Part shown: piece after piece, positions 1 through 64,000 of the stretch | Layout of the letters: each line of letters starts with the position of its first letter | Position numbering within the stretch: position 1 is the first letter of the stretch | From: Thermodesulfobacteriota bacterium | GTDB taxonomy: Bacteria > Desulfobacterota > Anaeroferrophillalia > Anaeroferrophillales > Tharpellaceae | Assembly: GCA_024763535.1 (NCBI GenBank) | Contig: JANTFH010000005.1 | Span: forward strand, 4,612-68,611 | Length of the DNA: 64,000 nt | Direction: 5' to 3' | Made by a program: the position numbers and the translations under genes | The notes under the pieces: generated by a model | What the model saw: the letters and a program-made list of their open reading frames with translations, nothing else | What the model was told of the DNA's origin: nothing | Database searches by the model: none

Positions 1-1080
1 ATAGGTGCAGAGCATTGATCCGACCCGGTTGCAGACATGAGGGATATTGTGCTCGTTCAGGAGCGCATCAATACCGTTGCCGAGATAACTGGAACTCTTC
101 TCCAGCTCCGGGTAGGGGTCTACACTTTTTAAATGCCGCAGGGTTACCAGCCCAGCCGCCATCGCCAGCGGATTTCCGGAGAGGGTTCCCGCCTGATAGA
201 CACTGCCGGTCGGGGCCAGACACTCCATTATCTCGCGTTTTCCGCCGAAGGCGCCAACCGGCAGGCCGCCGCCGACAATCTTTCCGAGACAGGTGAGATC
301 CGGTTTGATATCATACAGGATCTGAGCTCCTCCGTAGGCGACCCGGAAACCGGTCATAACTTCATCAAAAATGAGAACAATACCATGTTCGCTGCAACGT
401 TTGCGCAGACCCTGAAGGAAACCCGGACGCGGAGGGATGGTTCCCATATTGCCGGCCACCGGTTCGACGATTATGGCGGCGATCTCATCGCCGCAACTTT
501 GAATAAGAGTATCAATGGAATCGAGGTCGTTGTAGATGGCGGAAAGGGTGTTACGAGTAAATTCTTCCGGCACTCCGGCGCTGTCGGGAACCCCGAAGGT
601 CATGGCGCCCGATCCGGCTTCAACCAGGAGATAGTCGACATGGCCGTGATAGCAGCCGGCAAATTTGATGATTTTTTTTCGTTTTGTATAGCCGCGTGCC
701 AGACGAATAGCGCTCATCGTGGCTTCGGTACCGGAATTAACCATGCGTACCATCTCAATGCTCGGCAGAGCGGCATTGATCTCTTCCGCCATCTCAATCT
801 CGAGAATCGTCGGGGCTCCGAAGCTGGCGCCGCGGGCGACCCGGTCGCGGACGGCATCGACGACTTCCGGATGGGTATGACCCAGGATCATCGGGCCCCA
901 GGAACCGACGTAATCGATATATTCATTGCCGTCGACATCATACACTTTACTCCCCCGGCCGCGGATGATAAAGGGAGGGTCGAGGTTGACCGAACCGTAC
1001 GCGCGAACCGGGCTGTTGACCCCGCCGGGGATGACTTTACGGGCCCTGTCGAAAAGTTTTTTAGAGGTTGTTCGTACCAT
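1..1080 (-). CDS. hemL: Glutamate-1-semialdehyde 2,1-aminomutase, 3'-truncated by the window edge. The N-terminus is at 1080 and the C-terminus lies beyond position 1.
   Basis: The reverse-strand translation from ATG at 1080..1078 reads [28 protein letters not shown]...[10 protein letters not shown]...[10 protein letters not shown]...[15 protein letters not shown], a typical HemL sequence. A GGAG ribosome-binding site sits 8 nt upstream. The reading frame is open to the window edge, and the ORF track omits it because no stop lies in the window. Confidence 0.9.
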
Positions 1081-1206
1081 TTTCTGCTCCTTTTATTTAA
1101 GCGGTCATCCAGGCGTTGCCGGAGTTGTTTCCGAGCGAGCGCTATACAACAGGAGATGTTTGATGTCAATCAGTTTAATTGTTGTAACAGCGTCGTTTGA
1201 ACAGCC

Positions 1207-3252
1207 CTATTTTATCTCGCTAATTCTTCTGCTTGAAATAAGTTTGAGGCTGCGATTTTGGGCTGTCTCGGTATAGATTCTAAGATCTTTAGCCTGGCGG
1301 CTGATTGCCGCCATACGCTGTAGAACGGTTTCTCTTAAAGTATCATAGCCCGGGCGGTGCCTGATATATTCGACAGTATCCTGCAGATCCGGCAGGGCCT
1401 CAACACTTTGAAATCGTCTGTCTTGATTGATGATTGAGACCAGCAGATCACTTATTGTTTGGCGTAAATAACCGCTGTATCTGCGGCTGCGATGTACGAC
1501 CGTGGCCAAGGCACAGCTGCCGTCTACTTCCGTCTGGCGCAGCCGGTTTAAGATATGCAGAAGCGGGAGCCGGTTGCGGAGATCGGCTTCGGTAAAATCG
1601 TCCTGATCCAGAAAAAGTTTCTGCAACTCCTCCGCTTCTTCAGCAAAATCCGCCTGCAATTTATCTTCCGCCGGCAACCGGCCTTCAATCAGTTCTGCAA
1701 TGAAGCGGTTGATGATGGTGGTTGCGGTTTCCTGATTTCGATTAAGAAACTCAGCCAGGGCCGTACTGAAATTTGGGAGATCATCGCCTTTGCTGAGGCG
1801 CTCTTTGATGGTCAGCTCGCGGCTGTTTTCATAGCTTGCCAGCCGGGAGAGCAGGATTTTAAACTCTTTAGCGGTAAAGTACGGTTTAAGCCGGTTGAGC
1901 AGTTTGAATGAAAAACACCAGTCAACATCGTCCAGCAGGTCAATCAGGGTTCTGCGGACTGCATAGCGGTCGGCAAAACGGGTCAGAAAGAGGGCCACCT
2001 GCTGCTGGTGATGGTGGAGCAGCGGGGCCCTGTAAGTTCGTATGATACTCTCCCACTCTTTTCCGTAACCAAAGATTGACAAAGCTTCAAGCAGTTCAGG
2101 GTAGAGCTCTTCCTGATCGTGCCACCGGCTCAGCCGGTTGGCGTTGGCCTGATCCGGTTCAGCCCGTGGATGGCGGGCCAGTAGAGACAGCAGGAGGCGG
2201 CGTTCGGGGCTGGTTTCAGTTGTCATGAGATCATCGAAGAGCACTTTCAACGCTTGAGGATGACAATTTGTAGACAGTGCGGCCCAGGCCAGATGCCGTT
2301 CATGGCGATCGCCTCTGCTAGCTCTTTTCTGCAGTAGTTCTACGGCCTCAGGGGTGGGGATGAAAGCAATTCCGGGGATTGCCGCCAGCCGGTGTTTACG
2401 GCGCCAGGAATTACCGGCTGCAAGTAGTTCCGTCTGCTGTTTCGTATCACCCATCCGGGCGCTAAGGGTACATAAAATGTAGTTGTTATCGGTAAATTTA
2501 TTTAGCCGATCCCGGCATTTTGTCAGTTTTAGCCGGCCGATTGCGGCGGCGATGGATGGCTCCAGTGTTACTTTTCGGGTGAGTAGCTCCAGAGTTCTGA
2601 TATTGCATTGTTCGGCCTCCTCAGAACTTAAAGGCGGCCTGATGAAGACTATGAGTTCGGGCACTTGTTTTAAGAGGGCGAAATTGTCGGCAAAGATCAA
2701 GTCGTTTAAACGCTGTTCAGGCCAGGTTTCATGCAGAAGCCGCAGGCTGGTTGAACGCAGTTCCGGATCGACAATACCGATTATCAGACGGAGAGCTTTT
2801 TCCGGCGAAAAGAGCCTGATGGCAAGGGTCGCGGCAATCGCCGTGGTTCTTTCAACTCCGTGGGCAGCTCCGGTAAGTGAGTGAAAGTAGTCAAAAAAAC
2901 TGCATCCTCCTTCACCGTGAATGATTTTGCGTTTTATCGACTTCAGTTCCGGGTAGAATTCACGGCTGTCATCAATTTCAAAATGGTTAAAGAGACGAAA
3001 AATTGAGCTGTTGCCGCCGAGAAAGTAGGCCGCAGTCATTATAAGTTCCAGGTTCCGGTCGTGAGGGCCGTTAAGGGTCGCGTGGAGTTTTTTTTCAAGT
3101 TGTGAGAACTGCCGGTGTTCTTTTGAAGCGGGAGTATGATGACGGAGACTGAGCTGTATCCTATAAAATAACTCAAGCACCTGCCAGCGCAGTTCCCAGT
3201 TTTCGGTCAGGAGATCACTTATAATTTCTGGTCCGGGAATGAGTATCTTCAT
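1207..3252 (-). CDS. Hypothetical alpha-helical repeat protein (HEAT/PBS-lyase-like repeats possible), 681 aa
   Basis: Long ORF with consistent codon usage and a Leu/Ala-rich repetitive helical composition. No catalytic motif recognised. Confidence 0.55.
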   Translation of the reverse strand: MKILIPGPEIISDLLTENWELRWQVLELFYRIQLSLRHHTPASKEHRQFSQLEKKLHATLNGPHDRNLELIMTAAYFLGGNSSIFRLFNHFEIDDSREFYPELKSIKRKIIHGEGGCSFFDYFHSLTGAAHGVERTTAIAATLAIRLFSPEKALRLIIGIVDPELRSTSLRLLHETWPEQRLNDLIFADNFALLKQVPELIVFIRPPLSSEEAEQCNIRTLELLTRKVTLEPSIAAAIGRLKLTKCRDRLNKFTDNNYILCTLSARMGDTKQQTELLAAGNSWRRKHRLAAIPGIAFIPTPEAVELLQKRASRGDRHERHLAWAALSTNCHPQALKVLFDDLMTTETSPERRLLLSLLARHPRAEPDQANANRLSRWHDQEELYPELLEALSIFGYGKEWESIIRTYRAPLLHHHQQQVALFLTRFADRYAVRRTLIDLLDDVDWCFSFKLLNRLKPYFTAKEFKILLSRLASYENSRELTIKERLSKGDDLPNFSTALAEFLNRNQETATTIINRFIAELIEGRLPAEDKLQADFAEEAEELQKLFLDQDDFTEADLRNRLPLLHILNRLRQTEVDGSCALATVVHRSRRYSGYLRQTISDLLVSIINQDRRFQSVEALPDLQDTVEYIRHRPGYDTLRETVLQRMAAISRQAKDLRIYTETAQNRSLKLISSRRISEIK

Positions 3253-3293
3253 AAAGTATTGAAAAGTAAGAGTTTATTGTGGGTGCTAATTGC

Positions 3294-3322
3294 TTGACAT
3301 GGTTTACTTATGCTTGTATGTA
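3294..3322 (+). promoter_or_regulatory. Candidate sigma70 promoter (TTGACA, 17-nt spacer, TATGTA) upstream of the cytochrome gene at 3509
   Basis: TTGACA at 3294-3299 and TATGTA at 3317-3322, separated by exactly 17 nt. Confidence 0.35.
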
Positions 3323-3508
3323 GAGTTGTAAAGGTTGATTTTTATTTCTGGCCATCCTTTAAGGATAACCACGGGAAAAGTCAATCTTTGAATTGAGATA
3401 ATCGTCCCTGTCCGGGAGCGGGTTCTGTCGGCAAGCCCCCTTTGCCCTACTGGATCGATCCGTTGCCTGGGGTCAACAATGTCTGATTTTGAAAAACTGG
3501 AGATATTA

Positions 3509-4975
3509 ATGAAAAAAGTGATCACAGGAGTAATCTTTTTAATCTTTTTCAGCAGTGGATTATTGCTGGCCTGGTTCCCCGAAATAGCGTTGTCCGCGGT
3601 TTCCGGCAAATCCTTTTCAATCATCTACTCCTCGGATGAGAGAGGGGCGATCGCCCCGTGCGGCTGACATAAAAATCCGCGTGGCGGTCTGGCCAAGCGT
3701 GCGACTTATCTTGAAGAAATCGGTAAGAGTAAAACCCCTTATCTGGTGCTTAATGGAGGGAACCTGTTATTCAATCGGGAGTCTCTGAAGCCGGAAAAGG
3801 TCATTGCCGGCAAATTGCTGGCGGATCTGATCGTCTCCTCCTACAACAAGATGGGCTGTGATGCTTTGAACATCGGTGCCTACGACCTCTCTTTAGGGGT
3901 AGATTTTCTCCGGAAAAAAGAGAAGGCTGCCAAATTTCCCTTTCTCTCCGCAAATATAATGGATAAACACGGGAAACCGGTCTTTACTCCCTCTATAGTT
4001 AAAAAGATTAACGGAGTCAAAGTCGGTATTTTCGGAATCTGCAGCGACAAGCTGAAACTCAACAAGATACCCGGCGGCAATAAACTTAAGATTGCCAATG
4101 CTCTGGCCAAAGCTGAAGAGACAGCGCTACAGCTGCAACAGCAGGGGGCGGATTATATTATTCTTCTGACTACGCTCAATATCCGCCAGTGCCGCCGTCT
4201 GGGGCAGCGTGATATGCCGATTGATTTGATTGTCGGCAGCAGTAAGAGAAATCGTATATCCTTGCCAATTCTGGTTGATGATACCTATATAGTTCATGTT
4301 GAAAGAGGGGGCAAAAGTGTCGGTCGTCTCGATGTCAGCTTCCTCGGGCCGGCCGGAGTTCAGGCTTTGTCTCCGGCTGTTCGCTATAAGGGTAAAGCTG
4401 TTGGCGACAACCTGTTTTTATTGAATCATTTCCATCCGCTCAAGCTTGATATCCCGGATCATCCGGAGATTGCACCGATGGTAAAGAAGGTTGAGATCAG
4501 TCTGAGTCGTCTGCGGCAGGTAAAAGCGACGCAATCAATGACTATCGCCGGTGGTGGGGAAAAGGTGAAAATGGCCCCCGGCAATAGTTATGTATTTGCT
4601 GAAGCCTGTAATAAGTGTCACTCTCTACAGTTTCAACGCTGGCAGAAGACGGCGCATGCGAAAGCCTACACTTCCCTGATCAAGAACGATAAACATTTTG
4701 ATGAGGAGTGTATCTCCTGTCACGCTTTAGGTTACTCTCAGGCCGGAGGCTTTACGGATCTTCATCAGGTCGGTGAATTTGCCAATGTTCAATGCGAGTC
4801 CTGTCATGGTCCCGGCCGTCTGCATGTCAAATCCGAGGGTAAAACCAAGCTCAACCGGGATTTAGCTAACGGGAAGATGTGCCTTAAGTGTCATATCGAG
4901 GAGCGTAGCCCTGATTTTGACCTGGAAACCTATTTTCATAATGTCTGCGGGGCCGCTGCTATGCCGAAAAAATAG
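3509..4975 (+). CDS. Exported protein with a degenerate metallophosphoesterase (5'-nucleotidase/SoxB-like) domain and a C-terminal tetraheme c domain (4 CxxCH). It contains an in-frame TGA at 3665-3667 and is a putative selenoprotein (motif ...APCG-U-HK...).
   Basis: ORFs 3479..3667 and 3746..4975 share a frame and no other stop lies between them. The N-terminal piece carries the signal peptide (MKKVITGVIFLIFFSSGLLLAWF) and the C-terminal piece carries the heme motifs (CNKCH, CISCH, CESCH, CLKCH), which need export. The metallophosphatase ligand motifs are substituted (DxH to DE, GD to GN, GNHE to GAYD). A GGAG ribosome-binding site precedes ATG 3509. Confidence 0.5.
3678..3699 (+). ncRNA. 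SECIS-like hairpin 13 nt downstream of the in-frame UGA at 3665
   Basis: Stem cgcgtggc/gccaagcg (7 of 8 base pairs) with loop ggtctg, G-containing, at +21..+26 from the UGA. Confidence 0.4.
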
Positions 4976-5050
4976 TTCATGGATACCTGTATGTAAGCTG
5001 ATGTTGGTTTTCCGAAGGTTAACTTATGGGGTAACGGTGCTGATCTGTTT

Positions 5051-5584
5051 TTATGGTTGCGGCGGTAGACTTTTTTCGTTTTTGAGCAGGTCATTTTTGA
5101 GTTTGTCGAAGTCATCCCGGCTGATGAGACCGCGGTCGTAGAGGTCTGAGAGACGCAGGAGCTCGTTGCTGGGTGACGAGTTTAGTGGCGGGTATTCCGG
5201 AAGCGCATTGAGGGGGGTTATCTGGTTTTCGAGCATCACCTGCGGTTGTTGGTCCCGGTTCTGGCTTTTGATCGAGATTGAGGCCAGGCCGCCGAGCAGG
5301 CTTACCTCAATATTCTGTCCCGGAAACGGAGGGTTATGCAGGGTGTTTAATATCTGCTTGCCGTTCTGTTTCAGCAGGTAGTAGAAAAAAGCCCCGGAGG
5401 CAATTATCAGGATAACTCCGCCCCCCAGGATATACTCTATATATTCTGAAAGAGCCTGAATAAAGACCACCGCTGTTGCCAGAATAATAACCAGCAAAAG
5501 ATGAATCAGGAGGATCAGATATCCTGCCATTACTCCGCTTAAAAGCGGATTTTTTTTGCCTTCGCTTATCTTGTCTTCATTCAT
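5051..5584 (-). CDS. Membrane protein with a C-terminal SHOCT domain
   Basis: Two transmembrane helices followed by the C-terminal sequence LRLSDLYDRGLISRDDFDKLKNDLL, typical of SHOCT. Confidence 0.6.
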   Translation of the reverse strand: MNEDKISEGKKNPLLSGVMAGYLILLIHLLLVIILATAVVFIQALSEYIEYILGGGVILIIASGAFFYYLLKQNGKQILNTLHNPPFPGQNIEVSLLGGLASISIKSQNRDQQPQVMLENQITPLNALPEYPPLNSSPSNELLRLSDLYDRGLISRDDFDKLKNDLLKNEKSLPPQP

Positions 5585-5820
5585 TGATTAATTCGGGCCA
5601 TCTATCCGTTTATGAGTATAAAGTTCTCATGGCAACTCTAAAGAACCTGTTCCGGATACTACTTTTTTATGATTTAATCAATGAATTACTGTCGCACTTA
5701 TTCTTTCCCGTTTTGAAAAAGCTACCCCAGTCAAAGTATTTTTTCGTGGTTGTTCCGCTTAAACCGGAATAAAAGCCTGGTAACGGGATAACGGGCATAG
5801 ATCCATCTGCGTTCAAAATA

Positions 5821-5862
5821 AAAGGGGTGCGGCGTTTAATCTGCCGCACCCCTTTTATTTTT
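5821..5862. terminator. Bidirectional intrinsic terminator downstream of the multiheme cytochrome gene
   Basis: Perfect 10-bp stem ggggtgcggc/gccgcacccc with a 9-nt loop, flanked by an A-run upstream and a T-run downstream. Confidence 0.65.
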
Positions 5863-5886
5863 GAAGAGTTGAATCTTCAGGAGACT

Positions 5887-8100
5887 TTAATATTTGTACT
5901 CTTTGTCTCCCAGAGTTTTAATCGTACTGTGTCTCTGGAGTTGAGCCCTGGCCCGATCAAGCAGATCCGTGACCTTTTTAGTCAGTTCCTTGGCAAACTC
6001 AAGGTTGTGAATCGGGTTTCCGTCCAGAAGTTTAAGGTTCTTCTCGGCGTTGTTGAGCAGATCCTGAGCCTCATACGTGTAATCTCCATTCTGGATGGCC
6101 AGCAGGACCGATCGCTGAGTTTGCTCAAGCTGTTCTTTAAGGCTGTCGATATTCAGGGCTTTAACCTCCTGACGCCACTCATCAACCATCTTGCCGTAGG
6201 CGGAGTCGTCATCGTGACACTCGATGCAGGCCTGTTTGAGGGCGGCATCGGTCATATCCTTCTCTTCGCTTACTTCAACATGGCAGTCGATACAGTTGAC
6301 CTCGGCCGCCATTGAACTGGGAGTTCCTTTGATGTCGCAACTTATTTCGTTGCAGGCATTCTGCCCGTGGATAAGATTGTAGGTGGCACTGTGACAATCT
6401 GCACACTCAACGGCACCGTTGCCGGAACCGTGGTGACAGTCTTTACAGTTTTTCAGGATCGTCCGGCCATGATGATCGCGGGAGCTGTGACAGTCGAGGC
6501 AGGCAAGGCCTTCGTCGACGACATGGACGTCATGCGGGAACTGAACATCACCGAAAGGTACGGGTTTGGTTTCAATACACTCAACACAGCTATGGCAGAG
6601 TTCGGTACAGCCGGTGGGTGAGGTAACCGCCTTAGCTTTGTAGGATGAATCGGCAATAGCTTTTGCTTTTTCACAACGTTCGCGACTGTCTGCGAGCAGA
6701 TTCAAAGCGTAATCGATGTTGTGGATTCCGTGGCTGTTCTTGACAAAGAGATAATTTTTCTGAGCTACCTCATAGAGTTTTGAGCCTTCTGGTGATTTTG
6801 TTTCGGTTAAAATCTGGTTGGTTTCGCGTAGGGTATTCGAGGTCTCGGCCAGCTCTTTTTTCAGAACCTCTTTCCAGTGCTTGGCCATATCGTCGTAACC
6901 GGCACCATGACACTCGGCACAGGATTTGATTAACTCATCAAAACCGGTACGTTTGAGTTTCCGGGTTTCACCATCGACATCATATACGGTCAGGTGACAG
7001 CTGGCACAGTCGAGGTGAGCCTTGTACATGCCGCTCGGCATCTCTTTAACATCCAGTCCGCCAACTCCGGCATACATGCTATGGACATTCTGGTGTTGAT
7101 CAAAGGTATGGCACTTGGCACAGTTGTGGTCATAGTGAAGCCCACTGTTGATTACCGCCGTTTTTATGATTCTCTGACGCTCCAGATACTTCGTCGATTT
7201 TTCGCGCGCGATATAGTGGTTGATATTGGCGTGGCAACGGAAACACTCAACCTTATGGGCAGTAACATGGTTGAAATGCATCTTTTCGCTGCTGTAACTG
7301 CCTTCCAGCAGATGAGGTTCGGAGTGACACTGGACGCAGACATTATCCATGACGTGGCCGTCACCGTAAATGATGCCGAAGTGACACTGCTCACAGTTAA
7401 CCCCGCGTTCGATGTAATCCTTGTGGACAAAAGGCTGATCCACATCCGCATCAACATATATCTTGGTTCGGTTTGAAGTATGGCAGGTCTGGCAGTCGGA
7501 AATCTCAAGATGGTTCTCTTTGTCGTAGAAGTGACACATGAAACAGGTGGTTTCCGTGACGGTGAGATGCTCACCCTGAACGATCTGGGAGTGGCAGCTG
7601 ACGCATTTCAGCTTTTTGCCGCGGCGCAGGTTGTCTAGATGGGTTTCATGGCTGAATTCGACCCCTTTGAAATTTACGGTGTTCTCTTTTAATTCGGTCA
7701 TCCCGTGACACCCATCTCGCAGACAGCTGGAATCGCTGATCTCGGTATGCGGCCGGGGGGGAGCCGTGCCGGTAATTTTCATAACTACATGTGTCTGAGC
7801 TTTCCATTTACCTTTGAGTTCGCCCCAGACGCCGGGCTCGAAATGACACTCAAGGCAACTGACTTCTTTATGGGAAGACTGTTTCCATGATTCGATATAG
7901 GAGTCCATGTTATGACACATACCACAGAATTTGTAGCTGGCGGTGGCCTTAAGGAGCAGGACGATCATTAGGATAAAGATACAGAAAGAAACAGCAAAGA
8001 ACACCAGCAGTCCTTTCCAGTGTTCGCGGGTACCGCGAGCCGCTTCGTGGCTGAAGTCACGGATAAAATCAATTAATAAATTCCACATTCTTCGAATCAT
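5887..8100 (-). CDS. Membrane-anchored multiheme c-type cytochrome, 737 aa. It has a NapC/NirT/NrfH-type N-terminus and about 15 canonical CxxCH sites plus 2-3 variant CxnCH sites.
   Basis: N-terminal cytoplasmic stretch and a transmembrane helix, then KFCGMCHNM...SCLECHFEPG (NrfH-like), followed by many CxxCH motifs and a C-terminal coiled-coil. AAGGAG ribosome-binding site 9 nt upstream. Confidence 0.85.
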   Translation of the reverse strand: MIRRMWNLLIDFIRDFSHEAARGTREHWKGLLVFFAVSFCIFILMIVLLLKATASYKFCGMCHNMDSYIESWKQSSHKEVSCLECHFEPGVWGELKGKWKAQTHVVMKITGTAPPRPHTEISDSSCLRDGCHGMTELKENTVNFKGVEFSHETHLDNLRRGKKLKCVSCHSQIVQGEHLTVTETTCFMCHFYDKENHLEISDCQTCHTSNRTKIYVDADVDQPFVHKDYIERGVNCEQCHFGIIYGDGHVMDNVCVQCHSEPHLLEGSYSSEKMHFNHVTAHKVECFRCHANINHYIAREKSTKYLERQRIIKTAVINSGLHYDHNCAKCHTFDQHQNVHSMYAGVGGLDVKEMPSGMYKAHLDCASCHLTVYDVDGETRKLKRTGFDELIKSCAECHGAGYDDMAKHWKEVLKKELAETSNTLRETNQILTETKSPEGSKLYEVAQKNYLFVKNSHGIHNIDYALNLLADSRERCEKAKAIADSSYKAKAVTSPTGCTELCHSCVECIETKPVPFGDVQFPHDVHVVDEGLACLDCHSSRDHHGRTILKNCKDCHHGSGNGAVECADCHSATYNLIHGQNACNEISCDIKGTPSSMAAEVNCIDCHVEVSEEKDMTDAALKQACIECHDDDSAYGKMVDEWRQEVKALNIDSLKEQLEQTQRSVLLAIQNGDYTYEAQDLLNNAEKNLKLLDGNPIHNLEFAKELTKKVTDLLDRARAQLQRHSTIKTLGDKEYKY

Positions 8101-8533
8101 CTTGTTAAGCTCCTTAAAAAAAACTTATCTAAACATTTTGGCAATTAATAATCTGGAATCTCAGTCTAATTAACCCAAACCTAATCTTTGTCGGATGACG
8201 TTAAAATTATAGTTTGTTAAATTTGAGACAATGTTTCCGTATCCTTTTGCCCCTACCATAGTTTGAAATTTAAAATCAAGTAAATATCAATAAATAGAAA
8301 GAGTTATAAATAATATAGAATACGGTGTACAGTATTATATATAACTTATTTCGAGATATCAGTCTTTTACATATATTAATACAAAAGTTAAACTCTATAA
8401 CTGTGTCTGATGAATGAGCCTGATCAGGGTGCAGAAATTTTGGCTTGGTGAAGTGATTAAGTGGCACTTTTAAGGTTAATTTTATGCGGGTTGAAGAATT
8501 GTGAATTGTATTTCATGCGTAAGGATTTTTTTC

Positions 8534-8562
8534 TTGACATAGGGGGGAGGGGTCGGTATATA
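8534..8562 (+). promoter_or_regulatory. Candidate strong sigma70 promoter for the nuo operon (TTGACA, 17 nt, TATATA)
   Basis: TTGACA at 8534-8539 and TATATA at 8557-8562 with a G-rich 17-nt spacer, about 120 nt upstream of nuoA. Confidence 0.45.
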
Positions 8563-8684
8563 AGCCGCGCTCAAATAAAAAGCTTCACATAGTAATTATC
8601 GTGAACTAATGCCTTGAAACCCGGCTCTAATTATCTCGGGTGAGGCTGTGAATAAGCTAATTATAGAGGGGTGAAACATATAAT

Positions 8685-9041
8685 ATGTCGCATGATTATA
8701 TTCCCGTTCTGGTAATGATGATTGTCGGTGTTGGTTTCGGTGTTGTGGCCGTGGTCTTATCTCGATTGCTTGGGCCGAACCGGAAATCAAGAGTCAAAAA
8801 AGAGACCTATGAATGTGGTATGACGACGATCGGTGCCTCCTATGTGCAGACGCCGATCAAATATTATGTTGTGGCTCTGTTATTTCTCGTATTTGATCTT
8901 GAATGTGTTTTTCTCTACCCCTGGGCTGTACATTATAAGAGTCTGGGGTTTTTTGGTTTCGTCGAGATGGTCCTCTTTATGGTGGTCCTCTTCGTCTGTT
9001 ATGTTTATGTCTGGAAAAAGGGAGCCTTGGAATGGGAATAG
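8685..9041 (+). CDS. nuoA: NADH-quinone oxidoreductase subunit A
   Basis: 118 aa with 3 transmembrane segments. It contains ECGM and FDLE...LYPWA motifs typical of NuoA. Confidence 0.95.
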
Positions 9042-9562
9042 AGAGTGCATTAAAGGGCGACGGATTCCTGGTCACCAACCTTGAGAGTTTAGTTAACTGG
9101 GGACGTAAGAATTCGATCTGGCCTTGTACCTTCGGTCTGGCCTGATGCGCTTTGGAGATGATGGCTACCAGTTTGGCTAGCTACGATATCGCCCGCTTCG
9201 GTTCCGAAGTTTTTCGGCCGTCGCCGCGTCAGTCCGATCTGATGATTGTTGCCGGTACCCTGACAAAAAAGATGTCGGTAATGGTGCAGAGAATTTATGA
9301 GCAGATGGCGGAGCCCCGCTGGGTTATCGCGATGGGTGCCTGTGCTTCCTGCGGCGGGGTTTTTCAGAGTTATTCCGTGGTTCAGGGGGTCGATCAGGTT
9401 ATTCCGGTTGATGTCTATGTTCCCGGTTGTCCGCCGCGGCCGGAAGCGCTGCTGGCCAGCGTGATGAAACTTCAGGACAAGATTATGAAAGATAAATTCA
9501 GTGATCGTCCTGATTATGAAGAGCCTTCAAGCAGCAAATCCGACATTGTCAGTTTGTGTTAG
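9032..9562 (+). CDS. nuoB: NADH-quinone oxidoreductase subunit B with an in-frame TGA (9143-9145) at the position of the first Cys of the conserved GLACCA N2-cluster ligand motif. Putative Sec-containing NuoB.
   Basis: ATG 9032 overlaps the nuoA stop. The translation reads [47 protein letters not shown]...MGACASCGG...PGCPPRPE. The TGA is in frame with the downstream ORF 9152..9562. Confidence 0.7.
9162..9183 (+). ncRNA. SECIS-like hairpin 16 nt downstream of the nuoB UGA
   Basis: Stem tggctacc/ggctagct, 8 base pairs with one bulged C, and an apical loop aguuu at +27..+31. Confidence 0.3.
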
Positions 9563-9598
9563 CATAGTATATTTTCAAAATTATAGAGTGCAGAAGAT

Positions 9599-10096
9599 AT
9601 GGAAAATGCGAAAGTAGTAGAGCAGATTAAAGGTAAATTTGCTGATGCGATCATCGAGGATATCGAGTTTCGCGGCGATTTGACCATCGTGGTCAGTCTT
9701 GAGAAGCTGCATGAGATTATGCTCTATATCCATGATGATGAGTCTTTGCATTACGACCTGTTGTCGGATGTGATCGGGATTGACAGACTGCCCCGTGAGC
9801 CCCGCTTTGAGATTGTCTATGTTCTCCACTCAATGGATGACTTCAGGCGCCTGATGGTCAAGGTTATGGTTGATGTCGATATCGCTGTTCCGACCGTAAC
9901 CGACATCTGGAAATCGGCAGACTGGCCGGAGCGTGAGGTCTATGACCTTCTGGGCGTGAGTTTCAGTGATCACCCGGATCTACGCCGGATCCTGATGTGG
10001 GATGATTTTGATGGCCACCCTTTGCGCAAGGACTTTCCTCTGAAAGGTAAGGACTTCGATAAAAAATGGGACCCATCAACCATTAAGGTTATGTAA
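9599..10096 (+). CDS. nuoC: NADH-quinone oxidoreductase subunit C
   Basis: Contains the NuoC 30-kDa family motifs (DLTIVV...LLSDVIGID...EREVYDLLGV). Confidence 0.9.
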   Translation: MENAKVVEQIKGKFADAIIEDIEFRGDLTIVVSLEKLHEIMLYIHDDESLHYDLLSDVIGIDRLPREPRFEIVYVLHSMDDFRRLMVKVMVDVDIAVPTVTDIWKSADWPEREVYDLLGVSFSDHPDLRRILMWDDFDGHPLRKDFPLKGKDFDKKWDPSTIKVM

Positions 10097-10232
10097 GTTT
10101 AAGGTTTGTGAATTAGAATCTGGTGCCTGCGGATTCCCTTTGATTATGAAAACCGGGGAATATCTTGATGACGGCACTTACTTGCGGGCAACACCCGCGT
10201 TAGTGATAACTATATCATAGAGGTTGGTAGCG

Positions 10233-11405
10233 ATGGCAGAAGGTAAAATATTGACCATCAACATGGGTCCGCATCATCCGGCGACTCACGGGGTCTTGCG
10301 CCTGGTTCTGGAGCTTGATGGCGAGACGATCGTCAAGGTCACGCCCCATATCGGGCATTTGCACCGGGGGATAGAGAAGCTTGCGGAAAACATGAATTAC
10401 CAGCAGGTTATTCCGCTTACTGACCGTTTTGACTACACTGCGGCATCACTCAACAATCTTGGTTACTGTACTGCGGTAGAGAAACTTCTGGGAATTGAAG
10501 TTCCGAAACGGGCTCAGTATATTCGCGTCATCATGTCCGAGCTGGCTCGGATCATGGGTCATCATCTCTGGATCGGCAGCCATGCTCTCGACATCGGGGC
10601 GATGACCGTAGTTTTCTACGCCTTCCGTGATCGTGAAATGATCATGAATATGGTTGAAGAGGTTTCCGGTTATCGTTTAACCCCTTCTTATATGCGGGTC
10701 GGTGGCTTGGCCCGGGATATCACCCCGGAATTCATTCGCTGTCTGCGCGAATTTATCAAATGGTTCCCGACCGCCGTGGCCGGCTACAATACATTGCTGA
10801 CCGATAATATCATCTGGCGCAAAAGAACCCAGGATATTGGGGTTATTTCAGCTGAAGATGCCATTAACTATGGTTTGACCGGGCCTTCGTTGCGGGGCTC
10901 CGGAGTCGCTTATGATCTACGTAAGGTGAAACCTTACAGCAGTTATGATGACTTCGATTTTCAGGTTCCGGTTGGTGACAAGGGTGATGTTTACGACCGT
11001 TATCTGGTGCGCATGGAAGAGTTTATTCAGTCGCTTAATATTATTGAACAGGCGCTTGAAAACTTGCCGGAAGGGCCGGTAAACGTTGATAACCCGCTGA
11101 TCTTCAACCCTCAGATTGAGGATGTGCAGGAAGATATCAGTGCCCTGATCCGTCGTTTTAAGATTCAGTGCCAGGGGCCTGAGATTCCTGAAGGTGAAAT
11201 CTATCATGCGGTTGAAGGGTCCAAGGGTGAACTCGGATTCTATCTGGTTGGTGACGGTACTGAACATCCCTACCGGATGAAGGTTCGCTCCCCCTGTTTT
11301 ATCCTGGTCAGCGCCTTGGAAAAATTGATGCTTGGTCACATGATCGCCGACGCGATTGCGATTATCGGCAGCATCGATATCGTTTTGGGTGAGATTGACC
11401 GCTAG
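10233..11405 (+). CDS. nuoD: NADH-quinone oxidoreductase subunit D
   Basis: NuoD/49-kDa family sequence (ILTINMGPHHPATHGVLRLVLELDGE...IGHLHRG...RVRSPCF). Start taken at ATG 10233, which has a GAGG ribosome-binding site. Confidence 0.95.
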   Translation: MAEGKILTINMGPHHPATHGVLRLVLELDGETIVKVTPHIGHLHRGIEKLAENMNYQQVIPLTDRFDYTAASLNNLGYCTAVEKLLGIEVPKRAQYIRVIMSELARIMGHHLWIGSHALDIGAMTVVFYAFRDREMIMNMVEEVSGYRLTPSYMRVGGLARDITPEFIRCLREFIKWFPTAVAGYNTLLTDNIIWRKRTQDIGVISAEDAINYGLTGPSLRGSGVAYDLRKVKPYSSYDDFDFQVPVGDKGDVYDRYLVRMEEFIQSLNIIEQALENLPEGPVNVDNPLIFNPQIEDVQEDISALIRRFKIQCQGPEIPEGEIYHAVEGSKGELGFYLVGDGTEHPYRMKVRSPCFILVSALEKLMLGHMIADAIAIIGSIDIVLGEIDR

Positions 11406-11493
11406 TTAGGGAAAGTGTAAATTTTTTAAGTTAGTTCGTAAGTTAGTTTGAGTTGCGGAGTCTGTTTTCGCATTAGTGAATGGGAGTCGGTTG

Positions 11494-13446
11494 ATGGCTG
11501 AGATTTTATTTAGTTCCTGGGGTGGCGAGGTAGTTGATAACCGCCAAAAAGATGGCCAGGACTTTGAGCCGGTTAATACAGTTGATTTACCGGAATATTT
11601 CAGACAGGATGAAGCGGTTAAGGCTCTTATGGGCTGGTACGGCATCGTTATTCGTGACCCGGAAACCGATATCGTCGATTTGAGTCGGGTCTATATCCAG
11701 GAAGTTCAGAATAAATCCTGTGGTAAATGTTTTCTCTGTCGGATCGGCACCCGGGTTATGGCTGAGACTCTGACACGAATCTGTAATGGACAGGGCAAAT
11801 CTGAAGATCTTGAAATCTTAAAACGCCTGGCTGATTCAATTCGTGAATCCTCGAAATGTAATATCGGCCAATCCGGGCCCTTGCCGATTCTCGACGCTTT
11901 AGAGCATTTCGCCGCTGATTTCGAAGCTGCAATCAGCGCACAAAAGAGTGTTGCTGCCGGTACCTACCACTCAAAACTGACCGCACCCTGTATGGATGCC
12001 TGCCCGATCCATTTAGATATTCCCAATTATGTAGAGTGTATAAAAGAGGGACGTTTTGCCGAATCGCTTGATATTATTCGGGAAAAACTGCCGTTGCCGG
12101 GAGTTGTCGGCCGCGTCTGTGTGCGCCCCTGCGAAGAGCACTGCCGGCGTATGAATCTTGATGCTCCGATTTCGATCAAATTTCTCAAGCGTTTTGTTGC
12201 CGATTATGAACTGAGCAAAGGCAAAGAGCCTGAATTTGCAATTGAACCTTCAGAAAAAACCGGGAAGGTTGCGATTGTCGGCGCCGGCCCCAGCGGTGCA
12301 ACCTGTGCTTTCCATCTTGCAAAGATGGGCCATGATGTTACCGTTTATGAGCGTTTCGATGAACCCGGCGGCATGTCGGCCATGGGGATTCCTGATTATC
12401 GCCTGCCGCGCCCTATTCTTAGAGAAGAGGTTGACCGCATTGAGCGTATGGGGGCGACCTTTAATTACGAAACCACGGTCGGTAAAGATATTAAACTCTC
12501 CCAGCTTGAAGCCGATAACGATGCCGTGTTTATCGCTATCGGGGCCCAGATGGGTACGACGATGGGGGTTGAAGGTGAAGAAGAGAACTATGCCGGTTAT
12601 ATCTCCGGGGTGCAGTACCTGTTGGATATCAACCAGGGTCGGGATCCTTATCCTGAAGGTAAAAAAGTAGCAGTCATCGGCGGCGGCAACGTGGCGATCG
12701 ACTGTGTGCGCTGCTCCTTCCGGGTGGGCAAGGACGATGTCAATCTTATCTATCGCCGGACCAAAAATGAAATGCCGGCTGATGATGTTGAAATCCATGA
12801 CGCGGAAGAGGAAAAAGTCAATTTTCACTATCTTACGCATCCGGTTAAAATTCTGGCGGAAAACGGTAAAGTTGTTGGTCTGCGCTGTGTTAAAATGGAG
12901 TTAGGCGAGCCCGACGAGAGTGGTCGCCGGCGGCCGCAGCCGATTGAAGGTTCGGAATTTGTTATAGAGTGCGACATTGTGGTCCCGGCGATTGGCCAGA
13001 CGATGGATTTGTCTCTGCTTGAAGGACGTGAAGACGTTAAAACCACCCGCTGGAAAACGATTGTCGTTGACGAAGTAACTAAACAGAGCGACCAGCCGAA
13101 AATCTTCTCCGGCGGTGACTGTGAAACCGGTCCCGGGGCTTTGATTACTGCTTGTGCCGGAGGGCGGACGGCCGCTTTTAATATCGATAAGCTGATCAAT
13201 GGTGAACCGCTGGATTATACCGAAGATGACTATTTTGATAAATTTTTCAGTAAGGTTAAGGTCTTTGACCCGGCTGAAGATATTGGATTCTTAGGCGGTC
13301 GCGAGCGGAAAGAGCTGGAGATGCTTGATCCCGACACCCGCAAATTCACCAACGCTGAAGTGGAACAGGGCTTTTCGATTAACGATGCCATGGCTGAGGC
13401 CGATCGCTGTCTGCGCTGTTATCGGGTGGCAACTGTAAGAGTATAA
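11494..13446 (+). CDS. Fusion iron-sulfur flavoprotein: NuoF C-terminal 4Fe-4S domain joined to a GltD/NfnB-like 2x[4Fe-4S] FAD/NAD(P)H oxidoreductase. It lacks the NuoF FMN/NADH-binding domain.
   Basis: N-terminus SCGKCFLCRIGT...SKCNIGQSGP matches the NuoF 51-kDa C-terminal cluster. It continues with CMDACP...GRVCVRPCEEHC, VAIVGAGPSGATCAF (FAD-binding) and KKVAVIGGGNVAIDC (NAD(P)H-binding), as in the glutamate synthase beta chain family. Confidence 0.8.
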   Translation: MAEILFSSWGGEVVDNRQKDGQDFEPVNTVDLPEYFRQDEAVKALMGWYGIVIRDPETDIVDLSRVYIQEVQNKSCGKCFLCRIGTRVMAETLTRICNGQGKSEDLEILKRLADSIRESSKCNIGQSGPLPILDALEHFAADFEAAISAQKSVAAGTYHSKLTAPCMDACPIHLDIPNYVECIKEGRFAESLDIIREKLPLPGVVGRVCVRPCEEHCRRMNLDAPISIKFLKRFVADYELSKGKEPEFAIEPSEKTGKVAIVGAGPSGATCAFHLAKMGHDVTVYERFDEPGGMSAMGIPDYRLPRPILREEVDRIERMGATFNYETTVGKDIKLSQLEADNDAVFIAIGAQMGTTMGVEGEEENYAGYISGVQYLLDINQGRDPYPEGKKVAVIGGGNVAIDCVRCSFRVGKDDVNLIYRRTKNEMPADDVEIHDAEEEKVNFHYLTHPVKILAENGKVVGLRCVKMELGEPDESGRRRPQPIEGSEFVIECDIVVPAIGQTMDLSLLEGREDVKTTRWKTIVVDEVTKQSDQPKIFSGGDCETGPGALITACAGGRTAAFNIDKLINGEPLDYTEDDYFDKFFSKVKVFDPAEDIGFLGGRERKELEMLDPDTRKFTNAEVEQGFSINDAMAEADRCLRCYRVATVRV

Positions 13447-13532
13447 TGCGGTCCTAAATCCGTGTTGAAGTATAGTTTTGCAAATAGAGTTTTGATTTTT
13501 TTAAGTAAAATTTTTACGCAGGGAAAATTAGC

Positions 13533-16208
13533 ATGGTCACGTTGACGATTGACGGCAAAGAAGTCACCGTCCCCCAGGGAACGACCATCCTTGAGGCGGC
13601 CCGGAGTGTCGATATCAGAATTCCGACACTCTGTTACCACGATCGTTTGAACCCTATCGGTTCATGTCGGATGTGTGTAGTTGAGATCGAAGGTTATACG
13701 CACCCGATGGCAGCCTGTACAACTCCGGTTGATGATGGGATTGAGGTTGTAACTAAATCTGATCGTCTGACTAGGATTCGTCAGGATTCGTTGAAACTGA
13801 TTCTGGTTAATCATCCGCTTGACTGTCCGGTTTGTGATAAGGGCGGCGAGTGCCTGTTGCAGGATTTGACCTACGAATTCGGGATTGATCAGGTTGAGTA
13901 TAAAGCGGCAAAAGTCGAGCGTGAATCACAGTATGCGACTCCGCTGATTCGTTACTGGCCCGACCGCTGTATCATGTGCCTGCGCTGCGTTACCGCCTGT
14001 CAGGAGATTAAGGGAATCGGCGCCATCAGTATTCAGGGAGACGGTTACGGAGCCCAGGTAGTGGCCGTAGATGCCGAGAAGTGTCAATCCTGCGGTGAGT
14101 GTCTGCAGGTCTGTCCGACCGGGGCCCTGACTGAGGATTTGAGCCGTTATAAAGGTCGCACCTGGCTGGTTGACAGAGTGCCGACCACCTGTACCTACTG
14201 CGGTTGCGGTTGTCAGCTTGAACTTAATGTTCAAAATGACCGGGTTATCGCCGTAACCACCCGGGAGGGGGTTGGCGTTAATCATGGCAGTCTCTGTGTC
14301 AAGGGCCGTTTCGGTTACGAATTTATCAACAGTGATGAACGGTTGACCAAACCGCTGATCAAGAAAAACGGCAAATTTGAAGAGGCGAGCTGGGATGAAG
14401 CTCTGGACCTGGTAGCCAGTAAGTTCTCTGCGATCAAAGAGGAACACGGCCCCGGTGCCCTGGCCGGCTTGACCTCGGCCCGTTGTACCAATGAAGAGAA
14501 CTACCTTTTCCAAAAATTTATGCGCGCGGCGGTCGGGACCAATAATGTCGATCACTGCGCCAGGCTCTGACACTCCTCAACTGTGGCCGGACTGGCCGCA
14601 ACGTTTGGCAGTGGAGCAATGACCAACCCGATTGCCGATGTCCTGAAATCAGAGACCGTATTGGTAACCGGAACTAATACCACGGAAAATCATCCGATTT
14701 TCGCCAATTACCTGAAAGAGGCCGTGCTTAAACACGGCACCAAGATTCTGGTGATCGATCCGCGGCGCATCGATCTGGTCGATTACGCCGAGCTCTACCT
14801 CCAGCCGAAACCGGGTACCGATATTGCCTGGATTAACGGTTTGATGCATATTATCATCAAGGAGGGCTGGGCGGCCCAGGATTATATCGACGAACGTTGT
14901 GAAGGTTTCGATGAATTTAAAAGCAATCTCGAAAAATTCACACCTGAATATGTTTCTGGAATTACCGGTCTGACCGAAGATGAGCTCTATGCCGCGGCCA
15001 AACTCTATGGCCAGGCGGCTCCGGCCTCAATCCTTTACGCCATGGGTATCACCCAGCATACCAGCGGTACCGATAATGTTAAATCATTAGGTAACCTGGC
15101 GATGCTTTGTGGTAACATGGGAGTTGCCGGCGGCGGCGTCAATCCGCTGCGGGGCCAGAACAATGTGCAGGGTGCCTGCGATATGGGTGGTCTGCCGAAT
15201 GTCTACACCGGTTATCAGAAGGTCGATGTTGATGAAGTGCGGGAGAAATTCGCCAAGGCCTGGGGGCTTGCGGCGGAGGCTATGGATTCAGCACCCGGTC
15301 TGAAACTGACCGAAATGTTTCCGGCAGCGGCCGAGGGTAAAGTCAAGGCTCTCTATATTATGGGTGAGAACCCGCTGGTCAGTGATCCCGATTTAACTCA
15401 TATTGAACACTGTATCGAAGCCCTTGATTTCTTCGTTGTGCAGGATATCTTTCTAACCGAAACGGCTAAGAAAGCCGATGTCGTGCTGCCCGGAGTCTCC
15501 TTTGCTGAAAAAGATGGAACCTTCGTCAATTCCGAGCGGGTTGTACAGCGGGTTCGTAAAGCATTAACGATTCCCGGCGAAGCTCGTGAAGACAGTGCTA
15601 TTATTGCCGATATCTCAACCCGTATGGGATATGAGATGAAATATGAAAGTGCCGCCGATATCATGAAAGAGATCAACGCTGTGACCCCGAGTTACGGCGG
15701 CATCACTTATGAACGTTTGGAAAACGGCGGCCTGGCCTGGCCCTGCCCCGACAGTGAACATCCCGGGACACCAATTCTGCATGTTGATAAATTTGCCCGC
15801 GGTAAAGGTCTCTTTTTCGCGATAGATCATCAGCCGCCGGCTGAACTCTGCGATAATGAGTATCCGTTTGTACTGTCGACCGGCCGTGTTCTCTCTCATT
15901 TCCATACCGGAACCATGACCCGCAAGGGTTCCGGCCTGAATAAGGTTCATCCTGAAGTCAAGGCTGAGATCAACCCTGAAGATGCCGCGCGTCTGGGGAT
16001 TGAAGCGGATGATCGTCTTAAGATTACCTCCCGCCGGGGTTCGATCGAGGTTAAAGCCATGCTCAGTGACCGTCCGGCAGCCGGGGTGGTATTTGTACCC
16101 TTTCACTTTCATGAAGTTGCAGTTAACCGTCTGACCAACGCGGCTCTCGATCCGGTTGCCAAAATTCCGGAATATAAGGTCTGCGCGATTAAGGTTGAAA
16201 AGGCTTAG
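13533..16208 (+). CDS. fdhA: NuoG/FdhA-like molybdopterin oxidoreductase catalytic subunit (formate dehydrogenase alpha-like) with selenocysteine encoded by in-frame TGA at 14568-14570
   Basis: ORFs 13533..14570 and 14583..16208 are in the same frame. The translation reads 2Fe-2S (CYHD...CRMC), HxxxCxxC, CIMCLRCVTAC, CQSCGECLQVCP, CTYCGCGCQ, then [29 protein letters not shown], the textbook Sec/Cys active-site motif of FdhA/FdhF. Confidence 0.85.
14582..14600 (+). ncRNA. SECIS-like hairpin 11 nt downstream of the fdhA UGA
   Basis: 7-bp stem tgtggcc/ggccgca with loop ggacu at +21..+25. Confidence 0.55.
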
Positions 16209-16265
16209 CCGGCAAAACGAGTCTAAATTATCGAAGTACTTTTACAGTTTGAAGAGGTATAACGG

Positions 16266-17252
16266 ATGCTGGAATTTATGACCATATTGATAATCAAAAC
16301 GTTGGTGGCATTCACCGTCAGCCTGCTGATTGTGGCCTATTCGACCTGGATCGAGCGTAAAGTTTTGGGTCATGTGCAGCTGCGACACGGGCCGCGTCGA
16401 GTCGGTTTCCATGGTCTTCTGCAGCCTATAGCCGATGGTATCAAAGGTTTTTTCAAAGAGGAGCTGATTCCTGATAACGCCGATAAACCGCTCTTTCTGC
16501 TGGCACCGATTATCAGTATCGGAGCGGCGGTTACATTAATTGTAATTGTTCCTTTCGGGGATAAGATTACCATTATGGGGCACGAAATAACCCTTTATCT
16601 GACTGATCTTGATGTCGGTATTCTCTTCGTTCTCGGAATTTCGACCATCGGCTCCTACGGTGGTATCCTCGGGGGCTGGTCCTCCGGTAATAAATACGGG
16701 GTCATCGGCGGTCTGCGTGGATCGGCCCAGATGATCAGTTATGAACTCTCCCTGGCATTGGCGGTAATTGCTGTAGTTATGGTCAGCGGTTCGTTGAGCC
16801 TGATCGATATCGTTAACTCTCAAACCGGACTCTGGAACATCGTCAAACAGCCGTTTGCCTTTGTCCTTTTTATTATCTGCGGCCTGGCCGAACTCAACCG
16901 GACGCCGTTTGATATGCCCGAAGCCGAGGCCGAACTGGCCTGTGGTTTCAATGTTGAGTACAGTTCCATGAAGTTCGCCCTTTTCTTTATGGCGGAATAC
17001 TGTCATATGTTTGTCTTTGCCGCGCTGGTGACGACCCTCTTCCTGGGTGGTTGGCATGGTCCCTTTATCGACGGGCCGCACTGGTTTTTCCTCAAGTGTT
17101 TTGTGATTATCTTTTTCTGCGTCTGGGAACGTTCGACCTTTCCGCGTTTGCGTTATGACCAGGTTATGAGCTTCGGCTGGAAAATTTTGCTGCCCTTCGG
17201 TCTTCTGAATATTCTTCTGACCGGGCTCTGGATGCTGATTTTCAACATGTAG
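16266..17252 (+). CDS. nuoH: NADH-quinone oxidoreductase subunit H
   Basis: Polytopic membrane protein, 328 aa, with a NuoH/ND1-like sequence (WIERKVLGHVQLRHGP...). Confidence 0.95.
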   Translation: MLEFMTILIIKTLVAFTVSLLIVAYSTWIERKVLGHVQLRHGPRRVGFHGLLQPIADGIKGFFKEELIPDNADKPLFLLAPIISIGAAVTLIVIVPFGDKITIMGHEITLYLTDLDVGILFVLGISTIGSYGGILGGWSSGNKYGVIGGLRGSAQMISYELSLALAVIAVVMVSGSLSLIDIVNSQTGLWNIVKQPFAFVLFIICGLAELNRTPFDMPEAEAELACGFNVEYSSMKFALFFMAEYCHMFVFAALVTTLFLGGWHGPFIDGPHWFFLKCFVIIFFCVWERSTFPRLRYDQVMSFGWKILLPFGLLNILLTGLWMLIFNM

Positions 17253-17306
17253 GATTAACCCAAACTGAGATAGTATTAGATTTAAGAATATAAATTTGAG
17301 GATAAT

Positions 17307-17783
17307 ATGGCTGACAAGGATTACATACTCAATATCAGTGACCGGCGCCCGACGGGTAAATATATCACGCCGATTCTGAAAGGCCTGGGTTACACGCTGA
17401 AGAATTTCTTCAGTAAGCCGATTACGATAAAATATCCGACCGAGCGCCGTGAAGTCAGCGACCGCTGGCGGGGCCTGCATCGTTTGAAAGTGGATGATCG
17501 GGGGGCTTTGAAATGTGTCGCCTGCGGCCTTTGCGCAAAGATCTGTCCGCCTAAGGCGATCACCATTGTGCCCTACGAAGAGGCCGGCGAAACCCGTTAT
17601 CCGAAAGAGTTTGTGATTGACGAGCTGCGTTGTATCTTCTGCGGCTTCTGTCAGGAAGCCTGTCCTAAAGATGCGATTGAGCTGACGAAAGTTTACGATT
17701 TTGTGGATTATAAACGCGAAGACTTTATCTTCGATATCGAAAAACTGAAAACCCCGGAAAAATATATCTTCAACGGCAAATAG
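17307..17783 (+). CDS. nuoI: NADH-quinone oxidoreductase subunit I (2x[4Fe-4S])
   Basis: Two ferredoxin-type motifs, CVACGLCAKICP and CIFCGFCQEACP. Confidence 0.95.
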   Translation: MADKDYILNISDRRPTGKYITPILKGLGYTLKNFFSKPITIKYPTERREVSDRWRGLHRLKVDDRGALKCVACGLCAKICPPKAITIVPYEEAGETRYPKEFVIDELRCIFCGFCQEACPKDAIELTKVYDFVDYKREDFIFDIEKLKTPEKYIFNGK

Positions 17784-17796
17784 TGGGAGTAGATTG

Positions 17797-18306
17797 ATGG
17801 AACTGGTATTTTTGTTGATATGCGGTGGAGTTGCGGTAATCGCCTCGCTGCTGGTTATCTTTGCTCGCTCCACCCTGCACAGTGCCCTGTGGATGGTTCT
17901 CTCCTTTTTTATGGTAGCGATAATCTACGTTCTGCTGCACGCTCAGTTTCTGGCTATGCTTCAGGTTATTGTCTACGCCGGAGCGATTATGATGTTTATT
18001 GTCTACGCCATCATGATGCTGAATCTGCGTCAGGAAGCCAAATCCAAGGTCGCAACCCGAATCTCCAAGGTAGTTGGAGTCGGGGCTCTGATTGTGCTTT
18101 TTCTCGAACTTACTCTGATCGGCGTAAGTCACAATATGGCCACAATACAGGGTCCGGTAACGGATAAGCTTGTGGCCACCTACGGCCGGGTAGCGGTAAT
18201 CTCAAATTTTCTTTTTTCCGACTATCTGCTGCCGTTCGAGGTCGCATCCATTCTCCTGACTGCGGGTGTTGTCGGGGCCGTAGTTCTGGCTAAACGTGAA
18301 AAATAG
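17797..18306 (+). CDS. nuoJ: NADH-quinone oxidoreductase subunit J
   Basis: Hydrophobic NuoJ-like protein in nuo gene order. GGGAG ribosome-binding site before ATG 17797. Confidence 0.9.
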   Translation: MELVFLLICGGVAVIASLLVIFARSTLHSALWMVLSFFMVAIIYVLLHAQFLAMLQVIVYAGAIMMFIVYAIMMLNLRQEAKSKVATRISKVVGVGALIVLFLELTLIGVSHNMATIQGPVTDKLVATYGRVAVISNFLFSDYLLPFEVASILLTAGVVGAVVLAKREK

Positions 18307-18317
18307 AGGGAAAGGTA

Positions 18318-18623
18318 ATGGTTGATAATCAAAGTATATATCTGACGTTTGCGGTTATTCTGTTTGTCATCGGCGCGGCCGGTGCCATCTGCCGCCGTAA
18401 TGCGATTGTTGTCTTTATGTGTATTGAAATTATGCTGGCCGGAGTCAGTATTGCATTTGTAACCTTCAGTCGTGCCAATCACTCTCTGGACGGTATCTTT
18501 ATGGTTCTGTTTGTTATGGCGGTTGCTGCCGCAGAAGCAGCGGTCGGTCTGGCGATTTTTCTTTTGATGTATCGCAAACAGGGCTCGATCGATCTGGATA
18601 AGTTTAATCTGTTGAAGTGGTAG
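18318..18623 (+). CDS. nuoK: NADH-quinone oxidoreductase subunit K
   Basis: 101 aa with 3 transmembrane segments, NuoK/ND4L-like. Confidence 0.9.
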   Translation: MVDNQSIYLTFAVILFVIGAAGAICRRNAIVVFMCIEIMLAGVSIAFVTFSRANHSLDGIFMVLFVMAVAAAEAAVGLAIFLLMYRKQGSIDLDKFNLLKW

Positions 18624-18724
18624 ATCTGTTTAGCTGAAGCTCGATCTTATTGTGTAAATTTAGAATCTCGTAAACTGAGTGTTTTGAGATAACGTTTTAA
18701 GATATTTTTTAAGGAGATAGAGGT

Positions 18725-20815
18725 ATGTTCGATTATATCTGGTTGGTACCGGTCTTCCCGGCCATCGGAGTTTTGATCAACGGTCTGCTTGGACGTCGTC
18801 TAGAGGCGATTAACAAGAGTTTGATCCATTGGATCGCCTGCGGTGCGATCGCCCTCTCCTATATCGTTACCTGTACTATTTTCTACCAGCTCCTGCAGCT
18901 CCCTGAAGCTGAACGATTTTATCAGGTGACCTGTTTTTCCTGGATCAACAGCGGGGTCTTACAGACTTATATTGCTTATCAGATTGATCCCCTGTCAATG
19001 ATGATGGCGATGTTTGTTATCGGGGTCGGCTTTCTCATCCATGTCTATTCGATTGGCTATATGGATGGCGATCCGGGTCGTTACTACCGCTTCTTTGTTT
19101 ATTTGAATCTTTTTATGTTCTCGATGATCAATCTGATTCTCGCCAACAACTATCTTTTGATGTTCTTAGGCTGGGAAGGGGTTGGGTTGTGTTCCTATCT
19201 TTTGATCGGCTTCTGGTTTGATGACGAGGCCAATGCAATTGCCGGCAAAAAAGCTTTTATTACCAACCGGGTGGGTGATTTCGCTTTTTTGATCGGGATG
19301 TTTCTGCTCTTTACCGGACTGGGTGAACATGGTGTCTGGAGCCTGCAGTTTAACGAAGTGTTCAGTAACGTTCACTACCTTTCAACCAGTCAGGCAACCG
19401 CCATCTGTCTCCTCTTTTTTATCGGTTGTACGGCCAAGTCAGCTCAGATTCCACTCTATGTCTGGCTGCCCGATGCCATGGCCGGCCCGACTCCGGTCTC
19501 TGCCCTGATCCATGCCGCTACTATGGTGACCTCGGGTGTCTATATGATCACCCGCTCCAATATCCTATATTCTATGTCACCTCTGGCGATGGGGGTTGTG
19601 GCGACGGTTGGAGCTTTGACGGCGCTGTTTGCCGCGTCGATCGGCCTGGTGCAGAATGATATCAAAAAAGTTCTGGCCTATTCAACTGTGAGTCAGCTCG
19701 GTTATATGTTCCTAGGGCTCGGTGTCGGTGCCTTCGCCGCCGGTATGTTTCATGTTTTAACCCATGCATTCTTTAAGGCTCTTATGTTTTTGGGATCTGG
19801 TGCGGTTATTCACTCTATGCATCATGCTTATCATAAAGTGCATTCCCATGATGATGCTCAGGATATGCGAAATATGGGCGGATTGAAGAGTAAGACCCCC
19901 ATAACTTATTGGACCTTTCTGGTTGGCGCATTGGCAATTGCCGGGGTTCCGGGACTTTCCGGCTTCTTCAGTAAGGATGAAATTCTCTGGCAGGCATACA
20001 GCAGTCCACAGGGCCACTGGTTGCTCTGGCTTATAGGTGCAATGGCTGCGGGAATGACTGCATTTTATATCTTCCGATTAATTTTTATGACATTCTTTAA
20101 CGATTGCCGGGCAGGAGACGCGGCTGAGCATATCCATGAATCGCCTCTGACCATGACGATACCGCTGATGGTTCTGGCCGTGCTGGCAGCTTTTGGTGGT
20201 TATCTAGGCGTTCCGCATGCTTTGGGTGGCAGCAATCTTTTTGAGCACTTCCTGGAGCCGGTAATGGGAATGGGTGATGGGAAACTGTTGCAGGATGCCA
20301 CGACTGCGGTTGCCCACGGTGCCCATCATGCCGTGCATGCAGCTGCCGGTCACATTACTGAGGCCGCACACGCTGTTGCCGGGCATGCCGAGGGTGGTGC
20401 CCATCATGTTGGACATGAACCGCTCTGGGTTGAGTATTTATTGATGGCCGTTTCCGTTGCTTTAGCTTTCGGTGGCATCTTTGTCGCCTATATGTTTTAC
20501 ATTGTTAAACGTGAACTGCCGGTGGCTCTGGCGGAGAAATTTTCCTTTATTCACCGTCTGTTGCTGAATAAATGGTATATTGACGAACTCTACGATGTGG
20601 TTATTATTTCACCCCTGCGTGGTTTCAGTTATTTTCTCTGGAAAGGGATTGATGTCGGAGTGGTTGATTACATCGTCAACGGAGTTGCCCGGATAGTTGG
20701 CTGGGGAAGCAGTGCCGTGCGCTACATACAGTCCGGTTATGTGCAGAGTTACGCGGTTTCAGTCGTATTCGGTACGGTGGTGCTGCTGGCCTACTACTTC
20801 TTGAAGGCACTCTAG
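18725..20815 (+). CDS. nuoL: NADH-quinone oxidoreductase subunit L (antiporter-like), with a His-rich insertion
   Basis: 696 aa with NuoL/ND5 motifs (WLPDAMAGPTPVSALIHAATMVTSGVY). His-rich insertion at about 20246..20422. Confidence 0.95.
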   Translation: MFDYIWLVPVFPAIGVLINGLLGRRLEAINKSLIHWIACGAIALSYIVTCTIFYQLLQLPEAERFYQVTCFSWINSGVLQTYIAYQIDPLSMMMAMFVIGVGFLIHVYSIGYMDGDPGRYYRFFVYLNLFMFSMINLILANNYLLMFLGWEGVGLCSYLLIGFWFDDEANAIAGKKAFITNRVGDFAFLIGMFLLFTGLGEHGVWSLQFNEVFSNVHYLSTSQATAICLLFFIGCTAKSAQIPLYVWLPDAMAGPTPVSALIHAATMVTSGVYMITRSNILYSMSPLAMGVVATVGALTALFAASIGLVQNDIKKVLAYSTVSQLGYMFLGLGVGAFAAGMFHVLTHAFFKALMFLGSGAVIHSMHHAYHKVHSHDDAQDMRNMGGLKSKTPITYWTFLVGALAIAGVPGLSGFFSKDEILWQAYSSPQGHWLLWLIGAMAAGMTAFYIFRLIFMTFFNDCRAGDAAEHIHESPLTMTIPLMVLAVLAAFGGYLGVPHALGGSNLFEHFLEPVMGMGDGKLLQDATTAVAHGAHHAVHAAAGHITEAAHAVAGHAEGGAHHVGHEPLWVEYLLMAVSVALAFGGIFVAYMFYIVKRELPVALAEKFSFIHRLLLNKWYIDELYDVVIISPLRGFSYFLWKGIDVGVVDYIVNGVARIVGWGSSAVRYIQSGYVQSYAVSVVFGTVVLLAYYFLKAL

Positions 20816-20895
20816 AAACAGCTCTAAATTTAACGAAATTTTTTAATACAATTTATATCCCAAAGTTTAAATAGATTCCGCAGGGAGAGAGATAG

Positions 20896-22479
20896 ATGAA
20901 TGAACTAGGTTTTCCGATAATCAGCCTTGTGACCTTTTTTCCGATCTTCGGGGCGTTGATCCTGATGTTTATCGATAAAGAGGCCAAAGATACGCTCCGG
21001 GGCACTGCCATGGTTTTTGCCATGATTGAGTTCTTTATCTCTCTGCCGATCATCTTCGCATTTCAAAGCGGTACTGCAGATATGCAGTTCGTGGAGCGCT
21101 ACACCTGGATTAAGAGTGCCGGTTTAAGTTATTATATCGGTCTGGACGGTATCAGTCTCTGGATCTTTATGCTGACCACCTTCTTAACTCCGATCTGTGT
21201 TTTGTGTTCCTGGAACTATATTCAGAAACGGGTCAAAGAGTTCATGATCTGCCTCCTGTTACTGGAGACGGCCATGCTGGGGGCTCTGGTCTCCCTGGAC
21301 CTGATCCTTTTCTATATCTTCTGGGAACTGATGCTGATTCCGATGTATTTCCTGATCGGAGTCTGGGGTGGAGACAATCGGATCTATGCCGCAGTTAAGT
21401 TTTTTATCTATACCGCCGCCGGTTCGGTCTTCATGCTGCTCTCGATATTCTTTCTCTACTATTACAACCATAAGGTCACCGGCGTCTATACCTTTGATCT
21501 GCTGGAACTTTACAAACTTAATATTCCGGTATCGACCCAGTTCTGGCTCTGTCTGACCTTTTTTGTCTCGTTCGCCATTAAGGTACCGATGTTTCCGCTC
21601 CACACCTGGCTGCCGGATGCTCATGTCCAGGCTCCGACGGCCGGTAGTGTAATTTTGGCAGGTGTTCTCTTGAAAATGGGAACTTACGGTTTCATGCGCT
21701 TTGCGATTCCGCTCTTTCCCTACGCCAGTCATCAGTTTACACCGGTTATTGCGACATTAGCGGTAATCGGCATCATCTACGGGGCTCTGGTAGCCCTGAT
21801 CCAGCCTGATATGAAGAAACTGGTTGCCTATTCCAGTGTCAGTCACTTGGGTTATGTCATGCTCGGTATCTTTGCTTTCAATATGCAGGGGGTTGAGGGT
21901 GGTCTCTATCAGATGCTCAACCATGGTATCAGTACCGGCGCTCTCTTCCTGATCGTCGGTATGCTTTATGAGCGTCGTCATACCCGGATGATCAAGGATT
22001 TCGGTGGTATCGCCAAGGTGATGCCGGTCTATGCCACCTTTTTCATGATTATGACCCTGTCATCAATTGCGGTTCCCGGAACCAACGGTTTCGTCGGCGA
22101 GTTTATGATCCTGGTCGGAGCTTTCCGCTCAATTCCGATGCATGCTGTTTTTGCCACTTCCGGGGCCATCCTCGGGGCGCTTTATATGCTCTGGATGTAT
22201 CAGCGGGTGATGTTTCAGCCCCTCGATAAAGAGGAAAACAAGGTCTTGAAAGATCTCAATGCCCGGGAAATTGTGACTCTGCTGCCGCTGGCGATACTGG
22301 TTTTCGTTATGGGTTTCTTTCCTGGTTATTTCATCAATAAGATGGACGCTTCATGTCAGCACTTCCTGAAAAACTATAATCAGCAGGTGGCCATGTATGA
22401 ACAGCAGGTTGAAGATGGCAGTGCCGCCAAACTGGCCGCGGTGATGAGTGACAATAATTTAGAGAAGAAGATCGACTGA
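20896..22479 (+). CDS. nuoM: NADH-quinone oxidoreductase subunit M
   Basis: 527 aa, NuoM/ND4 family (WLPDAHVQAPTAGSVILAGVLLKMGTYG). Ends in a TGA stop. Confidence 0.95.
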   Translation: MNELGFPIISLVTFFPIFGALILMFIDKEAKDTLRGTAMVFAMIEFFISLPIIFAFQSGTADMQFVERYTWIKSAGLSYYIGLDGISLWIFMLTTFLTPICVLCSWNYIQKRVKEFMICLLLLETAMLGALVSLDLILFYIFWELMLIPMYFLIGVWGGDNRIYAAVKFFIYTAAGSVFMLLSIFFLYYYNHKVTGVYTFDLLELYKLNIPVSTQFWLCLTFFVSFAIKVPMFPLHTWLPDAHVQAPTAGSVILAGVLLKMGTYGFMRFAIPLFPYASHQFTPVIATLAVIGIIYGALVALIQPDMKKLVAYSSVSHLGYVMLGIFAFNMQGVEGGLYQMLNHGISTGALFLIVGMLYERRHTRMIKDFGGIAKVMPVYATFFMIMTLSSIAVPGTNGFVGEFMILVGAFRSIPMHAVFATSGAILGALYMLWMYQRVMFQPLDKEENKVLKDLNAREIVTLLPLAILVFVMGFFPGYFINKMDASCQHFLKNYNQQVAMYEQQVEDGSAAKLAAVMSDNNLEKKID

Positions 22480-22622
22480 TTTAATCTTTATTTAAGGTGG
22501 AACCCGGCCCGAACTGTTTATATTAAGTTTCCGGAAATCCGGGATACATGCCGGCTGGCTTATCCCAGACTGTGCAATATACAAATTATTATATTTTTTA
22601 AGATAAATTTTGGAGGAGAGTG

Positions 22623-24092
22623 ATGGAAATGCTGGATTTTGTTGTCCCGGCACTCAATCTTAAGGCAATTCTGCCGCAGTTGATCCTGGCCTTGACGGCA
22701 TTGACCGTACTATTGGTCGATGTCTTTGCCAAAGGCAAGGGTAAAACCTCCCTGGGAGCCTTGTCACTGGCGGGGGTGGTTGCCGCTTTAATTACTCTCA
22801 TGCTGTCTCGCGGCAGTCATGAATCGGCCTATGCCGGTATGCTGATGGCGGATGGCTTCGGTTTTTTCATCACCCTGATTGTCTGTATCGTTACCTTTTT
22901 GACGATTCTTGCTTCGATCAATTATGAACGTATCTGTCCTGATATCAAGGCCGGTGAGTTTTATTGCCTGATGCTGTTTGCCGCTTTCGGGATGTCCTTT
23001 ATGGGGAATGCCGGCAACCTGATTATGATCTTCGTGGCTCTGGAAACCATGTCTATCTCGATCTATGTTCTGGCCGGCTTCAAGACCTCTGATGCGAAAT
23101 CGATCGAGTCGGCATTGAAATATTTTCTCCTGGGAGCCTTTGCCTCGGGATTTCTGCTCTTCGGATTTGCCCTGGTTTACGGTGCCGCCGGAACCCTGGA
23201 TATCGTCAAACTCGGTGCCTTCTTCACTGCTAACCCCGACTCACTGCATCATCCTATGGTTTTAGGCGGTATGGCATTGATGACGGTGGGCTTCGGCTTT
23301 AAGGTTGCCATGTTCCCGTTTCACATGTGGACTCCGGATGTCTATGAAGGGGCTCCGACCGTGGTTACCGGATTTATGGCCACCGGGGTCAAGGCCGCAG
23401 CCTTTGCCGCGTTGGTAAGGGTATTTTTCGTTGGTTTTGCGCCGCTGCAGGCCGACTGGACGACGATCATGTGGGTAGCGGCGTTGCTGACGATGACCAT
23501 CGGCAACCTGGTTGCGATCTCACAGACCAATATCAAACGGATGCTGGCCTATTCCAGTATCGCTCATGCCGGTTACCTTCTGGTCGGCTTTGTGGTCGGT
23601 ACCGAACTGGCCCGTTCCGGTATGCTCTTTTATCTTTTAGCCTACGCCTTTGCCAATATCGGAGCTTTTGCGGTAATCTCCGCCATGGGTAAAGATGGAG
23701 AAGAGTATACCGAGCTTAATGATTTCTCCGGGGCCGGTTTTAAATATCCCTTCCTGGGTCTGATGATGAGCATCTTTATCTTCTCCATGGCCGGGATTCC
23801 TCCGGCGGCGGGTTTTATGGGTAAATTCTTCATCTTCTCGGAAGCGATTAAATCCGGATATATCTGGCTGGCGATCTTCGGAGTCATCAACAGCGTAATC
23901 TCGCTTTACTACTATCTTGGGGTTATCGTGCGCATGTACTTCAAGGAGCCCGAGCGCGAAATCACAATCATGGCTCCGGCCGGAACCATGATTGCCGCTC
24001 TCTCGATTGCCGCTTTCGCGGTTCTGCAGATGGGAATCTTTCCCTCCTATATCTGGGATCTGGCAAGAGAGTCGGTGAAGATGATTATGTAG
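22623..24092 (+). CDS. nuoN: NADH-quinone oxidoreductase subunit N
   Basis: 490 aa, NuoN/ND2 family. GGAGGAGAG ribosome-binding site before ATG 22623. Confidence 0.95.
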   Translation: MEMLDFVVPALNLKAILPQLILALTALTVLLVDVFAKGKGKTSLGALSLAGVVAALITLMLSRGSHESAYAGMLMADGFGFFITLIVCIVTFLTILASINYERICPDIKAGEFYCLMLFAAFGMSFMGNAGNLIMIFVALETMSISIYVLAGFKTSDAKSIESALKYFLLGAFASGFLLFGFALVYGAAGTLDIVKLGAFFTANPDSLHHPMVLGGMALMTVGFGFKVAMFPFHMWTPDVYEGAPTVVTGFMATGVKAAAFAALVRVFFVGFAPLQADWTTIMWVAALLTMTIGNLVAISQTNIKRMLAYSSIAHAGYLLVGFVVGTELARSGMLFYLLAYAFANIGAFAVISAMGKDGEEYTELNDFSGAGFKYPFLGLMMSIFIFSMAGIPPAAGFMGKFFIFSEAIKSGYIWLAIFGVINSVISLYYYLGVIVRMYFKEPEREITIMAPAGTMIAALSIAAFAVLQMGIFPSYIWDLARESVKMIM

Positions 24093-24127
24093 TTTATGTT
24101 GAGCAGAGTTATCATTAATGTAAAAAA

Positions 24128-24156
24128 GGGTATGGAATTTTCCATACCCTTTTTTT
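24128..24156. terminator. Intrinsic terminator after nuoN. It is bidirectional and shared with the convergent livF.
   Basis: 10-bp stem gggtatggaa/ttccataccc, then a 7-nt T-run, with an A-run upstream. Confidence 0.7.
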
Positions 24157-24195
24157 ATAAAACAGTCTTAATCTGGCTACTAAAAGCTGACTTGT

Positions 24196-24939
24196 TTATC
24201 CCAGGTAGGCTTTATGGATCTCCGGGTTTTGCAGAAGTTGCGCGGCATCGCCGGAGAGGATGATCTCGCCGGTTTCGAGGAGATAGCCGCGATGGGCAAA
24301 ATCGAGGGCGAGTTTGGCATTCTGTTCAATCAGGAGAATGGTCATGCCGTCCTCATTTAGTCTTTTCAGGGCCCTGAACATATCATACATCAAGAGCGGC
24401 GCCAGGCCCATGGAGGGCTCGTCCAGCATCAGGAATGTGCAGCCCGACATAAGGGCCCGGCCGACCGCCAGCATCTGCTGTTCGCCACCGCTTAAGGATT
24501 CGCTGCGTTGATTACGGCGTTCCGCAAGGCGGGGGAAAAGTTCAAAAACATGGTCGTAATCATGGTTTAAATCATCCGTTTTGGGGCGTGAAAAAGTGGC
24601 CAGGGTGAGGTTTTCCGTAACCGTTAGATTGCCGAATATATGGCGGCCTTCCGGGGCCAGAGCGCAATGGAGATTGCGGACAACGTCATGGGCTGCGGTT
24701 TTCAGGATTGATTGGCCGTTGATCAGAATATCGCCGGCGGAGACCTTGGGTGCTTCCGGCGGAGGCAGCCGGGTGATACTGTGCAGGGTAGTAGTTTTAC
24801 CGGCTCCGTTGGCACCGATAAGCGTGACGATTTCGCCTTTTTCAACGACAAAGCTGATGCCGTGCAGAGCCGTAATATTGCCGTATTTAACTTCCAGATT
24901 ACGGACTTCGAGAAAAGGGGTTTTACCGGAACTGTTCAT
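24196..24939 (-). CDS. livF: Branched-chain amino acid ABC transporter ATP-binding protein (LivF-type)
   Basis: Walker A motif GANGAGKTT, ABC signature LSGGEQQML, Walker B motif LMLDEP. Confidence 0.9.
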   Translation of the reverse strand: MNSSGKTPFLEVRNLEVKYGNITALHGISFVVEKGEIVTLIGANGAGKTTTLHSITRLPPPEAPKVSAGDILINGQSILKTAAHDVVRNLHCALAPEGRHIFGNLTVTENLTLATFSRPKTDDLNHDYDHVFELFPRLAERRNQRSESLSGGEQQMLAVGRALMSGCTFLMLDEPSMGLAPLLMYDMFRALKRLNEDGMTILLIEQNAKLALDFAHRGYLLETGEIILSGDAAQLLQNPEIHKAYLG

Positions 24940-24948
24940 AAATTTCTC

Positions 24949-25716
24949 TTATATTTGGTCATCGCCCAGGTAAGCCTTGATGACTTCATGATTCTGCTGA
25001 ATCTCTTCCGGCGTACCGGTGGCGATCAGGCGTCCAAAATCGATTACCGAGATTCGTGAACAGAGGCTCATAACTACCTTCATCTGATGCTCAATCATCC
25101 AGATAGTAAGATCAAACTGTTCGAAAACCCAGCGAATAAGTTCAATCAGCTCACTTACATCCGTGGCCTGGAGTCCGGCTGCCGGTTCATCTAAGAGCAG
25201 CAGTTTAGGGTCAGCGGAGAGAGCCCGGACAATCTCAACCTTGCGCTGCATACCGTAAGGCAGGTTGGAGGGTTTCTCTTCCGCGTATTTATCGATTTTG
25301 AAAATTTCCAGCAGCTCCATGGCGTGATGGCGTATATCTTTCTCTCGTTTAAGATAGCGAGGCGTTCTAAAGAAGAGGCCACCCAGTCCGTAGCCCAGAT
25401 TATAGTGCTGAGCCACGAGAATATTGTCTAAAACCGACATCTCTTTCCAGAGGCGGATATTCTGAAAGGTTCGGGATATGCCTAAAGCTGAAACCTTGTG
25501 CGGTTTTAAGCCGGCCAGACTCTGACCCTGGAACCGGATATCTCCCTGACTCGGCTGATAATAGCCGCTGACGATGTTGAATACCGTGGTTTTCCCGGCT
25601 CCGTTCGGGCCGATCAGGCCGACCAGTTCCCGCTCGTCAAGAGACAGATTTAGTTCGGAAACGGCGCAGAGGCCACTGAACAGCTGGGTCAGATCTTTTA
25701 TTTCGAGTAAGGACAT
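24949..25716 (-). CDS. livG: Branched-chain amino acid ABC transporter ATP-binding protein (LivG-type)
   Basis: Walker A motif GPNGAGKTT, LLLDEP, ABC signature. Confidence 0.9.
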   Translation of the reverse strand: MSLLEIKDLTQLFSGLCAVSELNLSLDERELVGLIGPNGAGKTTVFNIVSGYYQPSQGDIRFQGQSLAGLKPHKVSALGISRTFQNIRLWKEMSVLDNILVAQHYNLGYGLGGLFFRTPRYLKREKDIRHHAMELLEIFKIDKYAEEKPSNLPYGMQRKVEIVRALSADPKLLLLDEPAAGLQATDVSELIELIRWVFEQFDLTIWMIEHQMKVVMSLCSRISVIDFGRLIATGTPEEIQQNHEVIKAYLGDDQI

Positions 25717-25730
25717 ACTTAAATCGTCAG

Positions 25731-26744
25731 CTACTTAAATTTGTAGAACTTTTTCAGTTTAGGGAAGATATCACTCAATTCGCGATGGCCCATGATGCCC
25801 TCCGGGCGGAACTGCATGATAATTATTAAAAGTAGGGGAATGGCTACCCATTTAATGATCTGCAGTGGTCGTAACAATTCCAGTAACAGGGTGAAAATGA
25901 CCGCCGAGAGGATGGATCCGGTGATTGAACCCATGCCTCCGAGATAGACCATAACCAGGGCTTCAGTAGATTTCAGAATATCAAATGATTTTGGATTTAC
26001 GTAACCGACGGCATGGGCGTAGAGTCCCCCGGCAATCCCGGCCAGGCCGGATGAGATCATAAAGGTCACCAGCTTGATGCGGTTGGTGTTGACACTCATA
26101 ATCTCGGCTGCGACTTCGTCCTGGCGGATCGCCTCTACCCCTTTGCCGTAGGTTGAGGTCATATAGCGCCGGATAATGATGACGGTAAGTACCGTAAAGA
26201 CAAAGACCCAGAGTACCATCCAGGGAATCTCGGCACACTCTTCCATTGCGAAGATAACCCGTTTCATACCCATGAATCCACGAGCCCCGCCGATTTTGTC
26301 GATATTAATAATAGCTGTGATAATAATGTAATTGGCGGCAATGGTGATAATTGCCAGATAGTCATCCCGGGTGCGGAAAGAGGGGATCGCGATTAAGAGA
26401 CCGGTAAGGGCTGACGCAATCCCGCCGCAGATCAGGACAAATGGAAAGCCGTAGGCCGCCAGTTCCGGCGGCAGCAGCGGTGCCCCGAAGATTTTACTTT
26501 TAGTAAAAAGAGCCACCGAGAGTACGGAGGAGACGTAGGCTCCCACCGCAATGAATCCGGCATGACCGCAGGAAAATTCTCCCATGTTTCCGTTGACCAG
26601 ATTAAGGCTGGTTGAGGTGATGATATTGATGCCCATGAACAGGATGATCGTCTGGATGTAGAGATCGATAACCTCGAAGTAGGCCAACCCCATCAACAGG
26701 GACAGCAGGAGAAAAAGCAGTATGGGGACGCAGAGACGTTTCAT
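25731..26744 (-). CDS. livM: Branched-chain amino acid ABC transporter permease (LivM-type)
   Basis: Polytopic permease. Its start overlaps the livH stop. Confidence 0.85.
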   Translation of the reverse strand: MKRLCVPILLFLLLSLLMGLAYFEVIDLYIQTIILFMGINIITSTSLNLVNGNMGEFSCGHAGFIAVGAYVSSVLSVALFTKSKIFGAPLLPPELAAYGFPFVLICGGIASALTGLLIAIPSFRTRDDYLAIITIAANYIIITAIINIDKIGGARGFMGMKRVIFAMEECAEIPWMVLWVFVFTVLTVIIIRRYMTSTYGKGVEAIRQDEVAAEIMSVNTNRIKLVTFMISSGLAGIAGGLYAHAVGYVNPKSFDILKSTEALVMVYLGGMGSITGSILSAVIFTLLLELLRPLQIIKWVAIPLLLIIIMQFRPEGIMGHRELSDIFPKLKKFYKFK

Positions 26745-27667
26745 CAGATTTTTGTGGTATGGGGGACGCCGAAGAGCCCGGTGGGTTTGAGAGTGAGAAT
26801 GACAAGAAGGATCGAAAAGGCGATCAGGTCACGGTAGGATGAGGGGAAAACCGCAACCACCGAGATCTCGATGATGCCGAGGATGAAGCCGCCGACAAAA
26901 GCCCCGCGAATATCGCCGATACCACCGACAACGGCAGCGATAAAAGCTTTCCAGCCGATTGACATACCCATATAGGGATCCAGAATCGGGTAGGAGAGGG
27001 CAAACAGAATTCCCGCCAGCCCGGCCATGGCTGAGCCAAGCACAAACGTAAACACAATGACGACGTCCACCGGAATACCCATCAGGGGGATGGCGAATTT
27101 ATCATAGGAGATGGCCCGCATGGCCATGCCTACTTTGGTTCTGGTGATGATGAAGTGGAGGACGATAAAACTTAAAATAGAGGTTAAGATAACTCCGACT
27201 TTCAGGTTGGTAACATAGATAGCGCCGAATTTATAGACGACCTTGTCGATCATCTCGGGGAATTTTTTACGGCTCGCACCGAGCAGTAGTAAATTCCCGT
27301 TTTCCAGAACCAGCCCGGCCATTAAAGCCGTAATCACAACATAGAGACGATGGGCTCCCTTACGTCGCAGGGGACGGTAGGCAATACGTTCGATCGTGAC
27401 CCCGACCAGTGAAGTGAGCACCATGGTCAGGGGAATGGTTAAAGCCAGAACCGCCCATCCCGGCATGACCTGGGGCATGCCGTATTTACCGAGCAGGGCA
27501 CTGGAGATAAAAAAGGCGATATAGGCCCCGACCATGACAATATCGCCGTGAGCGAAGTTGATCAGTCTTAAAACCCCGTAAACCAGGGTGTAACCTAAAG
27601 CAATCAGGGAGTAAAAACTTCCCCACTGCATGGCATTGAGCAGATTTTGTAAAAAGGTATCAAGCAC
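26744..27667 (-). CDS. livH: Branched-chain amino acid ABC transporter permease (LivH-type). The start is uncertain: GTG at 27667 or TTG at 27748.
   Basis: Contains LDTFLQNLLNAMQWGSFYSLIALGYTLVYGVLRLINFAHG, which matches the conserved LivH N-terminus. No clear Shine-Dalgarno sequence at either candidate start. Confidence 0.8.
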   Translation of the reverse strand: MLDTFLQNLLNAMQWGSFYSLIALGYTLVYGVLRLINFAHGDIVMVGAYIAFFISSALLGKYGMPQVMPGWAVLALTIPLTMVLTSLVGVTIERIAYRPLRRKGAHRLYVVITALMAGLVLENGNLLLLGASRKKFPEMIDKVVYKFGAIYVTNLKVGVILTSILSFIVLHFIITRTKVGMAMRAISYDKFAIPLMGIPVDVVIVFTFVLGSAMAGLAGILFALSYPILDPYMGMSIGWKAFIAAVVGGIGDIRGAFVGGFILGIIEISVVAVFPSSYRDLIAFSILLVILTLKPTGLFGVPHTTKI

Positions 27668-27748
27668 GACTTTGTAATGATCTAATAAGCAGTTGAAAAG
27701 TTGGCATGGATTGGTCGGCAACCGGTTAAGCGTGGTTTTAAAAAGCAA

Positions 27749-27796
27749 GGGGGCACAGAGGCCGGCAGAAAACTTTTCTGTGAGCTCTGTGCTCCC
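27749..27796 (-). promoter_or_regulatory. Long imperfect hairpin in the livK-livH intergenic region (a candidate partial terminator or mRNA-stability element)
   Basis: gggggcacagag (27749-27760) pairs with ctctgtgctccc (27785-27796) in 11 of 12 positions. A nested 7-bp hairpin cagaaaa/ttttctg lies inside. Confidence 0.4.
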
Positions 27797-27821
27797 TGCT
27801 TATGTTGCTGAATAGATGTGG

Positions 27822-28988
27822 TTAGGGACATACCGACTTGGTGAAAACAAATTCCCCTTTTTCATTGATTCGGACGACCACGGCACATTTGATCGGGTCA
27901 CCTTGATCATCAAATCTCATGTTGCCGGTGATGCCGGCAAAGCTCTTAATATTGGCCATTGACTCCCGCAGAGCTTTGCGGTCTTTACGTAATTTACCGC
28001 TCAATTTGCCGCCTTCCTGAAGCGCCTGAAGAACCAGCCGGGTAGCATCCCAGGTCAAGGCCGCAACATCATCCGGGATATAACCATACTTTTTATTGTA
28101 GCGGTCGATAAATTTTTTGGTTGCGCCTTTAGCTCCGGCTGCGGCGTAGTGAGTTGAGAAATATTGGCCGATGCAGTCATCGCCGCAGAGATTCATAAGT
28201 TCAGCTGAACCCCAGGCGTCAGAGCCCATAAACGGCCCCTTCCAGCCCAGATCATGGGCCTGTTTGACCGTCAGAGCGACTTCATTATAGTTGTTGGGGA
28301 GAAAGATAAAATCCGGTTTAGAAGCAATAATTTTGGTCAGCTGAGCGCTGAAATCCTGATCTTTGTCGCCGTAGCTTTCAAAAGCGACTACCGAACCTTT
28401 ACCGTTCTTCTTTTCAAAGTCGGCTTTGAAAATCTCAGCCAGACCTTTGCTGTAATCGTTTGCCAGGGCATAAAGGACAGCTGCTTTTTTGGCCTTGAAC
28501 TGTTCCATAGCGAAATCTACGGCCACCGGCCCCTGGAAGGGGTCAAGAAAAGCGGCGCGGAAGACGTAAGGGCGATCTAAAGTAGTATCGGGGTTGGTGG
28601 ACCAGGGTGAGACCATAACGGTCTGGTTTAAGTCAGCAATTTCGCCGGCCGGAACCGCCTGTTTGCTGGAGTTCGGACCGATAATTGCCAGAACCTTGTT
28701 ACGGTCGATCAGTTTCTGGGCTACGGCTACCGCAGATTCGGCTTTCGATTCATTATCTTCATAGATGAATTCCAGTTTATATTTCTTGTCACCGACCTTT
28801 AATCCTCCCTGACCGTTAATATCGGCTTTCAGCATTTCGGCGGCAAATTTTGAGGACTCACCGACCTTTGGGATCTCGCCGGTCAAGGGGATGTTGAAAC
28901 CGATTTTGATGGTGTCGGCGGCCAGGCCATTACCGAACATCATGCAGGATAGAAACAGGGCTAGAACCAAAGTTGAAACTTTTTTCAT
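27822..28988 (-). CDS. livK: Branched-chain amino acid ABC transporter substrate-binding protein (LivK/LivJ-type)
   Basis: Signal peptide followed by a periplasmic-binding-protein type I sequence. The ATG at 28988 (MKKVSTL) has a GGAGGA ribosome-binding site. Confidence 0.85.
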   Translation of the reverse strand: MKKVSTLVLALFLSCMMFGNGLAADTIKIGFNIPLTGEIPKVGESSKFAAEMLKADINGQGGLKVGDKKYKLEFIYEDNESKAESAVAVAQKLIDRNKVLAIIGPNSSKQAVPAGEIADLNQTVMVSPWSTNPDTTLDRPYVFRAAFLDPFQGPVAVDFAMEQFKAKKAAVLYALANDYSKGLAEIFKADFEKKNGKGSVVAFESYGDKDQDFSAQLTKIIASKPDFIFLPNNYNEVALTVKQAHDLGWKGPFMGSDAWGSAELMNLCGDDCIGQYFSTHYAAAGAKGATKKFIDRYNKKYGYIPDDVAALTWDATRLVLQALQEGGKLSGKLRKDRKALRESMANIKSFAGITGNMRFDDQGDPIKCAVVVRINEKGEFVFTKSVCP

Positions 28989-29187
28989 GACGGTCTCCTC
29001 CAAGAGTAGTTAAATGTTTATTTTTTTAAGGCCATTCGCCTTAACAGGTTGGGGCCCGATTCGTCAAGTTTTTAATCAATTTACGGCAAATTTTTTGCCC
29101 ATAAAACGCTTGCTCTTTTTTTCACGGTCTGTTAGTTGCTGATTTTAGGGGCAGTTGAAAAAATAGAAATCCGGATGAGGTATCATT

Positions 29188-30810
29188 ATGACAAAATTCA
29201 AGGTTCTGGTAACCGATAATATCGCTTCAGAAGGGATCGATATTCTTACAGCAGACAGCTCAGTTACAGTTGAAATAAAGGTTGGAATAGATGTGCTTGA
29301 GCTGAAGCAGATCATCGGTAATTACGATGCCATCATTACCCGCAGCGGCACCACAGTGACCGCTGATTTGATTGAAAATCCCGGTAGATTAAAAATAATC
29401 GGCCGGGCCGGGGTCGGTCTTGATAATGTAGATATTGAAGCTGCCAGTATCAAGGGGATTATTGTTATGAATGCCCCGACCGGAAACACGATTGCGGCGA
29501 CCGAGTTAACTATCGGCATGATGCTTTCGGCCTGCCGCAAGATTCCGGCGGCCAATATCTCGCTGAAAAACCGGGAGTGGAATCGTAAGAAATATATGGG
29601 TATCCAGCTTTACGGTAAGACCCTGGGGATAGTGGGTCTGGGTCGGATCGGTGGTAATGTGGCGATCCGGGCCAAAGGTTTCGGTATGCAGGTCGTCGCT
29701 TATGATCCTTACGTTAAAAAGGCCAAAGCTGAGGCTCATGGTGTAACCCTGTGTCAAACTTTGGATGAATTGCTGACAGCCAGTGATATTATTACGTTCC
29801 ACACGCCTTTAACCGATGAAACCAAGAATATGGTAGAGGCGTCCGAGATTGCCAAAATGAAAGACGGCGTGGTGCTTGTTAATTGCGCCCGGGGCGGGAT
29901 TATCAATGAAAATGATCTTTATGAGGCGGTGAAAAGCGGTAAGGTTTTTGCCGCCGGCGTCGATGTTTTTAGTCGCGAGCCCCTGGGTGAACATCCTCTT
30001 TTAGAACTTGATAATGTTTTTGTGACCCCGCATTTAGGGGCGAATACGGCCGAAGGTCAGAAAGGGGTGGCCGTGATTATCGCCGAACAGGTGGTTAACG
30101 CCTTAAATGACCGCTCTTATGAAAACGCGGTTAATATTCCCTATATGCGGGCTCAACTGCCGGGTGATATGCGGCACTACTTTGATCTGGCCGAGGCGAT
30201 GGGCCGGTTGGCTGCACAGGTGGTTAACGGCCGGGCCGAGCAGATCGAGATGATTATGGTGGGGAGTAAATTTATTGAAGATTTCGGTGAACGGGTTTTC
30301 GATTCGCCTTTCAATTTTCAGCCTTTCAGCAGTGCGGCCCTGAAAGGGTTCATGGAGCGCAGTGTTCCTGAGACGGTTTCGTTTATCAATGCTCCCTATC
30401 TTGCCCGGGAGCGAAATCTGGCAGTTTATGAGTCAAAAAAGAGCAGCTTTGCCAATATGAACGACCTTTTTGTCGTCAAAGTTAAAACTGATATTGAAGA
30501 GATGATGGTTGCCGGTACCGTATTCGGTGATGATCAGGGGCGAATCCTGATGCTTGACCAGTTTCGTCTGGAGATGGTTTCCGCCGGAACCTATCTCTAC
30601 TTCAAAAATGTCGACAAGCCGGGAATTGTCGGCGGGGTCGGGACGGTACTCGGTAACTATGGGGTAAATATCGCCGGTTTCAATCTCTCCCGGATTAAAG
30701 GCGGCAAAGCCGTTTCATTTGTTTCAGTTGATAACCAGATCACTCAGGAAGTTCTTAATGCCCTGCTTGAAATTGATGGACTGCTCGAAGCCAAGGTAGT
30801 GAGTTTGTAA
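29188..30810 (+). CDS. serA: D-3-phosphoglycerate dehydrogenase
   Basis: 540 aa. D-2-hydroxyacid dehydrogenase core (GIVGLGRIGGNVA), substrate-binding domain and a C-terminal ACT domain. Confidence 0.9.
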   Translation: MTKFKVLVTDNIASEGIDILTADSSVTVEIKVGIDVLELKQIIGNYDAIITRSGTTVTADLIENPGRLKIIGRAGVGLDNVDIEAASIKGIIVMNAPTGNTIAATELTIGMMLSACRKIPAANISLKNREWNRKKYMGIQLYGKTLGIVGLGRIGGNVAIRAKGFGMQVVAYDPYVKKAKAEAHGVTLCQTLDELLTASDIITFHTPLTDETKNMVEASEIAKMKDGVVLVNCARGGIINENDLYEAVKSGKVFAAGVDVFSREPLGEHPLLELDNVFVTPHLGANTAEGQKGVAVIIAEQVVNALNDRSYENAVNIPYMRAQLPGDMRHYFDLAEAMGRLAAQVVNGRAEQIEMIMVGSKFIEDFGERVFDSPFNFQPFSSAALKGFMERSVPETVSFINAPYLARERNLAVYESKKSSFANMNDLFVVKVKTDIEEMMVAGTVFGDDQGRILMLDQFRLEMVSAGTYLYFKNVDKPGIVGGVGTVLGNYGVNIAGFNLSRIKGGKAVSFVSVDNQITQEVLNALLEIDGLLEAKVVSL

Positions 30811-30950
30811 CTGCCCGGTTCAAGGGTTTGTGACGGGGAAATAACTTGACAATTTGAAAGGGCATTTGCTAGAAGTCCGACGACGGTTTCTTCTGACTGC
30901 AGGCGACTTTTAGAATCCTGTTTTTTCAAAGGAGCTCGCAGTAATTCGGG

Positions 30951-31715
30951 ATGGAGGTTTTATTCAAGGTGCGCAAAATTGCCTGTCAGAATTTTAAGGG
31001 CGGTACCGGTAAGACAACAACCGTTATCTCTCTGGCCCATTGCCTGGCGGTTGCCGGCAGGAAGGTGCTGGTCGTCGATCTTGATGCTCAGGGGAATATT
31101 GCCGAGAGTTTCGGCCTGGAGAACGATAATTCCCTTTACGACCTTCTGGTCGACGGTAAGCCTCTGGCTGATTGCCTGGTTGAGGTGCGTGAGAATCTTT
31201 ACTGTCTGCCTTCGGATCGGACGGTTGCGGCCTGTGAGACCGTTCTCGTAACCCGGCCGCGTCGGGAAGAGGCCTTAAAAAGAGCTCTGGCTGACATTGA
31301 TCAGGTGATTCCCGACATCAGTGTGGTTCTGCTCGACTGCTCCCCCTCACTTTCGATCCTGAGCCAGAATGCCCTGGTGTTTGTCGATGAACTGCTTTTG
31401 CCGGTGAGTATGGACTATCTGGCCATGGTCGGGGCCGGTCAGGTTTTTGAAAATTTGCAGATGATTGAAGAGTATTTTGAGAAAGAGGTTAAGGTCTGCG
31501 GTATTCTGCCTACCTTTTTTGATAAGCGGGTTAATGTCAGCAAAGATGTTTTGGCGGCCCTTAATGAGCGTTATGGTGATCTGGTGCTGCCGCCGGTACG
31601 AATTGATACCAAGATCCAGCAGGCATCCAGCCGCCAACAGACTATAGTTGAGTTCGGAGGTAAATCCCGGGCTCGTGAAGATTATCAGAATGTTTATAAG
31701 GAGTTGTTTGGATGA
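30951..31715 (+). CDS. ParA/MinD-family P-loop ATPase. The start could instead be GTG at 30969.
   Basis: Deviant Walker A motif KGGTGKTT, then VVDLDAQGN. The stop overlaps the next gene (ATGA). Confidence 0.8.
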   Translation: MEVLFKVRKIACQNFKGGTGKTTTVISLAHCLAVAGRKVLVVDLDAQGNIAESFGLENDNSLYDLLVDGKPLADCLVEVRENLYCLPSDRTVAACETVLVTRPRREEALKRALADIDQVIPDISVVLLDCSPSLSILSQNALVFVDELLLPVSMDYLAMVGAGQVFENLQMIEEYFEKEVKVCGILPTFFDKRVNVSKDVLAALNERYGDLVLPPVRIDTKIQQASSRQQTIVEFGGKSRAREDYQNVYKELFG

Positions 31716-32707
31716 CAACTAAAAAAGAGAAAAAGGGTGTAAAAAAGGCCAAATCAGCAAAAAGTGGCAGCCGGCCGACCAAAACGGTAAAACCGTCAGG
31801 TACCGGGGCTGTACGCGAGAAGATGGTTGCCAAAACTGCAAAAGTGAGTGAAGTCGATAAGGAGAAAATGGCCGCTTTTTTCAGTGCCGCAGGGTTGAAG
31901 GATGTGAACCCTGAAGTGAAACCGGATGCGGGAACTCCAGCCCGGACAGCCGCTCCGCTGCCGGACGCCAAAGTTGTGGCGGAAACGAAACCGGAAACCC
32001 CGGTTCAGGAAACCGAAAAGCCGGTTGTCAAGACCCCGGAGCCCGAGGTCGCAGTAGCAAAACCGCAGCCGGAGAAAGATATCTTGGAACCCGAAACCGA
32101 AAACCTGAAGGCAGAAAAAGGCGAAATTGAAATGACCCCCAATAAAACCGTAAGCAGCAATACAAAAGAGTCTAAATCAGGCAGTTTCAGCACGTTGCCT
32201 ATGTTTGTTATCCTCCTCTGCCTGGCGGCCTTCTGGTTCTATTATATCTCGGCTGCTCCACAGCCGGAAACGGCTGCCGTCCAGGTTAAAAAGAGCCAGA
32301 CAAAAATTCAGTCGCTGGAGGCTCAAGTCAAAGTTTTACAGGCAAAAGTGGCGGCCCTGCAGGCGAGTCTGGCGGCTCTGCAGAAACCGGCAGCTGAGGT
32401 TAAAGTTAAAGAATCCGCCGCTAAGCCTGCGGTGAAGGATTCATCCTTTGATAAAGCTCCGATTCCCTTCTGGCGGACGATGCATCGCAACCACACTGAA
32501 CAGTTGCAGAAAGCGTCGCCGAAACCGGTGCTTAAAGCGGCCCCGGTGAAATCCGAGAAGGTCGATTCCTTCAGTAAAGCTCCGGTTCCGTTCTGGCGTA
32601 AAGCCCCGGCTGATAAAAATGGAGTTAAAGTTGAGAAGGACTTGGCCGCAGACAAGAACCATGACTCCTCATTTGACAAGGCTCCGATTCCATTTTGGGA
32701 AAAATAG
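31712..32707 (+). CDS. ParA-coupled membrane protein. It has a Lys-rich N-terminal tail, a Pro/Glu-rich linker, one transmembrane helix, a coiled-coil and three C-terminal [SD]SF[DS]KAP[IV]PFW repeats.
   Basis: Translationally coupled to parA. Repeats: SSFDKAPIPFWR, DSFSKAPVPFWR, SSFDKAPIPFWEK. Transmembrane segment FSTLPMFVILLCLAAFWFYYI. Coiled-coil IQSLEAQVKVLQAKVAALQASLAALQ. Confidence 0.6.
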   Translation: MTTKKEKKGVKKAKSAKSGSRPTKTVKPSGTGAVREKMVAKTAKVSEVDKEKMAAFFSAAGLKDVNPEVKPDAGTPARTAAPLPDAKVVAETKPETPVQETEKPVVKTPEPEVAVAKPQPEKDILEPETENLKAEKGEIEMTPNKTVSSNTKESKSGSFSTLPMFVILLCLAAFWFYYISAAPQPETAAVQVKKSQTKIQSLEAQVKVLQAKVAALQASLAALQKPAAEVKVKESAAKPAVKDSSFDKAPIPFWRTMHRNHTEQLQKASPKPVLKAAPVKSEKVDSFSKAPVPFWRKAPADKNGVKVEKDLAADKNHDSSFDKAPIPFWEK

Positions 32708-32740
32708 AAAAGAGAACTGTTGCAGGGTAAAAACAAAAAA

Positions 32741-32772
32741 GCAACGGCTGCAATCGGCCGTTGCTTTTTTTA
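32741..32772 (+). terminator. Intrinsic terminator after the parA-partner operon
   Basis: Stem gcaacggc/gccgttgc with an 8-nt loop and an 8-nt T-run. An A-run precedes it. Confidence 0.7.
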
Positions 32773-33040
32773 TGGGTAATTTATAAGTGCTACCAGGTTA
32801 TAGCATTGCCTGCCCTAAAACTAGAGATTAAGGGTTGTTTTCTGTAACGTCTCGCGTAATTTCGTTGTTTTTCCCAGCGAATGGAGCGGCGGAAATTGCG
32901 ATTGTTTGAGTGAGGCACGAACGAGTTTAGCGATTTCAGCGTAATAAGCGCTGGAAAAACAGAAATGGAGCGTAAGAAGTGAAAGGAAATAACTCTTAAG
33001 CTCGGGTCGCAGGCTCTCTAAACCGGACGCCATTGATAAT

Positions 33041-33880
33041 TTATTGAAAAAAAGTGAGCAGTTTATGGCGCAGGGGTAAGCTTTTTTCGAGGTTGAAGTT
33101 TATCTGATTAATCCCGGCGAGGGGTGCCAGGCGCATCAGCGAACTGGTGAGAAAGGCTCCGTCGCACAGTTTCAGGTCGTTTACGAAAAGCGGGGTCTCC
33201 TGACACGTGATTCCAGCCTGTTGGGCCCTTTGGAGAATCAGGGCCCGGGTGGTTCCGGGCAGAATGCCGGCGTCAAGAGGCGGGGTCTGCAGATCATTGC
33301 CGCGGATGAGAAAGATATTGGAAAAGGTTCCTTCGCAGAGTTCTTCATTCTGATTAAGAAAAATTCCTTCATCAAAACCCGCGCTTCTGGCATCATTGAG
33401 CCCGTAGCGATTTTCCAGATAATTTAGACTTTTTATTTTGAGCAGGGGGTTTGCGCGGTTTCGTCGCCAGGGTAAAATCAGGGCCTGCATTCCCCGCTGC
33501 CGTTTTTCGATCTCATCAAGCTTGAGCGCAGTGGTTCTGATGATCAGAGACGTCGATGTCATGGCTGAAATCGCTCGGCCGGGGTCGGTCGGACTGCAGA
33601 TCAATTTTATGACGGCACTTTTGTCTAAAAGCTGATTGTTGTGTAAAAGATCCGCTATGATCGTTGTGATTCGGTCGAACTCGTCAGGGATTTTCAGATT
33701 AAGTTGTCTGAGGCCGGAGCGCATCCGTTCAAGGTGCTCCGGCAGCCCGAAGGGTGAGCCGTTATCCGCCCGGATGGTTTCAAACAGGCCTTCGCCGAAG
33801 AGAAACCCAGAATTAAAGGGCGAGATTACGGCCTCGTTTTCGGGGATGAGCGCTCCGTTTATGTAGATCACTGATCTCAT
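33041..33880 (-). CDS. Class IV aminotransferase (PabC-like aminodeoxychorismate lyase / branched-chain amino acid aminotransferase family)
   Basis: N-terminus VIYINGALIPENEAVISPFNSGFLFGEGLFETIRA is characteristic of fold-type IV PLP enzymes. The ATG at 33880 has a GGAGG ribosome-binding site and overlaps the recQ stop. Confidence 0.75.
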   Translation of the reverse strand: MRSVIYINGALIPENEAVISPFNSGFLFGEGLFETIRADNGSPFGLPEHLERMRSGLRQLNLKIPDEFDRITTIIADLLHNNQLLDKSAVIKLICSPTDPGRAISAMTSTSLIIRTTALKLDEIEKRQRGMQALILPWRRNRANPLLKIKSLNYLENRYGLNDARSAGFDEGIFLNQNEELCEGTFSNIFLIRGNDLQTPPLDAGILPGTTRALILQRAQQAGITCQETPLFVNDLKLCDGAFLTSSLMRLAPLAGINQINFNLEKSLPLRHKLLTFFQ

Positions 33881-35781
33881 CTTTGGCCTGCCTCCTTCCG
33901 GCGGCTGTTGGTATTTACGGCTGCGGTTGTTGCGGAGATCGCACAATTTTCATTAAGCTGATGTTCCTTACAGAACTGTTTGATCCGGCGGGTAAAGATC
34001 TCGCCGAAATCCTTAAGTTTCATCTCCCCGACTCCTTTGACCAGGCTGAAGGTTTCGGGGTCTGTCGGTCTCCGGCGGGCCATATCATTAAGTGCCGCAT
34101 CACTGAAGATCAGATAGGGCGGGACTTTGCGGGCGCCGGCCAGTTCATAGCGCAATTTTCGCAGATCTGAAAACAGGGCCGACTCCGCTTCGTTTAAGTT
34201 GTCTTCTCCCTGAGCCGGGGTCTTGATTTGTAAATCAGACTTGATGCGGGTCAGGGTCGGGGTCATTTTACCCTGTAAAAGTCTGCGCCCGTCCGGAGTG
34301 AGTTGCAGAATCTGGTATTCTGCGGTCCGGGTCAGAAAATCCTGACTGATAAGCTGCTCGAGCCAGGTTTTGATCTGGGTAAGACTATCTTTTTTCAGGA
34401 TTCCCCAGGTTGAGAGGCGGTCGTGCTGGTTGGCAAGTATCCGTTGATCTTTTGAACCTTTAAGCACCTGGGCGCTGTAGTTGAGCCCGAAATTTTCACC
34501 CTGCCGCAGAATGCTGGAGAGAATCTTCTGTCCGCAGATTAAGGGATCCTCCACGGCAACCATCTCATTCAGGCAGATATCGCAGTGGTTACAGGGGCCG
34601 TCATCCAGTCTCTGCCCGAAGTAGCTGACCAGGGTCTTATGGCGGCAATTTATGCCGTGGGCATAGCTGGTCATGGCTTTCAGGGAACGGGCCGCCCCGG
34701 TAAAACCTTCCGGGTGAGTTCCGTTCTGGTTCTCATTCAGGGTCTGGTACCAGCGTTTGAGATCGGCATTGTTGTGATAGAGCAGGCATTCGGCAGGTAG
34801 CCCGTCACGTCCGGCCCGACCGCTCTCCTGCTGGTAGTTTTCCAGAGCCTTGGGCATACCGCTATGGATAACGAAACGGATATTCGATTTATCGACGCCC
34901 ATGCCGAAAGCGACGGTGGCAACCATGATTCCGGATTCATGATTGATGAAGGCCTCCTGACTCTTTTTGCGTTCAGCATCGGCCATGCCGGCATGATAGG
35001 GCCAGACAGCCAGCCCCTTTTCCCGCAGACGGTCCGTGATCCTCTCCACCTCGCGGCGGCTTTGACAGTAGATGATGCCCGATTCCTGCTGGTGGTGTTC
35101 TAAAGCCTCCGTAATCTGATCAAAATGACGGGCGCTCTTGCGCTTGACCTTATAAATTAAATTGGGGCGGTCGAAAGAGCCGACCAGAAAGGCCGGATCT
35201 TTAAGCCCCAGCTGGATGGCAATATCCTGCTGGACTTCAGGGGTTGCCGTAGCTGTGTAGGCGTGAATTGAGACCTTGGGAAAGTGGCGGTGCAGATCTT
35301 TCAACTGGCGGTAATCCGGGCGGAAATCGTGCCCCCATTGACTGATGCAGTGAGCCTCATCAATGGCTATAAAACTTATATCCAGGGATTTCAGGAATCT
35401 TAAACTGCTCTCCTGAGCCAGTTTCTCCGGGGAGAGATAGAGCAGGTTCAGGCGCTTTTCTCTGAGTTGTTTTGTAACCTGGAGTTTTTCCTCGGTCGTC
35501 ATGGAGCTGTTGATAGTGGCCGCAGTCACCCCGTTTAAGTTGAGACTGTCGACCTGATCTTTCATCAGCGCGATCAGAGGTGAGACCACCAGGGCCAGGC
35601 GCTTGTGGACCAGGGCGGGGATTTGAAAGCAGGCCGATTTGCCGCCGCCGGTGGGCAGTACCAGCAGTGAATCCCGGCCCTCAAGAACCAGACCAATTGC
35701 CTCTTTCTGCAAAGGGAGGAAATTACTGTGCCCCCAGTACTGTTTCAGGACCGTTGCCGGGGTTGGGTGCGGGTTTGTCAT
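33877..35781 (-). CDS. recQ: ATP-dependent DNA helicase RecQ
   Basis: Q-motif and helicase motifs (LVLPTGGGKSACFQIPAL, DEAHCISQWGHDFRP), a zinc-binding RQC region and a C-terminal HRDC-like region. Confidence 0.9.
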   Translation of the reverse strand: MTNPHPTPATVLKQYWGHSNFLPLQKEAIGLVLEGRDSLLVLPTGGGKSACFQIPALVHKRLALVVSPLIALMKDQVDSLNLNGVTAATINSSMTTEEKLQVTKQLREKRLNLLYLSPEKLAQESSLRFLKSLDISFIAIDEAHCISQWGHDFRPDYRQLKDLHRHFPKVSIHAYTATATPEVQQDIAIQLGLKDPAFLVGSFDRPNLIYKVKRKSARHFDQITEALEHHQQESGIIYCQSRREVERITDRLREKGLAVWPYHAGMADAERKKSQEAFINHESGIMVATVAFGMGVDKSNIRFVIHSGMPKALENYQQESGRAGRDGLPAECLLYHNNADLKRWYQTLNENQNGTHPEGFTGAARSLKAMTSYAHGINCRHKTLVSYFGQRLDDGPCNHCDICLNEMVAVEDPLICGQKILSSILRQGENFGLNYSAQVLKGSKDQRILANQHDRLSTWGILKKDSLTQIKTWLEQLISQDFLTRTAEYQILQLTPDGRRLLQGKMTPTLTRIKSDLQIKTPAQGEDNLNEAESALFSDLRKLRYELAGARKVPPYLIFSDAALNDMARRRPTDPETFSLVKGVGEMKLKDFGEIFTRRIKQFCKEHQLNENCAISATTAAVNTNSRRKEAGQR

Positions 35782-35795
35782 GGTTTGAGGCCGGG

Positions 35796-38093
35796 CTAAG
35801 TCATGGGCAGAAAAATTGAGAAGGTCGAGCCCTGATTGATAACGCTTTGGACTTCGATGCTGCCGTTGTTGGCATCTATCAGCGTATGCACGATCGAAAG
35901 CCCTAAACCGCTGCCTTTATTCGGACCCCGGGTGGTAAAGAAGGGGTCGAAAATGGTTGGTAGATGTTCCGGACTTATGCCGCAGCCGCTATCTTTTATA
36001 TCAATTTTTATCCGCTTCTGTTCCGTTATGGAGGTGGCATTGATCGTGATTATGCCGCCTTCCGGCATGGCCATCTGAGCGTTGATCAGGAGGTTGACGA
36101 ATATCTGATCAAGTTGTTGCGGGTCTACCAAAAGGTTTGGGAGATTCTCCGGAATGTTGAGGTTGAAAGTGATGTTGGCAAAACCCTGACGGTGGTTGAC
36201 GGCCTCAACCGATTGTTCCACCACACTTTGCAGAGTGACCGATTTTGTCTGGGCTTTCTGCGGCCGGCCGTAAGCCAGCAGGTCTCTGGTGATACGGGAA
36301 ATTTTGTCGACTTTGCCGAGCATGCTGTTGTAACGTTTCAGATTGGTCTCGTCGGTCTTACCGTTCCTTTCCGCTTTGGCTCTTAAAATCTGCAGTTGAC
36401 CGGAGATTACAGTCAGGGGATTGTTGATCTCATGGGCGGCTCCGGCGGCCAGACGGCCGACCGTTGCCAGGCGATGGGAGAGCAGCAGGTCGTGATACAT
36501 CGCTTCACTCTGCCGGTTCAGCTCGGTGATCGATTCAGCCTGGCCCGAGAGCTGTTCGCTCATCTGGTAGCGTTCGATCAGTTCACTTATGCCGTCGGCA
36601 AAACGGGCCAGAGCTTCCAGCAGGATAGTTCTGCCGACACCGCAGCGCTCCAGCTGCTGGCAATCGATAAAAAGCTGTCCGTGAATTACCGGGTTGATGG
36701 TCAGCTGTTTACCGCCGATGGGAACGATAAGAATGGAAGGATACTCCTTTAAGGGAGTAATCCGGCTGTTACGCAGCAAAGCCTCAGGTTTTTTCAGGAG
36801 CAGGCGTTTCAGTACAGTTAAGACTCCGGCCCGGCTGGGAATGGTGTCGGCTTTTCCCAGGAGCGGTAGATCCTGCAGTAGATCCTGGTCGGAAAAGGTT
36901 TTCCCTACGAAACGTCCCAGCCAGCAGGCTGAACCGGTTTCGGTCGGCCCCAGGCCGCAGCAGGCAAAACCCATCCGGCTCCGGCTCAGTTCCAGAGTCT
37001 GGGTGATGATCTCATTGATCAGATTACTTCTTTTGGGTCGGGTTGCGATTCTCTGATTTAAGGCGGCCAGACCCTCCAGCAGACGGTTTTTCAGTTCCAG
37101 TTCGGCCAGCGTCTTCTCCCGCTCGAGATTGAGCCGCCCCAGTTCCCGATTGGCTTTGTGAATCGCCGCAAAATAGAGCTCATTGTCGACCGTGTGCAGG
37201 CAGTTGCCGAATTCATGGAGACGATTGTCAACGGTGTGGTAGATGTCGACCAGATCGTCAGGATCAATGCGGAAAAAAATTCTTAATGATTCAACCGTAC
37301 GGGCATACGGGGTTGAAGTTGAGTAGTCAAGTTCATGGTTGACAAAATAGCTCGAACCCAGATTGTAAAGGTTGCAGATGGCATCGGCCAGGCGAATCAG
37401 GAGCGGCAGGGAGGGAACTTCCTGCCGGGGTTCCACCGGGGGTTGATGGTGGAGCCAGACCGCCTCGATTATCGGTTCGGGGAAATTCCAGGCTTCGGTT
37501 ACCCATTTACCGATCAGATGGTGCGGCGCTCCGAGAATCTCTTTCTCCAGTTCCAGCTGCGGCCACTGGGGCTGATCGTCGGGATTGAAACCTTTAAGCC
37601 GGGAGATAAATTGCTTGTATTCCTTTTCCAGGCGGTGATAAGCTATGAGTTTACCGACATCATGCAACAGACCGGCGACGAAGGCCTCTTCCGGCTTCGG
37701 ATAGTTCAGCTTGCGGGCCAGGGCTTCGCTGGTGTAGGCACAGGCGACGCAGTGCTGCCAGAAAGCGGCCATCTCCTGTTCCCGTTTTTTTCCGGCATGG
37801 GTGAAGGTGTCAAAGATGGTTACACTTAGAGCCAGGTTGCGAACCTGATTTTTCCCCAGCAGGGAGATGGCGTGGCTGAGATCCTTGACTTCGGTGCTCA
37901 GGGCAAAGGTCGGGGAGTTGATCAGGGTCAGTATACGGGCCGAGAGCACCGGATCCTGCCTGATGAGATCGGCCATTTGGTGGAAGTCGGCGAGATCGTC
38001 AAAACAGGTATTGATAACTTGACTGGCAAGTGATGGTAACGGAGGAATGTCTTCAAGGTTGCCGAGTCGTTCGATAATATCGTCGTTCTGCAA
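35796..38093 (-). CDS. Sensor histidine kinase with an N-terminal HDOD domain
   Basis: HDOD-like N-terminus (IPPLPSLASQVINTCFDD...ISLLGKNQVRNLALS), HisKA H-box AHEINNPLTVISGQLQIL, and a C-terminal HATPase G-box GSGLGLS. Confidence 0.85.
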   Translation of the reverse strand: MQNDDIIERLGNLEDIPPLPSLASQVINTCFDDLADFHQMADLIRQDPVLSARILTLINSPTFALSTEVKDLSHAISLLGKNQVRNLALSVTIFDTFTHAGKKREQEMAAFWQHCVACAYTSEALARKLNYPKPEEAFVAGLLHDVGKLIAYHRLEKEYKQFISRLKGFNPDDQPQWPQLELEKEILGAPHHLIGKWVTEAWNFPEPIIEAVWLHHQPPVEPRQEVPSLPLLIRLADAICNLYNLGSSYFVNHELDYSTSTPYARTVESLRIFFRIDPDDLVDIYHTVDNRLHEFGNCLHTVDNELYFAAIHKANRELGRLNLEREKTLAELELKNRLLEGLAALNQRIATRPKRSNLINEIITQTLELSRSRMGFACCGLGPTETGSACWLGRFVGKTFSDQDLLQDLPLLGKADTIPSRAGVLTVLKRLLLKKPEALLRNSRITPLKEYPSILIVPIGGKQLTINPVIHGQLFIDCQQLERCGVGRTILLEALARFADGISELIERYQMSEQLSGQAESITELNRQSEAMYHDLLLSHRLATVGRLAAGAAHEINNPLTVISGQLQILRAKAERNGKTDETNLKRYNSMLGKVDKISRITRDLLAYGRPQKAQTKSVTLQSVVEQSVEAVNHRQGFANITFNLNIPENLPNLLVDPQQLDQIFVNLLINAQMAMPEGGIITINATSITEQKRIKIDIKDSGCGISPEHLPTIFDPFFTTRGPNKGSGLGLSIVHTLIDANNGSIEVQSVINQGSTFSIFLPMT

Positions 38094-38369
38094 GGTCTGA
38101 AAAATCTCTCAAAATAGTGGTTTGCGGCGCTGTCGGAATTCTTAAAACTGCCTCATTAAACGCTGTTATAGCAATTTAATTGAATAATATCAAGCTTATT
38201 GTAGTATGCTACTTCCGGTTGAGTCGCGGCCAGCCTGCGAGCTAGGCCAAAACTCATTTCTGCAAGGCAACGGAAGCCACTCGGTTTGCCCCTTGATAGA
38301 TTGTGCCAGAGTGTGTTAATAGAGCTGAATGTATTGGCAGTACTCAGTTTAACTGAGCTGGATTAGGTT

Positions 38370-39488
38370 TTGAGAAAGAGCTTGCAGATAATGAAAGATT
38401 GTAACGATGAAATGATTGCCGATCTCGGACAGCGTCTGCTGACGGCATTAAACGGTAGCTCCCGTTTGGTGATCCTGACCCATAACAATCCGGATCCGGA
38501 CGCTTTTGCTTCCGCCTGCGGCCTGGCGGCGGTGATCGGTTTGCTTGATCCTGAGTGTCGGGTTCAGATTGCCTACGGTGGGATTGTCGGCCGTTCCGAG
38601 AATCGGACGATGATGCGTTTTCTGCCCTATAAGGCAGTGCCGTTTGGCCGAATTCGCGGCCGGGACGGGGTTGTCTATGCTCTGGTAGATACGCAGCCTA
38701 ATGCCGGCAATAATGTGTTGCCCAAGGATAAAATCCCGGCAATTGTTATCGATCATCATCCCCGCAAGCGTACTACCCGTACTCTTCTGCACGAGACTCC
38801 TTTTGTCGATATTCGCACCGGCTATGGTTCCTGTACCACCATCGTAACTGAGTACATGCAGTGTCTCAAGGTGCCGATTTCATCGTCTCTGGCGACCGCT
38901 CTGGTTTATGGTATCATCTCAGAAACCCAGCATCTGGGCCGGGATGCAAGCCTTCAGGATCGTAAGGTTTATAATGAGCTGGTGCCTCTGGTTAATATGC
39001 GGCGGCTCTCTCAGATTGAATTCAGCCGCCGGCCCCGGGAGCATTTCATTCATACCCGGGCAGCTGTGGATAATGCTTTTTACTATCGCCAGATAATCGG
39101 GTCACGTCTTGGACCGATTAAGAACCCCGATGTTGTGGCCGAGGTTGCAGATTTCCTGTTGCTGCACGAACGTATGAGCTGGTCGATAGTTACGGCTTTT
39201 TACAAGGGGAAACTGATTATCTCACTCAGGGCAGCCGGTCATCGGGCCCGGGCTGGAAATGTGGTGCGGGAGTTGTTGGAGAGAAATGGCGGCACGGCCG
39301 GCGGCCACAACCAGGTGGCCGGCGGTCAGCTTGACTGCCAGGGTATGAGTGTTAAGGAGATCGCCAAGCTTGATTTAAGTCTGATTATCGATTTCATTCG
39401 TCAGGTGACCGGAGTTGAGAACGTGAAAATGATTAAACCACTGGTTTCAGACAAGCTTAAGGATCCCTGGGTTGACAATGGCGAGTGA
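38370..39488 (+). CDS. nrnA: DHH/DHHA1 phosphoesterase (NrnA-like oligoribonuclease/pAp phosphatase)
   Basis: DHH motif IVIDHHP, DHHA1 motif GGHNQVAGG, and N-terminal NNPDPDAFASA. Confidence 0.8.
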   Translation: MRKSLQIMKDCNDEMIADLGQRLLTALNGSSRLVILTHNNPDPDAFASACGLAAVIGLLDPECRVQIAYGGIVGRSENRTMMRFLPYKAVPFGRIRGRDGVVYALVDTQPNAGNNVLPKDKIPAIVIDHHPRKRTTRTLLHETPFVDIRTGYGSCTTIVTEYMQCLKVPISSSLATALVYGIISETQHLGRDASLQDRKVYNELVPLVNMRRLSQIEFSRRPREHFIHTRAAVDNAFYYRQIIGSRLGPIKNPDVVAEVADFLLLHERMSWSIVTAFYKGKLIISLRAAGHRARAGNVVRELLERNGGTAGGHNQVAGGQLDCQGMSVKEIAKLDLSLIIDFIRQVTGVENVKMIKPLVSDKLKDPWVDNGE

Positions 39489-40347
39489 ATTTCCGTCGGC
39501 AGAGGGTCTGGCGGTTACAAGCTTTATTCTGGAGGGGCAGTCCTGCTCCGTCTTTACTTCTGAACAAGATATAAATTCTACCGGAGGCCGGTTTCTCTGG
39601 CCTGAAATAGTGGCCGATTTGCGGCTTGGCAGGGGACTTGACCAACGCTCGGCGGAAGCGGGTCGGGGTGGGATTTTCTGTTTCTCCGACTATCGCTCAT
39701 CTAAGCCGATAGTGGTGCGCCAATATCGGCACGGCGGCTGGTGGCGTTTCTTCACCGGGGCCCGATTTTTCACACCGGCTCGTTTCCTGGCGGAACTGAA
39801 GATTCACAATCATGTCGCGCGGCTGGGTGTGCCGGTGCCGGAAGCGGTGGCCGTGATTGTTGTCGGAAAAGAGAAAAAAACGATTTTTGTCGGTGGTTAT
39901 TTTGTGACGTTGAAACTGCCGGACAGTTTGACTCTGCCGGAATTCCTGGAGTCGGCCGACAGCCTTACTCGTCTGCGGCTTTTTTTCAAGATTGGTTCTT
40001 ATCTGAAAAAACTGCATGAACACGGTATCTTCTATACCGATATGCACGTTAAAAATATCCTGGTCAGTGCCGCCGGTGAACCCTGGTTTATCGATTTTGA
40101 CAAAGCCGGAGAGTTTGCGGCACCGCTTACGTTTCGTTCCCGACTGGCGAATCTCAAGCGTTTCCGGCGTTCACTGGAAAAGTATTCTCATAGGGGCGGT
40201 CGTCTGACTGAATCCGACTGGAGTGCCTTTCTTATGGCCTATGCTCCAGAGACCCGAATGTACGCTGCTCTTTACCGGAAACTTGGTCGCGGCCGCATCC
40301 GGCGTAGGTTTTTTTATCGTCTGGGTTGGCTGATCAACCGAAGTTAA
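39478..40347 (+). CDS. Lipopolysaccharide kinase family protein (Kdo/WaaP/InaA-like)
   Basis: HGIFYTDMHVKNILVSAAGEPWFIDFDKAG is the Kdo kinase catalytic loop. Sits in an LPS-core gene neighbourhood. Confidence 0.7.
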   Translation: MASEFPSAEGLAVTSFILEGQSCSVFTSEQDINSTGGRFLWPEIVADLRLGRGLDQRSAEAGRGGIFCFSDYRSSKPIVVRQYRHGGWWRFFTGARFFTPARFLAELKIHNHVARLGVPVPEAVAVIVVGKEKKTIFVGGYFVTLKLPDSLTLPEFLESADSLTRLRLFFKIGSYLKKLHEHGIFYTDMHVKNILVSAAGEPWFIDFDKAGEFAAPLTFRSRLANLKRFRRSLEKYSHRGGRLTESDWSAFLMAYAPETRMYAALYRKLGRGRIRRRFFYRLGWLINRS

Positions 40348-41267
40348 GCGGTTTTCTCCGGAGGCTTTATCTTCCGCCAGCGGTTATGCGGCCAGAACCA
40401 CTGGGAGGGGTTGCTTAAGATCTGTTCTTCTATGATGTGGTTCAGGTGTGCGGTATATTCTGCCACCACTTCACGGTTGTCGCCGGTTTTCGGGACAAAT
40501 ATCGGTTTTTTTATCGTAAAACGGTGATGCAGTGGTCGGATTCTGTTGACAAAAACCGGAATTATCGGACAGCCGCTCAGTCGCGCCAGAACTGCCGGTG
40601 AGGGGATGGTGGCAACCTGATGCCCGAAAAACGGGGCCCAGATACGGTAATCCCGCCTTACCCGCTGATCGATCAGCAACGCAACAATCCCGCCTTTTCT
40701 CAATCTGCGGGCCAGGGCTCCGGCGCTCCCTTTTTTATCCAGTATCGTAAATCCCATATCTTCCCGGGTTTTTTTGATGGCGGCATAGAGTCGCGGTTTC
40801 TTTTTCAGGGGTTTCGCCACGCCGGCAATCGGTTTATTGATTACTTCTGAGAAGAGACCCGACAACTCCCAGTTGCCTAAGTGGGCGGAGACCAGAACAG
40901 CCCCGGAGTTGTCTGTTTTAAGAGAATGCAGGTGCTCAAGTCCGGTTACCTCAAGATTTTGCAGCAGAAGCCGGCGATAGCCGGGGCTCCTGAGCAGGAA
41001 GAGTTCACACAGGTTATATCCCAGCTGCTGCGTGATTTTTGCTTGAAGATCTAACGATTCCCGGCTGCCGGGTTTGAGGTTAAGCGCAATTTCCAGATTT
41101 TTTTCGATTACCCGTCGATGCCGCCGATCAAAAATCAGCCAGAGACGTACCAGTTGATGACCCAGTTTGTGGGCCTCCGTCAGAGGCAGCAGGTTGAACA
41201 GGATGCCGGCGCAGTTGAAAGCACCTAAACTCATTCGGTCACTTAAATCAGCTAAAAAATTTTGCAA
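40344..41267 (-). CDS. lpxL: Lipid A biosynthesis (Kdo)2-lipid IVA acyltransferase family protein (LpxL/HtrB-like)
   Basis: Lysophospholipid acyltransferase sequence with HLGNWE in the catalytic region. Adjacent to gmhB and lpxK. Confidence 0.75.
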   Translation of the reverse strand: MQNFLADLSDRMSLGAFNCAGILFNLLPLTEAHKLGHQLVRLWLIFDRRHRRVIEKNLEIALNLKPGSRESLDLQAKITQQLGYNLCELFLLRSPGYRRLLLQNLEVTGLEHLHSLKTDNSGAVLVSAHLGNWELSGLFSEVINKPIAGVAKPLKKKPRLYAAIKKTREDMGFTILDKKGSAGALARRLRKGGIVALLIDQRVRRDYRIWAPFFGHQVATIPSPAVLARLSGCPIIPVFVNRIRPLHHRFTIKKPIFVPKTGDNREVVAEYTAHLNHIIEEQILSNPSQWFWPHNRWRKIKPPEKTA

Positions 41268-41268
41268 C

Positions 41269-41886
41269 TTAAAATCTCTCCTTCCTGATATTGAGAACCC
41301 AGTCTATCGCCTCATTTAGATCACGGCAGATCATTTCCGGGTTGATTCCGGAAGTCTCGATTAGTTTTGATTCTTGATCCCCGTAGCCGGTCTTGACCAG
41401 AATTCCCCGGGCCTTGACCTTATGCGCCAGAGCCACATCAATTAATTTATCCCCGATCACGAAAGATTTTTCAAGTTTGAGATGGTAGCGGGATGATGCC
41501 TGAAAAAGCAGGCCCGGAGCCGGTTTGCGGCAGTTGCAGGTTTTCCTGTAGGGGGCCCGGCCGACATCAGGATGGTGCGGGCAGTAAAAAAAATCGTCGA
41601 TGTGAGCCCCTTTTTGGGCCAGTAACCGGTTCAAGAGCAGATGCGACCTATTGACAAATTCTTCGGAGATCTTGCCGCGGGCGACACCGGACTGGTTGGT
41701 TATCAGGATAACCGGTATCTGCCGCCGGTTGAGTTTCAGTATCGCTTCCGCGGCTCCGGGCAGGATCTCTATCTCCTCTAGCCGGCTCAAATAGTCAACC
41801 TCTCGGATAATTGTACCGTCCCGATCCAGGAAGACAGCTCCATTATCGGTAGCGGTCTGGGGTGTGGTTTCAGACATAGGTTTCAA
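41269..41886 (-). CDS. gmhB: D,D-heptose 1,7-bisphosphate phosphatase (HAD family)
   Basis: VFLDRDGTI and ITNQSGVARG HAD motifs, and the CxHxxxxxC...CxC zinc motif typical of GmhB. Confidence 0.85.
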   Translation of the reverse strand: MKPMSETTPQTATDNGAVFLDRDGTIIREVDYLSRLEEIEILPGAAEAILKLNRRQIPVILITNQSGVARGKISEEFVNRSHLLLNRLLAQKGAHIDDFFYCPHHPDVGRAPYRKTCNCRKPAPGLLFQASSRYHLKLEKSFVIGDKLIDVALAHKVKARGILVKTGYGDQESKLIETSGINPEMICRDLNEAIDWVLNIRKERF

Positions 41887-41908
41887 GCACAGCTTTTATT
41901 GGTCAGGG

Positions 41909-42985
41909 TTATTTCCTGCGGATAACATCCGTGTCGCGTATCAACTTGAGAAAACGATTCTTATCTTCAAGTTTAAGTTCAACTTCGGCAATCCAGATTT
42001 TCCGCCGTAATTTATCATCTTTTTTAATGACGGACTTAAGTTTGTCCGCGTCTTTAGCTGTGGTAAGCAGGTGAGAATCCCGGCAGAGGTCTTTGATTTC
42101 ACTAATATCGCGGTCGCTGTAGACATGGTGATCCCTGAATGAGAGGGAATTTTTGAGCTTAAATCCCGTGGCCTTGAGCTGTTTGAGAAAATAGTCATTA
42201 TTGGCCAGTCCCGAAACTGCAGAGAAGGGGTTCAGCTTATGCATTTCGGCTGGAGACAGACTCTGTTCACCGGAAAGTGCCGTGAATCTTCGGTAGTGAT
42301 AAACAGATATGAAGACTCTTTGCGGGCTGATGTAGTTGAGAACCCCGGCTGCCAGTGCGTAAAATTCCGGGTGACACTGATCGAATTTATTAAAGATGAC
42401 CGCATCCGCCCGGCAGAGTCCATTCAACGGCTCCCGCAAGGGGCCGGCCGGTAACAGCCATTGGTTGCCGAAAACCTGCTGACTGTCGATCATTACGATA
42501 TTGAAATCCCGCCGCAGACGCCGGTGCTGGAAACCGTCATCGAGAACAATTATATCGGCCAGGTTCCTCCGGCTGATGGCTTCAGCCCCGCGCACCCGGT
42601 TTTTATCCAGAACCAGGGCAATATCCGGCAACTGTCTATGGAGCATTAAAGCCTCATCTCCGATTTTATCCGGTCTCAATTCGTGGAGATCGGAATTGGC
42701 CGTAATAATTACCTGACTATTTTTGTCTGTTCGTCCATAACCGCGCGAAAGAACTGCGACCCTGAGTCCCAGGCTTTGAAAATAGCCGGCCAGAAAAGCA
42801 ACCATCGGGGTCTTCCCGGTGCCGCCGGAGGTAAGATTCCCGACACAGATTGTCGGACGATCAATCTCGTGACTCAAGCCCGGAACCAGATCATACACCA
42901 GGTTGCGGATGCTCATAATTAGCGTGTATAGCAGGGATGGGATTTTTAAGAGGGATAAAGCAGTGGTTTTCAGCAGGTCGGGCAT
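41909..42985 (-). CDS. lpxK: Tetraacyldisaccharide 4'-kinase
   Basis: Contains GNLTSGGTGKTP and SRGYGR motifs. Confidence 0.85.
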   Translation of the reverse strand: MPDLLKTTALSLLKIPSLLYTLIMSIRNLVYDLVPGLSHEIDRPTICVGNLTSGGTGKTPMVAFLAGYFQSLGLRVAVLSRGYGRTDKNSQVIITANSDLHELRPDKIGDEALMLHRQLPDIALVLDKNRVRGAEAISRRNLADIIVLDDGFQHRRLRRDFNIVMIDSQQVFGNQWLLPAGPLREPLNGLCRADAVIFNKFDQCHPEFYALAAGVLNYISPQRVFISVYHYRRFTALSGEQSLSPAEMHKLNPFSAVSGLANNDYFLKQLKATGFKLKNSLSFRDHHVYSDRDISEIKDLCRDSHLLTTAKDADKLKSVIKKDDKLRRKIWIAEVELKLEDKNRFLKLIRDTDVIRRK

Positions 42986-42997
42986 TAACGAGTTCCC

Positions 42998-44116
42998 TTA
43001 TCCTGTTTGTTTGAGGTAGCCTTCAACACAGATGTCATTATCGAATCTGCGGATTGTTACATCGGTGATTTTGGCTGCCATATCAATAGTGTTGGCCCCT
43101 TTTCCGCTGATCATCCCGAGACTGCCGCGGCCGCCGACCAGGATCGGAGCGTAGAAGAAACATACCTTGTCGATAATACGGTTGTCAAGAGCGGAGCCGT
43201 TGATCTCCGAGCCCCCCTCGATCAGGACTGAAACAATCCCTCTTTGTGCCAGAACTCTCATCAGCTCTTTCAGATCAAGCTGACCCAGATTATTGCTGGG
43301 CAGAATCAGGATATCACGAACCAGTTCTCGGTAGGGAGCAAGTTTTTCCGGCTCGTGCTGTTTGGTTGCCAGGAGCACCTTGGCATTGCCGTCGGGGCCG
43401 AAAATTTTAAAGTCCAGAGGGGTGCGGAGCATTGAATCAACAATGATTCGATACGGATTACGCGGGGTTTCGCCGGGCAGCCGGGCCGTCAGGCGGGGGT
43501 TGTCTTTGAGCAGGGTGCCGATGCCGATCAGAATGGCGTCATGGGAGGCCCTGAGCTGGTGGACATAGTGGCGTGATTTTTCATTGGTGATCCATTGTGA
43601 ATGGCCGCTGTAGGTGGCAATCCGCCCATCCAGACTGGCGGCGGCTTTAAGGGTGACAAAGGGGCGTTTCGTCGTGATGAACTTATTCCAGAATTCATTC
43701 ATTTTCCGGCATTTTTCTTCCAGAAGCCCGATCTCAACCTTAATCCCGGAGGCCTGTAGAAATGCGGCTCCTGAGCCGGCTACTTCAGGATTGGGATCTT
43801 TCGTTCCAATAACTACCCGGCGGATACCGGCTTCGATTATGGCGGCGGTACAGGGCGGCGTCCGACCCTGATGGTTGCAGGGCTCCAGAGTAACATAGAG
43901 ATCAGCTCCCCGGGCCCGGTCTCCGGCCTCACGCAGGGCGAAAATCTCAGCATGCGGCTCTCCGGCCCGTGGGTGAAAGCCGGAGCCGACAATTTTACCT
44001 TCGCTCACGATTACACAGCCGACCAGTGGATTGGGCGAGGTCAGCCCTGCGGCTTTATGGGCGAGTTTTAAGGCCTTCTGCATGAAGGCATGATCACTGT
44101 CGGTGAAAGCCGGCAT
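42998..44116 (-). CDS. ribD: Bifunctional riboflavin biosynthesis deaminase/reductase
   Basis: Deaminase motifs HAEIFAL...PCNHQGRTPPC, then a reductase domain. Confidence 0.9.
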   Translation of the reverse strand: MPAFTDSDHAFMQKALKLAHKAAGLTSPNPLVGCVIVSEGKIVGSGFHPRAGEPHAEIFALREAGDRARGADLYVTLEPCNHQGRTPPCTAAIIEAGIRRVVIGTKDPNPEVAGSGAAFLQASGIKVEIGLLEEKCRKMNEFWNKFITTKRPFVTLKAAASLDGRIATYSGHSQWITNEKSRHYVHQLRASHDAILIGIGTLLKDNPRLTARLPGETPRNPYRIIVDSMLRTPLDFKIFGPDGNAKVLLATKQHEPEKLAPYRELVRDILILPSNNLGQLDLKELMRVLAQRGIVSVLIEGGSEINGSALDNRIIDKVCFFYAPILVGGRGSLGMISGKGANTIDMAAKITDVTIRRFDNDICVEGYLKQTG

Positions 44117-44128
44117 GATACTGTTTAC

Positions 44129-44593
44129 CTATTTACTCGAATTTTGTTTGAGCAGGCCCTGTAACTCCTGCATGAATTCGCTGATATCCTTGAATTGCCG
44201 GTAAACCGAGGCAAAACGGATATAGGCCACTTCGTCCAGATTTTTCAGGGCCGCCATTACATGTTCGCCGATGAGCGCCACCGGAACCTCCTTTTCACCG
44301 GTCTCAAGCAGCACCTGCTCAAGCTCATTGAGGAGTTCTTCGATCTGTTCTTGACTGACAGCCCTTTTCTCGCAGGCCTTGAGGATCCCTTTTTCAACCT
44401 TATGGCGATCATAAGCGGCCCGGCTGGCGTCACGTTTGATGACCATCGGCAGGTTTATTTCAACCCGTTCAATCGTGCTGAAACGTTTGTTGCAGGAGAG
44501 GCATTCACGGCGCCGGCGGATAATGCTTGAATCTTTGGCAGTGCGTGAATCGATTACTTTATCTTCAGTGAAATTACAGAAGGGGCATCTCAT
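44129..44593 (-). CDS. nrdR: Transcriptional repressor NrdR
   Basis: MRCPFCNFTEDKVIDSR...CLSCNKRF zinc ribbon followed by an ATP-cone. Confidence 0.95.
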   Translation of the reverse strand: MRCPFCNFTEDKVIDSRTAKDSSIIRRRRECLSCNKRFSTIERVEINLPMVIKRDASRAAYDRHKVEKGILKACEKRAVSQEQIEELLNELEQVLLETGEKEVPVALIGEHVMAALKNLDEVAYIRFASVYRQFKDISEFMQELQGLLKQNSSK

Positions 44594-44594
44594 C

Positions 44595-45068
44595 TCAGGG
44601 ATTTTCCTGGTTGTTCATAATAACCACCTTGAGACCGGCTTCATTCAACATCTCGGCTGCCAGATCGTCCGGGTAGGTGCCGCCGATTATAATCTTCTTC
44701 AGACCGGCGTTGATAATCATTTTCGCACAGATGATACAGGGTTGATTGGTGCAGTAGATATCGCCAGATTCAATTGAGATACCGTGGTAGGAGGCCTGGA
44801 CTATGGCATTTTGCTCGGCATGCATGCCGCGGCAGAGTTCATGGCGCTGACCCGAGGGGATGCCTAATTCGTCCCGCAGGCAGCCCCTTTCGAGACAGTG
44901 CCGGATGCCGGTCGGAGTTCCGTTATAGCCGGTAGTCAGGATACGGTTGTCTTTGACGATTAAAGCCCCGACTTTACGCCGGAGACAAGTTGAACGAGTG
45001 GCGACAAGTTCGGCAATTTCCATGAAATAGGTCTGCCAGTCGGGCCGTTTTGCGGTCAGCGTATTCAT
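44595..45068 (-). CDS. Deoxycytidylate (dCMP)/cytidine deaminase family protein
   Basis: Contains HAEQNAI and PCIICAKMI zinc-binding motifs. Confidence 0.85.
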
Positions 45069-45116
45069 TCTCGTATCCTTGTTCGTTTGTTGATATCCCG
45101 GCGGAGAGTAAAAGGC

Positions 45117-46829
45117 TTAAAGTCGGTAGCTGTAGACCGGAAACCGGGAGCAGAGATCACGGACGGTTGCCCGAGTTTCTGTAATTACCGAGTTGTCTTC
45201 CGGGTGCTTTAAGACACTGGAAATACAATCGGCGACGATCTCCATCTCCGCCTCCCGCATGCCCCGGGTTGAGGCGATCGGGGTGCCGATGCGAATGCCG
45301 CTGGGGTCGGTCGGGGTTCGGGGGTCAAAAGGGATGCCGTTTTTATTGATTGTAATGCCGGCTCGATCCAGGGCGGCTTCGGCACTCTGGCCCTTGACCG
45401 GAAGATCACTCAAATCTATCAGAAATAGATGATTGTCCGTACCCCCGGAGACGATGCGAAAACCTTTTTTCTGCAGGCATGAGGCCAGAAATGCGGCATT
45501 GGTCACGGTCTGTTTCTGGGTGGCGATGAATTCCGGAGTCGTAGCCTCCTTAAAAGCTACCGCTTTACCGGCAATCGTGTGCATCAGGGGGCCGCCCTGG
45601 AGACCGGGAAAGATAGCTTTGTCAATGCGGGCGGCGTATTGCTTGCGGCATAAAATCATGCCCCCACGGGGCCCGCGCATGGTTTTATGAGTGGTCGTAG
45701 TAACAAAATCCGCATAGGGCACCGGGGAGGGGTGGGCTCCGGCCACCACCAGCCCGGCGATGTGGGCAATGTCTACCATGACCATGGCTCCGATTTTGTC
45801 GGCAATGGCCCGGAAGCGGGGAAAGTCCAGAGTTCTGGAGTAGGAGCTGGCCCCGGCGACGATCAGTTTCGGTTTTTCCCGCAGAGCAATTTCTTCAATT
45901 ACATCATAATCTAAGGTTTCACTCTTTTGGTCAACTCCATAGTAGCATGACTGATAATGTGTTCCGGAAAAACTTACGAAGGCGCCATGGGTCAGGTGGC
46001 CGCCGTGAGCCAGATTCATTCCCAGGATTTTATCTCCCGGATTAAGAACGCTGAAATAGACGGCCATATTGGCACTTGAACCGGAGAGCGGCTGGACGTT
46101 GGCATGTTCAGCCCCGAAAAGAGCACAGGCACGATCTATCGCCAGCTGCTCCACCTGATCAACAAACTGGCAGCCGCCGTAGTAGCGTTTCCCCGGATAA
46201 CCTTCAGCGTATTTATTGGTCAGCGCGCTGCCCTGAGCTTCGAGTACTGCCTGACTGACACAGTTTTCGGAAGCAATCATAATCAGCTTGCTCTCTTCCC
46301 GTTCAGTCTCCTGCCGGATGAGCCGGCTGATTTCAGGGTCAACCCGGTCAATCGGGGCGCTGACGTCCCTGGTGGAGTTGAGATTGCGGTTTTCGATCTT
46401 CTCCAGCCGGCGTTGATGGCGGCCGTTCTCGTATTCAGAATCGAGCCAGATCTGCACCAGTTCCAAGGCCTCGGCCGGTTCCAGCACACGTCCGCCGAGA
46501 ACGATAATGTTGGCGTTATTGTGCTCTTTCGCCATTCGCGCCGTAAATTGGTCGTGGACCAGAGCCGCCCGGATATTCCGGTGGCGGTTCGCGGTAATCG
46601 ACATGCCGATACCGGTGCCGCAGATCAAGATTCCTGAAGCCTCAGGGAGGCCTGCAACCTGGCCGGCCAGCAGATGAGCAAAATCAGGATAATCGACCGA
46701 GTCTTCGGAGTTGGTACCCAGATCTTTAAGCTGGATTCTTCCCTTGAGATTCTCTTTGATGTATTCTTTGAGTGCGAAACCACCATGGTCGCTGGCGATA
46801 AACAGGGTTTTGGGGTTGTTGTCAGGCAT
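45117..46829 (-). CDS. glyA: Fusion protein: ribose-5-phosphate isomerase B (N-terminus) joined to serine hydroxymethyltransferase (C-terminus)
   Basis: The N-terminal ~150 aa have the RpiB motifs ([36 protein letters not shown]). A short linker follows, then GlyA ([11 protein letters not shown]...[20 protein letters not shown]...[16 protein letters not shown]...THKT). One uninterrupted frame. Confidence 0.85.
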
Positions 46830-46896
46830 CAGGTTTCTCTTGTCGTCAGGTGATTTTAGATGATAGTAAAGTTTATCACTGTGAGCGTTTTAAGGG

Positions 46897-48132
46897 TTAA
46901 TAGGCGGAGAAGGCCAAAGTCGCATTGGTGCCGCCGAAACCAAATGAGTTGCTGATCGCTTTTTTGACCGGAGCTTTCACCGCTTTATGGGGGACATAAT
47001 TCAGGTCGCATTCGGGGTCGGGATTGTCTAGGTTGATGGTCGGGGGGACGATGCCGTCCCGGATAGCAAGAATTGAGTAAATTGCTTCAACCGCTCCGGT
47101 ACCGCCCAACATATGGCCGGTCATCGATTTACTGGAGCTGATGAGTAGTCTGTCGGCAGATTCCCCGAAAGCCTTTTTGATTGCCTGGGTTTCGTAAAGG
47201 TCGTTGAAGTAGGTTGAGGTGCCGTGCGCATTAATGTAGTCAACCTCTTCCGGCCTGAATCCGGCATCGTTTAAAGCCAGTTCCATTGAGGCCGCCGCCC
47301 CGACACCGGCGGGAGCTGGAGAGGCGATGTGAAAGGCGTCACAGGAAGAGCCGTAACCGGCCACTTCAGCGATAATCGGGGCACCCCGTTTCAGGGCAAA
47401 TTCGAGCTCTTCAAGAATGAGCACGCCCGCACCCTCGCCCGGGACAAAGCCATCTCGATCCCGGTCAAATGGACGGCTGGCTTTAGTGGGTTCGTCATTG
47501 TTGGTTGAAAGGGCTTTCATGGCGTTGAAACCGGCAACTCCCAGAGGAGTTATCGCCGCTTCCGTACCACCGCATATCATCACATCACTGTCATTGCGCT
47601 GAATTATCTTCATGCCTTCCCCGATCGAATGAGTTCCGGTAGCGCAGGCGGTTACGGTTGCGATGTTGGGGCCTTTAGCCTGATGGCGAATTGCAATATT
47701 GCCGGCGGCGAGATTGCCGATTATCATCGGGATAAAGAAAGGTGATACACGCCGGGGACCCTTCTCAAGCATAATCTTGTGGTACTGTTCAATACAAGGG
47801 AGGCCTCCCAGGCCGGCCCCGACCGAGACTCCGAGACGGGGGCTCAAATCGGGTGTCACTTCAAGCTTCGCCATGGCCATCGCCATATCGGCGGAGGCAA
47901 AAGCAAACTGGATAAATGAGTCCATCTTTTTGGTCTCTTTGGCATCCATGAAATCGGTTGCCTCAAAATCAGTTACCTGGCCGGCAATCTTGGTGGCAAA
48001 TTTCTCCGTATCGAATAGAGTTATCGGGCCAATTCCCGACTCTCCCGCCAGCAGGCGCTGCCAGTTCTTTTCTACCCCGGTTCCCAGGGGGGTGACCATG
48101 CCGACTCCGGTTACGACGACTCTACGTTTCAC
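46897..48132 (-). CDS. fabF: 3-oxoacyl-ACP synthase II
   Basis: 411 aa with a KAS II-like sequence and active-site motifs. Confidence 0.95.
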   Translation of the reverse strand: MKRRVVVTGVGMVTPLGTGVEKNWQRLLAGESGIGPITLFDTEKFATKIAGQVTDFEATDFMDAKETKKMDSFIQFAFASADMAMAMAKLEVTPDLSPRLGVSVGAGLGGLPCIEQYHKIMLEKGPRRVSPFFIPMIIGNLAAGNIAIRHQAKGPNIATVTACATGTHSIGEGMKIIQRNDSDVMICGGTEAAITPLGVAGFNAMKALSTNNDEPTKASRPFDRDRDGFVPGEGAGVLILEELEFALKRGAPIIAEVAGYGSSCDAFHIASPAPAGVGAAASMELALNDAGFRPEEVDYINAHGTSTYFNDLYETQAIKKAFGESADRLLISSSKSMTGHMLGGTGAVEAIYSILAIRDGIVPPTINLDNPDPECDLNYVPHKAVKAPVKKAISNSFGFGGTNATLAFSAY

Positions 48133-48246
48133 GTGTACACCTCTCCATTACATACTCATTTGCGATTGTTTTGTCTGCCAGAAGGGCGTCTGTTTATATA
48201 GATTTGAAAACTATGGCTTTCTATCGATAATAGCAGCAATTGTAAA

Positions 48247-48281
48247 GAAAAAAAACGCCTCTTTCCCGAAGGCAGAGGCGT
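48247..48281 (-). terminator. Intrinsic terminator/attenuator between acpP and fabF
   Basis: 8-bp stem acgcctct/agaggcgt with an inner cc/gg extension and a cgaa tetraloop. On the minus strand it is followed by an 8-nt U-run. Confidence 0.6.
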
Positions 48282-48342
48282 CTTTTATTCTTGACTGTAA
48301 TTGTTTGGGCTGGATTTTGAAGGCTAAACCTCCGGGAAAGCT

Positions 48343-48579
48343 TTATTCTGTGTGTTGTTTAACGAAATCAATCGCTTTCTGTACGGTGGTGATCTTCTCG
48401 GCTTCCTCATCGGAAATCTCAATGCCGTACTCCTCTTCAAAGGCCATGACCAGTTCAACCGTATCCAGAGAGTCAGCTCCCAGGTCATCGATAAAAGATG
48501 CTTCGTTGTTGATCTCACCGGCATCGTTAAGACCCAATTTTTCTGCAATAATTTCTTTGATTTTTACTTCGATCGACAT
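48343..48579 (-). CDS. acpP: Acyl carrier protein
   Basis: 78 aa. DSLD phosphopantetheine-attachment motif ([18 protein letters not shown]). Confidence 0.95.
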
Positions 48580-48659
48580 TCTGTTCTCCTTGACTTAAGT
48601 CTGAAATTTTAATCGGCAGTTACGGGATAACCGATCTCTCTGCCTGGTGTTAATTGTTA

Positions 48660-49427
48660 TTACGCTATTAACATGCCCCCATCAACCTGCAGTACCTGAC
48701 CGGTGATATAGTCGGCCATAGGCGAGAGCAGAAAGAGGACGGCATTACTTACATCGTTAACCGTGCCCAGACGGTTTACCGGAATGAGCTCTTTGATTTT
48801 GTCCTGGGCTTTTTCATCCATAGCCTCGGTCATCTCCGTCTGGATATAGCCCGGGGCAATCATATTGCTGGTGATGTTTCTTGAGGCCACTTCCCGGGCC
48901 AGGCTGCGGCCGAAACCGATAATTCCAGCTTTGGCGGCAGCGTAGTTGGCCTGGCCGCTGTTACCCATCAGTCCGATAACCGATGAGAGCGAGACGATGC
49001 GACCGTAGCGTTTTTTGATCATGCCGCGAATAACGGCTTTGCTGCAGTTGAAACAACCTTTCAGATTCACCGCCATAACCTCATCCCAGTCACTCTCTTT
49101 CAGACGCATCAGGAGGTTGTCACGGGTGATACCGGCATTATTAATTAGGAAATCGATCTGGCCGGCCGCTGCCAGAATATCATTCACCATCGCGCCGCAG
49201 GCATTAAAATCCGCGACATCAACCTGATAAAATGAGGTTTTGGCAGAGTTTTGAGGAAGTTCCGCGTTAATCTCTTCAGCAACTTTATTGCCTAAATTCT
49301 GATTAGTGCCGCAGAAAAAAACCCGGGTTCCATGACGGGCCAGAGTCTCAGTCAGTTTCCTGCCGATACCACGGGTGCCGCCGGTGACCAGAGCAACCTT
49401 GCCGGTAAAATCAAAAGGGTCAGTCAT
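48660..49427 (-). CDS. fabG: 3-oxoacyl-ACP reductase
   Basis: SDR family (TGGTRGIG, NAG, YxxxK). Confidence 0.95.
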   Translation of the reverse strand: MTDPFDFTGKVALVTGGTRGIGRKLTETLARHGTRVFFCGTNQNLGNKVAEEINAELPQNSAKTSFYQVDVADFNACGAMVNDILAAAGQIDFLINNAGITRDNLLMRLKESDWDEVMAVNLKGCFNCSKAVIRGMIKKRYGRIVSLSSVIGLMGNSGQANYAAAKAGIIGFGRSLAREVASRNITSNMIAPGYIQTEMTEAMDEKAQDKIKELIPVNRLGTVNDVSNAVLFLLSPMADYITGQVLQVDGGMLIA

Positions 49428-50383
49428 TATGTATAACTCTCGGCTATCTTTTCAAGATCACCGGGGGTGGCGATATTAAAGGTTTTAATCCGGCGGTTAA
49501 TCCGCCGCATGAGTCCGGCCAGAACCCGTCCCGGGCCGATTTCAATAACCTGGGTAACACCCTGGTCAATGGCCAGAAGCATCGACTCTTCCCAGCGAAC
49601 CGCACTGCTGACTTGTCGGGTCAGCAGCTGGCGGACATTGGCCGCGCAGTAATTGGTTTCGGCGTCAACGTTGGAGATAACCGGTATTTGCGGTTCCCTG
49701 ACCTCGACTTCACTGAAATGATCCGCAAGTTTCTCAGCTGCGGGCTGCATCAGGGAGCAGTGGAACGGCGCGCTTACCGGCAGTTTTACGACCCGGCTGG
49801 CTCCCGCTTCCTGAGCTTTTTCGGCCGCGTCCATAATTGCCGGGGTATGTCCGGAGATAACGATCTGGCCGGGGCAGTTGTAATTGGCCGGTTCCACAAT
49901 CTTCTCTCCGTCATGATCGGAAGATTCAGTGCAGATATCCCTGATTTCAGGTGGCGTCATGCCCATGACCGCGGCCATAGTTCCCAATCCTGCCGGAACG
50001 GCGGTCTGCATAAATATTCCCCGGGCTCTGACGACCCGGACGGCGTCAAAAAACGAGACCGTCTCCGCGGCCACCAGGGCTGAATATTCGCCCAGGCTGT
50101 GGCCGGCGGTGAGAACCGGATCTATGTCGAATCGGGCCCGTAAAACCCGATAGGCGGCAATACTGGCCGTGAGAATAGCCGGTTGCGTGTTAGCCGTCTG
50201 GTTGAGTTCTTCCGGCGGGCTGTTAAAACATATCTCGGTTATATCCTCGCCCAGAGATTCACTGGCCTCGGCAAAGGTTTCACGGGCTTCGGAAAAATTA
50301 TCGTAAAGCTCCTTACCCATGCCTATATGCTGCGATCCCTGTCCGGGAAAGATGAATGCAGTTTTCCTGTCGTTGCTGTCCAA
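49427..50383 (-). CDS. fabD: Malonyl CoA-ACP transacylase
   Basis: GHSLGEYSAL active-site motif. Sits in the fab operon. Confidence 0.9.
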   Translation of the reverse strand: MDSNDRKTAFIFPGQGSQHIGMGKELYDNFSEARETFAEASESLGEDITEICFNSPPEELNQTANTQPAILTASIAAYRVLRARFDIDPVLTAGHSLGEYSALVAAETVSFFDAVRVVRARGIFMQTAVPAGLGTMAAVMGMTPPEIRDICTESSDHDGEKIVEPANYNCPGQIVISGHTPAIMDAAEKAQEAGASRVVKLPVSAPFHCSLMQPAAEKLADHFSEVEVREPQIPVISNVDAETNYCAANVRQLLTRQVSSAVRWEESMLLAIDQGVTQVIEIGPGRVLAGLMRRINRRIKTFNIATPGDLEKIAESYT

Positions 50384-50498
50384 TTTGGTCTCCCTTTATC
50401 AGATTAGCAAGGCTTCTTATGTCTGCCTGGAGCCTGACATTTTATGCAAACAAACTACATTATAAAGGTTTTGTGGGGTAAATGTCAATAAAAACCGA

Positions 50499-51623
50499 CT
50501 AAACCACATTTTCCTGATCATCATCGGTTTCGGAATCCTTGGTGATGATTCGCTCTTTAATCTGGTTCCAGATCTTCTTTTTAGGTAGAAGTTTCTGGAT
50601 CTCGTGGTTCTTCTCAAGTTCATTAAGCATATGCGAATTAACCTGTTTTTCTGCAAATTCAGCACAGAGCCGGATGCCGTTTTTTATCGATTTCCGACAG
50701 GATGAGCCGTGGGCGATAAAACAGTTGCCGTTGAGTCCCAAAAGCGGCGCCCCACCGACTTCGGTATAGTCAAGACGCTGTTTAATGCTCATAAGACCGT
50801 TTTTACAGAACCAGGCTCCAAGCTTGCGGGCGGTACTGGAGGTTAACTCCTCACGCATGATCTCTATCATGGCCATCCCCAGGCTTTCGGAGGTTTTTAA
50901 GACAATATTGCCGACGAAGCCGTCGCAGACAACTACATCCAGTTCGCCGGGGTAAATATCCCGACCTTCAACCGGGCCCACATAGTTCAGAGGGCTGTGT
51001 TTTAAGAGGTCATTGGTGGCCCGGGTTAATTCGTTGCCTTTGCTCTCTTCTTCACCGTTACTCAGGAGTCCAACCTTGGGAAGCTTGCGGTTCATGACCC
51101 ATTGCGCGTAGACGCTGCCCATAATTGCAAATTGGGCCAGATGCAGCGGGGCACAGTCAACATTACCCCCGACGTCAAGGACGGTTACAGGTTTTTTCAG
51201 GGTCGGCAGGCAGGTGGCGATAGCGGGTCGGTCAATACCTTTGAGTTTTTTCAGGGTGACCATGGCGATTGCCATGGTCGCTCCGGAATTCCCGGCGGAG
51301 ATGAATCCCTGCGCCCGCCCGTCCCGGACCAGTCGCAGACCAACGGCAATGGATGAGTCACGTTTGCGGCGCATCGCTTTGCCGGGTGAATCATCCATAG
51401 TTACGATTTCAGTTGCTGGTTGGACAAAAATCGGCAGATTTTTGATGTCATGTTTGGCCAGTTCATTCTCAATACGATCTTGAATTCCGACCAGAATGAT
51501 CTGAAGGTTGAGTTCCCGGGATGCCGCCACAGCTCCGGCGATAATCTCCTGCGGGGCCTGATCGCCGCCCATGGCATCTACGGCAATCTTCATGGCCGAC
51601 CTTGCTTCAGTGAAGGTTGACAA
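50499..51623 (-). CDS. plsX: Phosphate acyltransferase PlsX, with an acidic C-terminal extension
   Basis: MKIAVDAMGGDQAP N-terminus. Adjacent to rpmF. Confidence 0.9.
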   Translation of the reverse strand: MSTFTEARSAMKIAVDAMGGDQAPQEIIAGAVAASRELNLQIILVGIQDRIENELAKHDIKNLPIFVQPATEIVTMDDSPGKAMRRKRDSSIAVGLRLVRDGRAQGFISAGNSGATMAIAMVTLKKLKGIDRPAIATCLPTLKKPVTVLDVGGNVDCAPLHLAQFAIMGSVYAQWVMNRKLPKVGLLSNGEEESKGNELTRATNDLLKHSPLNYVGPVEGRDIYPGELDVVVCDGFVGNIVLKTSESLGMAMIEIMREELTSSTARKLGAWFCKNGLMSIKQRLDYTEVGGAPLLGLNGNCFIAHGSSCRKSIKNGIRLCAEFAEKQVNSHMLNELEKNHEIQKLLPKKKIWNQIKERIITKDSETDDDQENVV

Positions 51624-51717
51624 ATTATGAACTTTTTTTCACATAACTGTAAACGGGAAAAGAGGTAGATTACCGTGCAACCCGTGCAACCTTCGAGGCG
51701 GGGAACCATGGATAGCT

Positions 51718-51894
51718 TAGTCTACTTCAATAAAGGTTTCACCCTTATAGGTGCCACAGGATGCACAGACCCGGTGGGGAACAGTTATCGCCTGGCAGTT
51801 GGGGCAGGTGTTGGTCTGCGGGGCAGTGATCGCCAGATGAGAACGGCGTTGTCTTTTTCTTGCTTTGGATGTTCTTCTTTTTGGTACAGCCATT
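51718..51894 (-). CDS. rpmF: 50S ribosomal protein L32
   Basis: Manually translated as MAVPKRRTSKARKRQRRSHLAITAPQTNTCPNCQAITVPHRVCASCGTYKGETFIEVD. Missing from the ORF track because of its small size. Confidence 0.9.
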
Positions 51895-52069
51895 ATCTTT
51901 CTCCGATAATAAAAAAGGGTTGTTCTTTATTGAGTATCTGCAGGCTGAGCCTGCATCGGGCGGTTTATCTGGTTTTGCACCGCACCTTAAGATATAAGGA
52001 TAGTTTAAAACAAAAAAGCGCCGTATATTATATTGATCCGCTTTTCTTGTCAAGCCTTAAAACTAAGCT

Positions 52070-53785
52070 TCAGTCATCCAGCACCTGCTGGTGATGCTTG
52101 ATGATATTAAAGTCATCCGCGAAGATGTAGTCCAGAGTCGATTTAACTCGAAACTGGGCTTTGGTTATAAATATTTCTGCAATATTAACCTTACGTTCGG
52201 AGTTGAGACCATCTCGACAAAGCAGATAGGCGTAGATAACATCACAGGTCATATTGACCAGACGGTTTGTGTGGTATTCCTGGAAAACCGAATCACCTTT
52301 ATCTTTGATAAAAGAGATTGCCATCTCCAGATTTGTCCGCATCTTCTGAGCCGTTTTGAAAATTTCCCCGAGTTGGGAGAGATCGTAATTGTCTTCATAC
52401 TCGCTTAGTCTTTCGGAGACCACCCCGGCAACAATTCCGCCCACGGCGGCAATCGCCTGGAGCTGGGTGGTACCTTCATAAATATTGGTGATGCGGGCAT
52501 CGCGGTAGTGACGTTCGACATCAAACTCCTTGGTGAAACCGACTCCGGCATGAATCTGGATGGCATCGTAGGTGACCTTGTTGGCCATTTCGGCGGCTGA
52601 ACTTTTTGCCAGCGGGGTAAAGAGCGAGGCAAACCGGGTATAGCGCTTGAAATCAGCTTTAATATCAGCGGCCCGGTCGGGATGGCTTTCGATGCGCTCT
52701 TCGATCCCCTCTTTGATGTCGACAATCTTGGAGGTTTCATAGACCAGAGAGCGGGCCGCTTCGATTGCGACCTTCATATCGGTAAGCATCTCATAGATGA
52801 CAGCAAAGTTTCTAATCGGTTGCTTAAACTGAGCCCGGTCATTGGCATAGGCATAAGCTTTACGGTAGGCGGCTTCAGCGATGCCGACCGACTGGGCGGC
52901 AACTGCGAGGCGGGCACCGTTCATCAGATAGATGGTATATTTGATCAGTCCGAGTTTGCGTTTCCCTAGGAGTTCGGCCCTGGCATTGTTAAACTGAAGC
53001 TCGCAGGTCGGGGAGCCGGTGATCCCGAGCTTGTGCTCGATCCTTCGTACTCTCATATCCTGATCGCGTTCGTAAATAAAGAGTGAGAGTCCGCGGCCGC
53101 TGGTTGATCCCTCTTCCGTACGAGCCATAACTAGAGATATGTCGCCGCAGCCGTTGGTGATAAAACGTTTGACTCCGTTAAGGCGCCAAGTACCGTTTTC
53201 ATCCTGATGGGCTCGCATGGCGACCGACTGAAGATCAGACCCGGAATCAGGTTCGGTCAGAGCCATTGAGCCCATGACTTCGCCGCTGGCGAATTTAGGC
53301 AGGTATTTCTGTTTCTGTTCCTCGGAACCGAATTTACAGATGGTATCACTTAACCCCTGCAGGCCGAAAACCAGCATCAGGGAGGCATCGGCCCGGGAGA
53401 TCATCTCAATGGCGGCGGAGAAGATCGTAATCGGCATGTTTATACCCCCATATTTACGGGGCATGGTAAATCCGGCCAGATCAGCCTGGTTGATCCGTTC
53501 AATCGATTCGCGGATACCTTTCGGGTAGGTTACCTCGCCATCGGCATACCGGGCTTCCTCTTCATCCACCTCCCGGGCCCGGGGTTCGGCAAATTCTCCG
53601 GCGATCTCACCGACAATCTCCAGCACCCGGTCGTAGTTATCCATGGCGTCGGCCTGATCAACCGGGGCGTAGGGAAACTCATCCTTTTCTTTGAAACCGT
53701 CTTCTTTTAAGTCGATTACCCGGCTTAAATCGAGGTTTTCCATGTGAAAGAGTATATCTGCATTATCTCGATAATAGTTTACCAT
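52070..53785 (-). CDS. Acyl-CoA dehydrogenase (long form, about 570 aa)
   Basis: ACAD N-terminal, middle and C-terminal domain sequences. Adjacent to etfAB. Confidence 0.85.
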   Translation of the reverse strand: MVNYYRDNADILFHMENLDLSRVIDLKEDGFKEKDEFPYAPVDQADAMDNYDRVLEIVGEIAGEFAEPRAREVDEEEARYADGEVTYPKGIRESIERINQADLAGFTMPRKYGGINMPITIFSAAIEMISRADASLMLVFGLQGLSDTICKFGSEEQKQKYLPKFASGEVMGSMALTEPDSGSDLQSVAMRAHQDENGTWRLNGVKRFITNGCGDISLVMARTEEGSTSGRGLSLFIYERDQDMRVRRIEHKLGITGSPTCELQFNNARAELLGKRKLGLIKYTIYLMNGARLAVAAQSVGIAEAAYRKAYAYANDRAQFKQPIRNFAVIYEMLTDMKVAIEAARSLVYETSKIVDIKEGIEERIESHPDRAADIKADFKRYTRFASLFTPLAKSSAAEMANKVTYDAIQIHAGVGFTKEFDVERHYRDARITNIYEGTTQLQAIAAVGGIVAGVVSERLSEYEDNYDLSQLGEIFKTAQKMRTNLEMAISFIKDKGDSVFQEYHTNRLVNMTCDVIYAYLLCRDGLNSERKVNIAEIFITKAQFRVKSTLDYIFADDFNIIKHHQQVLDD

Positions 53786-53895
53786 TTTAAACTCACTCCT
53801 TAATGCACTCGTAAAAGATCACGGAAAGGCAAAATAAAAAATTCGATACTCAATAACGCAGAAGATCGAAACTTTTTTACTTAGCCATAAGCTCC

Positions 53896-54906
53896 TTAGG
53901 CTTTTCTGTAGGCCTTAATCATCTTATTCAGGACATCCTTGACATCGCCGACGATGCCGTAGTGGGCGATAGCGAAAATCGGGGCATGGGGGTCTTTGTT
54001 TATAGCGATGATCCGTTTAGCCTCGGACATTCCGGCCCGGTGCTGGATCTGTCCGGAAATGCCGCAGGCTATGTAAAGATTGGGCCGTACCGTAATTCCG
54101 GTCTGGCCGACCTGGTGATCCTTGTCGAGGATACCCGAATCAACTACCGGCCGGGAGCAGCCTAATTCACCGCAGAGCGCGTGCGCCAGTTCCCGGGCCA
54201 GTTCTATCGCCTCGGGGTCGGAAGCCCCCATGCCGGCGGAGACGATAATCTGGGCGGCCTTCAGGTTAACGGCTTTCTCTTCACTTATAACTTCAAGTAC
54301 TTCAGTGAGAAAATCATCGTCACTGAGTTGGCAGGCCTGATTGACAACCTCAACCGTCAAGCCGGGGTTCGGAGCTGCCATCTTCATAACCCCCTCACGA
54401 ACAGTCGCCATGCTCGGCATACTTTCCGGAGAGACAATGGTCGCAATAATATTGCCGCCGAAAGCGGGGCGAATCTGGAGCAGAATATTTTTGTAGATTT
54501 TATCCTTGATCTTGTGTTCACCGATCTGCAAATCGGTGCAGTCTGCAGTCAGACCGCATTTCAAGGCGGATGCGACTCTGGGAGCGACATCCCGGCCCAT
54601 GGTTGTGGCCCCGAAGAGGACAATTCCGGGATTGTGGGCCTTGATGGTGTTGATAACCGTTTTGGCATACGGGATGGAGGTGAAGTGGGCCAGTCGCGCG
54701 TCATCCGTATAGTAGACCCTTTGACAGCCGTGATGACCTAAAACGGCAAGTTCATCGGTGAGGTTGTGGCCGACGGCTACGGCTTCAACCTGAACCCCGA
54801 GTTGTTCGGCGAGATCTGTGGCGGCCCCGAGTAGCTCCAGGCTGACTTCGGCAATTTTACCGGCTCGTGACTCGATGAAGACCATTACGTTTTTTTGTTT
54901 ACTCAT
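53896..54906 (-). CDS. etfA: Electron transfer flavoprotein alpha subunit
   Basis: EtfA FAD-binding C-terminal domain sequence. Confidence 0.9.
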   Translation of the reverse strand: MSKQKNVMVFIESRAGKIAEVSLELLGAATDLAEQLGVQVEAVAVGHNLTDELAVLGHHGCQRVYYTDDARLAHFTSIPYAKTVINTIKAHNPGIVLFGATTMGRDVAPRVASALKCGLTADCTDLQIGEHKIKDKIYKNILLQIRPAFGGNIIATIVSPESMPSMATVREGVMKMAAPNPGLTVEVVNQACQLSDDDFLTEVLEVISEEKAVNLKAAQIIVSAGMGASDPEAIELARELAHALCGELGCSRPVVDSGILDKDHQVGQTGITVRPNLYIACGISGQIQHRAGMSEAKRIIAINKDPHAPIFAIAHYGIVGDVKDVLNKMIKAYRKA

Positions 54907-54973
54907 ATTTTTTATTTCTCCTGCTGTCTTTAGGAACTTACAGGTTGTTATTTTCTATTTTCGTCGTGGGTTG

Positions 54974-55843
54974 TCATCCGATGATATTTTCACTGACCAG
55001 TTCATTCATGAGAGCGTTGATCTCCGATTCGCTGTTGGCTATCTGGCGGCTTTCACAGCCGCTCAGAACCACACTCTGAATCTTTTTAACCTTGGTCGGT
55101 GAACCGGAAAGACCGCATTGAACCGGGTCGGCTTTAATCGATTCTACGTTCCACTCTTTTATATGACTTAAAATACTGCAGTTCTCTGTTGCCAGATAAC
55201 TTTCGCCATAGGACGAATTGCAGATCTCTTTACCGATATTTTTGTAGGTCATTACCTTCTTGGCATTGGCCGAACGGGGTTCGTTGGCACTGGCGGTAAT
55301 CGTCAAAAGTACCGGGAAGCCGCTTTTGACAATCTCGTAACCATCTTCGACCGAGCGTTTCGCGGTGATTGATTCATCATTAATTTCAGTTACGGAGGAT
55401 ATGCAGGTGAGCTGGTTGATCTCAAGTTTTTCCGCAATCTGCGGTCCGACCTGAGCCGTATCACCGTCAATTGCCTGGCGGCCGCAGAGGATAAGGTCAT
55501 AGTCACCAGTCTGTTCAATGGCACACTTTAACGCGTATGAGGTTGCCAGGGTGTCGGCTCCGGCAAAGCGCCGGTCGGAGACCAGAATGGCGTCATCAGC
55601 TCCCCGATAGAGGCACTCTTTCAAAACCTCGACCGCATTCGGCGGCCCCATAGAGATGCAGGTAACGTGACCGCCGGCTCTCTCCTTGATTTTTAACGCC
55701 TCTTCCAGGGCATTGAGGTCTTCAGGGTTGAAAATTGTCGGTAGAGCGGCTCGATTTACAGTCCCATCTTCCTTCATGGCCTCCCCGGTAACGTTGTGTG
55801 TATCGGGAACCTGCTTGACGGTTACAATCATCCGTAAACCCAT
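54974..55843 (-). CDS. etfB: Electron transfer flavoprotein beta subunit. The start could instead be M5 at 55831.
   Basis: The MIVTVKQVPD N-terminus is typical of EtfB. Confidence 0.9.
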   Translation of the reverse strand: MGLRMIVTVKQVPDTHNVTGEAMKEDGTVNRAALPTIFNPEDLNALEEALKIKERAGGHVTCISMGPPNAVEVLKECLYRGADDAILVSDRRFAGADTLATSYALKCAIEQTGDYDLILCGRQAIDGDTAQVGPQIAEKLEINQLTCISSVTEINDESITAKRSVEDGYEIVKSGFPVLLTITASANEPRSANAKKVMTYKNIGKEICNSSYGESYLATENCSILSHIKEWNVESIKADPVQCGLSGSPTKVKKIQSVVLSGCESRQIANSESEINALMNELVSENIIG

Positions 55844-56430
55844 GAATGATACCTCGCTTTATTCTTAATGGTTGAAAGTTAACTGTATGGCCTTTGTTAC
55901 AATTATAAATCAAGGGCGGCTAATTAGCAAACTAATCAGGAAAAGACAAGGAAAACTATATTTGCTGCTGGTGTAAAAATTATATCACATGCAAACACCG
56001 ATTTTCGGGGTTTCGAGGAACCAGGATTTGGGGCCGTCAGGTGCCGCTGGGAAGGGGGTAAGTCGCGCCATTAAACAAGATATATTTATATCCAATAATT
56101 CGCCTTTTTGAATATATAAATATCTGAATTTAATAATAATTTTTTTTTCACAAAAAATTAAGAATAAGTTAATTTAGCTATTGACAGGAGCAATAATATC
56201 AACTAGAGCTAACTTTATAGAGTGGTCTGTAACGAAGATCAGTTTAACTCGCAAATAGAGATTAATGTTGACAAAGGGGGTGGGTTTTAGGCGCAACATG
56301 ATTTGCAGTTTAATTGATTGTTTCTGGTTGTGAGGGATAGCATCTTGCAAGCCCGCTTATTATGCAAACTTATGTAGAATGTATAAGCGGAAAATAAAGA
56401 TCTATTTTAACTTAGGGAGAAGAGAGGGGT

Positions 56431-57441
56431 ATGAAAATGAAGAAAAATTGGCTTTTGCTGGGTGCAGGGTTGCTGATGGTGCTGGCGATGACCATCACGG
56501 CCTGTACGACTTTGAGTGATCAAAGAGCCAGCGTTCTCAAGTTGCCGGTTCCCGTTCAGGGGGCTCAGTTTGCCGGGAGTGAGGCTTGTGCCGACTGCCA
56601 CGAAGAACTGGTGGCAACTTTCAGCGGCTCGATTCATGATCGGATCCTGGCCAAAGAGACAGCGATCGGCATGAAAGGCTGTGAGACCTGCCATGGTCCC
56701 GCCAGCCTGCATATGGATTCTGAGGATCCGGAACAGATTATCGCTTTTGAAAATCTGGATGCCGGAACTTCATCCGCGGTCTGTCTGCGTTGTCATAGTG
56801 ACGGTGAACATTTCGACTGGGCCGGTACCTCGCATCCGATGAATGATGTCGGTTGCTTGAGCTGTCATAAAATCCATAATCCACCGGTGGCGAAAAATTC
56901 GCTGGAAAAGGCCGAGCCGGAACTCTGTTATGAGTGTCATGCGCTGGAGCGGGCGAAGATGTACTATCCTTCGCATCATCCGGTTAAAGAGGGCAAGATG
57001 GTCTGCAGTGACTGTCACGCCAATCACGGTTCAATGGTTAATAACCTGAAAACCGATGAACGTCTTAACGATCTCTGTTTAAATTGTCATGCCCGTTATC
57101 AGGGCCCGTTCGTTTTCGAACATTCACCGGTTTCCGATGATTGTATGATCTGTCACGATCCGCACGGTACGGTTTCTAATAATCTCAAAAAAGCGAATGA
57201 ACCTTACCTCTGCCTGCAGTGTCACGAGCCGCATTTCCACGCCGGCCGGACTTCAACCCCGACGGGTGTAATGAAGGATCCGTATGGTAATTTGGTTCCA
57301 GAGAAAGATTATAACAGCGGTAATAAAAATGTTTGGGCTCAGGCTTACGCTACCAAATGTACTCAGTGTCATGCCCAGATTCACGGCAGCGATCTGCCCT
57401 CCCAGACGGTTCCCGGACAGGGCGGGGGTTTAACCAGATAA
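56431..57441 (+). CDS. Periplasmic decaheme c-type cytochrome (MtrA/PioA/MtoA-like size and heme count)
   Basis: Signal peptide with a possible lipobox (ITAC) and 10 CxxCH motifs in 336 aa. A beta-barrel gene follows 15 nt downstream. Confidence 0.85.
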   Translation: MKMKKNWLLLGAGLLMVLAMTITACTTLSDQRASVLKLPVPVQGAQFAGSEACADCHEELVATFSGSIHDRILAKETAIGMKGCETCHGPASLHMDSEDPEQIIAFENLDAGTSSAVCLRCHSDGEHFDWAGTSHPMNDVGCLSCHKIHNPPVAKNSLEKAEPELCYECHALERAKMYYPSHHPVKEGKMVCSDCHANHGSMVNNLKTDERLNDLCLNCHARYQGPFVFEHSPVSDDCMICHDPHGTVSNNLKKANEPYLCLQCHEPHFHAGRTSTPTGVMKDPYGNLVPEKDYNSGNKNVWAQAYATKCTQCHAQIHGSDLPSQTVPGQGGGLTR

Positions 57442-57455
57442 TTTAAGGAGAGATT

Positions 57456-59780
57456 ATGAAACGTATTGCACAATACACGATTCTGGCCCTCTGCCTGGTG
57501 CTGGTACCGGTTCTTGCGTGGGCGGGACAAACCACGGGCAGTGTCGGGATTGGTATTCAGGGAGTCGATATTAACGACTCACGCGAGGGTGCGGCTGAGT
57601 ATCTTACTGCCGAACAGGGCGGCCGGCCGACATTTGACATGACGGTCAACGGCGAACAAAACGGCGTCAAATATGATTTCGGGATGAATTTTCTCAATGA
57701 AGATGATCTTGGTGGCAATCTTGATTTAGACCTGAAGCGTTATTTTAGGACTAAAAACAGTTACCAGAAATTTAACCACTGGTTGGAAAATGATGACCTC
57801 GTTAACCATAATGAGGATCCTGATTTTAGGTTTCCAACCGGAATGACAGAAACAAACCCTTACTACATTGCGGCCGCCAGTAAGGCAGTTTTTAATAAAC
57901 CGCAAGTAATGGGACCCAATATTGCGGTAGCCCGGAATACTTCCTGGGGCGATGATCTTTATGTTGTCCGTGATGAATTTGTTTCCGAGAATGAATTTCT
58001 GCTTCCCGGAGCCGAGTTCATTAAAATTCATGCAAAATATCGGATGGAACAGCGTGAAGGTTACGAACAGACCAAGACTTTGAGTAAATGCGGCGGCTGT
58101 CATCTGGCGGCGGATAAACACAAAATCGATGAAGAGACCCAGGATTTTCAGATCGGGGCGACCGCTCATTTAGGTCTGGTAACTCTGGATTACACCTTCC
58201 TGCGACGCACTTTTGATGAGAATTCAAACGCGCCGACACATACTTATATGTCAGCCGGGTCATTGCAGAAAAAGATGGCGATTGACGGATCTGATGGTGA
58301 AGTGATCTATGCCGCGACCCCGGATTCCGAGAAGGATTCTCATATTATCAAAGCTCAGGTGGCGTTGCCGATGAATACGGCGGTTTTCGGTAGCTACGTT
58401 CATACCGAAATCGATAATAATGACGCCAAGAGCAATAATGTGGGTGATGTAACTATCAGCAGCGATCCGGGTTTTGATTATGATGCCTACGCGATGCGGG
58501 TTACCTCTTCACCGCTTCACTTTATGACGATGTCATTCAAGTATCGTCATGAAGATCTCGACGCTGATGATGTTACAATTCTGTTTGATGACTCAGCTTA
58601 TGACCCGCTGGGGCGTGATTCCCAAGTACTGGATCCGACAAACTACGGTCTCCATGGCTACTCGGAAGAGCATGACGGCTGGCCGCGTGAACGGCAGTCG
58701 ACCCTGTCTCGCAATATCGACACTTACGGGGCCGAGTTCAAATTCAAGGTTTTCAAACGTACCAACCTGCTGGTTGGCTGGGAGCGGGAAGAGGAAGATA
58801 TCGATGTTGAGTGGGAGACCACCACGGATATCTATTCGGTTGCTTTAAACAGTCGTCTGATTAAAAATTTGAGTCTGCGTCTGCAGTATGATTACGAGGA
58901 TATTGACGATCCTTTCGCTAATGAGCACGCGGCTTATACTGATCCGGCAGCTATGCTTACCTGGCTTAAGGCGACGGTCGATCCCACCTGTGGTCTGCCG
59001 GCCTGTAGTATTAAAGGTATGGCCAGTCCCGGCAGCCCCAAAGCGGCCGAGTATACGGTGATGTATAACAGTCGTCAGCTTGATCTGACTTCCGAGCCCG
59101 AAAGTGCGCATCATTTCAAAGCGCATGCCTCTTATAACATTACACCGCGCATTGTTGCCAGTGGTCATTTCCAGTATGATCTGGAAGAGGTCAAAATTGA
59201 TGCGCCGGGACATGGCAACACCTTCGACAAGGAGATGTATGCTGTGGGGGCCGATCTTTTTCTCGCACCGCTGGATAATCTGACGTTTACGTTGGCTTAT
59301 AACTACCTCGATATGGAGGATCAGGCTTTTCTCTCCGCGGTTGCCTATGGCGGCTGAGCCGGCTCTTTTTTGTCCCCAAGTTATGGGGTCACATTGTCGG
59401 ATATGGAGAACAACACCGAAGTTCACACCCTGCTTGTAAGTGCTGATCTTGCAGCGACTGAGAAACTTAAATTCAACGGTGGTATAATCTTTAACTGGAG
59501 CAAATCCGAGATGGATAATCTCAGTGCCTCCTATTATGAAGGTAAGCAGCCGGCCGCATTTGGTTACGACCATGCGATCGCTTTCAGTACCTGGGAAGAT
59601 AATACCGATCAGGATATTCAGGAGGTTGAGTACTACCTGGGTTGTTCGTATGATGTCAATGATATGATGTCAGTTAATATTAATGCCTCATATACCGACT
59701 ATACCGATGACGAGCCCTATCTTTATGATACTGATGGCGATCTCCTCCTGGTTAATGCCGGTCTGACTTTCAGATTCTAA
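57456..59780 (+). CDS. Outer-membrane beta-barrel protein (MtrB/PioB-like porin partner of the decaheme cytochrome). It contains an in-frame TGA at 59355-59357 and one CGGCH motif.
   Basis: Signal peptide and amphipathic beta-strand pattern. ORFs 57456..59357 and 59370..59780 share a frame with no intervening stops. Only the downstream piece ends in the typical outer-membrane-protein C-terminal signature ...GLTFRF. Confidence 0.55.
59374..59388 (+). ncRNA. SECIS-like hairpin 16 nt downstream of the UGA at 59355
   Basis: Stem cccca/ugggg with loop aguua at +24..+28 from the UGA. Confidence 0.3.
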
Positions 59781-59822
59781 GCTGAAATTTAGTTGTTGAA
59801 AATGAGGGCTTAACCAACACAA

Positions 59823-59859
59823 AAAGGCCCCGACTTTATTAAAGTCGGGGCCTTTTTTT
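59823..59859 (+). terminator. Intrinsic terminator after the cytochrome-porin operon
   Basis: Hairpin aaaggccccgacttt/aaagtcggggccttt followed by a 7-nt T-run. Confidence 0.75.
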
Positions 59860-59880
59860 ATAAAAATATCGGCTCGTTTC

Positions 59881-59909
59881 TTGACAATGGCGATATCTGT
59901 CGTTATCTT
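59881..59909 (+). promoter_or_regulatory. Candidate sigma70 promoter (TTGACA, 17 nt, TATCTT) driving a short leader or small-RNA transcript
   Basis: TTGACA at 59881-59886 and TATCTT at 59904-59909 with a 17-nt spacer. Confidence 0.35.
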
Positions 59910-60020
59910 ATGTAAAAGTTCAAGTGTTTCTGGTGTTTGTTGCGGCCACTACCAAAGGAGTTGCCCTTGCCGGTTGTGATTTGCAGATTTAAACAAACTT
60001 TGACGATGAAATAATTTTCA

Positions 60021-60052
60021 GCCGTCGGCTTAGCCGACGGCTCTTGTTTTTT
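60021..60052 (+). terminator. Intrinsic terminator/attenuator 20 nt upstream of the 60072 gene
   Basis: Perfect 9-bp stem gccgtcggc/gccgacggc with loop tta, followed by tcttgtttttt. Confidence 0.6.
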
Positions 60053-60071
60053 CTACGGACTTTTAAACTGT

Positions 60072-60956
60072 ATGGATTTCAGCGATAAAACGGTTGCGAT
60101 TCTGGGCTCAGGCAGGGTTGGTTCAGCTCTGGCAATTTTACTGAGCCGTAATAGGTTTCGTGAAGTACGGGCTTATGACCGCAACCTGGAAAAACAGCAG
60201 ACATTACGGGAATGGCCTGGAGTCACGATTGTTCTCTCCTCTACCCTGTCGGAGGCAGTAACTGGGGCCGACCTGATTTTTCTGGCGGTTCAGGATCGCT
60301 ATATCTCTGAGTTGGCCCGGGAACTTGCGGCCGTTTCGGGCGAGGCCGGCTGGCAGGGTAAGTTCGTGGCCCATTTAAGCGGCTCCTTAACCTCTGCGGT
60401 TTTACAGCCGCTGGCTTCTGCCGGAGCCTTGACCTGTTCTCTGCATCCGCTGCAGAGTCTGGCCGGGGTCGCGGGGGCGGTTGAAGGGCTGGCGGGTTCC
60501 TGTTTCTCCTTTGAAGGTGATTCCGGGGCCCTGGCGCCGGCGGAATTTGTGGTTTCCGTTCTGGACGGGCATTTAGTGCCTCTTAAGGCTGACGACAAGG
60601 TTCTTTATCATGCCGCCGCAGTCGTTGCCTCAAACTTTTTTATTGTGCTTGAGGATATGGCGATTACCCTGATGAGTGGTATCGGGGTTGACCGGGATAC
60701 CGCCCGGCGGATGCTTTTGCCTTTGATTCGCGGCAGTTTTGAGAATCTCGAACGGGTTGATCCGGTTGAGGCCTTGACCGGCCCGATTGTCCGCGGAGAT
60801 GACCGGACTGTAGCCGCCCACCTGGAGACTCTGGCGGATAAATTCCCCGATTATCTTAAAGCCTATCGTCTGCTTGCGGGCTTGAATATTGAGCTTGCCG
60901 GTCAGAAAAGCGGGGTCGGTTACGCTGACTTCCCATCTTTAAGCGGCAACTCATGA
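60072..60956 (+). CDS. Rossmann-fold NAD(P)-binding protein (DUF2520 / F420-dependent NADP oxidoreductase-like)
   Basis: N-terminal VAILGSGRVGSALA dinucleotide-binding motif, then a ProC/KPR-like architecture. Confidence 0.7.
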   Translation: MDFSDKTVAILGSGRVGSALAILLSRNRFREVRAYDRNLEKQQTLREWPGVTIVLSSTLSEAVTGADLIFLAVQDRYISELARELAAVSGEAGWQGKFVAHLSGSLTSAVLQPLASAGALTCSLHPLQSLAGVAGAVEGLAGSCFSFEGDSGALAPAEFVVSVLDGHLVPLKADDKVLYHAAAVVASNFFIVLEDMAITLMSGIGVDRDTARRMLLPLIRGSFENLERVDPVEALTGPIVRGDDRTVAAHLETLADKFPDYLKAYRLLAGLNIELAGQKSGVGYADFPSLSGNS

Positions 60957-60975
60957 ACCCGGACCCTATGATAAT

Positions 60976-62802
60976 ATGACTTCCTACTCCTTTCCCCCGG
61001 AATTTATTGCTGATTTGCGATCTCGAGTTGATATCGTCGGGCTTGTCAGCGACTACGTGGCATTGACTAAAGCCGGGGCCAATTATAAAGGTCTGTGTCC
61101 GTTTCATGGTGAAAAGACGCCCTCATTTACGGTACACGAGGGCAAGGGAATTTTTCACTGTTTCGGTTGCGGGGTTGGGGGAGATGCGATCAGTTTTTTG
61201 AAGCGGATAGAAAATTTATCCTATCCTGAAACTCTGGTACGTCTGGCAACCCGCACCGGTATCGATATTTCACCCTATGAACGGCGCCGGGGCAGTCTTG
61301 CGGCCCAGGAGAAGGCCCGTAGCGAGCGTGAGGGTTTGACTCAGGCCGTCGCCTGCGCCCAGGATTTTTTTGTCCGCCAGCTGCAGGCTAATCTTCAGGG
61401 TAAGGTGGGGGGTTATCTTAAAAAACGCGGCATCAGCCCGGAGGCCGCCCGGAAATTCGGTCTCGGTTTTGCTCCGGATGCCTGGTCCGCTTTGAAAGAT
61501 GAATTTCGCCGGCGGCGGGTTGATGAAAAGATGGCGGTGGCTGCCGGGCTACTGGTGCAGAAAGAGGGCAGCAACCGCCGCTATGACCGTTTTCGTGAGC
61601 GTCTGATATTTCCGATTCGCGATGTTGCCGGTACGGTTGTCGGTTTCGGCGGACGTTCTCTGGGTGATGGTGAACCCAAATATCTGAATAGTCCGGAATC
61701 CCTGATTTTTAACAAACGGCGGCTTTTGTATGATCTGCATCATGCCCGCCCCGCGATTGCTAAAAGCGGTTCGGCTTTTCTGGTTGAGGGCTATATGGAT
61801 GCGCTCTCACTCTATCTGCGCGGGATCGACAATGTGGTCGCGACTTTAGGCACGGCGCTCTCCGAAGAGAATGTGGCCGCGGTTAAACGTTACACCCGTA
61901 AGGTGGCGGTTTTTTTTGATAATGACAGGGCCGGCCGGGCCGCGGCTTTTCGCTCGCTGCCGCTGTTTATGGCTCAGGGTATTATGCCCGACATCGTCCT
62001 CCTGCCGGAGGGGGTGAAAGATCCGGATCAGCTGGCATCGGGTCTCGATGATAGCGGTCTGGAGCAGGCTCTGACCCGGCAGATGCCGCTTTTTGACCTT
62101 TTTCTCAGCGAAAAAGGGATAGGGCTTACCGCTTACAGTGATCGTCTCCAGTTTCTGCGTGAGGTAATTGAGATGATCATCCGGCTGCCGGATGAACCTC
62201 TGCGCGGAATGGCTTTAAGGGCGACGGCTGAGAGCCTGCACCTGGCGGAAGAGATTGTTCTGGATGAGTACCGCCGGCTGCGCCGATCCCGGCATAAACA
62301 GACGGGGCGGCGGGGAAATTCTTCACCGAGTGAAACAACGGCCCGTCCCGATTTGCAGGGTGAATGCCGGCTGACCGGAGGCTCCGGGTCGCCGCTTCCG
62401 GATGAGATTGTACTGGCTACATTTCTGCTTTTTCCCATGCTTTTGGAAGAGTTTGCCGGTGACTATCGGGAGAATGTTGAAAATTCGGAATGTCGGCGGT
62501 TGTTTCAGGAATTCGAAGCTTGTGTCGCAGAGGATGGTGACCTTTCACAGAGGCTTTTTGTTAGAGGCGAGGATGACTCTTTAAGTTCTCTTTATGCCCG
62601 GCTGCTTAATCTGCCGGCTCCGGCGGAGGATCTGATTACGGCCCGCAAGGTGGTTGCGGACTGCCTGTTGAGTCTGCGGCAGCGTAAAACCAGCCGGGCA
62701 TCCCGTGAACTTGACCGGGAATTGACCGGCTGTAGTGATGATGAGCAGATGTTCGAGCTGCTGCGGCGGAAGATGGAGCTTAAAAAGAGGCTGATGGCAT
62801 AA
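60976..62802 (+). CDS. dnaG: DNA primase
   Basis: Zinc-binding CPFHGEKTPSFTVH...FHCFGCG and a TOPRIM domain (EGYMD...FDNDRAG). Confidence 0.9.
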   Translation: MTSYSFPPEFIADLRSRVDIVGLVSDYVALTKAGANYKGLCPFHGEKTPSFTVHEGKGIFHCFGCGVGGDAISFLKRIENLSYPETLVRLATRTGIDISPYERRRGSLAAQEKARSEREGLTQAVACAQDFFVRQLQANLQGKVGGYLKKRGISPEAARKFGLGFAPDAWSALKDEFRRRRVDEKMAVAAGLLVQKEGSNRRYDRFRERLIFPIRDVAGTVVGFGGRSLGDGEPKYLNSPESLIFNKRRLLYDLHHARPAIAKSGSAFLVEGYMDALSLYLRGIDNVVATLGTALSEENVAAVKRYTRKVAVFFDNDRAGRAAAFRSLPLFMAQGIMPDIVLLPEGVKDPDQLASGLDDSGLEQALTRQMPLFDLFLSEKGIGLTAYSDRLQFLREVIEMIIRLPDEPLRGMALRATAESLHLAEEIVLDEYRRLRRSRHKQTGRRGNSSPSETTARPDLQGECRLTGGSGSPLPDEIVLATFLLFPMLLEEFAGDYRENVENSECRRLFQEFEACVAEDGDLSQRLFVRGEDDSLSSLYARLLNLPAPAEDLITARKVVADCLLSLRQRKTSRASRELDRELTGCSDDEQMFELLRRKMELKKRLMA

Positions 62803-62935
62803 TGGCTACTCGTTTCGGCGACTTATAAGTTACCGGTTTGCGGGGAAACAGATTAACTTTTGGCTGCGGGATTTAAGTCCGTACCGGAAAATTTTTTATT
62901 ATTTAAGATAAATCAGCGTTGAGAATGAGGTGAAA

Positions 62936-64000
62936 ATGTCGGCGACATCAAGTGGTGCAGCTCAGGTGGCAAAAAATGCGAAAGGCAGCGAGACGATCAT
63001 TAATTCTGATGATATCAAGGCTTTGATCCTGCAGGGCAAGGAAAATGGTTTAATCTCTTATGCTCAGATAAATGATGTTCTGCCGGCGGAAGCTGTTTCT
63101 CCTGAGAAGATTGATGAAATGTTGGTACTCTTTGCCGAGATGGGTATCGAGGTGGTTGATGCTGATAAGCAGGCCAAGATTGTGGCTGCCGGTGAAATCG
63201 ATAAGGCGGCCGAGGCCACCCAGACCGTGACGACGGAAAGTTCTTCCGAGCGGCATCACGACCCGGTCAGGATGTATCTCTGGGAGATGGGCTCGGTACC
63301 GCTTTTAACCCGTGAGGGTGAAGTAGAAATTGCCAAAAAAATCGATGAGGGCGAGCGTGAAGTTATCAAAGCCATGCTTAAATCAGCCTTGACGGTTAAA
63401 GCTTTAAATACTATCGGAGGTCTGCTCTCCTCTGAGGAGATTCCGGTTAAAGCGGTCAGCCGGGATATTGAGGAGGAGGTCGAAATTGACGAGGATATCG
63501 ACTCCGGCCTGGTTTCCCTGGAGGAGGATGACGAGGTCGATGTCGATGTCGAGGCCGCAACTCCCGAAGACGGTGCTGAGCTTGAGGAACAGAAAGAGGT
63601 TGCCGAGCTGATCGCTTCCGAGAGTGAGATTGTGCAGGATGATGAAACTCTGGTTGAGAGAATTATCAACTCGATTGAGACCATCAATACTCTTTTTTAT
63701 GAAAACCGTAAACTTCGCAACCGTTTGAAACGGCCCGACCCGGAGTTGCGTTCATCCGTTAAAAGAAGTGCTTTAAGGGGGCTTATTAAAGCCAATGAGC
63801 GTGAAATTATGCTCCAGTTTCACGCGCTTAAATTAAAGCCGGAAGTAATTGAAGATATCATCAGCAGTTTGAAAAGTTATGTGGATATGGGGCGCAATCT
63901 GGAGAAGATGGTGGCCCGTCTCGAGGCTCGTTACCAGATGCGGCTTAGAAATCTGCGCATGACCTGTAAGGAGTGTCTTAAGAAAGAGAAGAAACGGCAG
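62936..64000 (+). CDS. rpoD: RNA polymerase sigma-70 factor RpoD, 3'-truncated by the window edge
   Basis: Manual translation from ATG 62936 (GAGGTGA ribosome-binding site) reads MSATSSGAAQ...LILQGKENGLISYAQINDVLP (region 1.1), HDPVRMYLWEMGSVPLLTREGEVEIAKKI (region 1.2) and the acidic spacer. Not in the ORF track because no stop lies in the window. Confidence 0.9.
   Translation, partial: MSATSSGAAQVAKNAKGSETIINSDDIKALILQGKENGLISYAQINDVLPAEAVSPEKIDEMLVLFAEMGIEVVDADKQAKIVAAGEIDKAAEATQTVTTESSSERHHDPVRMYLWEMGSVPLLTREGEVEIAKKIDEGEREVIKAMLKSALTVKALNTIGGLLSSEEIPVKAVSRDIEEEVEIDEDIDSGLVSLEEDDEVDVDVEAATPEDGAELEEQKEVAELIASESEIVQDDETLVERIINSIETINTLFYENRKLRNRLKRPDPELRSSVKRSALRGLIKANEREIMLQFHALKLKPEVIEDIISSLKSYVDMGRNLEKMVARLEARYQMRLRNLRMTCKECLKKEKKRQ

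What the first reader, a model, noticed from the sequence alone, without database searches (positions are those of the whole stretch)
11494..16208. Complex I operon with NuoE/F/G replaced by a GltD-like flavoprotein plus a Sec-containing formate-dehydrogenase-like subunit
The gene order is nuoA-B-C-D-[NuoF 4Fe-4S tail fused to GltD/NfnB-like FAD/NAD(P)H oxidoreductase]-[NuoG-like with full molybdopterin domain and ...HCARL-U-HS... active site]-nuoH-N, under one promoter and one terminator. There is no nuoE and no NuoF FMN/NADH domain. The NuoG position is occupied by a protein that retains the catalytic Sec and the CxxCxxxC cluster of true Mo/W formate dehydrogenases. Canonical NuoG has lost these. 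This predicts a membrane-bound, proton-pumping formate:quinone (or reverse, quinol-driven CO2 reduction) complex-I-like enzyme with a possible NAD(P)H side entry via the GltD-like subunit, rather than a standard NADH dehydrogenase.
Basis: partly seen in the sequence, partly recalled or inferred. Interest (0 to 1): 0.75.

Follow-up and report, generated by a model that had tools for sequence, protein, structure and literature searches.

The report
Complex I with formate-dehydrogenase input module
This operon encodes a respiratory complex I whose usual NADH-oxidising head (NuoE/F/G) is absent, and in its place sits a two-subunit, selenium-containing, NADP-type formate dehydrogenase, so the proton pump is probably fed by (or, in reverse, makes) formate and NADPH. 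The same operon also puts selenocysteine at a ligand position of the last iron-sulfur cluster, N2.

Summary
One operon (8685-24092, + strand) reads nuoA-B-C-D, X, Y, nuoH-N, with no nuoE and no NuoF FMN domain.

- **X** (11494-13446) is a NuoF-type 4Fe-4S tail fused to a GltD/NfnB-like FAD/NADPH flavoprotein.
- **Y** (13533-16208) is a full FdsA-type Mo/W formate dehydrogenase alpha subunit. It has an in-frame UGA (Sec346), His347, Arg540 and a SECIS match.

X and Y are not new proteins. They match the NADP-dependent formate dehydrogenase pair (Moorella FdhAB / Geobacter SfrAB type), which occurs free in Wood-Ljungdahl gene clusters.

What looks undescribed is their position in the nuoEFG slot. 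This is conserved in 37 independent contigs. In several lineages Y has lost every catalytic residue but kept its Fe-S domains, like NuoG. That argues that X-Y docks on the complex and that X is a conserved NAD(P)H entry.

I infer a reversible formate/NADPH:menaquinone proton pump. This is not shown.

It is conserved, has a SECIS-like hairpin, and recurs in at least 120 metagenome contigs.

Verdict: new variant of a known kind.

The parts
8534..8562 (+). Promoter-like site, TTGACA-17 nt-TATATA, about 120 nt upstream of nuoA
   Evidence: Read directly from the sequence. The generic scan did not flag it, and promoter-like hits across the operon are at chance level. Plausible only.
8685..9041 (+). 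nuoA (118 aa)
   Evidence: Pfam Oxidored_q4, 127 bits.
9032..9562 (+). nuoB (176 aa), with selenocysteine codon U38 at 9143-9145 replacing the first Cys of the tandem-Cys N2-cluster motif (FGLA-U-CALEMM)
   Evidence: Translation. With U read as C, NCBIfam nuoB_fam scores 237.9 bits against a cut-off of 142.7. TGA is conserved in 14 related loci, with a Cys codon in 6 more distant ones. At least 120 further metagenome contigs carry it.
9162..9183 (+). SECIS-like hairpin, 17 nt after the nuoB UGA (UGGCUACCA-GUU-UGG-C-UAGCUA)
   Evidence: RNAfold. A compensatory U:A to C:G change is seen between relatives. Other Sec-nuoB lineages have different hairpin sequences at the same place. In 91 distinct sequences the most stable 30-nt window starts at +13 to +16. 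No Rfam SECIS family matches it.
9599..10096 (+). nuoC (165 aa)
   Evidence: Pfam Complex1_30kDa, 149 bits.
10224..11405 (+). nuoD (393 aa), quinone-reducing type
   Evidence: Pfam Complex1_49kDa, 383 bits. NCBIfam NuoD TIGR01962, 558 bits against a cut-off of 459.
11494..13446 (+). X: FdhB/SfrB-type subunit (650 aa). NuoF-type C-terminal [4Fe-4S] domain (CGKCFLC at residue 76, plus a fourth Cys downstream in KCNIG), then a GltD/NfnB-like part with two [4Fe-4S] clusters, FAD (GAGPSG at 263) and NADPH (GGGNVA at 396, YRR at 420).
   Evidence: Pfam. PDB matches to StnC/NfnA/NfnB and to the NuoF/HydB tail. Motifs. Homologues at 65-83% identity are named 'formate dehydrogenase (NADP+) beta subunit' by JGI. 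The ATG at 11494 has a GGGAG ribosome-binding site.
13533..16208 (+). Y: FdsA/FdhA-type Mo/W-bisPGD formate dehydrogenase alpha subunit (891 aa) with a NuoG-like N-terminal Fe-S domain. Sec346 (TGA 14568-14570), His347, Arg540.
14565..14623 (+). SECIS element at the Y selenocysteine codon
   Evidence: Rfam SECIS_3 (RF01989), 50.4 bits, E = 1.5e-9, below the gathering score of 63. Hairpin.
16266..17252 (+). nuoH (328 aa)
   Evidence: Pfam NADHdh, 404 bits.
17307..17783 (+). nuoI (158 aa, two [4Fe-4S] clusters)
   Evidence: Pfam Fer4 / Fer4_7.
17794..18306 (+). nuoJ (170 aa)
   Evidence: Pfam Oxidored_q3.
18318..18623 (+). nuoK (101 aa)
   Evidence: Pfam Oxidored_q2.
18725..20815 (+). nuoL (696 aa)
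   Evidence: Pfam Proton_antipo_M, _N and _C.
20896..22479 (+). nuoM (527 aa)
   Evidence: Pfam Proton_antipo_M.
22620..24092 (+). nuoN (490 aa)
   Evidence: Pfam Proton_antipo_M, 256 bits.
24122..24156 (.). Intrinsic terminator: A-run, 10-bp stem GGGTATGGAA/TTCCATACCC, T-run
   Evidence: Read directly from the sequence.

Best explanation
The operon encodes a 13-subunit complex I variant. The 11 membrane-arm and quinone-module subunits (NuoA-D, H-N) are canonical. The electron-input module is the two-subunit NADP(H)-dependent, selenocysteine-containing Mo/W formate dehydrogenase of the Moorella FdhAB / Geobacter SfrAB type, instead of NuoEFG.

Proposed mechanism. The gene content is shown; everything below is inferred.
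- Y occupies the NuoG position. It passes electrons from its His-ligated N5-like cluster to NuoI, then to cluster N2 in NuoB (here with Sec at a ligand position), then to menaquinone, driving proton translocation.
- Electrons enter at two sites. One is formate at the Sec/Mo(W)-bisPGD centre of Y, wired through the proximal and ferredoxin-type clusters as in FdsA. The other is NADPH at the FAD of X, wired through its two [4Fe-4S] clusters and the NuoF-type N3-like cluster to the [2Fe-2S] of Y.
- All steps are reversible in principle. With a proton-motive force the enzyme could instead use menaquinol to reduce CO2 to formate or NADP+ to NADPH.
- Comparative data suggest X (NAD(P)H) is the conserved input and formate catalysis is an optional extra that the window's lineage has kept.
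For: **Content and order.** The genes are as stated.

**Y is a complete FDH.**
- Sec346-His347 aligns to the CH dipeptide of FdsA (motif CARVCHS, chain 6tg9_A); numbering this Cys386-His387 is from my own knowledge.
- Arg540 lies in the invariant GVNPLRGQNNVQG motif.
- The Lys in LCVKG, the CxxCxxxC...C cluster, the 2Fe-2S, the HxxxCxxCxxxxxC motif and two CxxCxxCxxxC motifs are all present.
- Rfam SECIS_3 matches at the UGA with E = 1.5e-9.
- TGA is an ordinary stop for 11 of 49 window genes, so the genetic code is not reassigned.

**X is SfrB/FdhB-type.** The Moorella NADPH-FDH beta subunit is encoded by sfrB2, and its alpha subunit by sfrA2 plus fdhF3 (PMC13040438); that this split falls at the Sec codon is my inference, by analogy with the window's ORF split. 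SfrB-like proteins are modular NADPH partners of NuoG-like proteins (PMC3543383). GxGxxA is the NADP-type motif (PMC7483475).

**Docking.**
- X follows nuoD directly in 37 contigs, with X identity from 42% to 96%.
- Where the contig continues, Y and then nuoH follow.
- In Syntrophales loci (L059-61, L068) and a metagenome group (L087, L094, L164, L174), the protein in Y's place keeps every Fe-S motif but has lost Sec/Cys, His and Arg. Its C-terminal identity to Y is 25-38%. A catalytically dead Y makes sense only as a NuoG-like connector.
- L015 shows an intermediate state, Cys-Leu.

**Free X-Y pairs.** These sit in a Wood-Ljungdahl/Hdr context, which supports genuine FDH function for the pair.

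**Energetics (textbook values, my own knowledge).** CO2/formate is about -420 mV, NADP+/NADPH about -320 mV and menaquinone about -74 mV. That gives 250-350 mV per electron pair, in the range complex I uses for about 4 H+ per 2 e-.
Against: - There is no direct evidence that X-Y binds the Nuo core. Co-transcription is also only inferred.
- Free X-Y pairs are 65-70% identical to the window's pair, and nuo-embedded forms are paraphyletic to them in a Y tree. No docking-specific signature was found.
- In solved complex I structures the cluster equivalent to Y's proximal cluster (N7) is about 20 A from N4 and electrically isolated. Mycobacterial complex I showed no formate activity (PMC10068793). 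Wiring of the Mo/W site into the main chain rests only on homology to FdsA.
- No fdhD, sel genes, tRNA-Sec or Mo/W transporter lies in the window.
- The rest of the genome could not be searched for nuoEFG.
- The physiological direction is unknown.
Confidence: 0.6

Rival explanations
1. Co-transcribed but separate enzymes. X-Y is a soluble NADP-dependent formate dehydrogenase, as in Moorella. The 11-subunit Nuo core takes electrons from another donor such as ferredoxin. The genes share an operon only for co-regulation.
For: The same X-Y pair exists free of nuo genes, in Wood-Ljungdahl clusters, at 65-70% identity. The Moorella enzyme is a soluble alpha2-beta2 protein (PMC13040438). The donor of 11-subunit complexes is an open question, and several partners have been proposed (PMC11238625).
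Against: The insertion point is always the nuoEFG slot, between nuoD and nuoH, in 37 contigs across wide divergence. Lineages where Y has lost all catalytic residues but kept its Fe-S domains, and stayed in the slot next to X, are hard to explain if Y is only a soluble FDH.
Confidence: 0.15
2. An NADPH:menaquinone oxidoreductase only. X is the real input and Y serves as the NuoG-like wire. Its formate site either is not connected to the quinone path (as N7 is isolated in canonical complex I) or only equilibrates formate with NADP+ locally.
For: X plus a catalytically dead Y is the commoner state in Syntrophales and in metagenome group 2. N7 is about 20 A from N4 in known complex I.
Against: The window's clade keeps the costly Sec codon with its SECIS, His, Arg, Lys and all five Fe-S motifs, across relatives whose X identity falls to about 55% (L057, L063). 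That is purifying selection on catalysis. In the homologous FdsA the Mo site is wired to the junction.
Confidence: 0.15
3. A standard complex I after all. A canonical nuoEFG set encoded elsewhere in the genome docks on this membrane arm, and X-Y is an accessory or alternative head used under some conditions.
For: Not excluded. Only 64 kb of the genome was available, and split nuo clusters are known (PMC5736913).
Against: No NuoE or NuoF-FMN protein lies in the window. In the NuoD tree the X-Y-type cores are separate from nuoEFG-type cores and close to 11-subunit ones. The Tharpellota description reports only 'complex I'.
Confidence: 0.07
4. Artefact: a chimeric assembly or pseudogenes, with the in-frame TGAs being real stops.
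For: Mechanical ORF calling splits Y into 345 + 541 aa and truncates nuoB.
Against: The same order and the same two TGA positions recur in many independent assemblies. Orthologues carry Cys codons at those positions, and sequence is conserved on both sides of each TGA. SECIS evidence supports both sites.
Confidence: 0.02

Closest known systems
NADP-dependent formate dehydrogenase FdhAB of Moorella thermoacetica (genes sfrB2, sfrA2 + fdhF3) and SfrAB of Geobacter sulfurreducens
   Same: Same two-subunit architecture. The beta subunit is a NuoF-type 4Fe-4S tail plus a GltD-like FAD/NADPH part. The alpha subunit is a NuoG-like Fe-S domain plus a Mo/W-bisPGD domain with Sec. Homologues of X carry this name.
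   Different: Those enzymes are soluble and encoded away from nuo genes, in Wood-Ljungdahl or other contexts. Here the pair sits between nuoD and nuoH of a complete membrane arm and Q-module.
Canonical 14-subunit respiratory complex I (NuoA-N; T. thermophilus, E. coli, M. smegmatis)
   Same: All 11 core Q- and P-module subunits are present in the usual order. Y's N-terminal 210 residues carry the NuoG cluster motifs (N1b-, N4- and N5-like). X carries the NuoF N3-type cluster domain.
   Different: There is no NuoE and no NuoF FMN/NADH site. The NuoG position holds a catalytically complete FDH, which falls below the NuoG equivalog cut-off. FAD/NADPH replaces FMN/NADH. NuoB has Sec at the first tandem Cys.
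NAD-dependent formate dehydrogenase FdsABG(D) of Rhodobacter capsulatus / Cupriavidus necator
   Same: FdsA is the best solved match to Y over its full length (762 bits), with the same catalytic residues and Fe-S complement. It is the soluble 'N-module with a working FDH'.
   Different: FdsA partners with NuoF/NuoE-like FdsB/FdsG (FMN, NAD+), uses Cys rather than Sec, and is not linked to a membrane arm.
Formate hydrogenlyase (E. coli FHL-1/FHL-2) and related formate-driven group-4 hydrogenase complexes
   Same: A complex-I-related membrane module with a Sec-FDH as the electron-input module.
   Different: There the NuoD/NuoB homologues are a [NiFe] hydrogenase that reduces protons. FdhF lacks the NuoG-like domain and docks through HycB. 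Here NuoD is a quinone-type equivalog and no hydrogenase is present.
Complex-I-type enzymes with alternative input modules: Fpo/Fqo (FpoF, F420H2), cyanobacterial NDH-1 (ferredoxin), Campylobacter Nuo (NuoE/F replaced), 11-subunit Nuo of anaerobes
   Same: The same idea: an 11-subunit energy-converting core with an exchangeable electron-input module.
   Different: None of these uses an FDH/GltD-like pair. For the 11-subunit enzymes of anaerobes the donor is still unknown (PMC11238625).
Stn/Nfn-type transhydrogenase StnABC (PDB 8oh5, 9bov)
   Same: It gives the best solved matches to X's GltD-like part, and it joins a GltD-like NADPH module to a NuoG-like Fe-S/molybdopterin-like domain.
   Different: In StnC the two are fused in one chain. 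The molybdopterin-like part is non-catalytic, NuoE/F-like StnA/B are present, and the enzyme is soluble and electron-bifurcating.

Membership tests
Respiratory complex I (NADH:quinone oxidoreductase, NuoA-N) | Eleven core subunits of the quinone and proton-pumping modules (NuoA, B, C, D, H, I, J, K, L, M, N) in one cluster | tested here: met
   Pfam hits for all eleven. NuoD and NuoB pass NCBIfam cut-offs.
Respiratory complex I (NADH:quinone oxidoreductase, NuoA-N) | NuoE ([2Fe-2S] thioredoxin-like subunit) and NuoF with an FMN/NADH-binding domain | tested here: not met
   No such ORF lies in the operon or anywhere in the 64-kb window. X matches only positions 299-410 of the 410-position NuoF model, at 58.9 bits against a cut-off of 558. 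The rest of the genome was not searchable.
Respiratory complex I (NADH:quinone oxidoreductase, NuoA-N) | NuoG: N-terminal Fe-S domain plus a degenerate, non-catalytic molybdopterin-like domain | tested here: not met
   The N-terminal Fe-S motifs are present, but the C-terminal domain is catalytically complete. TIGR01973 NuoG scores 446 bits, below its cut-off of 470, while Fdh-alpha scores 872.8, above its cut-off of 666.
Mo/W-bisPGD formate dehydrogenase alpha subunit (FdsA/FdhA type) | Sec or Cys metal ligand followed by His; conserved Arg; Lys next to the proximal [4Fe-4S]; CxxCxxxC...C cluster; Molybdopterin and Molydop_binding domains | tested here: met
   U346-H347, R540, LCVKG and C220/223/227/255. 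Pfam 282 and 116 bits. TIGR01591 is above its cut-off.
Mo/W-bisPGD formate dehydrogenase alpha subunit (FdsA/FdhA type) | Formate oxidation / CO2 reduction activity; bound Mo or W cofactor | not testable with these tools
   Needs enzyme assays and metal analysis. No fdhD or Mo/W transport genes lie in the window.
NADP-dependent FDH beta subunit (FdhB / SfrB type) | N-terminal NuoF-type 4Fe-4S domain, Fer4_20 di-cluster domain, FAD and NADPH Rossmann folds (GxGxxG, GxGxxA, YRR), encoded next to an FdhA/SfrA-type gene | tested here: met
   Pfam, motifs, PDB matches, adjacency to Y. Homologues at 65-83% identity are named 'formate dehydrogenase (NADP+) beta subunit'. Nucleotide specificity is inferred from motifs only.
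Bacterial selenoprotein (Y and NuoB) | In-frame UGA at a position where orthologues have Cys, with conserved coding sequence on both sides | tested here: met
   Y: TGA in more than 30 loci, Cys in L015. NuoB: TGA in 14 genome loci and 120 metagenome contigs, Cys codons in L014, L015, L059, L063, L064 and L076.
Bacterial selenoprotein (Y and NuoB) | SECIS stem-loop just downstream of the UGA | tested here: met
   Y: Rfam SECIS_3, 50.4 bits, E = 1.5e-9, below the gathering score of 63. NuoB: no Rfam hit, and single-sequence z-scores are weak. However, hairpins of different sequence sit at +17 to +24 in each bacterial lineage, and the most stable 30-nt window over 91 sequences starts at +13 to +16.
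Bacterial selenoprotein (Y and NuoB) | SelA/SelB/SelD and tRNA-Sec in the genome | not testable with these tools
   None lies in the window. The rest of the genome is not available.
Formate hydrogenlyase / group-4 membrane-bound hydrogenase | NuoD homologue is a [NiFe] hydrogenase large subunit; FdhF docks through a HycB-like ferredoxin | tested here: not met
   NuoD is a quinone-type NuoD equivalog, 558 bits against a cut-off of 459. No HycB-like or hydrogenase maturation gene is present.

The most novel reading that the evidence does not exclude
The enzyme is a fully reversible complex I in which the NuoG position is still a working Sec-Mo/W formate dehydrogenase. That would make it a living intermediate of N-module evolution.

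In this Tharpellota-like fatty-acid/aromatic oxidiser it would run backwards. Menaquinol from acyl-CoA dehydrogenase/ETF (genes at 52070-55843), together with the proton-motive force, would drive CO2 reduction to formate. Formate would then be the 'missing' terminal electron sink of this lineage, released to a syntrophic partner.

Selenocysteine at the N2 ligand position in NuoB would tune the last cluster for such low-driving-force, menaquinone-linked, reversible operation.
Probability: 0.2. Interest if true: 0.9.

Novelty: new variant of a known kind. Interest (0 to 1): 0.72.

Why it matters
**1. The electron donor of the 11-subunit core.** The donor for the '11-subunit' complex I of many anaerobes is a long-standing open question (PMC11238625). 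This operon family names an explicit, genetically linked input module and makes the question testable.

**2. A series resembling NuoG's proposed origin.** The loci run from a Sec-FDH (window clade), through Cys-Leu (L015), to fully degenerate NuoG-like proteins (Syntrophales, metagenome group 2), all in the same slot. That is a natural series resembling the proposed origin of NuoG from a formate dehydrogenase. The difference is a GltD-like NADPH flavoprotein in place of NuoEF.

**3. Consequences for anaerobic energy budgets.** A membrane-bound, proton-coupled formate/NADPH:menaquinone enzyme would change energy budgets for complete oxidisers and syntrophs. Run in reverse, it would be a proton-motive-force-driven CO2 reductase.

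**4. Selenocysteine at cluster N2.** Sec at a ligand position of N2, the cluster that reduces quinone, is widespread in metagenomes. It occurs in X-Y-type, 14-subunit and 11-subunit clusters and apparently in eukaryotic NDUFS7. I could not find it described. It offers a natural probe of N2 chemistry.

Tried and rejected
**Scans and folds that gave little**
- The promoter/terminator consensus scan over 8100-24400 was at chance level: 23 promoter-like sites against 21 expected, and 24 terminator-like sites against 19.7 expected. It also missed the obvious terminator after nuoN, so I read the ends by eye.
- Single-sequence folding of the two UGA-downstream regions gave weak z-scores of -0.54 and -1.0. 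This was not decisive, so I replaced it with comparative tests and Rfam.
- Rfam found no SECIS family at the nuoB UGA.
- Among 20 eukaryote-like Sec-NDUFS7 contigs, Rfam found only one 3'-UTR SECIS_1 hit, in L153 (34.9 bits against a gathering score of 35).

**Literature**
- None described an NADP-FDH or GltD-like pair inside a nuo operon.
- None described a Sec-containing NuoB/NDUFS7.
- Pereira et al. 2011 (PMC3119410) and Zuchan et al. 2021 are not held, so prior mention cannot be excluded.
- The Lost City Chloroflexi fdhA-nuoG-hoxFE cluster is an ordinary FdsABG-type enzyme, not this arrangement.

**Hypotheses considered and rejected**
- Genetic-code reassignment of TGA: rejected, because 11 of 49 genes end in TGA.
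- FHL-type hydrogenase complex: rejected, because NuoD is a quinone-type equivalog.
- Assembly chimera: rejected.

**Inconclusive**
- Distance trees of Y and NuoD are NJ trees with midpoint rooting on biased samples. They cannot decide between replacement of NuoEFG and independent acquisition.
- No docking-specific signature distinguishing nuo-embedded from free X-Y pairs was found.

Full report
**1. Observation**

All ORFs from 8685 to 24092 lie on the + strand with short gaps. Pfam assigns them as follows:
- NuoA (8685-9041)
- NuoB
- NuoC (9599-10096)
- NuoD (10224-11405)
- NuoH (16266-17252)
- NuoI, NuoJ, NuoK
- NuoL (18725-20815)
- NuoM
- NuoN (22620-24092)

Two genes lie between nuoD and nuoH.

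X (11494-13446, 650 aa; the ATG has a GGGAG ribosome-binding site) has three Pfam domains: NADH_4Fe-4S (residues 65-145), Fer4_20 (163-242) and Pyr_redox_2 (258-555).

Y (13533-16208) is a single 891-codon frame with one in-frame TGA at 14568-14570, in the context HCARL-U-HS. It carries Fer2_4, NADH-G_4Fe-4S_3, a Fer4 dicluster, Molybdop_Fe4S4, Molybdopterin (282 bits) and Molydop_binding (116 bits).

No NuoE, no NuoF FMN domain, no sel gene and no tRNA is present anywhere in the 64 kb.

A clean intrinsic terminator (24122-24156) follows nuoN. A TTGACA-17-TATATA site lies at 8534-8562. The generic scan was uninformative.

**2. What X and Y are**

*Y.* Against solved structures, Y aligns end to end (residues 2-888) with R. 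capsulatus FdsA (6tg9_A, 762 bits). It aligns only through its N-terminal half with NuoG (M. smegmatis 8e9g_G, 278 bits).
- In the FdsA alignment the UGA codon falls on the catalytic Cys of the CARVCHS motif, with the following His conserved. This is Cys386-His387 in the numbering I recall, which the tool output does not give.
- The Arg of GVNPLRGQNNVQG is also conserved.
- NCBIfam puts Y above the Fdh-alpha equivalog cut-off (872.8 against 666) and below the NuoG cut-off (446 against 470).
- Motif counting gives a [2Fe-2S] site (C34/45/48/62), the His-ligated HxxxCxxCxxxxxC site, two CxxCxxCxxxC sites and the proximal CxxCxxxC...C site. This is the FdsA-type complement.
- Rfam SECIS_3 matches 14565-14623 (50.4 bits, E = 1.5e-9, below the gathering score of 63).

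*X.* X's GltD-like part is closest to StnC/NfnA/NfnB chains. Residues 26-153 match the C-terminal 4Fe-4S domain of NuoF/HydB/StnB.
- It has the N3-type CxxCxxC motif plus a fourth Cys downstream.
- It has a GxGxxG FAD motif.
- It has a GxGxxA plus YRR NADPH-type motif (motif meaning from PMC7483475).
- Database homologues at 65-83% identity are named 'formate dehydrogenase (NADP+) beta subunit'.

*The pair.* The Moorella thermoacetica NADPH-dependent FDH has exactly this make-up. Its beta subunit is sfrB2 and its alpha subunit is sfrA2 plus fdhF3 (PMC13040438); I take that split to be at the Sec codon, which the paper does not state. SfrB-like proteins are known as modular NADPH partners of NuoG-like proteins (PMC3543383). 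X-Y is therefore a known enzyme pair.

**3. Comparative evidence**

A scan of one genome per species with X returned 80 loci, all from uncultured Desulfobacterota-like MAGs plus one labelled Slackia. The closest are 'Proteobacteria bacterium S015_14' (96%) and Ca. Tharpella (86-90%).

Synteny analysis shows nuoD followed directly by X in 37 contigs. Where the contig continues, Y and then nuoH follow.

Other loci carry X-Y without nuo genes. In L032 the pair sits beside HdrA-like, MetV/MetF and CooC-like genes, which is a Wood-Ljungdahl context.

The active site of the protein in Y's position varies between lineages:

| State | Loci |
|---|---|
| Sec-His...Arg | window clade, L014, L057, L063 |
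| Cys-Leu | L015 |
| Sec/Cys, His and Arg all lost, every Fe-S motif kept (C-terminal identity 25-38%) | Syntrophales L059-61, L068; metagenome group L087, L094, L164, L174 |

This last state is what canonical NuoG looks like. A catalytically dead Y retained next to X in the nuoEFG slot is the strongest argument available here on two points. It indicates that the pair is a structural part of the complex. It also indicates that X is a conserved NAD(P)H input.

In a NuoD distance tree the X-Y-type cores are separate from nuoEFG-type cores and interleaved with 11-subunit cores. In a Y tree the nuo-embedded forms are paraphyletic to free pairs. 'Replacement of NuoEFG' is therefore not established. 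Independent capture of an FDH by an 11-subunit core is equally possible.

**4. Mechanism (inferred)**

By homology with complex I and FdsA, there would be two entry routes converging on one chain.
- NADPH route: NADPH reduces the FAD of X. Electrons then pass through X's two [4Fe-4S] clusters and its N3-like cluster to Y's [2Fe-2S].
- Formate route: formate reduces the Sec-Mo/W centre of Y. Electrons pass through the proximal and ferredoxin-type clusters.
- Common path: both routes meet at the N4/N5-like clusters and continue to NuoI (N6a/b), NuoB (N2) and menaquinone.

With textbook potentials (formate about -420 mV, NADPH about -320 mV, menaquinone about -74 mV; my own knowledge), either donor gives enough driving force for proton pumping. 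The reverse reaction is feasible with a proton-motive force.

The window also encodes acyl-CoA dehydrogenase/ETF, multihaem cytochromes and an MtrB/PioB-like porin. The Tharpellota description reports beta-oxidation, 'complex I' and no identified terminal reductase (PMC9213671). Both a forward role (formate/NADPH to quinone to an extracellular acceptor) and a reverse role (quinol to formate) are therefore conceivable.

Caveats:
- In solved complex I the N7 cluster is about 20 A from N4, and mycobacterial complex I has no formate activity (PMC10068793).
- Docking is not shown.
- The rest of the genome is unseen.

**5. A second selenocysteine, in NuoB**

The nuoB frame (9032-9562) contains TGA at 9143-9145, exactly at the first Cys of the conserved tandem-Cys motif (FGLA-U-CALEMM). 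These are ligands of cluster N2 according to established complex I structures (my own knowledge).

Evidence that the codon is read as Sec:
- The TGA is conserved in 14 related loci, while six more distant orthologues have TGC/TGT.
- A hairpin 17 nt downstream (9162-9183) shows a compensatory U:A to C:G change between relatives.
- TGA is a normal stop for 11 of 49 genes in the window.
- Across 91 distinct bacterial sequences the most stable 30-nt window starts at +13 to +16 from the UGA. The mean there is -9.4 kcal/mol, against about -5 along the rest of the gene.
- Different lineages have different hairpin sequences at that place.

Every hit translates to a full-length NuoB with U at this position. 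These contigs come from:
- X-Y-type clusters
- nuoEFG-type clusters (L096, L135, L182)
- 11-subunit clusters (L119, L134, L160)
- about 20 NDUFS7/PSST-like sequences on contigs without nuoA/nuoC neighbours, some with apparent introns. One of these has a eukaryotic SECIS_1 hit in its 3' UTR (L153, 34.9 bits).

I found no description of a Sec-containing NuoB/NDUFS7. This is only as strong as the library searched.

**6. Comparison with known systems and novelty**

The parts are known: the 11-subunit complex I core and the NADP-FDH FdhAB/SfrAB pair. The combination is analogous in logic to Fpo/FpoF, cyanobacterial NDH-1, Campylobacter Nuo and formate hydrogenlyase.

Placing a working FDH with a GltD-type flavoprotein in the NuoEFG position of a quinone-reducing complex I was not found in ten full-text searches and fifteen papers. 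The Tharpellota paper called the cluster simply NADH dehydrogenase.

I rate it a new variant of a known kind, with interest 0.72. It bears on the unknown donor of 11-subunit complex I, on NuoG evolution and on formate-linked energy conservation, and it comes with an apparently undescribed selenoprotein site at cluster N2. Function, docking and direction remain to be shown.

Noticed in passing
window 9143-9145 (nuoB, 9032-9562, +): An in-frame TGA sits at the first Cys of the tandem-Cys N2-cluster motif of NuoB (FGLA-U-CALEMM). It is conserved in 14 related loci, with Cys codons in more distant orthologues, and a SECIS-like hairpin lies at 9162-9183. Mechanical ORF calling truncates the gene to 9152-9562.
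   Followed up: yes
L081-L200 (metagenome contigs): Sec at this NuoB position is widespread. I found no literature on a Sec-containing NuoB.
   Followed up: partly
L085, L086, L092, L095, L106, L108, L116, L122, L124, L127, L142, L147, L153, L166, L168, L175, L195, L197: About 20 of the Sec-NuoB hits look like mitochondrial NDUFS7/PSST (MTFGLA-U-CAVEMMH). They lie on contigs without nuoA/nuoC neighbours and have long N-terminal extensions; some frames are interrupted as if by introns. L153 has a eukaryotic SECIS_1 hit in the 3' UTR (824-895, 34.9 bits). This may be a eukaryotic (algal?) selenoprotein form of a complex I core subunit.
   Followed up: partly
L083 (6244-8472), L103, L111, L129, L155, L170, L181: In the metagenome group whose nuo-embedded Y is catalytically dead, a separate Sec-containing FdhF-like FDH (without the NuoG-like domain, preceded by an Fe-S protein) lies just upstream of nuoA. 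Formate dehydrogenase genes therefore keep turning up beside this kind of nuo cluster, in different arrangements.
   Followed up: partly
L015 (12107-14785) and L028 (3974-6646): Intermediate active sites. The nuo-embedded Y of L015 has Cys-Leu instead of Sec-His. The free Y of L028 has Ser-His, which is SfrA-like and probably not an FDH.
   Followed up: partly
window 3746-4975 (+), 5887-8100 (-), 56431-57441 (+), 57456-59357 (+): Multihaem c-type cytochromes (c554-like, c7/c3-like, paired CXXCH) and an MtrB/PioB-like outer-membrane porin. These suggest extracellular electron transfer in this organism. The 737-aa cytochrome is divergent from the nuo operon.
   Followed up: no
window 52070-55843 (-): A long acyl-CoA dehydrogenase (571 aa, with a C-terminal AcylCoA_dehyd_C domain) lies next to EtfA/EtfB. 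This is a quinone-reducing beta-oxidation entry that would fit reverse operation of the nuo-FDH complex.
   Followed up: no
window 45117-46829 (-): A single 570-aa ORF fuses ribose-5-phosphate isomerase B (LacAB_rpiB, residues 10-145) to serine hydroxymethyltransferase (161-536). This is an unusual fusion.
   Followed up: no
L076 (MAG labelled Slackia heliotrinireducens, mine water): nuoA-D followed by an X homologue (42% identity) and a NuoG/FdhA-like N-terminus, in a MAG labelled as an actinobacterium. If the label is right, the X-type input module is not confined to Desulfobacterota-like lineages. The contig ends inside Y.
   Followed up: no

Follow-up and report, generated by a model that had tools for sequence, protein, structure and literature searches.

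Known cargoes of the ATPases of the ParA/MinD group range from DNA and cytoplasmic organelles to chemoreceptor arrays and regulators of division. In type Ib partition cassettes, such as ParF-ParG of TP228 and delta-omega of pSM19035, a small ParA is paired with a small centromere-binding protein whose N-terminal tail stimulates the ATPase. In the orphan ParA/MinD systems, the ATPase works with an adaptor other than ParB, as in McdA-McdB for carboxysomes, PpfA-TlpT and ParC-ParP for chemoreceptor arrays, and PomZ-PomX/PomY for the division site. ParA-binding, membrane-anchored coiled-coil proteins are also established, namely TipN of Caulobacter and HubP of Vibrio (polarity review, PMC4085708). 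Lastly, the orphan ParA-like protein PldP of Corynebacterium influences the dynamics of the membrane protein TatA, as reported in a 2025 preprint (10.1101/2025.07.02.662783), so that an effect of a ParA on a membrane component has a precedent. PldP and its mycobacterial homologues Rv1708 and MSMEG_3743 are distant from the ParA described below (roughly 40% identity). Unlike it, they have no coupled gene for a bitopic partner, and they belong to unrelated lineages.

The window, i.e. the whole stretch of 64,000 nucleotides analysed here, harbours a parA gene followed by a gene for a membrane protein of an undescribed family. A partition module seems to have been re-used there to place something in the cell envelope. 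Both genes and all features reported in the original prediction were found again at the same positions. The pair is laid out as follows:

30953 to 30957, plus strand: GGAGG Shine-Dalgarno sequence of parA, present in 12 of 13 orthologous loci of the PFW subfamily
30969 to 31715, plus strand: ParA/MinD-type ATPase with a Pfam match, 248 aa from a GTG start placed by comparison with orthologues
30996 to 31016, plus strand: deviant Walker A motif KGGTGKT, including the signature lysine (aa 16-22, numbered from ATG 30951)
31698 to 31703, plus strand: AAGGAG Shine-Dalgarno sequence of the partner gene, within the 3' end of parA, kept in 14/14 loci
31712 to 31715, plus strand: ATGA stop/start overlap, -4 nt in 14/14 loci
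31712 to 32707, plus strand: 331-aa bitopic membrane partner, new family, no curated family reaching its cutoff
32735 to 32770, no strand assigned: hairpin flanked by an A-run and a T-run, terminator-like in both directions (14-bp stem, 6 G-C pairs)

The ParA ORF as first called spans 30951-31715 on the plus strand, with ATG 30951 as an in-frame upstream codon. Nevertheless, the start is most likely GTG 30969 rather than this ATG, because the orthologues all begin with 'VRK/MRKIACQNFKGG' and have GGAGG 6-11 nt 5' of the GTG. The TGA stop of parA (31713-31715) overlaps the ATG of the partner gene (31712-31714), as had been predicted, and AAGGAG lies 8 nt upstream of that ATG. The sequence (A/G)AGGAGTTGTT followed by the ATGA overlap is retained in 14/14 loci, and this arrangement indicates translational coupling of the two genes. 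The hairpin was reported on the minus strand, and TTTTTTT comes after it on the plus strand; it would close a two-gene operon. The neighbouring genes, serA, an Aminotran_4 gene, recQ and a gene for an HDOD histidine kinase, are unrelated housekeeping genes, and no cargo gene linked to the pair was found among them. Across loci, the shared synteny comprises parA, the partner gene and then the convergent Aminotran_4 gene. The locus thus resembles type Ib cassettes in being a two-gene, apparently translationally coupled operon encoding a ParA of about 250 aa with a deviant Walker A motif, but it occupies a stable chromosomal site rather than a mobile element.

The ATPase matches Pfam AAA_31 (E 2.9e-42, 145 bits against a cutoff of 27), Pfam CbiA (E 4.1e-22, 78.9 bits against 25.4) and the phrog_164 'ParA-like partition protein' profile (E 2.3e-46). 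KGGTGKT is invariant in an alignment of 15 ParA sequences, and so is R193, which presumably corresponds to R189 of Bacillus subtilis Soj. The nearest solved structures are those of ParA/Soj proteins (4pfs, 8ray and 1wcv). The top-scoring ones are 4pfs and 5ihp (E about 3e-38), whose protein we take to be the ParA-like MSMEG_3743 of M. smegmatis. In the structure alignment, K221 faces residue R219 of the 8ray chain, which was mapped to R238 of M. xanthus ParA by counting, with an assumed offset of 19. The R238E variant of the latter protein loses DNA binding (PMC12462528). Basic residues are thus retained at DNA-binding positions (Soj R189; Soj R218 / M. xanthus ParA R238), which makes the nucleoid the likely scaffold. 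Together, motif, profile and basic DNA-binding residues place the protein among the ParA/MinD deviant Walker A ATPases. We rejected the MinD subfamily: the C-terminal end '...EDYQNVYKELFG' aligns with the ordinary last helix of Soj/ParA, MinD models scored 30 bits against a cutoff of 213 and 50 against 202, and neither minC nor minE was found near the locus. A defence role was also discarded, as the PADLOC search gave P-loop-only matches.

Searches of the 331-residue partner against Pfam and NCBIfam returned no family at cutoff. Its length and its parts, a Pro/Glu-rich spacer, one transmembrane helix, a heptad coiled coil and three C-terminal repeats, are all as first described:

31817 to 31897, plus strand: candidate ParA-binding motif, aa 36-62, REKMVAKTAKVSEVDKEKMAAFFSAAGL, with K50, K52, M53, A54, A55, F56 and F57 invariant
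31898 to 32131, plus strand: Pro/Glu/Lys-rich disordered spacer, aa 63-140 (E14, P13, K10; pLDDT <50)
32115 to 32134, plus strand: island 'EKGEIEM' in the spacer, with Shine-Dalgarno-like AAAGG(T/C)GA and then ATG (Met141), kept in most of 19 loci
32201 to 32257, plus strand: single transmembrane helix, aa 164-182 (Kyte-Doolittle mean 2.12 over 19 aa)
32264 to 32398, plus strand: leucine-zipper coiled coil, aa 185-229, predicted periplasmic (heptad with V/I at a, L at d)
32438 to 32473, plus strand: PFW repeat 1, DSSFDKAPIPFW, with S245, F246, P250, F253 and W254 invariant
32561 to 32596, plus strand: PFW repeat 2, VDSFSKAPVPFW, conserved at >=90%
32663 to 32698, plus strand: PFW repeat 3, DSSFDKAPIPFW, two residues from the C-terminus, conserved at >=90%

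What is conserved in the partner is its N-terminal motif, its transmembrane helix, the leucines of the heptads and all three repeats. The Lys-rich tail had been proposed to face ParA. The N-terminus is indeed basic, with 13 Lys and a net charge of +12 over aa 1-48, but the extreme tail (aa 1-25) is limited to one sub-clade and gapped in most relatives. The conserved element is instead aa 36-58, [KR]KK-[VA][VL]xxxP...DKEKMAAFF, which ends in an invariant K-x-K-M-A-A-F-F helix. In the window protein it reads REKMVAKTAKVSEVDKEKMAAFF, with A44 at the position of the conserved Pro found in most relatives. The spacer that follows varies in length and sequence among orthologues. The AlphaFold2 model of the partner alone has a mean pLDDT of 56 and a pTM of 0.22 and is therefore usable for secondary structure only. 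In it, residues KEKMAAFFSA (aa 50-59) form a short helix, which fits known ParA-binding peptides, and two more helices span aa 161-181 (pLDDT about 91) and aa 185-229 (pLDDT 87-96 over most of its length). No second hydrophobic segment was detected in the partner by Kyte-Doolittle analysis; in the transmembrane helix, L168 and W175 are invariant among orthologues, and L202, L209, L216 and L220 are conserved in the coiled coil. According to the rules of Harbury and colleagues, beta-branched residues at a with Leu at d favour parallel dimers. The zipper has this pattern, and the partner is thus probably a parallel dimer. Its predicted topology has the N-terminus in the cytoplasm and the C-terminus in the periplasm. 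The charges flanking the transmembrane helix (-5 to +2 on the N-side, -1 to +3 on the C-side, +11 to +36 for the whole C-terminal part) give this orientation no support, and the positive-inside rule alone slightly favours the opposite one.

In line with the initial claim that the partner is not a ParB, it has no match to ParB-related Pfam or NCBIfam models at E up to 1, nor to HTH or other families. The window contains no GERRxRA box (GE[RK]Rx[RK]A, any frame) and no ParB gene. Similar to the orphan adaptor systems, a ParA-like ATPase is thus accompanied by a non-ParB partner with a basic N-terminal region expected to stimulate the ATPase. Nevertheless, Pfam and NCBIfam reveal no sequence relationship to McdB, TlpT, ParP or PomX/PomY, so that the likeness is one of function and architecture only. 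Unlike those adaptors, the partner is a predicted integral bitopic membrane protein whose conserved end would be periplasmic.

The three repeats, SFDKAPIPFW (aa 245-254), SFSKAPVPFW (aa 286-295) and SFDKAPIPFW (aa 320-329), share SF[DS]KAP[IV]PFW, and each is conserved residue by residue wherever an orthologue is full-length. At the DNA level they are only 72-81% identical, which indicates that conservation acts on the protein sequence and that they do not stem from a recent duplication. The motif was not found elsewhere in the window or in the fetched loci. A scan of the genome collection with degenerate patterns matched 88 stretches, of which 16 loci are relatives. By a rough estimate that was not computed, the other matches are about what chance would yield for patterns of 8-9 residues in 596 Gb. 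A literature search for 'PFW motif' returned no papers. We considered a covalent link to peptidoglycan through the near-terminal Lys (…PFW[RE]K), as in Braun's lipoprotein, and set it aside because this Lys is not terminal in many orthologues, which end in …PFWLKD or …PFWLKN. A likeness to the C-terminal peptide of FtsZ (DIPxFLRK) was likewise rejected, given the different spacing and the predicted periplasmic location of the PFW repeats.

The predicted N-inside orientation, single transmembrane helix and periplasmic leucine zipper recall FtsB/FtsL/DivIC, the Rz i-spanins and MapZ, and the partner has weak profile matches to FtsL, LysB and Rz, all far below the family cutoffs. Unlike all of these, it has a cytoplasmic N-domain of 160 aa with a ParA-type motif, its three PFW motifs are without counterpart, and its locus lacks a lysis or division gene context. 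Membership of the FtsB/FtsL/DivIC families was rejected on the scores (NF049847, 19.7 bits against 50; TIGR02209, 12.5 against 42.45; DivIC, 15.1 against 28.9), the size of the N-domain and the neighbourhood of serA, the Aminotran_4 gene and recQ. The same holds for an Rz-type i-spanin: phrog_89 matches only over aa 165-236, TIGR03495 reaches 17 bits against 92.75, and lysis genes are absent nearby.

Homologues of the partner are rare: 42 were found in a set of 5.8 billion sequence clusters, and in 1.84 billion representative proteins there are about 17 clusters, the latter all from uncultured Tharpellota or deep Desulfobacterota. The original prediction had asked whether they are always coupled to ParA. 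In the PFW subfamily, parA lies immediately upstream with a 4-nt overlap in 14/14 informative loci, i.e. those with upstream DNA present. A sister subfamily without PFW repeats shows ParA coupling in 5/5 loci (L018/L019, L020/L021, L022, L031 and L032), with the same 4-nt overlap in called gene coordinates. Thus, the partner was not found without ParA, it falls into no known family with an unrelated role, and the PFW repeats are not needed for the coupling. The 19/19 couplings do not amount to 19 independent events, since all these loci belong to two lineages that are related and share much of their synteny. The two subfamilies differ in their periplasmic ends, and what they have in common is limited to the ParA motif, the membrane-spanning helix and the coiled coil. 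Across loci, the ParA orthologues are 83-93% identical, RecQ 61-80% and the partner only 30-63%.

This long shared synteny between two related lineages could mean that the two genes are unrelated in function and adjacent by inheritance, the partner being a generic spanin-like or TolA/TonB-like envelope protein with a fortuitous N-terminal similarity to ParA partners. The weak Rz-like spanin matches (phrog_89, E 3.8e-4; TIGR03495, E 0.0055) go in the same direction. We consider this very improbable, as the 4-nt overlap and the internal Shine-Dalgarno sequence are kept in every locus although the partner is at about 30% identity and sometimes has a different C-terminus. Moreover, no holin, endolysin or o-spanin gene is found nearby. 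The closest ParAs outside the clade, at 54-60% identity, are found on mobile elements, next to genes for HTH_17, TraG-type coupling protein, integrase, Phage_rep_O or RelB/ParE proteins. Their downstream partners have unrelated DNA-binding bodies and a common start, (R/K)KALKN[IV]PxPD(E/K)(D/E)KLxx[LF]Y. An hhalign comparison of two sets of hand-cut N-termini, from the membrane family and from the mobile-element partners, gave a probability of 90% (E 1.5e-6). We define the motif, for which there is no curated family, as [KR]K-[AV][LV]-x-x-[VIA]-P, 1-9 residues, [DEKRQ]-K-[ML]-x-x-[FL]-[FY], close to the N-terminus of the protein whose gene immediately follows a parA of this subfamily; the window partner conforms to it.

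A metagenome scan with the mobile-element motif alone yielded 28 loci. In 26/26 of those with enough upstream DNA, a ParA 49-59% identical to that of the window is encoded directly upstream, and the motif is within the first 4-12 codons of the open frame. The sole invariant cytoplasmic part of the partner is therefore a motif that profile-profile comparison links to ParA partners and that follows a related ParA in all the informative loci, which speaks against unrelated genes. A plain HMM built from the N-termini of the membrane family only is on the side of that reading: run against 848 ORF segments, drawn from the window and from the mobile-element loci, it gave the partners of the latter E 4-8, which is not significant. 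A regular expression matched partner N-termini only, and it serves as an illustration because it was written after these had been seen. The link to mobile-element partners thus rests on profile-profile comparison together with position and context, and suggests a kinship of the tails. Among the plasmids of PLSDB, identity to this ParA does not exceed about 36%, so that there is no annotated, named relative in that collection. As in type Ib systems, the partner has a short basic and hydrophobic N-terminal motif, and its closest ParA relatives belong to such mobile-element cassettes, whose partners share this motif. It differs from their partners in having a transmembrane helix, a coiled coil and periplasmic repeats in place of a DNA-binding domain.

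The reading that we favour, with a confidence somewhat better than even, is that of a self-contained, two-gene ParA positioning module in which a membrane protein has replaced the usual DNA-binding, centromere-binding partner. ATP-bound ParA dimers would bind the nucleoid non-specifically. The partner would be a bitopic inner-membrane protein with a cytoplasmic N-terminus and a periplasmic C-terminus, probably held as a parallel dimer by its zipper, and in each subunit a disordered tether, roughly 100 residues long, would present the [KR]KK-[VA][VL]xxxP...DKEKMAAFF motif at its end. The two motifs of a dimer could thus extend to a ParA dimer on the nucleoid, where they would bind at the dimer interface and stimulate hydrolysis of ATP in the manner of the N-terminal peptides of ParB. 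Repeated binding and release would distribute or centre the partner and its periplasmic load over the nucleoid; ratchet-type positioning would need the partner to cluster. For the ATPase, stimulation by two juxtaposed peptides is stronger than by one (PMC12462528). On the other side of the membrane, the coiled coil would be followed by the three SFxKAPxPFW short linear motifs on basic Ala/Lys/Pro linkers. The latter are most likely multivalent docking sites for an envelope ligand, which may be peptidoglycan, an outer-membrane protein or a periplasmic protein. The suggested analogy with the positioning of cytochrome-rich complexes found no support.

A specific version of this model names the cargo: the partner would be FtsB/FtsL/DivIC-like or MapZ-like, it would use its periplasmic zipper and PFW motifs to recruit divisome or peptidoglycan enzymes, with ParA keeping it centred over the nucleoid in the way that PomZ acts on PomXY. 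The sub-threshold FtsL match (NF049847, E 5e-4), weak DivIC and ZapB matches of the transmembrane-plus-zipper part and the annotation of one homologue as FtsB in one source are in keeping with it. So is the architecture, which is the same as in MapZ, where a single transmembrane helix links a disordered N-domain in the cytoplasm to an extracellular part (PMC7055233, PMC4931243). PomXYZ sets the example of a ParA that places the division site by way of the nucleoid (PMC13170346). Nevertheless, none of the matches comes near its curated cutoff, they extend over nothing but generic transmembrane and coiled-coil sequence, no division or cell-wall genes are linked to the pair, and the periplasmic end of the sister subfamily is different. 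We thus regard a division or cell-wall role as improbable.

Somewhat less doubtful, yet still unlikely, is the view that the partner is an anchor or sink and not a cargo. It would tether or sequester ParA at the membrane or a pole and, through ParA, do the same to the nucleoid or to a ParB-origin complex whose genes lie elsewhere; chromosome segregation or nucleoid-membrane contact would be regulated in this way. Such roles have precedents in TipN, HubP and PopZ for ParA and in Noc for DNA-membrane tethering. ParA is conserved far above its neighbours, as expected of a core cell-cycle protein, and without a ParB gene in the window, a parB elsewhere in the genome is possible. As nothing but the ParA motif, the membrane-spanning helix and the coiled coil is shared by the subfamilies, the conserved job may be simply to hold ParA at the membrane. 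Like TipN and HubP, which contact ParA-family ATPases, the partner is membrane-anchored and coiled-coil or repeat-rich. However, it is not homologous to these large polar hubs, which are not encoded with parA and bind ParA by large cytoplasmic domains. Its only conserved cytoplasmic feature is the short N-terminal motif, carried on a long tether, and it is in an operon with parA. Furthermore, the closest relatives of this ParA each belong to a self-contained partition pair of two genes, with the motif-bearing partner as the cargo adaptor, which argues for a dedicated pair and not a ParABS helper. The strict translational coupling also suggests a stoichiometric partner, and a purely cytoplasmic sink would not readily account for the three periplasmic motifs and their strong conservation.

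If the positioning model is correct, an integral-membrane partner with conserved periplasmic motifs extends ParA/MinD positioning to the cell envelope. The shared N-terminal motif also offers a testable case of modular evolution, with one ParA-contact peptide on at least four unrelated bodies, i.e. winged-helix, ribbon-helix-helix-like, a large protein of about 400 aa and the membrane protein. It could serve as a search handle for the partners or cargos of other orphan ParAs, and a module of two genes makes reconstitution in E. coli possible despite the uncultured hosts. We tentatively propose, well short of even confidence, that uncultured, deep-branching Desulfobacterota/Tharpellota domesticated a partition cassette of a mobile element, in which a transmembrane helix, a zipper and docking motifs in the periplasm took the place of the centromere-binding body. 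The gradient of nucleoid-bound ParA would then pass information on chromosome position across the inner membrane and determine where in the periplasm an envelope structure lies, such as a cell-wall component, an outer-membrane tether or a division component. In this scenario, a tail-less isoform could tune the number of ParA-binding tails per oligomer.

A feature of the spacer points to how such an isoform might arise. The island K-G-E/G-x-x-x-M, usually encoded by aaAGGTGAnnnnnnnATG, is present in most of the 19 loci and in both subfamilies, within an unconserved linker. It is followed by 'MTT', as at the true N-terminus of the partner. As a hypothesis only, Met141 may be an internal start that gives a tail-less form of the protein.

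The two genes of the pair form a compact unit on the + strand, with the following features:

30951-31715, + strand: ORF of the ATPase, as listed
31712-32707, + strand: ORF of the partner, 331 residues
31712-31715, + strand: ATGA, the parA TGA stop overlapping the partner ATG
32735-32770: hairpin with flanking A and T runs, closing the pair

The originally noted overlap of the parA stop with the partner start was thus confirmed, and an AAGGAG lies 8 nt upstream of the partner ATG, within the 3' part of parA. The N-termini of ParA orthologues all read VRK/MRKIACQNFKGG (V/M-RKIAC), with a GTG preceded by GGAGG at 6-11 nt. In this part of the window (30951-30971), ATG 30951 sits inside that GGAGG (ATGGAGG). 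Because the orthologues all start at this position, the true start of parA is probably GTG 30969 rather than ATG 30951, giving a product of 248 residues.

By sequence, the product of the first ORF is an ATPase of the ParA/MinD type that genuinely belongs to the ParA family. It matches the Pfam models AAA_31 (E 2.9e-42) and CbiA (E 4.1e-22) and harbours the deviant Walker A motif KGGTGKT, and its nearest solved structures are ParA/Soj proteins (4pfs/5ihp, Myxococcus xanthus ParA 8ray and Thermus thermophilus Soj 1wcv). We infer that it is a nucleoid-binding ParA, since R193, which we take to correspond to Bacillus subtilis Soj R189, is invariant in a 15-sequence alignment, K221 occupies the position of M. 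xanthus ParA R238 in the structure-match alignment (R238 being numbered through an assumed offset of 19), and no MinD-type C-terminal helix was found. In M. xanthus ParA, the R238E substitution abolishes non-specific DNA binding (PMC12462528).

All the features originally ascribed to the partner are present:

residues 1-48: basic tail, 13 Lys, net charge +12
residues 63-140: spacer, with 14 Glu, 13 Pro and 10 Lys
residues 164-182: sole hydrophobic segment, Kyte-Doolittle mean 2.12
residues 185-229: heptad coiled coil (zipper), V/I at position a and Leu at position d
residues 245-254, 286-295 and 320-329: three repeats SF[DS]KAP[IV]PFW (PFW repeats)

The DNA sequences of the three repeats are only 72-81% identical, and therefore selection acts on the peptide. 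In the family alignment, the invariant residues are K50, K52, M53, A54, A55, F56, F57, L168, W175, L209, L216 and the core of repeat 1, with repeats 2 and 3 conserved at >=90%. An AlphaFold2 model based on a 24-sequence alignment (mean pLDDT 56) showed helices at residues 50-59, 161-181 (transmembrane), 185-229 (pLDDT 87-96 for most of its length) and 253-267, the rest being disordered. No Pfam or NCBIfam family matched the partner above its curated cutoff, and weaker matches to FtsL, DivIC, ZapB, LysB and similar models were limited to the transmembrane and coiled-coil part. Tests for membership placed the partner in none of the ParB, FtsB/FtsL, spanin and McdB families, in line with the initial statement that it is not a ParB.

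The otherwise unconserved linker of the partner retains an island, EKGExxM-TTT (window 32115-32134, Met141), usually encoded by aaAGGTGAnnnnnnnATG. At DNA level, it corresponds to a Shine-Dalgarno-like sequence 6-9 nt before an ATG, which itself lies ~33 codons ahead of the transmembrane helix; the MTT that follows mimics the true N-terminus of the partner. Equivalent sites were examined in L001-L014, L017, L019, L020 and L022, a set of PFW-type and sister-subfamily loci. The island is absent from two loci (L005 and L009) and from the P0038-P0042 subgroup, and the version in the window is weaker (AAAGGCGA). On this pattern, Met141 may be an internal start yielding a tail-less isoform of about 191 residues.

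We collected 16 partner loci from the genome collection, 14 of them having upstream DNA. ParA is directly upstream of the partner in 14/14, with the ATGA overlap and an internal (A/G)AGGAG retained in each. Relative to the window, ParA is the most conserved product of the neighbourhood (83-93% identity across loci) and the partner the least (30-63%); the values are 61-80% for RecQ, 62-85% for the HDOD histidine kinase and 48-67% for the Aminotran_4 protein. As these genomes share long synteny, the loci do not represent independent events. The expected coupling of homologues to ParA held in all 14 of these loci and in five more loci of a sister subfamily. That the partner is dedicated to ParA is well supported, and we regard mere adjacency of the two genes as very improbable.

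The sister subfamily was found by profile search (proteins P0050, P0053 and P0066; 23 clusters in all) and has most of the partner architecture without the PFW repeats. Its members have a basic N-terminus, a KKALAEVP…K-KMAAFF motif, an NLVKGxKxM island, the transmembrane helix and the zipper, and they end with a helical …ADPKTAAMLKKMKAEMEKM… segment instead of the repeats. The ParA adjoining one of them is named as coming from a Candidatus Anaeroferrophillacea bacterium. The partner gene overlaps the end of parA by 4 nt in L018/L019, L020/L021, L022, L031 and L032, the ParAs of the sister loci are 64-68% identical to that of the window where compared, and a convergent Aminotran_4 gene comes next in 4/5 of these loci. 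Since this subfamily is coupled to ParA without PFW repeats, the latter would represent a lineage-specific periplasmic end. What accompanies ParA throughout is the N-terminal motif together with the transmembrane helix and the zipper. One sister locus (L017:1-559) has a truncated parA upstream of the partner: the 5' half of the gene is missing, the equivalent of residues ~124-253 remains, and the DNA before it is unrelated. Possible explanations are a pseudogene, a rearrangement or a chimeric assembly.

The next-closest ParAs (54-60% identity to that of the window) sit on mobile elements, next to genes for an HTH_17 excisionase-like protein, a TraG-type coupling protein, an integrase, Phage_rep_O and RelB/ParE. 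The products encoded downstream of them have unrelated bodies, namely an HTH_36-like protein of about 170 residues, proteins of 120-185 residues without family match, which look ribbon-helix-helix-like, and proteins of about 400 residues. All of these partners begin with (R/K)KALKN[IV]PxPD(E/K)(D/E)KLxx[LF]Y. Thus, in the metagenome loci L023-L029 and L033-L060, one N-terminal motif heads at least three unrelated bodies, all behind one ParA subfamily on integrative/conjugative-type elements. The motif was not found in the partner of L030, behind a ParA of 50% identity. We know of no description of partners headed by (R/K)KALKN[IV]PxPDxxKLxx[LF]Y as a family.

Profile-profile comparison of the N-termini of the membrane family with those of the mobile-element partners aligned KKALAEVP…DKEKMAAFF with RKALKNIP…DEDKLAIFY (90% probability, E 1.5e-6); a plain HMM test of this relation was not significant. 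An independent scan of the metagenome collection, which used a degenerate DNA pattern encoding KALKN[IV]PxPDxxKL and took no account of ParA, returned 28 loci. ParA, 49-59% identical to that of the window, ends just upstream of the motif ORF in 26/26 loci with enough upstream DNA, and the motif falls in the first 4-12 codons of the open frame (26/26). As the 28 loci are closely related to each other, they represent few independent events. These observations are evidence for one putative ParA-contact motif re-used on different bodies, and by analogy the motif fits known ParA-binding peptides. The proposal that the Lys-rich tail contacts ParA needs to be shifted: it is the N-terminal motif that has related counterparts in the mobile-element partner tails, and the Lys-rich residues 9-22 themselves are a gap in most relatives in the family alignment.

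The N-terminus of the partner is very probably cytoplasmic, because the N-domain is long across loci (83-205 residues, 9-36 of them Lys/Arg) and lacks a signal peptide, because tails of cytoplasmic DNA-binding proteins carry a motif related to the conserved one, and because the gene is translationally coupled to that of a cytoplasmic ATPase. Flanking charges at the transmembrane helix give an ambiguous picture, with a slight lean to a cytoplasmic C-terminus; in the window partner and at all loci, their pattern is contrary to what the positive-inside rule would predict for the favoured topology. The C-terminal, predicted periplasmic part has a net charge of +11 to +36 in the PFW subfamily and of about 0 in the sister subfamily. 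By established coiled-coil rules, V/I at position a and Leu at position d suggest a parallel dimer formed through the zipper. Such a dimer would present two ParA-binding motifs, each on a flexible tether of about 100 residues. Two juxtaposed ParA-binding peptides stimulate far better than one (PMC12462528).

We propose that ParA-ATP dimers bind the nucleoid and that the dimeric membrane partner would reach them with its two tails and stimulate ATP hydrolysis, thereby being distributed or centred relative to the nucleoid. The periplasmic zipper and the three PFW motifs, on basic Ala/Lys/Pro linkers, would dock an envelope ligand. The pair would then work like a type Ib partition cassette or the orphan ParA-adaptor pairs McdAB, PpfA-TlpT and PomXYZ. 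The partner could instead serve as a membrane anchor or sink for ParA, which we consider unlikely. A version of the positioning model that names the cargo, with the pair placing the division site or a cell-wall process, appears less likely still. The original prediction of a dedicated adaptor positioning a membrane-associated cargo is thus partly supported: the dedicated ParA partner stands, whereas we infer the cargo and the positioning role, and the neighbouring genes in the window offer no clue to the former. A literature search found no description of this ParA-membrane partner pair. Its points of note are a membrane-spanning ParA partner, the evidence for re-use of a ParA-contact motif on different bodies and the small, two-gene size.

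Homologues of the partner are few: 42 were found in 5.8 billion sequence clusters, and about 17 true clusters came from a profile search against 1.84 billion representative proteins, in which the remaining matches spanned the coiled coil alone. The source organisms are uncultured, being 'Candidatus Tharpella', 'Deltaproteobacteria' or Thermodesulfobacteriota metagenome-assembled genomes. Tharpellota have been described as deep-branching relatives of Desulfobacterota from hydrothermal sediments. One copy of the locus (L010; JAYEOJ010000711.1, 1.5 kb) occurs in a metagenome-assembled genome labelled Bacteroidota. With so short a contig and a ParA ~86% identical to Tharpellota-type loci, this label is most likely a binning error and not real taxonomic spread.

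Elsewhere in the window, the Aminotran_4 (PabC-like) ORF (33041-33946, - strand), when counted from its first TTG, shares 70 nt with the 3' end of recQ (33877-35781, - strand); the gene probably begins further downstream. In the sister lineage, a Chorismate_bind (PabB-like) gene takes the place of recQ after the Aminotran_4 gene. A hybrid sensor kinase of 765 residues with HDOD, HD and HisKA/HATPase_c domains (35796-38093, - strand) adjoins recQ in all related loci, and shorter paralogous kinase fragments are found upstream of parA in L004, L007 and L011. An apparent branched-chain amino-acid ABC transporter cluster (24196-29003, - strand), whose periplasmic binding protein was compared with Pfam, comes directly after three consecutive Proton_antipo_M genes (18725-24092, + strand). 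The latter code for NuoL/M/N-like complex I subunits, in line with published work that ascribes complex I to Tharpellota.

Follow-up and report, generated by a model that had tools for sequence, protein, structure and literature searches.

The locus under study comprises two adjacent genes on the forward strand of a 64-kb stretch of DNA (hereafter the window, meaning the whole of the analysed sequence), encoding a multiheme cytochrome and an outer-membrane porin. The features of the locus are as follows:

56084..56209, forward strand: upstream block conserved across 6 related loci, with a putative promoter inside
56431..57441, forward strand: omcK-like gene, encoding a 336-aa decaheme c-type cytochrome, homologous to MtrA and predicted to be an outer-membrane lipoprotein
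56503..56505, forward strand: Cys25 of the cytochrome lipobox (ITAC), invariant in 29/29 homologs
57456..59780, forward strand: omcL-like gene, encoding a predicted 774-aa outer-membrane barrel of 26 strands, with a UGA at codon 634 predicted to be read through
58089..58103, forward strand: CGGCH heme-attachment motif (aa 212-216), located in the S7-S8 loop, both strands being 24 residues long
59355..59357, forward strand: in-frame UGA at residue 634 (motif AYGG-U-AGS), lying in the S21-S22 loop
59374..59388, forward strand: SECIS-like hairpin with stem arms CCCCA and UGGGG and the loop AGUUA, which begins 24 nt 3' of the U of the UGA
59821..59857, no strand assigned: intrinsic terminator-like hairpin of 17 bp, 8 of them GC, with A and T runs on both sides

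Genomic context

The porin reading frame begins 15 nt past the end of the cytochrome gene. Upstream of the pair, an intergenic region of 587 bp (55844-56430) with a GC content of ~37% separates the cytochrome gene from a divergent ETF beta-type gene (54974..55843); the original prediction had correctly described this region as AT-rich and divergent, but had put its length at 520 bp. The block at 56084..56209 is the sole conserved stretch of this region in the 6 related loci compared, and its putative promoter consists of a TTGACA element (56181-56186), a 17-nt spacer and a TAGAGC element (56204-56209), the latter a weak -10 element that was missed by a promoter consensus scan. Transcription from this promoter would leave a 5' leader of ~220 nt. 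A sigma-54 promoter upstream of the cytochrome gene was excluded by spacing on reading the sequence. Downstream, the two-gene unit is closed by the hairpin at 59821-59857, which is bordered by A and T runs and could therefore terminate transcription in both directions, and the next genes encode a DUF2520/Rossmann protein (at 60072) and DnaG. No multiheme ORF other than the cytochrome gene was found between 55844 and 60072, in line with the earlier claim that no MtrC/OmcA-like gene precedes the terminator.

The arrangement of the pair is well conserved. In all 22 longer related loci a decaheme cytochrome gene lies directly upstream of the GSU2204-family barrel gene, and in these loci, as in the window, there is exactly one such adjacent decaheme; a second multiheme ORF within 7 kb was observed in a single one of the 22 loci and not in the window. 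The search for a third gene in relatives, proposed alongside the original prediction, hence returned no third cytochrome gene. In the clade to which the window belongs, a Tharpella-like lineage, the locus is fixed among housekeeping genes, with etfAB or plsX upstream and DUF2520-dnaG-rpoD downstream. No PioC, MtoD or CymA-like gene adjoins the pair in the window, and the neighbourhoods of its relatives are similar.

The decaheme cytochrome

The first gene product contains exactly 10 CxxCH motifs in 336 aa and, as had been anticipated, falls in the MtrA class. It matches MtrA in the PDB (6r2q_A, E=2.7e-47, aa 48-324), with homology to MtrA, and not to MtrC, running end to end across all ten heme motifs, and it passes the DmsE family model (TIGR03508; 247.9 bits, cutoff 192.2). 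The match to the MtrC/MtrF-domain Pfam model is weak (34 bits). The best-fitting model is the curated GSU2203 family decaheme (NF041028; 430.4 bits, cutoff 325), which aligns over aa 16-336 (model positions 3-317 of 317). The difference between 430 bits for this family and 248 bits for the general DmsE model argues that the OmcK-like clade is separate from PioA and MtoA.

A further feature of this protein, overlooked by the earlier reading, is its N-terminal ITAC lipobox. Since the lipobox Cys25 is invariant in all 29 homologs, the OmcK-like cytochrome is predicted to be an outer-membrane lipoprotein. The same 29 homologs share 11 invariant His residues outside the CxxCH motifs, sufficient to give each of the ten hemes bis-His ligation.

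The porin and its heme motif

The second gene product matches the curated GSU2204 family CXXCH-containing (seleno)protein (NF041027) with 503.2 bits against a cutoff of 350, its aa 10-633 covering the entire model (1-580 of 580), and the model stops exactly at the TGA in the gene. As the original prediction required of an MtrB/PioB relative, the protein also passes the Pfam MtrB_PioB model (PF11854; 42.4 bits, cutoff 23), covering aa 43-482 only. It presents a signal peptide (aa 1-23) and ends in LTFRF.

The protein was modelled with AF2, entering the Sec position as X. Rows of the alignments that spanned the N-terminal part only misplaced 125-aa C-terminal fragments, and the alignment composition was therefore tuned. 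The resulting model is a barrel of 26 strands (pLDDT 83.4, pTM 0.81); modelling from the single sequence gave a useless result (pLDDT 29). The top Foldseek match of the model is MtrB (6r2q_B, E=5.7e-22, TM 0.62/0.73), with 11% identity in the alignment, and TonB-dependent receptors reach a TM of 0.43 or less. A sequence-profile search of the PDB with the barrel profile did not reach MtrB, which was found by fold comparison alone. All 12 turns after even-numbered strands of the model comprise 2-4 residues, and loops after odd-numbered strands extend up to 65 residues. Both the CxxCH motif and the Sec residue map to loops after odd-numbered strands, within the two longest hairpins (24-25-residue strands); in this model they apparently lie at the hairpin tips on the extracellular side. 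Model confidence is poor in the Sec loop, with pLDDT below 50 for residues 632-642.

The original prediction had missed the CGGCH motif of the barrel. The two Cys and the His of this motif are kept in 117/117 aligned family members, and almost all complete family representatives present one CxxCH at this position. The OmcL-like porin is hence predicted to be a c-type heme protein itself. The earlier description of a two-gene module without an outer cytochrome is thus accurate in that no separate cytochrome gene is present, but misleading in its wording, since the porin would supply a heme of its own. For a heme bound to a loop which BAM-assisted folding would then have to carry across the membrane, we know of no structural precedent that could be checked.

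An in-frame UGA conserved across the family

The barrel of ~775 aa reported to follow the cytochrome was confirmed as an MtrB-like barrel starting at 57456, but its reading frame is not uninterrupted: 633 codons are followed by a TGA (59355-59357), which had gone unnoticed, and by 140 further codons in frame up to a TAA (59778-59780). Contig searches with a single protein gave 4 loci only, and an alignment-based search was used instead. A single in-frame TGA was present at the homologous site in 8/8 genome or assembly loci and in 37/37 metagenome loci spanning the site. The codon is thus kept in 45/45 related loci, down to 27% identity, and is never replaced by TAA or TAG. The peptide immediately after the TGA is conserved, with no conserved start codon there, and the sole C-terminal aromatic beta-signal of the barrel lies downstream of it. 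Furthermore, Cys stands at this site in three full-length relatives, among them one from Desulfuromonas thiophila and one from an Acidobacteriota MAG, and in Sec-less relatives Cys, or a His close by, substitutes for Sec. Sec is confined to family members bearing the CxxCH motif and never occurs in members without it. Conversely, the CxxCH motif is retained in full-length relatives with neither Sec nor Cys, indicating that Sec is not universally needed for the heme.

The region following the UGA was analysed for a SECIS-like element after re-anchoring the MAFFT alignment, in which two clades were out of register, on the AGUU loop. The loop AGUU(U/A) begins 24-25 nt from the UGA in 40/42 distinct sequences and occurs in two different codon phases. 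Pairing in the flanking stem is observed in 89.7% of cells, compared to 61.7% in shuffles (reached by 0/500 shuffles), and the covariation score is 0.64 against 0.18 (0/500), with compensatory changes in 6/7 pairs. No SECIS family was detected with Rfam, either in the whole window at the gathering threshold or in a permissive scan of 59300-59480, and folding of the single window sequence after the UGA was non-significant (z-score -0.14), so that support for the hairpin comes from covariation across loci and not from single-sequence folding. The window also contains two other canonical selenoprotein genes, of the FdhA-type and UshA-like, the latter encoding a UshA/SoxB-like heme selenoprotein.

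The conserved TGA, the covarying hairpin and the Cys-bearing relatives lead us to conclude that the UGA at codon 634 is in all likelihood read as selenocysteine. NCBI curation likewise treats the GSU2204 family as a selenoprotein (PMC13188914); PMC2398784, apparently reference 61 of that paper, makes no mention of the family. We regard as extremely improbable that the TGA is a genuine stop, arising from a pseudogene or a sequencing error or splitting the barrel into two polypeptides. Such a reading would agree with the fact that gene callers cut the gene in two in every database entry examined, and with the Rfam and single-sequence folding results. It is at odds with the exclusive use of TGA at the same codon in all loci, the conserved peptide directly 3' of it, the covarying hairpin, the Cys orthologs and the NCBI curation, as well as with a barrel that, in the model, requires all 26 strands and the C-terminal Phe.

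Identity of the pair and proposed mechanism

The assignment of both proteins to curated families (NF041028 and NF041027), whose pairing Murali et al. 2023 have named the "OmcKL" conduit, places the locus in a known family and not among PioAB/MtoAB systems. Our preferred reading, which we consider probable, is that the pair constitutes an OmcK/OmcL-type (GSU2203/GSU2204 family) outer-membrane electron conduit, operating as an eleven-heme wire with the porin heme outermost and Sec634 at the mouth. The hosts of this family are anaerobic sulfur- and metal-cycling lineages. The literature searched yielded no biochemical data on any OmcKL family member. Expression data have been reported: GSU2203 and GSU2204 are up 2.4-2.7-fold on hematite (PMC4070692), and expression of the HotSeep-1 OmcKL homologs in ANME consortia exceeds that of OetABI 4-fold (PMC10553843).

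The original prediction had instead likened the pair to PioAB/MtoAB and linked it to Fe(II) oxidation. A conduit of this type with a passive barrel would account for the two-gene layout, for the match of the decaheme to the DmsE/MtrA-family model and for that of the barrel to MtrB_PioB. Nevertheless, the more specific curated families fit both proteins much better, the decaheme bears a predicted lipid anchor, the barrel conserves CxxCH and Sec, no PioC, MtoD or CymA-type neighbour is present, and the host belongs to an anaerobic lineage that is Desulfobacterota/Tharpellota-like. Taken together, these observations make a PioAB/MtoAB-type conduit very improbable, and we found nothing pointing to Fe(II) oxidation.

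By analogy with MtrAB and based on the barrel model, an N-terminal lipid would hold OmcK in the inner leaflet of the outer membrane, and the cytochrome would thread the 26-strand OmcL as MtrA does MtrB, yielding a wire of ten bis-His hemes. The covalent heme of the barrel, carried outside the cell by the tip of the long S7-S8 hairpin, would provide the eleventh and outermost heme, replacing the missing outer cytochrome and doing the job of MtrC or OmcB in three-component systems. Sec634 may lie at the tip of the S21-S22 hairpin, roughly opposite on the rim of the same extracellular mouth, where it could tune or ligate the barrel heme, or act as the final redox-active atom touching an external substrate. 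The heme and Sec hairpins are separated by 14 strands in the barrel model, however, and contact between them would require both to bend over the pore. Electrons might leave the cell for minerals or sulfur species, or enter it from a partner; the sequence is compatible with either direction. Electron uptake, suggested by the original prediction and proposed for ANME partner bacteria (PMC10553843), could occur here.

This orientation is opposite to that of PMC10553843, where OmcK is treated as extracellular. Under the inverted topology, OmcK would be surface-exposed and enter the barrel from outside, with an unlinked periplasmic cytochrome feeding the inside. The OmcK lipobox does resemble those of the surface cytochromes MtrC and OmcB, the protein was historically named an outer-membrane cytochrome and predicted as 'extracellular' (PMC13194489, Table 3), and an adjacent periplasmic cytochrome is lacking, as pointed out in PMC10553843. 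Against this, the full-length alignment of OmcK is with MtrA, the component that sits in the barrel on the periplasmic side, and its match to the MtrC/MtrF domain is weak. MtrA has its N-terminus at the periplasmic end in 6R2Q, in keeping with an inner-leaflet anchor formed by an N-terminal lipid. Moreover, with the heme and Sec of the barrel predicted outside by the model, an outer cytochrome would be redundant. We therefore deem the inverted topology quite improbable and retain the periplasmic orientation of OmcK.

A different possibility is that the pair acts as a cell-surface reductase instead of a general-purpose wire, with OmcK feeding electrons to a heme/Sec site of OmcL at which Sec would catalyse the reduction of a specific external chalcogen or metalloid (S0 or polysulfide, selenite/tellurite, or arsenic species). 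In known selenoproteins Sec is almost always a catalytic redox residue. The restriction of Sec to CxxCH-bearing family members, the Cys ortholog of the sulfur reducer D. thiophila, the UshA/SoxB-like heme selenoprotein in the same window and the Geobacter Sec-cytochrome ExtKL, whose porin cluster has been connected with selenite/tellurite reduction (PMC5877670), are in agreement with such a role. On the other hand, neither a substrate-binding domain nor an accessory gene shows co-conservation among related loci, and the reported induction is with Fe oxides and in DIET consortia, not with chalcogens (PMC4070692, PMC10553843). In addition, the window clade lacks Cys(-7) and Cys(+13), leaving a single Sec without a resolving Cys. 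On balance we consider the surface reductase unlikely; it overlaps with the conduit reading preferred here.

Within the conduit reading, Sec634 could be the distal axial ligand of the porin heme, or sit close enough to bond with it, so that the extracellular mouth would hold a natural heme with His/selenolate ligation. Such a site would be low-potential and ligand-switchable, and would perform the last electron-transfer or catalytic step on the external substrate. We view this arrangement as unlikely, if conceivable. Weak hints of ligation can be seen in the occurrence of Sec only alongside CxxCH, in its small flanking residues (G-U-A-G) and in its substitution by Cys or a nearby His. Separately, Sec634 was excluded as a ligand of an OmcK heme, given the 11 invariant spare His for 10 hemes.

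Implications

Two-component porin-cytochrome systems pose the question of how electrons pass the barrel mouth without an outer cytochrome. For OmcKL, the answer suggested by sequence is a porin that bears a heme and a selenocysteine on seemingly extracellular hairpins. The absence of a periplasmic cytochrome beside OmcKL in ANME partners would likewise be addressed if OmcK, being MtrA-like, forms the inner part of the conduit. Should this reading be confirmed, OmcL would be an integral beta-barrel of the outer membrane that contains Sec, of which we know no other example, and the genetic accessibility of GSU2203/2204 in G. sulfurreducens makes it a tractable target. For the uncultured Tharpella-like lineage, in whose genomes no terminal reductase was found (PMC9213671), an OmcKL-type conduit points to extracellular electron exchange. 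As a corollary of the His/selenolate reading, viewed above as unlikely, this conduit, conserved at a fixed core locus, might be the missing respiratory outlet or inlet. Lastly, the splitting of the barrel gene by gene callers implies that surveys of extracellular electron-transfer genes under-annotate OmcL.

Comparison with known systems

The Shewanella MtrCAB complex (6R2Q) shares with the window locus an MtrA homologous to the decaheme and a 26-stranded barrel, MtrB being the closest solved fold. It differs in that the window locus lacks an MtrC-like third component, with no adjacent MtrC/OmcA-type decaheme surface lipoprotein, and has a lipoprotein decaheme and a barrel with CxxCH and Sec. 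The Geobacter Pcc system (OmaB-OmbB-OmcB) is encoded by three genes, for an octaheme periplasmic cytochrome, a ~20-strand porin and a dodecaheme lipoprotein; with its two genes, ten hemes and 26 strands, the window locus is distinct from it, as originally proposed.

PioAB (Rhodopseudomonas palustris TIE-1) and MtoAB (Sideroxydans, Gallionella) also pair a decaheme with a barrel, have no outer cytochrome and fall in the same Pfam/TIGRFAM superfamilies. However, other subfamilies fit the window pair better, the PioC/MtoD/CymA components are absent, the barrel is predicted to be a redox protein, and the hosts are anaerobes instead of Fe(II) oxidisers. PioA and MtoA are, moreover, soluble periplasmic proteins, unlike a decaheme with an invariant lipobox Cys. 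Cyc2 of Fe(II) oxidisers is an outer-membrane beta-barrel with its own single c-type heme motif, the porin being the redox site, and resembles the OmcL-like barrel in that the porin polypeptide carries the motif. Cyc2 is encoded by a single gene, has its heme motif near the N-terminus of a much smaller barrel, and has no partner decaheme and no Sec; curated-family and Pfam scans detected no homology between it and the window pair. The ExtHIJKL cluster of Geobacter likewise encodes an outer-membrane porin-cytochrome system with a selenoprotein among its members (PMC5877670, PMC13188914), but its Sec resides in the multiheme cytochrome (ExtKL) and not in the porin, its proteins belong to different families and it has extra rhodanese and accessory genes.

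The window pair corresponds to OmcK/OmcL (GSU2203/GSU2204) of Geobacter sulfurreducens in both curated families, in gene order, in the CxxCH of the barrel and in the UGA at the end of NF041027. Further OmcKL conduits occur in ANME-partner bacteria (HS1_RS02760/02765 of HotSeep-1; Seep-SRB2), and were described without mention of the heme and Sec of the porin (PMC10553843). Within this family the window clade shares only ~27% identity with the Geobacter-like branch, in which a Cys(-7)/Cys(+13) pair, absent from the window clade, flanks the Sec.

Organization and genomic context of the omcK-omcL locus

The locus consists of two adjacent genes encoding a decaheme cytochrome (OmcK) and a 774-residue barrel (OmcL), with the following features in window coordinates.

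Features of the omcK-omcL locus
55844-56430: intergenic region upstream of omcK, 587 bp, about 37% GC, divergent from an ETF-beta gene
56084-56209: AT-rich conserved block upstream of omcK, with TTGACA (56181-56186), a 17-nt spacer and TAGAGC
56431..57441, + strand: omcK, 336 aa, exactly ten CxxCH motifs
57456..59780, + strand: omcL, TGA at 59355-59357 after 633 codons, then 140 codons to a TAA at 59778-59780
59821-59857: GC-rich hairpin of 17 bp, with A and T runs at its flanks

The original prediction had outlined a two-gene conduit formed by a 336-residue cytochrome with exactly ten CxxCH motifs and a barrel of roughly 775 residues, and it is partly confirmed. Both genes are real, and the cytochrome is as described, as are the upstream region divergent from the ETF-beta gene and the hairpin after the pair. 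The frame of the barrel is also present, but it is broken by a recoded UGA that had been overlooked: since this frame stops at the TGA after 633 codons, a barrel of some 775 residues requires read-through. The read-through frame closes with NAGLTFRF, the kind of C-terminus typical of outer-membrane proteins. Across six loci, the block at 56084-56209 is the sole conserved block of the upstream region, and the ~220-nt leader that follows it is unconserved save for a purine-rich ribosome-binding site (GGAGAAGAGAGGGGT).

A third cytochrome gene, absent from the predicted architecture, was also sought in relatives. Every longer related locus presents one decaheme gene, ending 0-61 nt ahead of the barrel gene, and only at one of these loci (L039) does a further multiheme ORF lie within some 7 kb. 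In the clade containing the OmcL of the window (identities of about 51% and above), the pair is fixed at a housekeeping position, with plsX/rpmF or acyl-CoA-DH/etfAB upstream and DUF2520-dnaG-rpoD downstream, which argues for vertical inheritance; here, omcL is followed by a gene for a DUF2520/Rossmann protein and then by dnaG. Among named relatives, a Candidatus Tharpella MAG comes closest (82% identity); others are labelled Thermodesulfobacteriota. In Tharpellota genomes, Speth et al. could identify no recognised terminal reductase, and their study left extracellular electron transfer out of consideration (PMC9213671).

Family assignment

OmcK matched the NCBIfam model NF041028 ("GSU2203 family decaheme c-type cytochrome") with 430 bits (cutoff 325), as well as the broader DmsE/MtrA model TIGR03508 (248 bits, cutoff 192). 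The 633-residue part of OmcL matched NF041027 ("GSU2204 family CXXCH-containing (seleno)protein") with 503 bits (cutoff 350), the last position of this model falling exactly at the TGA, and its Pfam match was MtrB_PioB. In Geobacter sulfurreducens, GSU2203 is OmcK and GSU2204 a "putative cytochrome c family protein", and hematite raises both about 2.5-fold (PMC4070692). In ANME-partner bacteria, Murali et al. described the pair under the name OmcKL conduit, and in HotSeep-1 its expression was 4-fold above that of OetABI (PMC10553843). A 2026 review includes NF041027 among selenoprotein families, without motif or discussion (PMC13188914), and no functional discussion of the heme or selenocysteine (Sec) of the OmcL porin was found in the literature searched. 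Judged by these profile matches, the locus is a further member of an already curated conduit family, known from sequence. We regard this assignment, taken jointly with Sec and heme as real features, as highly probable.

The in-frame UGA of omcL as a putative selenocysteine codon

In the databases, the 36 close homologs of the barrel all end at the same place as the TGA, and the downstream piece has 32 homologs, each a separate ORF of 89-128 aa. A single in-frame TGA occupies this site in every locus spanning it (8/8 from genomes or assemblies and 37/37 from metagenomes). The codon is never TAA or TAG in these 45 loci, down to 27% protein identity, and the frame past it stays open for 140-160 codons, its last residue being aromatic. 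Among the 150 listed family representatives (from 218 clusters at 50% identity, E <= 1e-3), about 100 end at ...[YFM]x-G, indicating that they are cut at the UGA codon. Three full-length relatives align a Cys to the UGA: an Acidobacteriota MAG, the representative P0098 and Desulfuromonas thiophila (WP_092076389, "VYVG-C-FSE"), whose locus is a bare decaheme/barrel pair.

The region following the UGA outlined a SECIS-like hairpin with loop AGUU(U/A); in 40 of 42 distinct sequences, the distance from the U of UGA to the start of the loop is 24-25 nt. This loop motif occurs in two different codon phases, one in each main clade, and is therefore not a by-product of peptide conservation. In the anchored alignment, 89.7% of cells are paired versus 61.7% in shuffles, and the covariation score is 0.64 versus 0.18, neither value being reached in 500 shuffles; slid controls gave at most 58% pairing, and compensatory changes were observed in six of the seven hairpin pairs.

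Two further textbook selenoprotein genes with in-frame TGA codons lie in the window, indicating that this organism uses Sec elsewhere.

Other selenoprotein and cytochrome genes in the window
3509-4975, + strand: UshA-like "PCGU" heme selenoprotein (NF041198), TGA at 3665-3667, motif APCG-U-HKNPRGG
5887-8100, - strand: multiheme cytochrome, 737 aa, 16 CxxCH, N-terminal NapC/NirT/NrfH-type domain
13533-16208, + strand: FdhA-type selenoprotein, 891 aa, TGA at 14568-14570, canonical motif CARL-U-HSSTVAGL

The FdhA-type protein fuses NuoG-like 2Fe-2S and 4Fe-4S domains to a formate-dehydrogenase-alpha-type molybdopterin subunit; its gene sits within a nuo-like operon (~9599-24092) and presents a GC-rich hairpin 3' of its UGA, and, on TIGR01591, the portion encoded beyond the TGA reaches 665.9 bits. 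The UshA-like protein combines a signal peptide with a C-terminal four-heme c554-like domain and shows weak SoxB-like matches, the part after its TGA reaching 264 bits on NF041198, below the cutoff of 275. Divergent from its gene is that of the 737-residue cytochrome, a candidate inner-membrane electron link from quinol to periplasm that could feed the periplasmic cytochrome pool, and hence OmcKL.

Several independent lines of sequence evidence hence indicate that the UGA of omcL encodes selenocysteine (Sec634). They effectively exclude a split gene, a pseudogene or a sequencing error as an account of the TGA, and the reading of this codon as a genuine stop, the one adopted in the database homologs, deserves next to no credence.

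A small hairpin, GGC-UGA-GCC (59352-59364), carries the Sec codon in its loop and, with CTTTTTT right after it, resembles a terminator; it is not kept in distant clades and is probably incidental. In genomes and metagenomes, gene callers split the barrel almost everywhere into an ORF of 570-660 aa and a "hypothetical protein" of 115-128 aa, so that annotation of the family is systematically wrong and protein databases lack its C-terminal strands.

OmcK as an MtrA-type cytochrome with a putative lipid anchor

Residues 48-324 of OmcK, encompassing all ten heme motifs, align with the MtrA chain of the Mtr complex structure (6r2q_A, E=2.7e-47). In the 29 distinct OmcK homologs recovered beside OmcL-type barrels, a lipobox with an invariant Cys is always present (here ITAC, Cys25), and its +2 residue is never Asp. 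Eleven non-motif His residues are likewise invariant in all 29, so bis-His ligation is possible for every heme without help from the barrel. For OmcK, these features indicate a lipid-anchored wire of the MtrA type. MtrA has its N-terminus at the periplasmic end of the MtrCAB structure; on this basis, the simplest reading is that the OmcK anchor would sit in the inner leaflet, beside the periplasmic rim of the barrel. Murali et al. took OmcK as an extracellular cytochrome, noting no adjacent periplasmic cytochrome (PMC10553843). Set beside the MtrA-like features of OmcK, such an inverted topology, with OmcK outside, appears quite improbable.

Predicted structure of the OmcL barrel

For AlphaFold2 modelling of OmcL, the Sec residue was entered as X, and the 77 rows of the input alignment were tuned to place the C-terminal fragments correctly. 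The resulting confident model (pLDDT 83.4, pTM 0.81) contains 26 strands (S1-S26), and its nearest solved fold is MtrB (6r2q_B, E=5.7e-22, TM 0.62/0.73), with 22-strand TonB-dependent receptors far behind (TM 0.43 or less). Connections span 2-4 residues after even-numbered strands (12/12) and up to 65 after odd-numbered ones, an alternation that matches the usual periplasmic turns and extracellular loops.

Redox-site hairpins in the OmcL model
aa 212-216: CxxCH, between S7 (186-209) and S8 (216-239)
Sec634: between S21 (609-632) and S22 (642-666)

Both sites come after odd-numbered strands and are thus predicted to be extracellular. Their hairpins are the two longest of the barrel, with strands of 24-25 residues versus 13-18 elsewhere, and lie roughly opposite each other on the rim, at a distance of 14 strands; the Sec loop is a low-confidence region of the model. 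The CxxCH is present in all 117 aligned family members, and the sequence of the flanking hairpin is kept family-wide. The original interpretation stands as regards a two-component conduit of the MtrAB superfamily, but not as regards a PioAB/MtoAB type. The barrel is not passive, and a plain Fe(II) oxidiser of that type is highly improbable.

Sec is confined to CxxCH-bearing members, some of which have neither Sec nor Cys. Around the Sec, Cys(-7) and Cys(+13) occur together in 23 distinct sequences (Geobacter-like clades; loci L007 and L024-L052), are both missing in 16, the window clade among them, and are mismatched in 3, a pattern suggesting a probable disulfide that staples the Sec-bearing hairpin and has been lost in the window clade.

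Three His residues, His108, His296 and His655 (window ~57777, 58341 and 59418), are kept in much of the wider family within the motifs F-x-H-x-L-x-H-D, P-D-S-x-K-x-x-H-x-x-K-A and D-x-H-T. They map near the predicted outer ends of S5, S10 and S22, and could supply the distal ligand of the barrel heme or contact the hemes of OmcK. Two representatives carry extra N-terminal segments on the barrel: a domain with a class-I-like cytochrome c motif (CAVCH) in P0182 (783 aa), and a Cys-rich, zinc-ribbon-like segment in P0201 (744 aa).

Proposed mechanism and comparison with known conduits

The locus encodes a lipoprotein homolog of MtrA together with an MtrB-like barrel that bears a heme-attachment motif and a Sec codon, both conserved. 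The heme on the extracellular S7-S8 hairpin would provide an eleventh, outermost redox centre, and the Sec, on the opposing long hairpin at the same mouth, may take part in the last step, either as a ligand or modulator of the OmcL heme or as the atom touching the substrate. As a whole, this outer-site mechanism is one that we favour with moderate confidence; direct ligation of the heme by Sec is distinctly unlikely. The reading of OmcKL as a chalcogen or metalloid reductase at the cell surface, centred on Sec, overlaps with the outer-site mechanism and is also unlikely.

The value of the locus lies in a corrected gene model for OmcL, in a revised view of OmcK as the inner component of MtrA type, and in a testable idea of how a conduit free of outer cytochromes shows a redox site to the exterior. 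Under the outer-site mechanism, OmcK would thread the 26-strand OmcL barrel, whose closest solved fold is MtrB of the Mtr complex, as MtrA does MtrB, and the OmcL heme would take the place of MtrC or OmcB.
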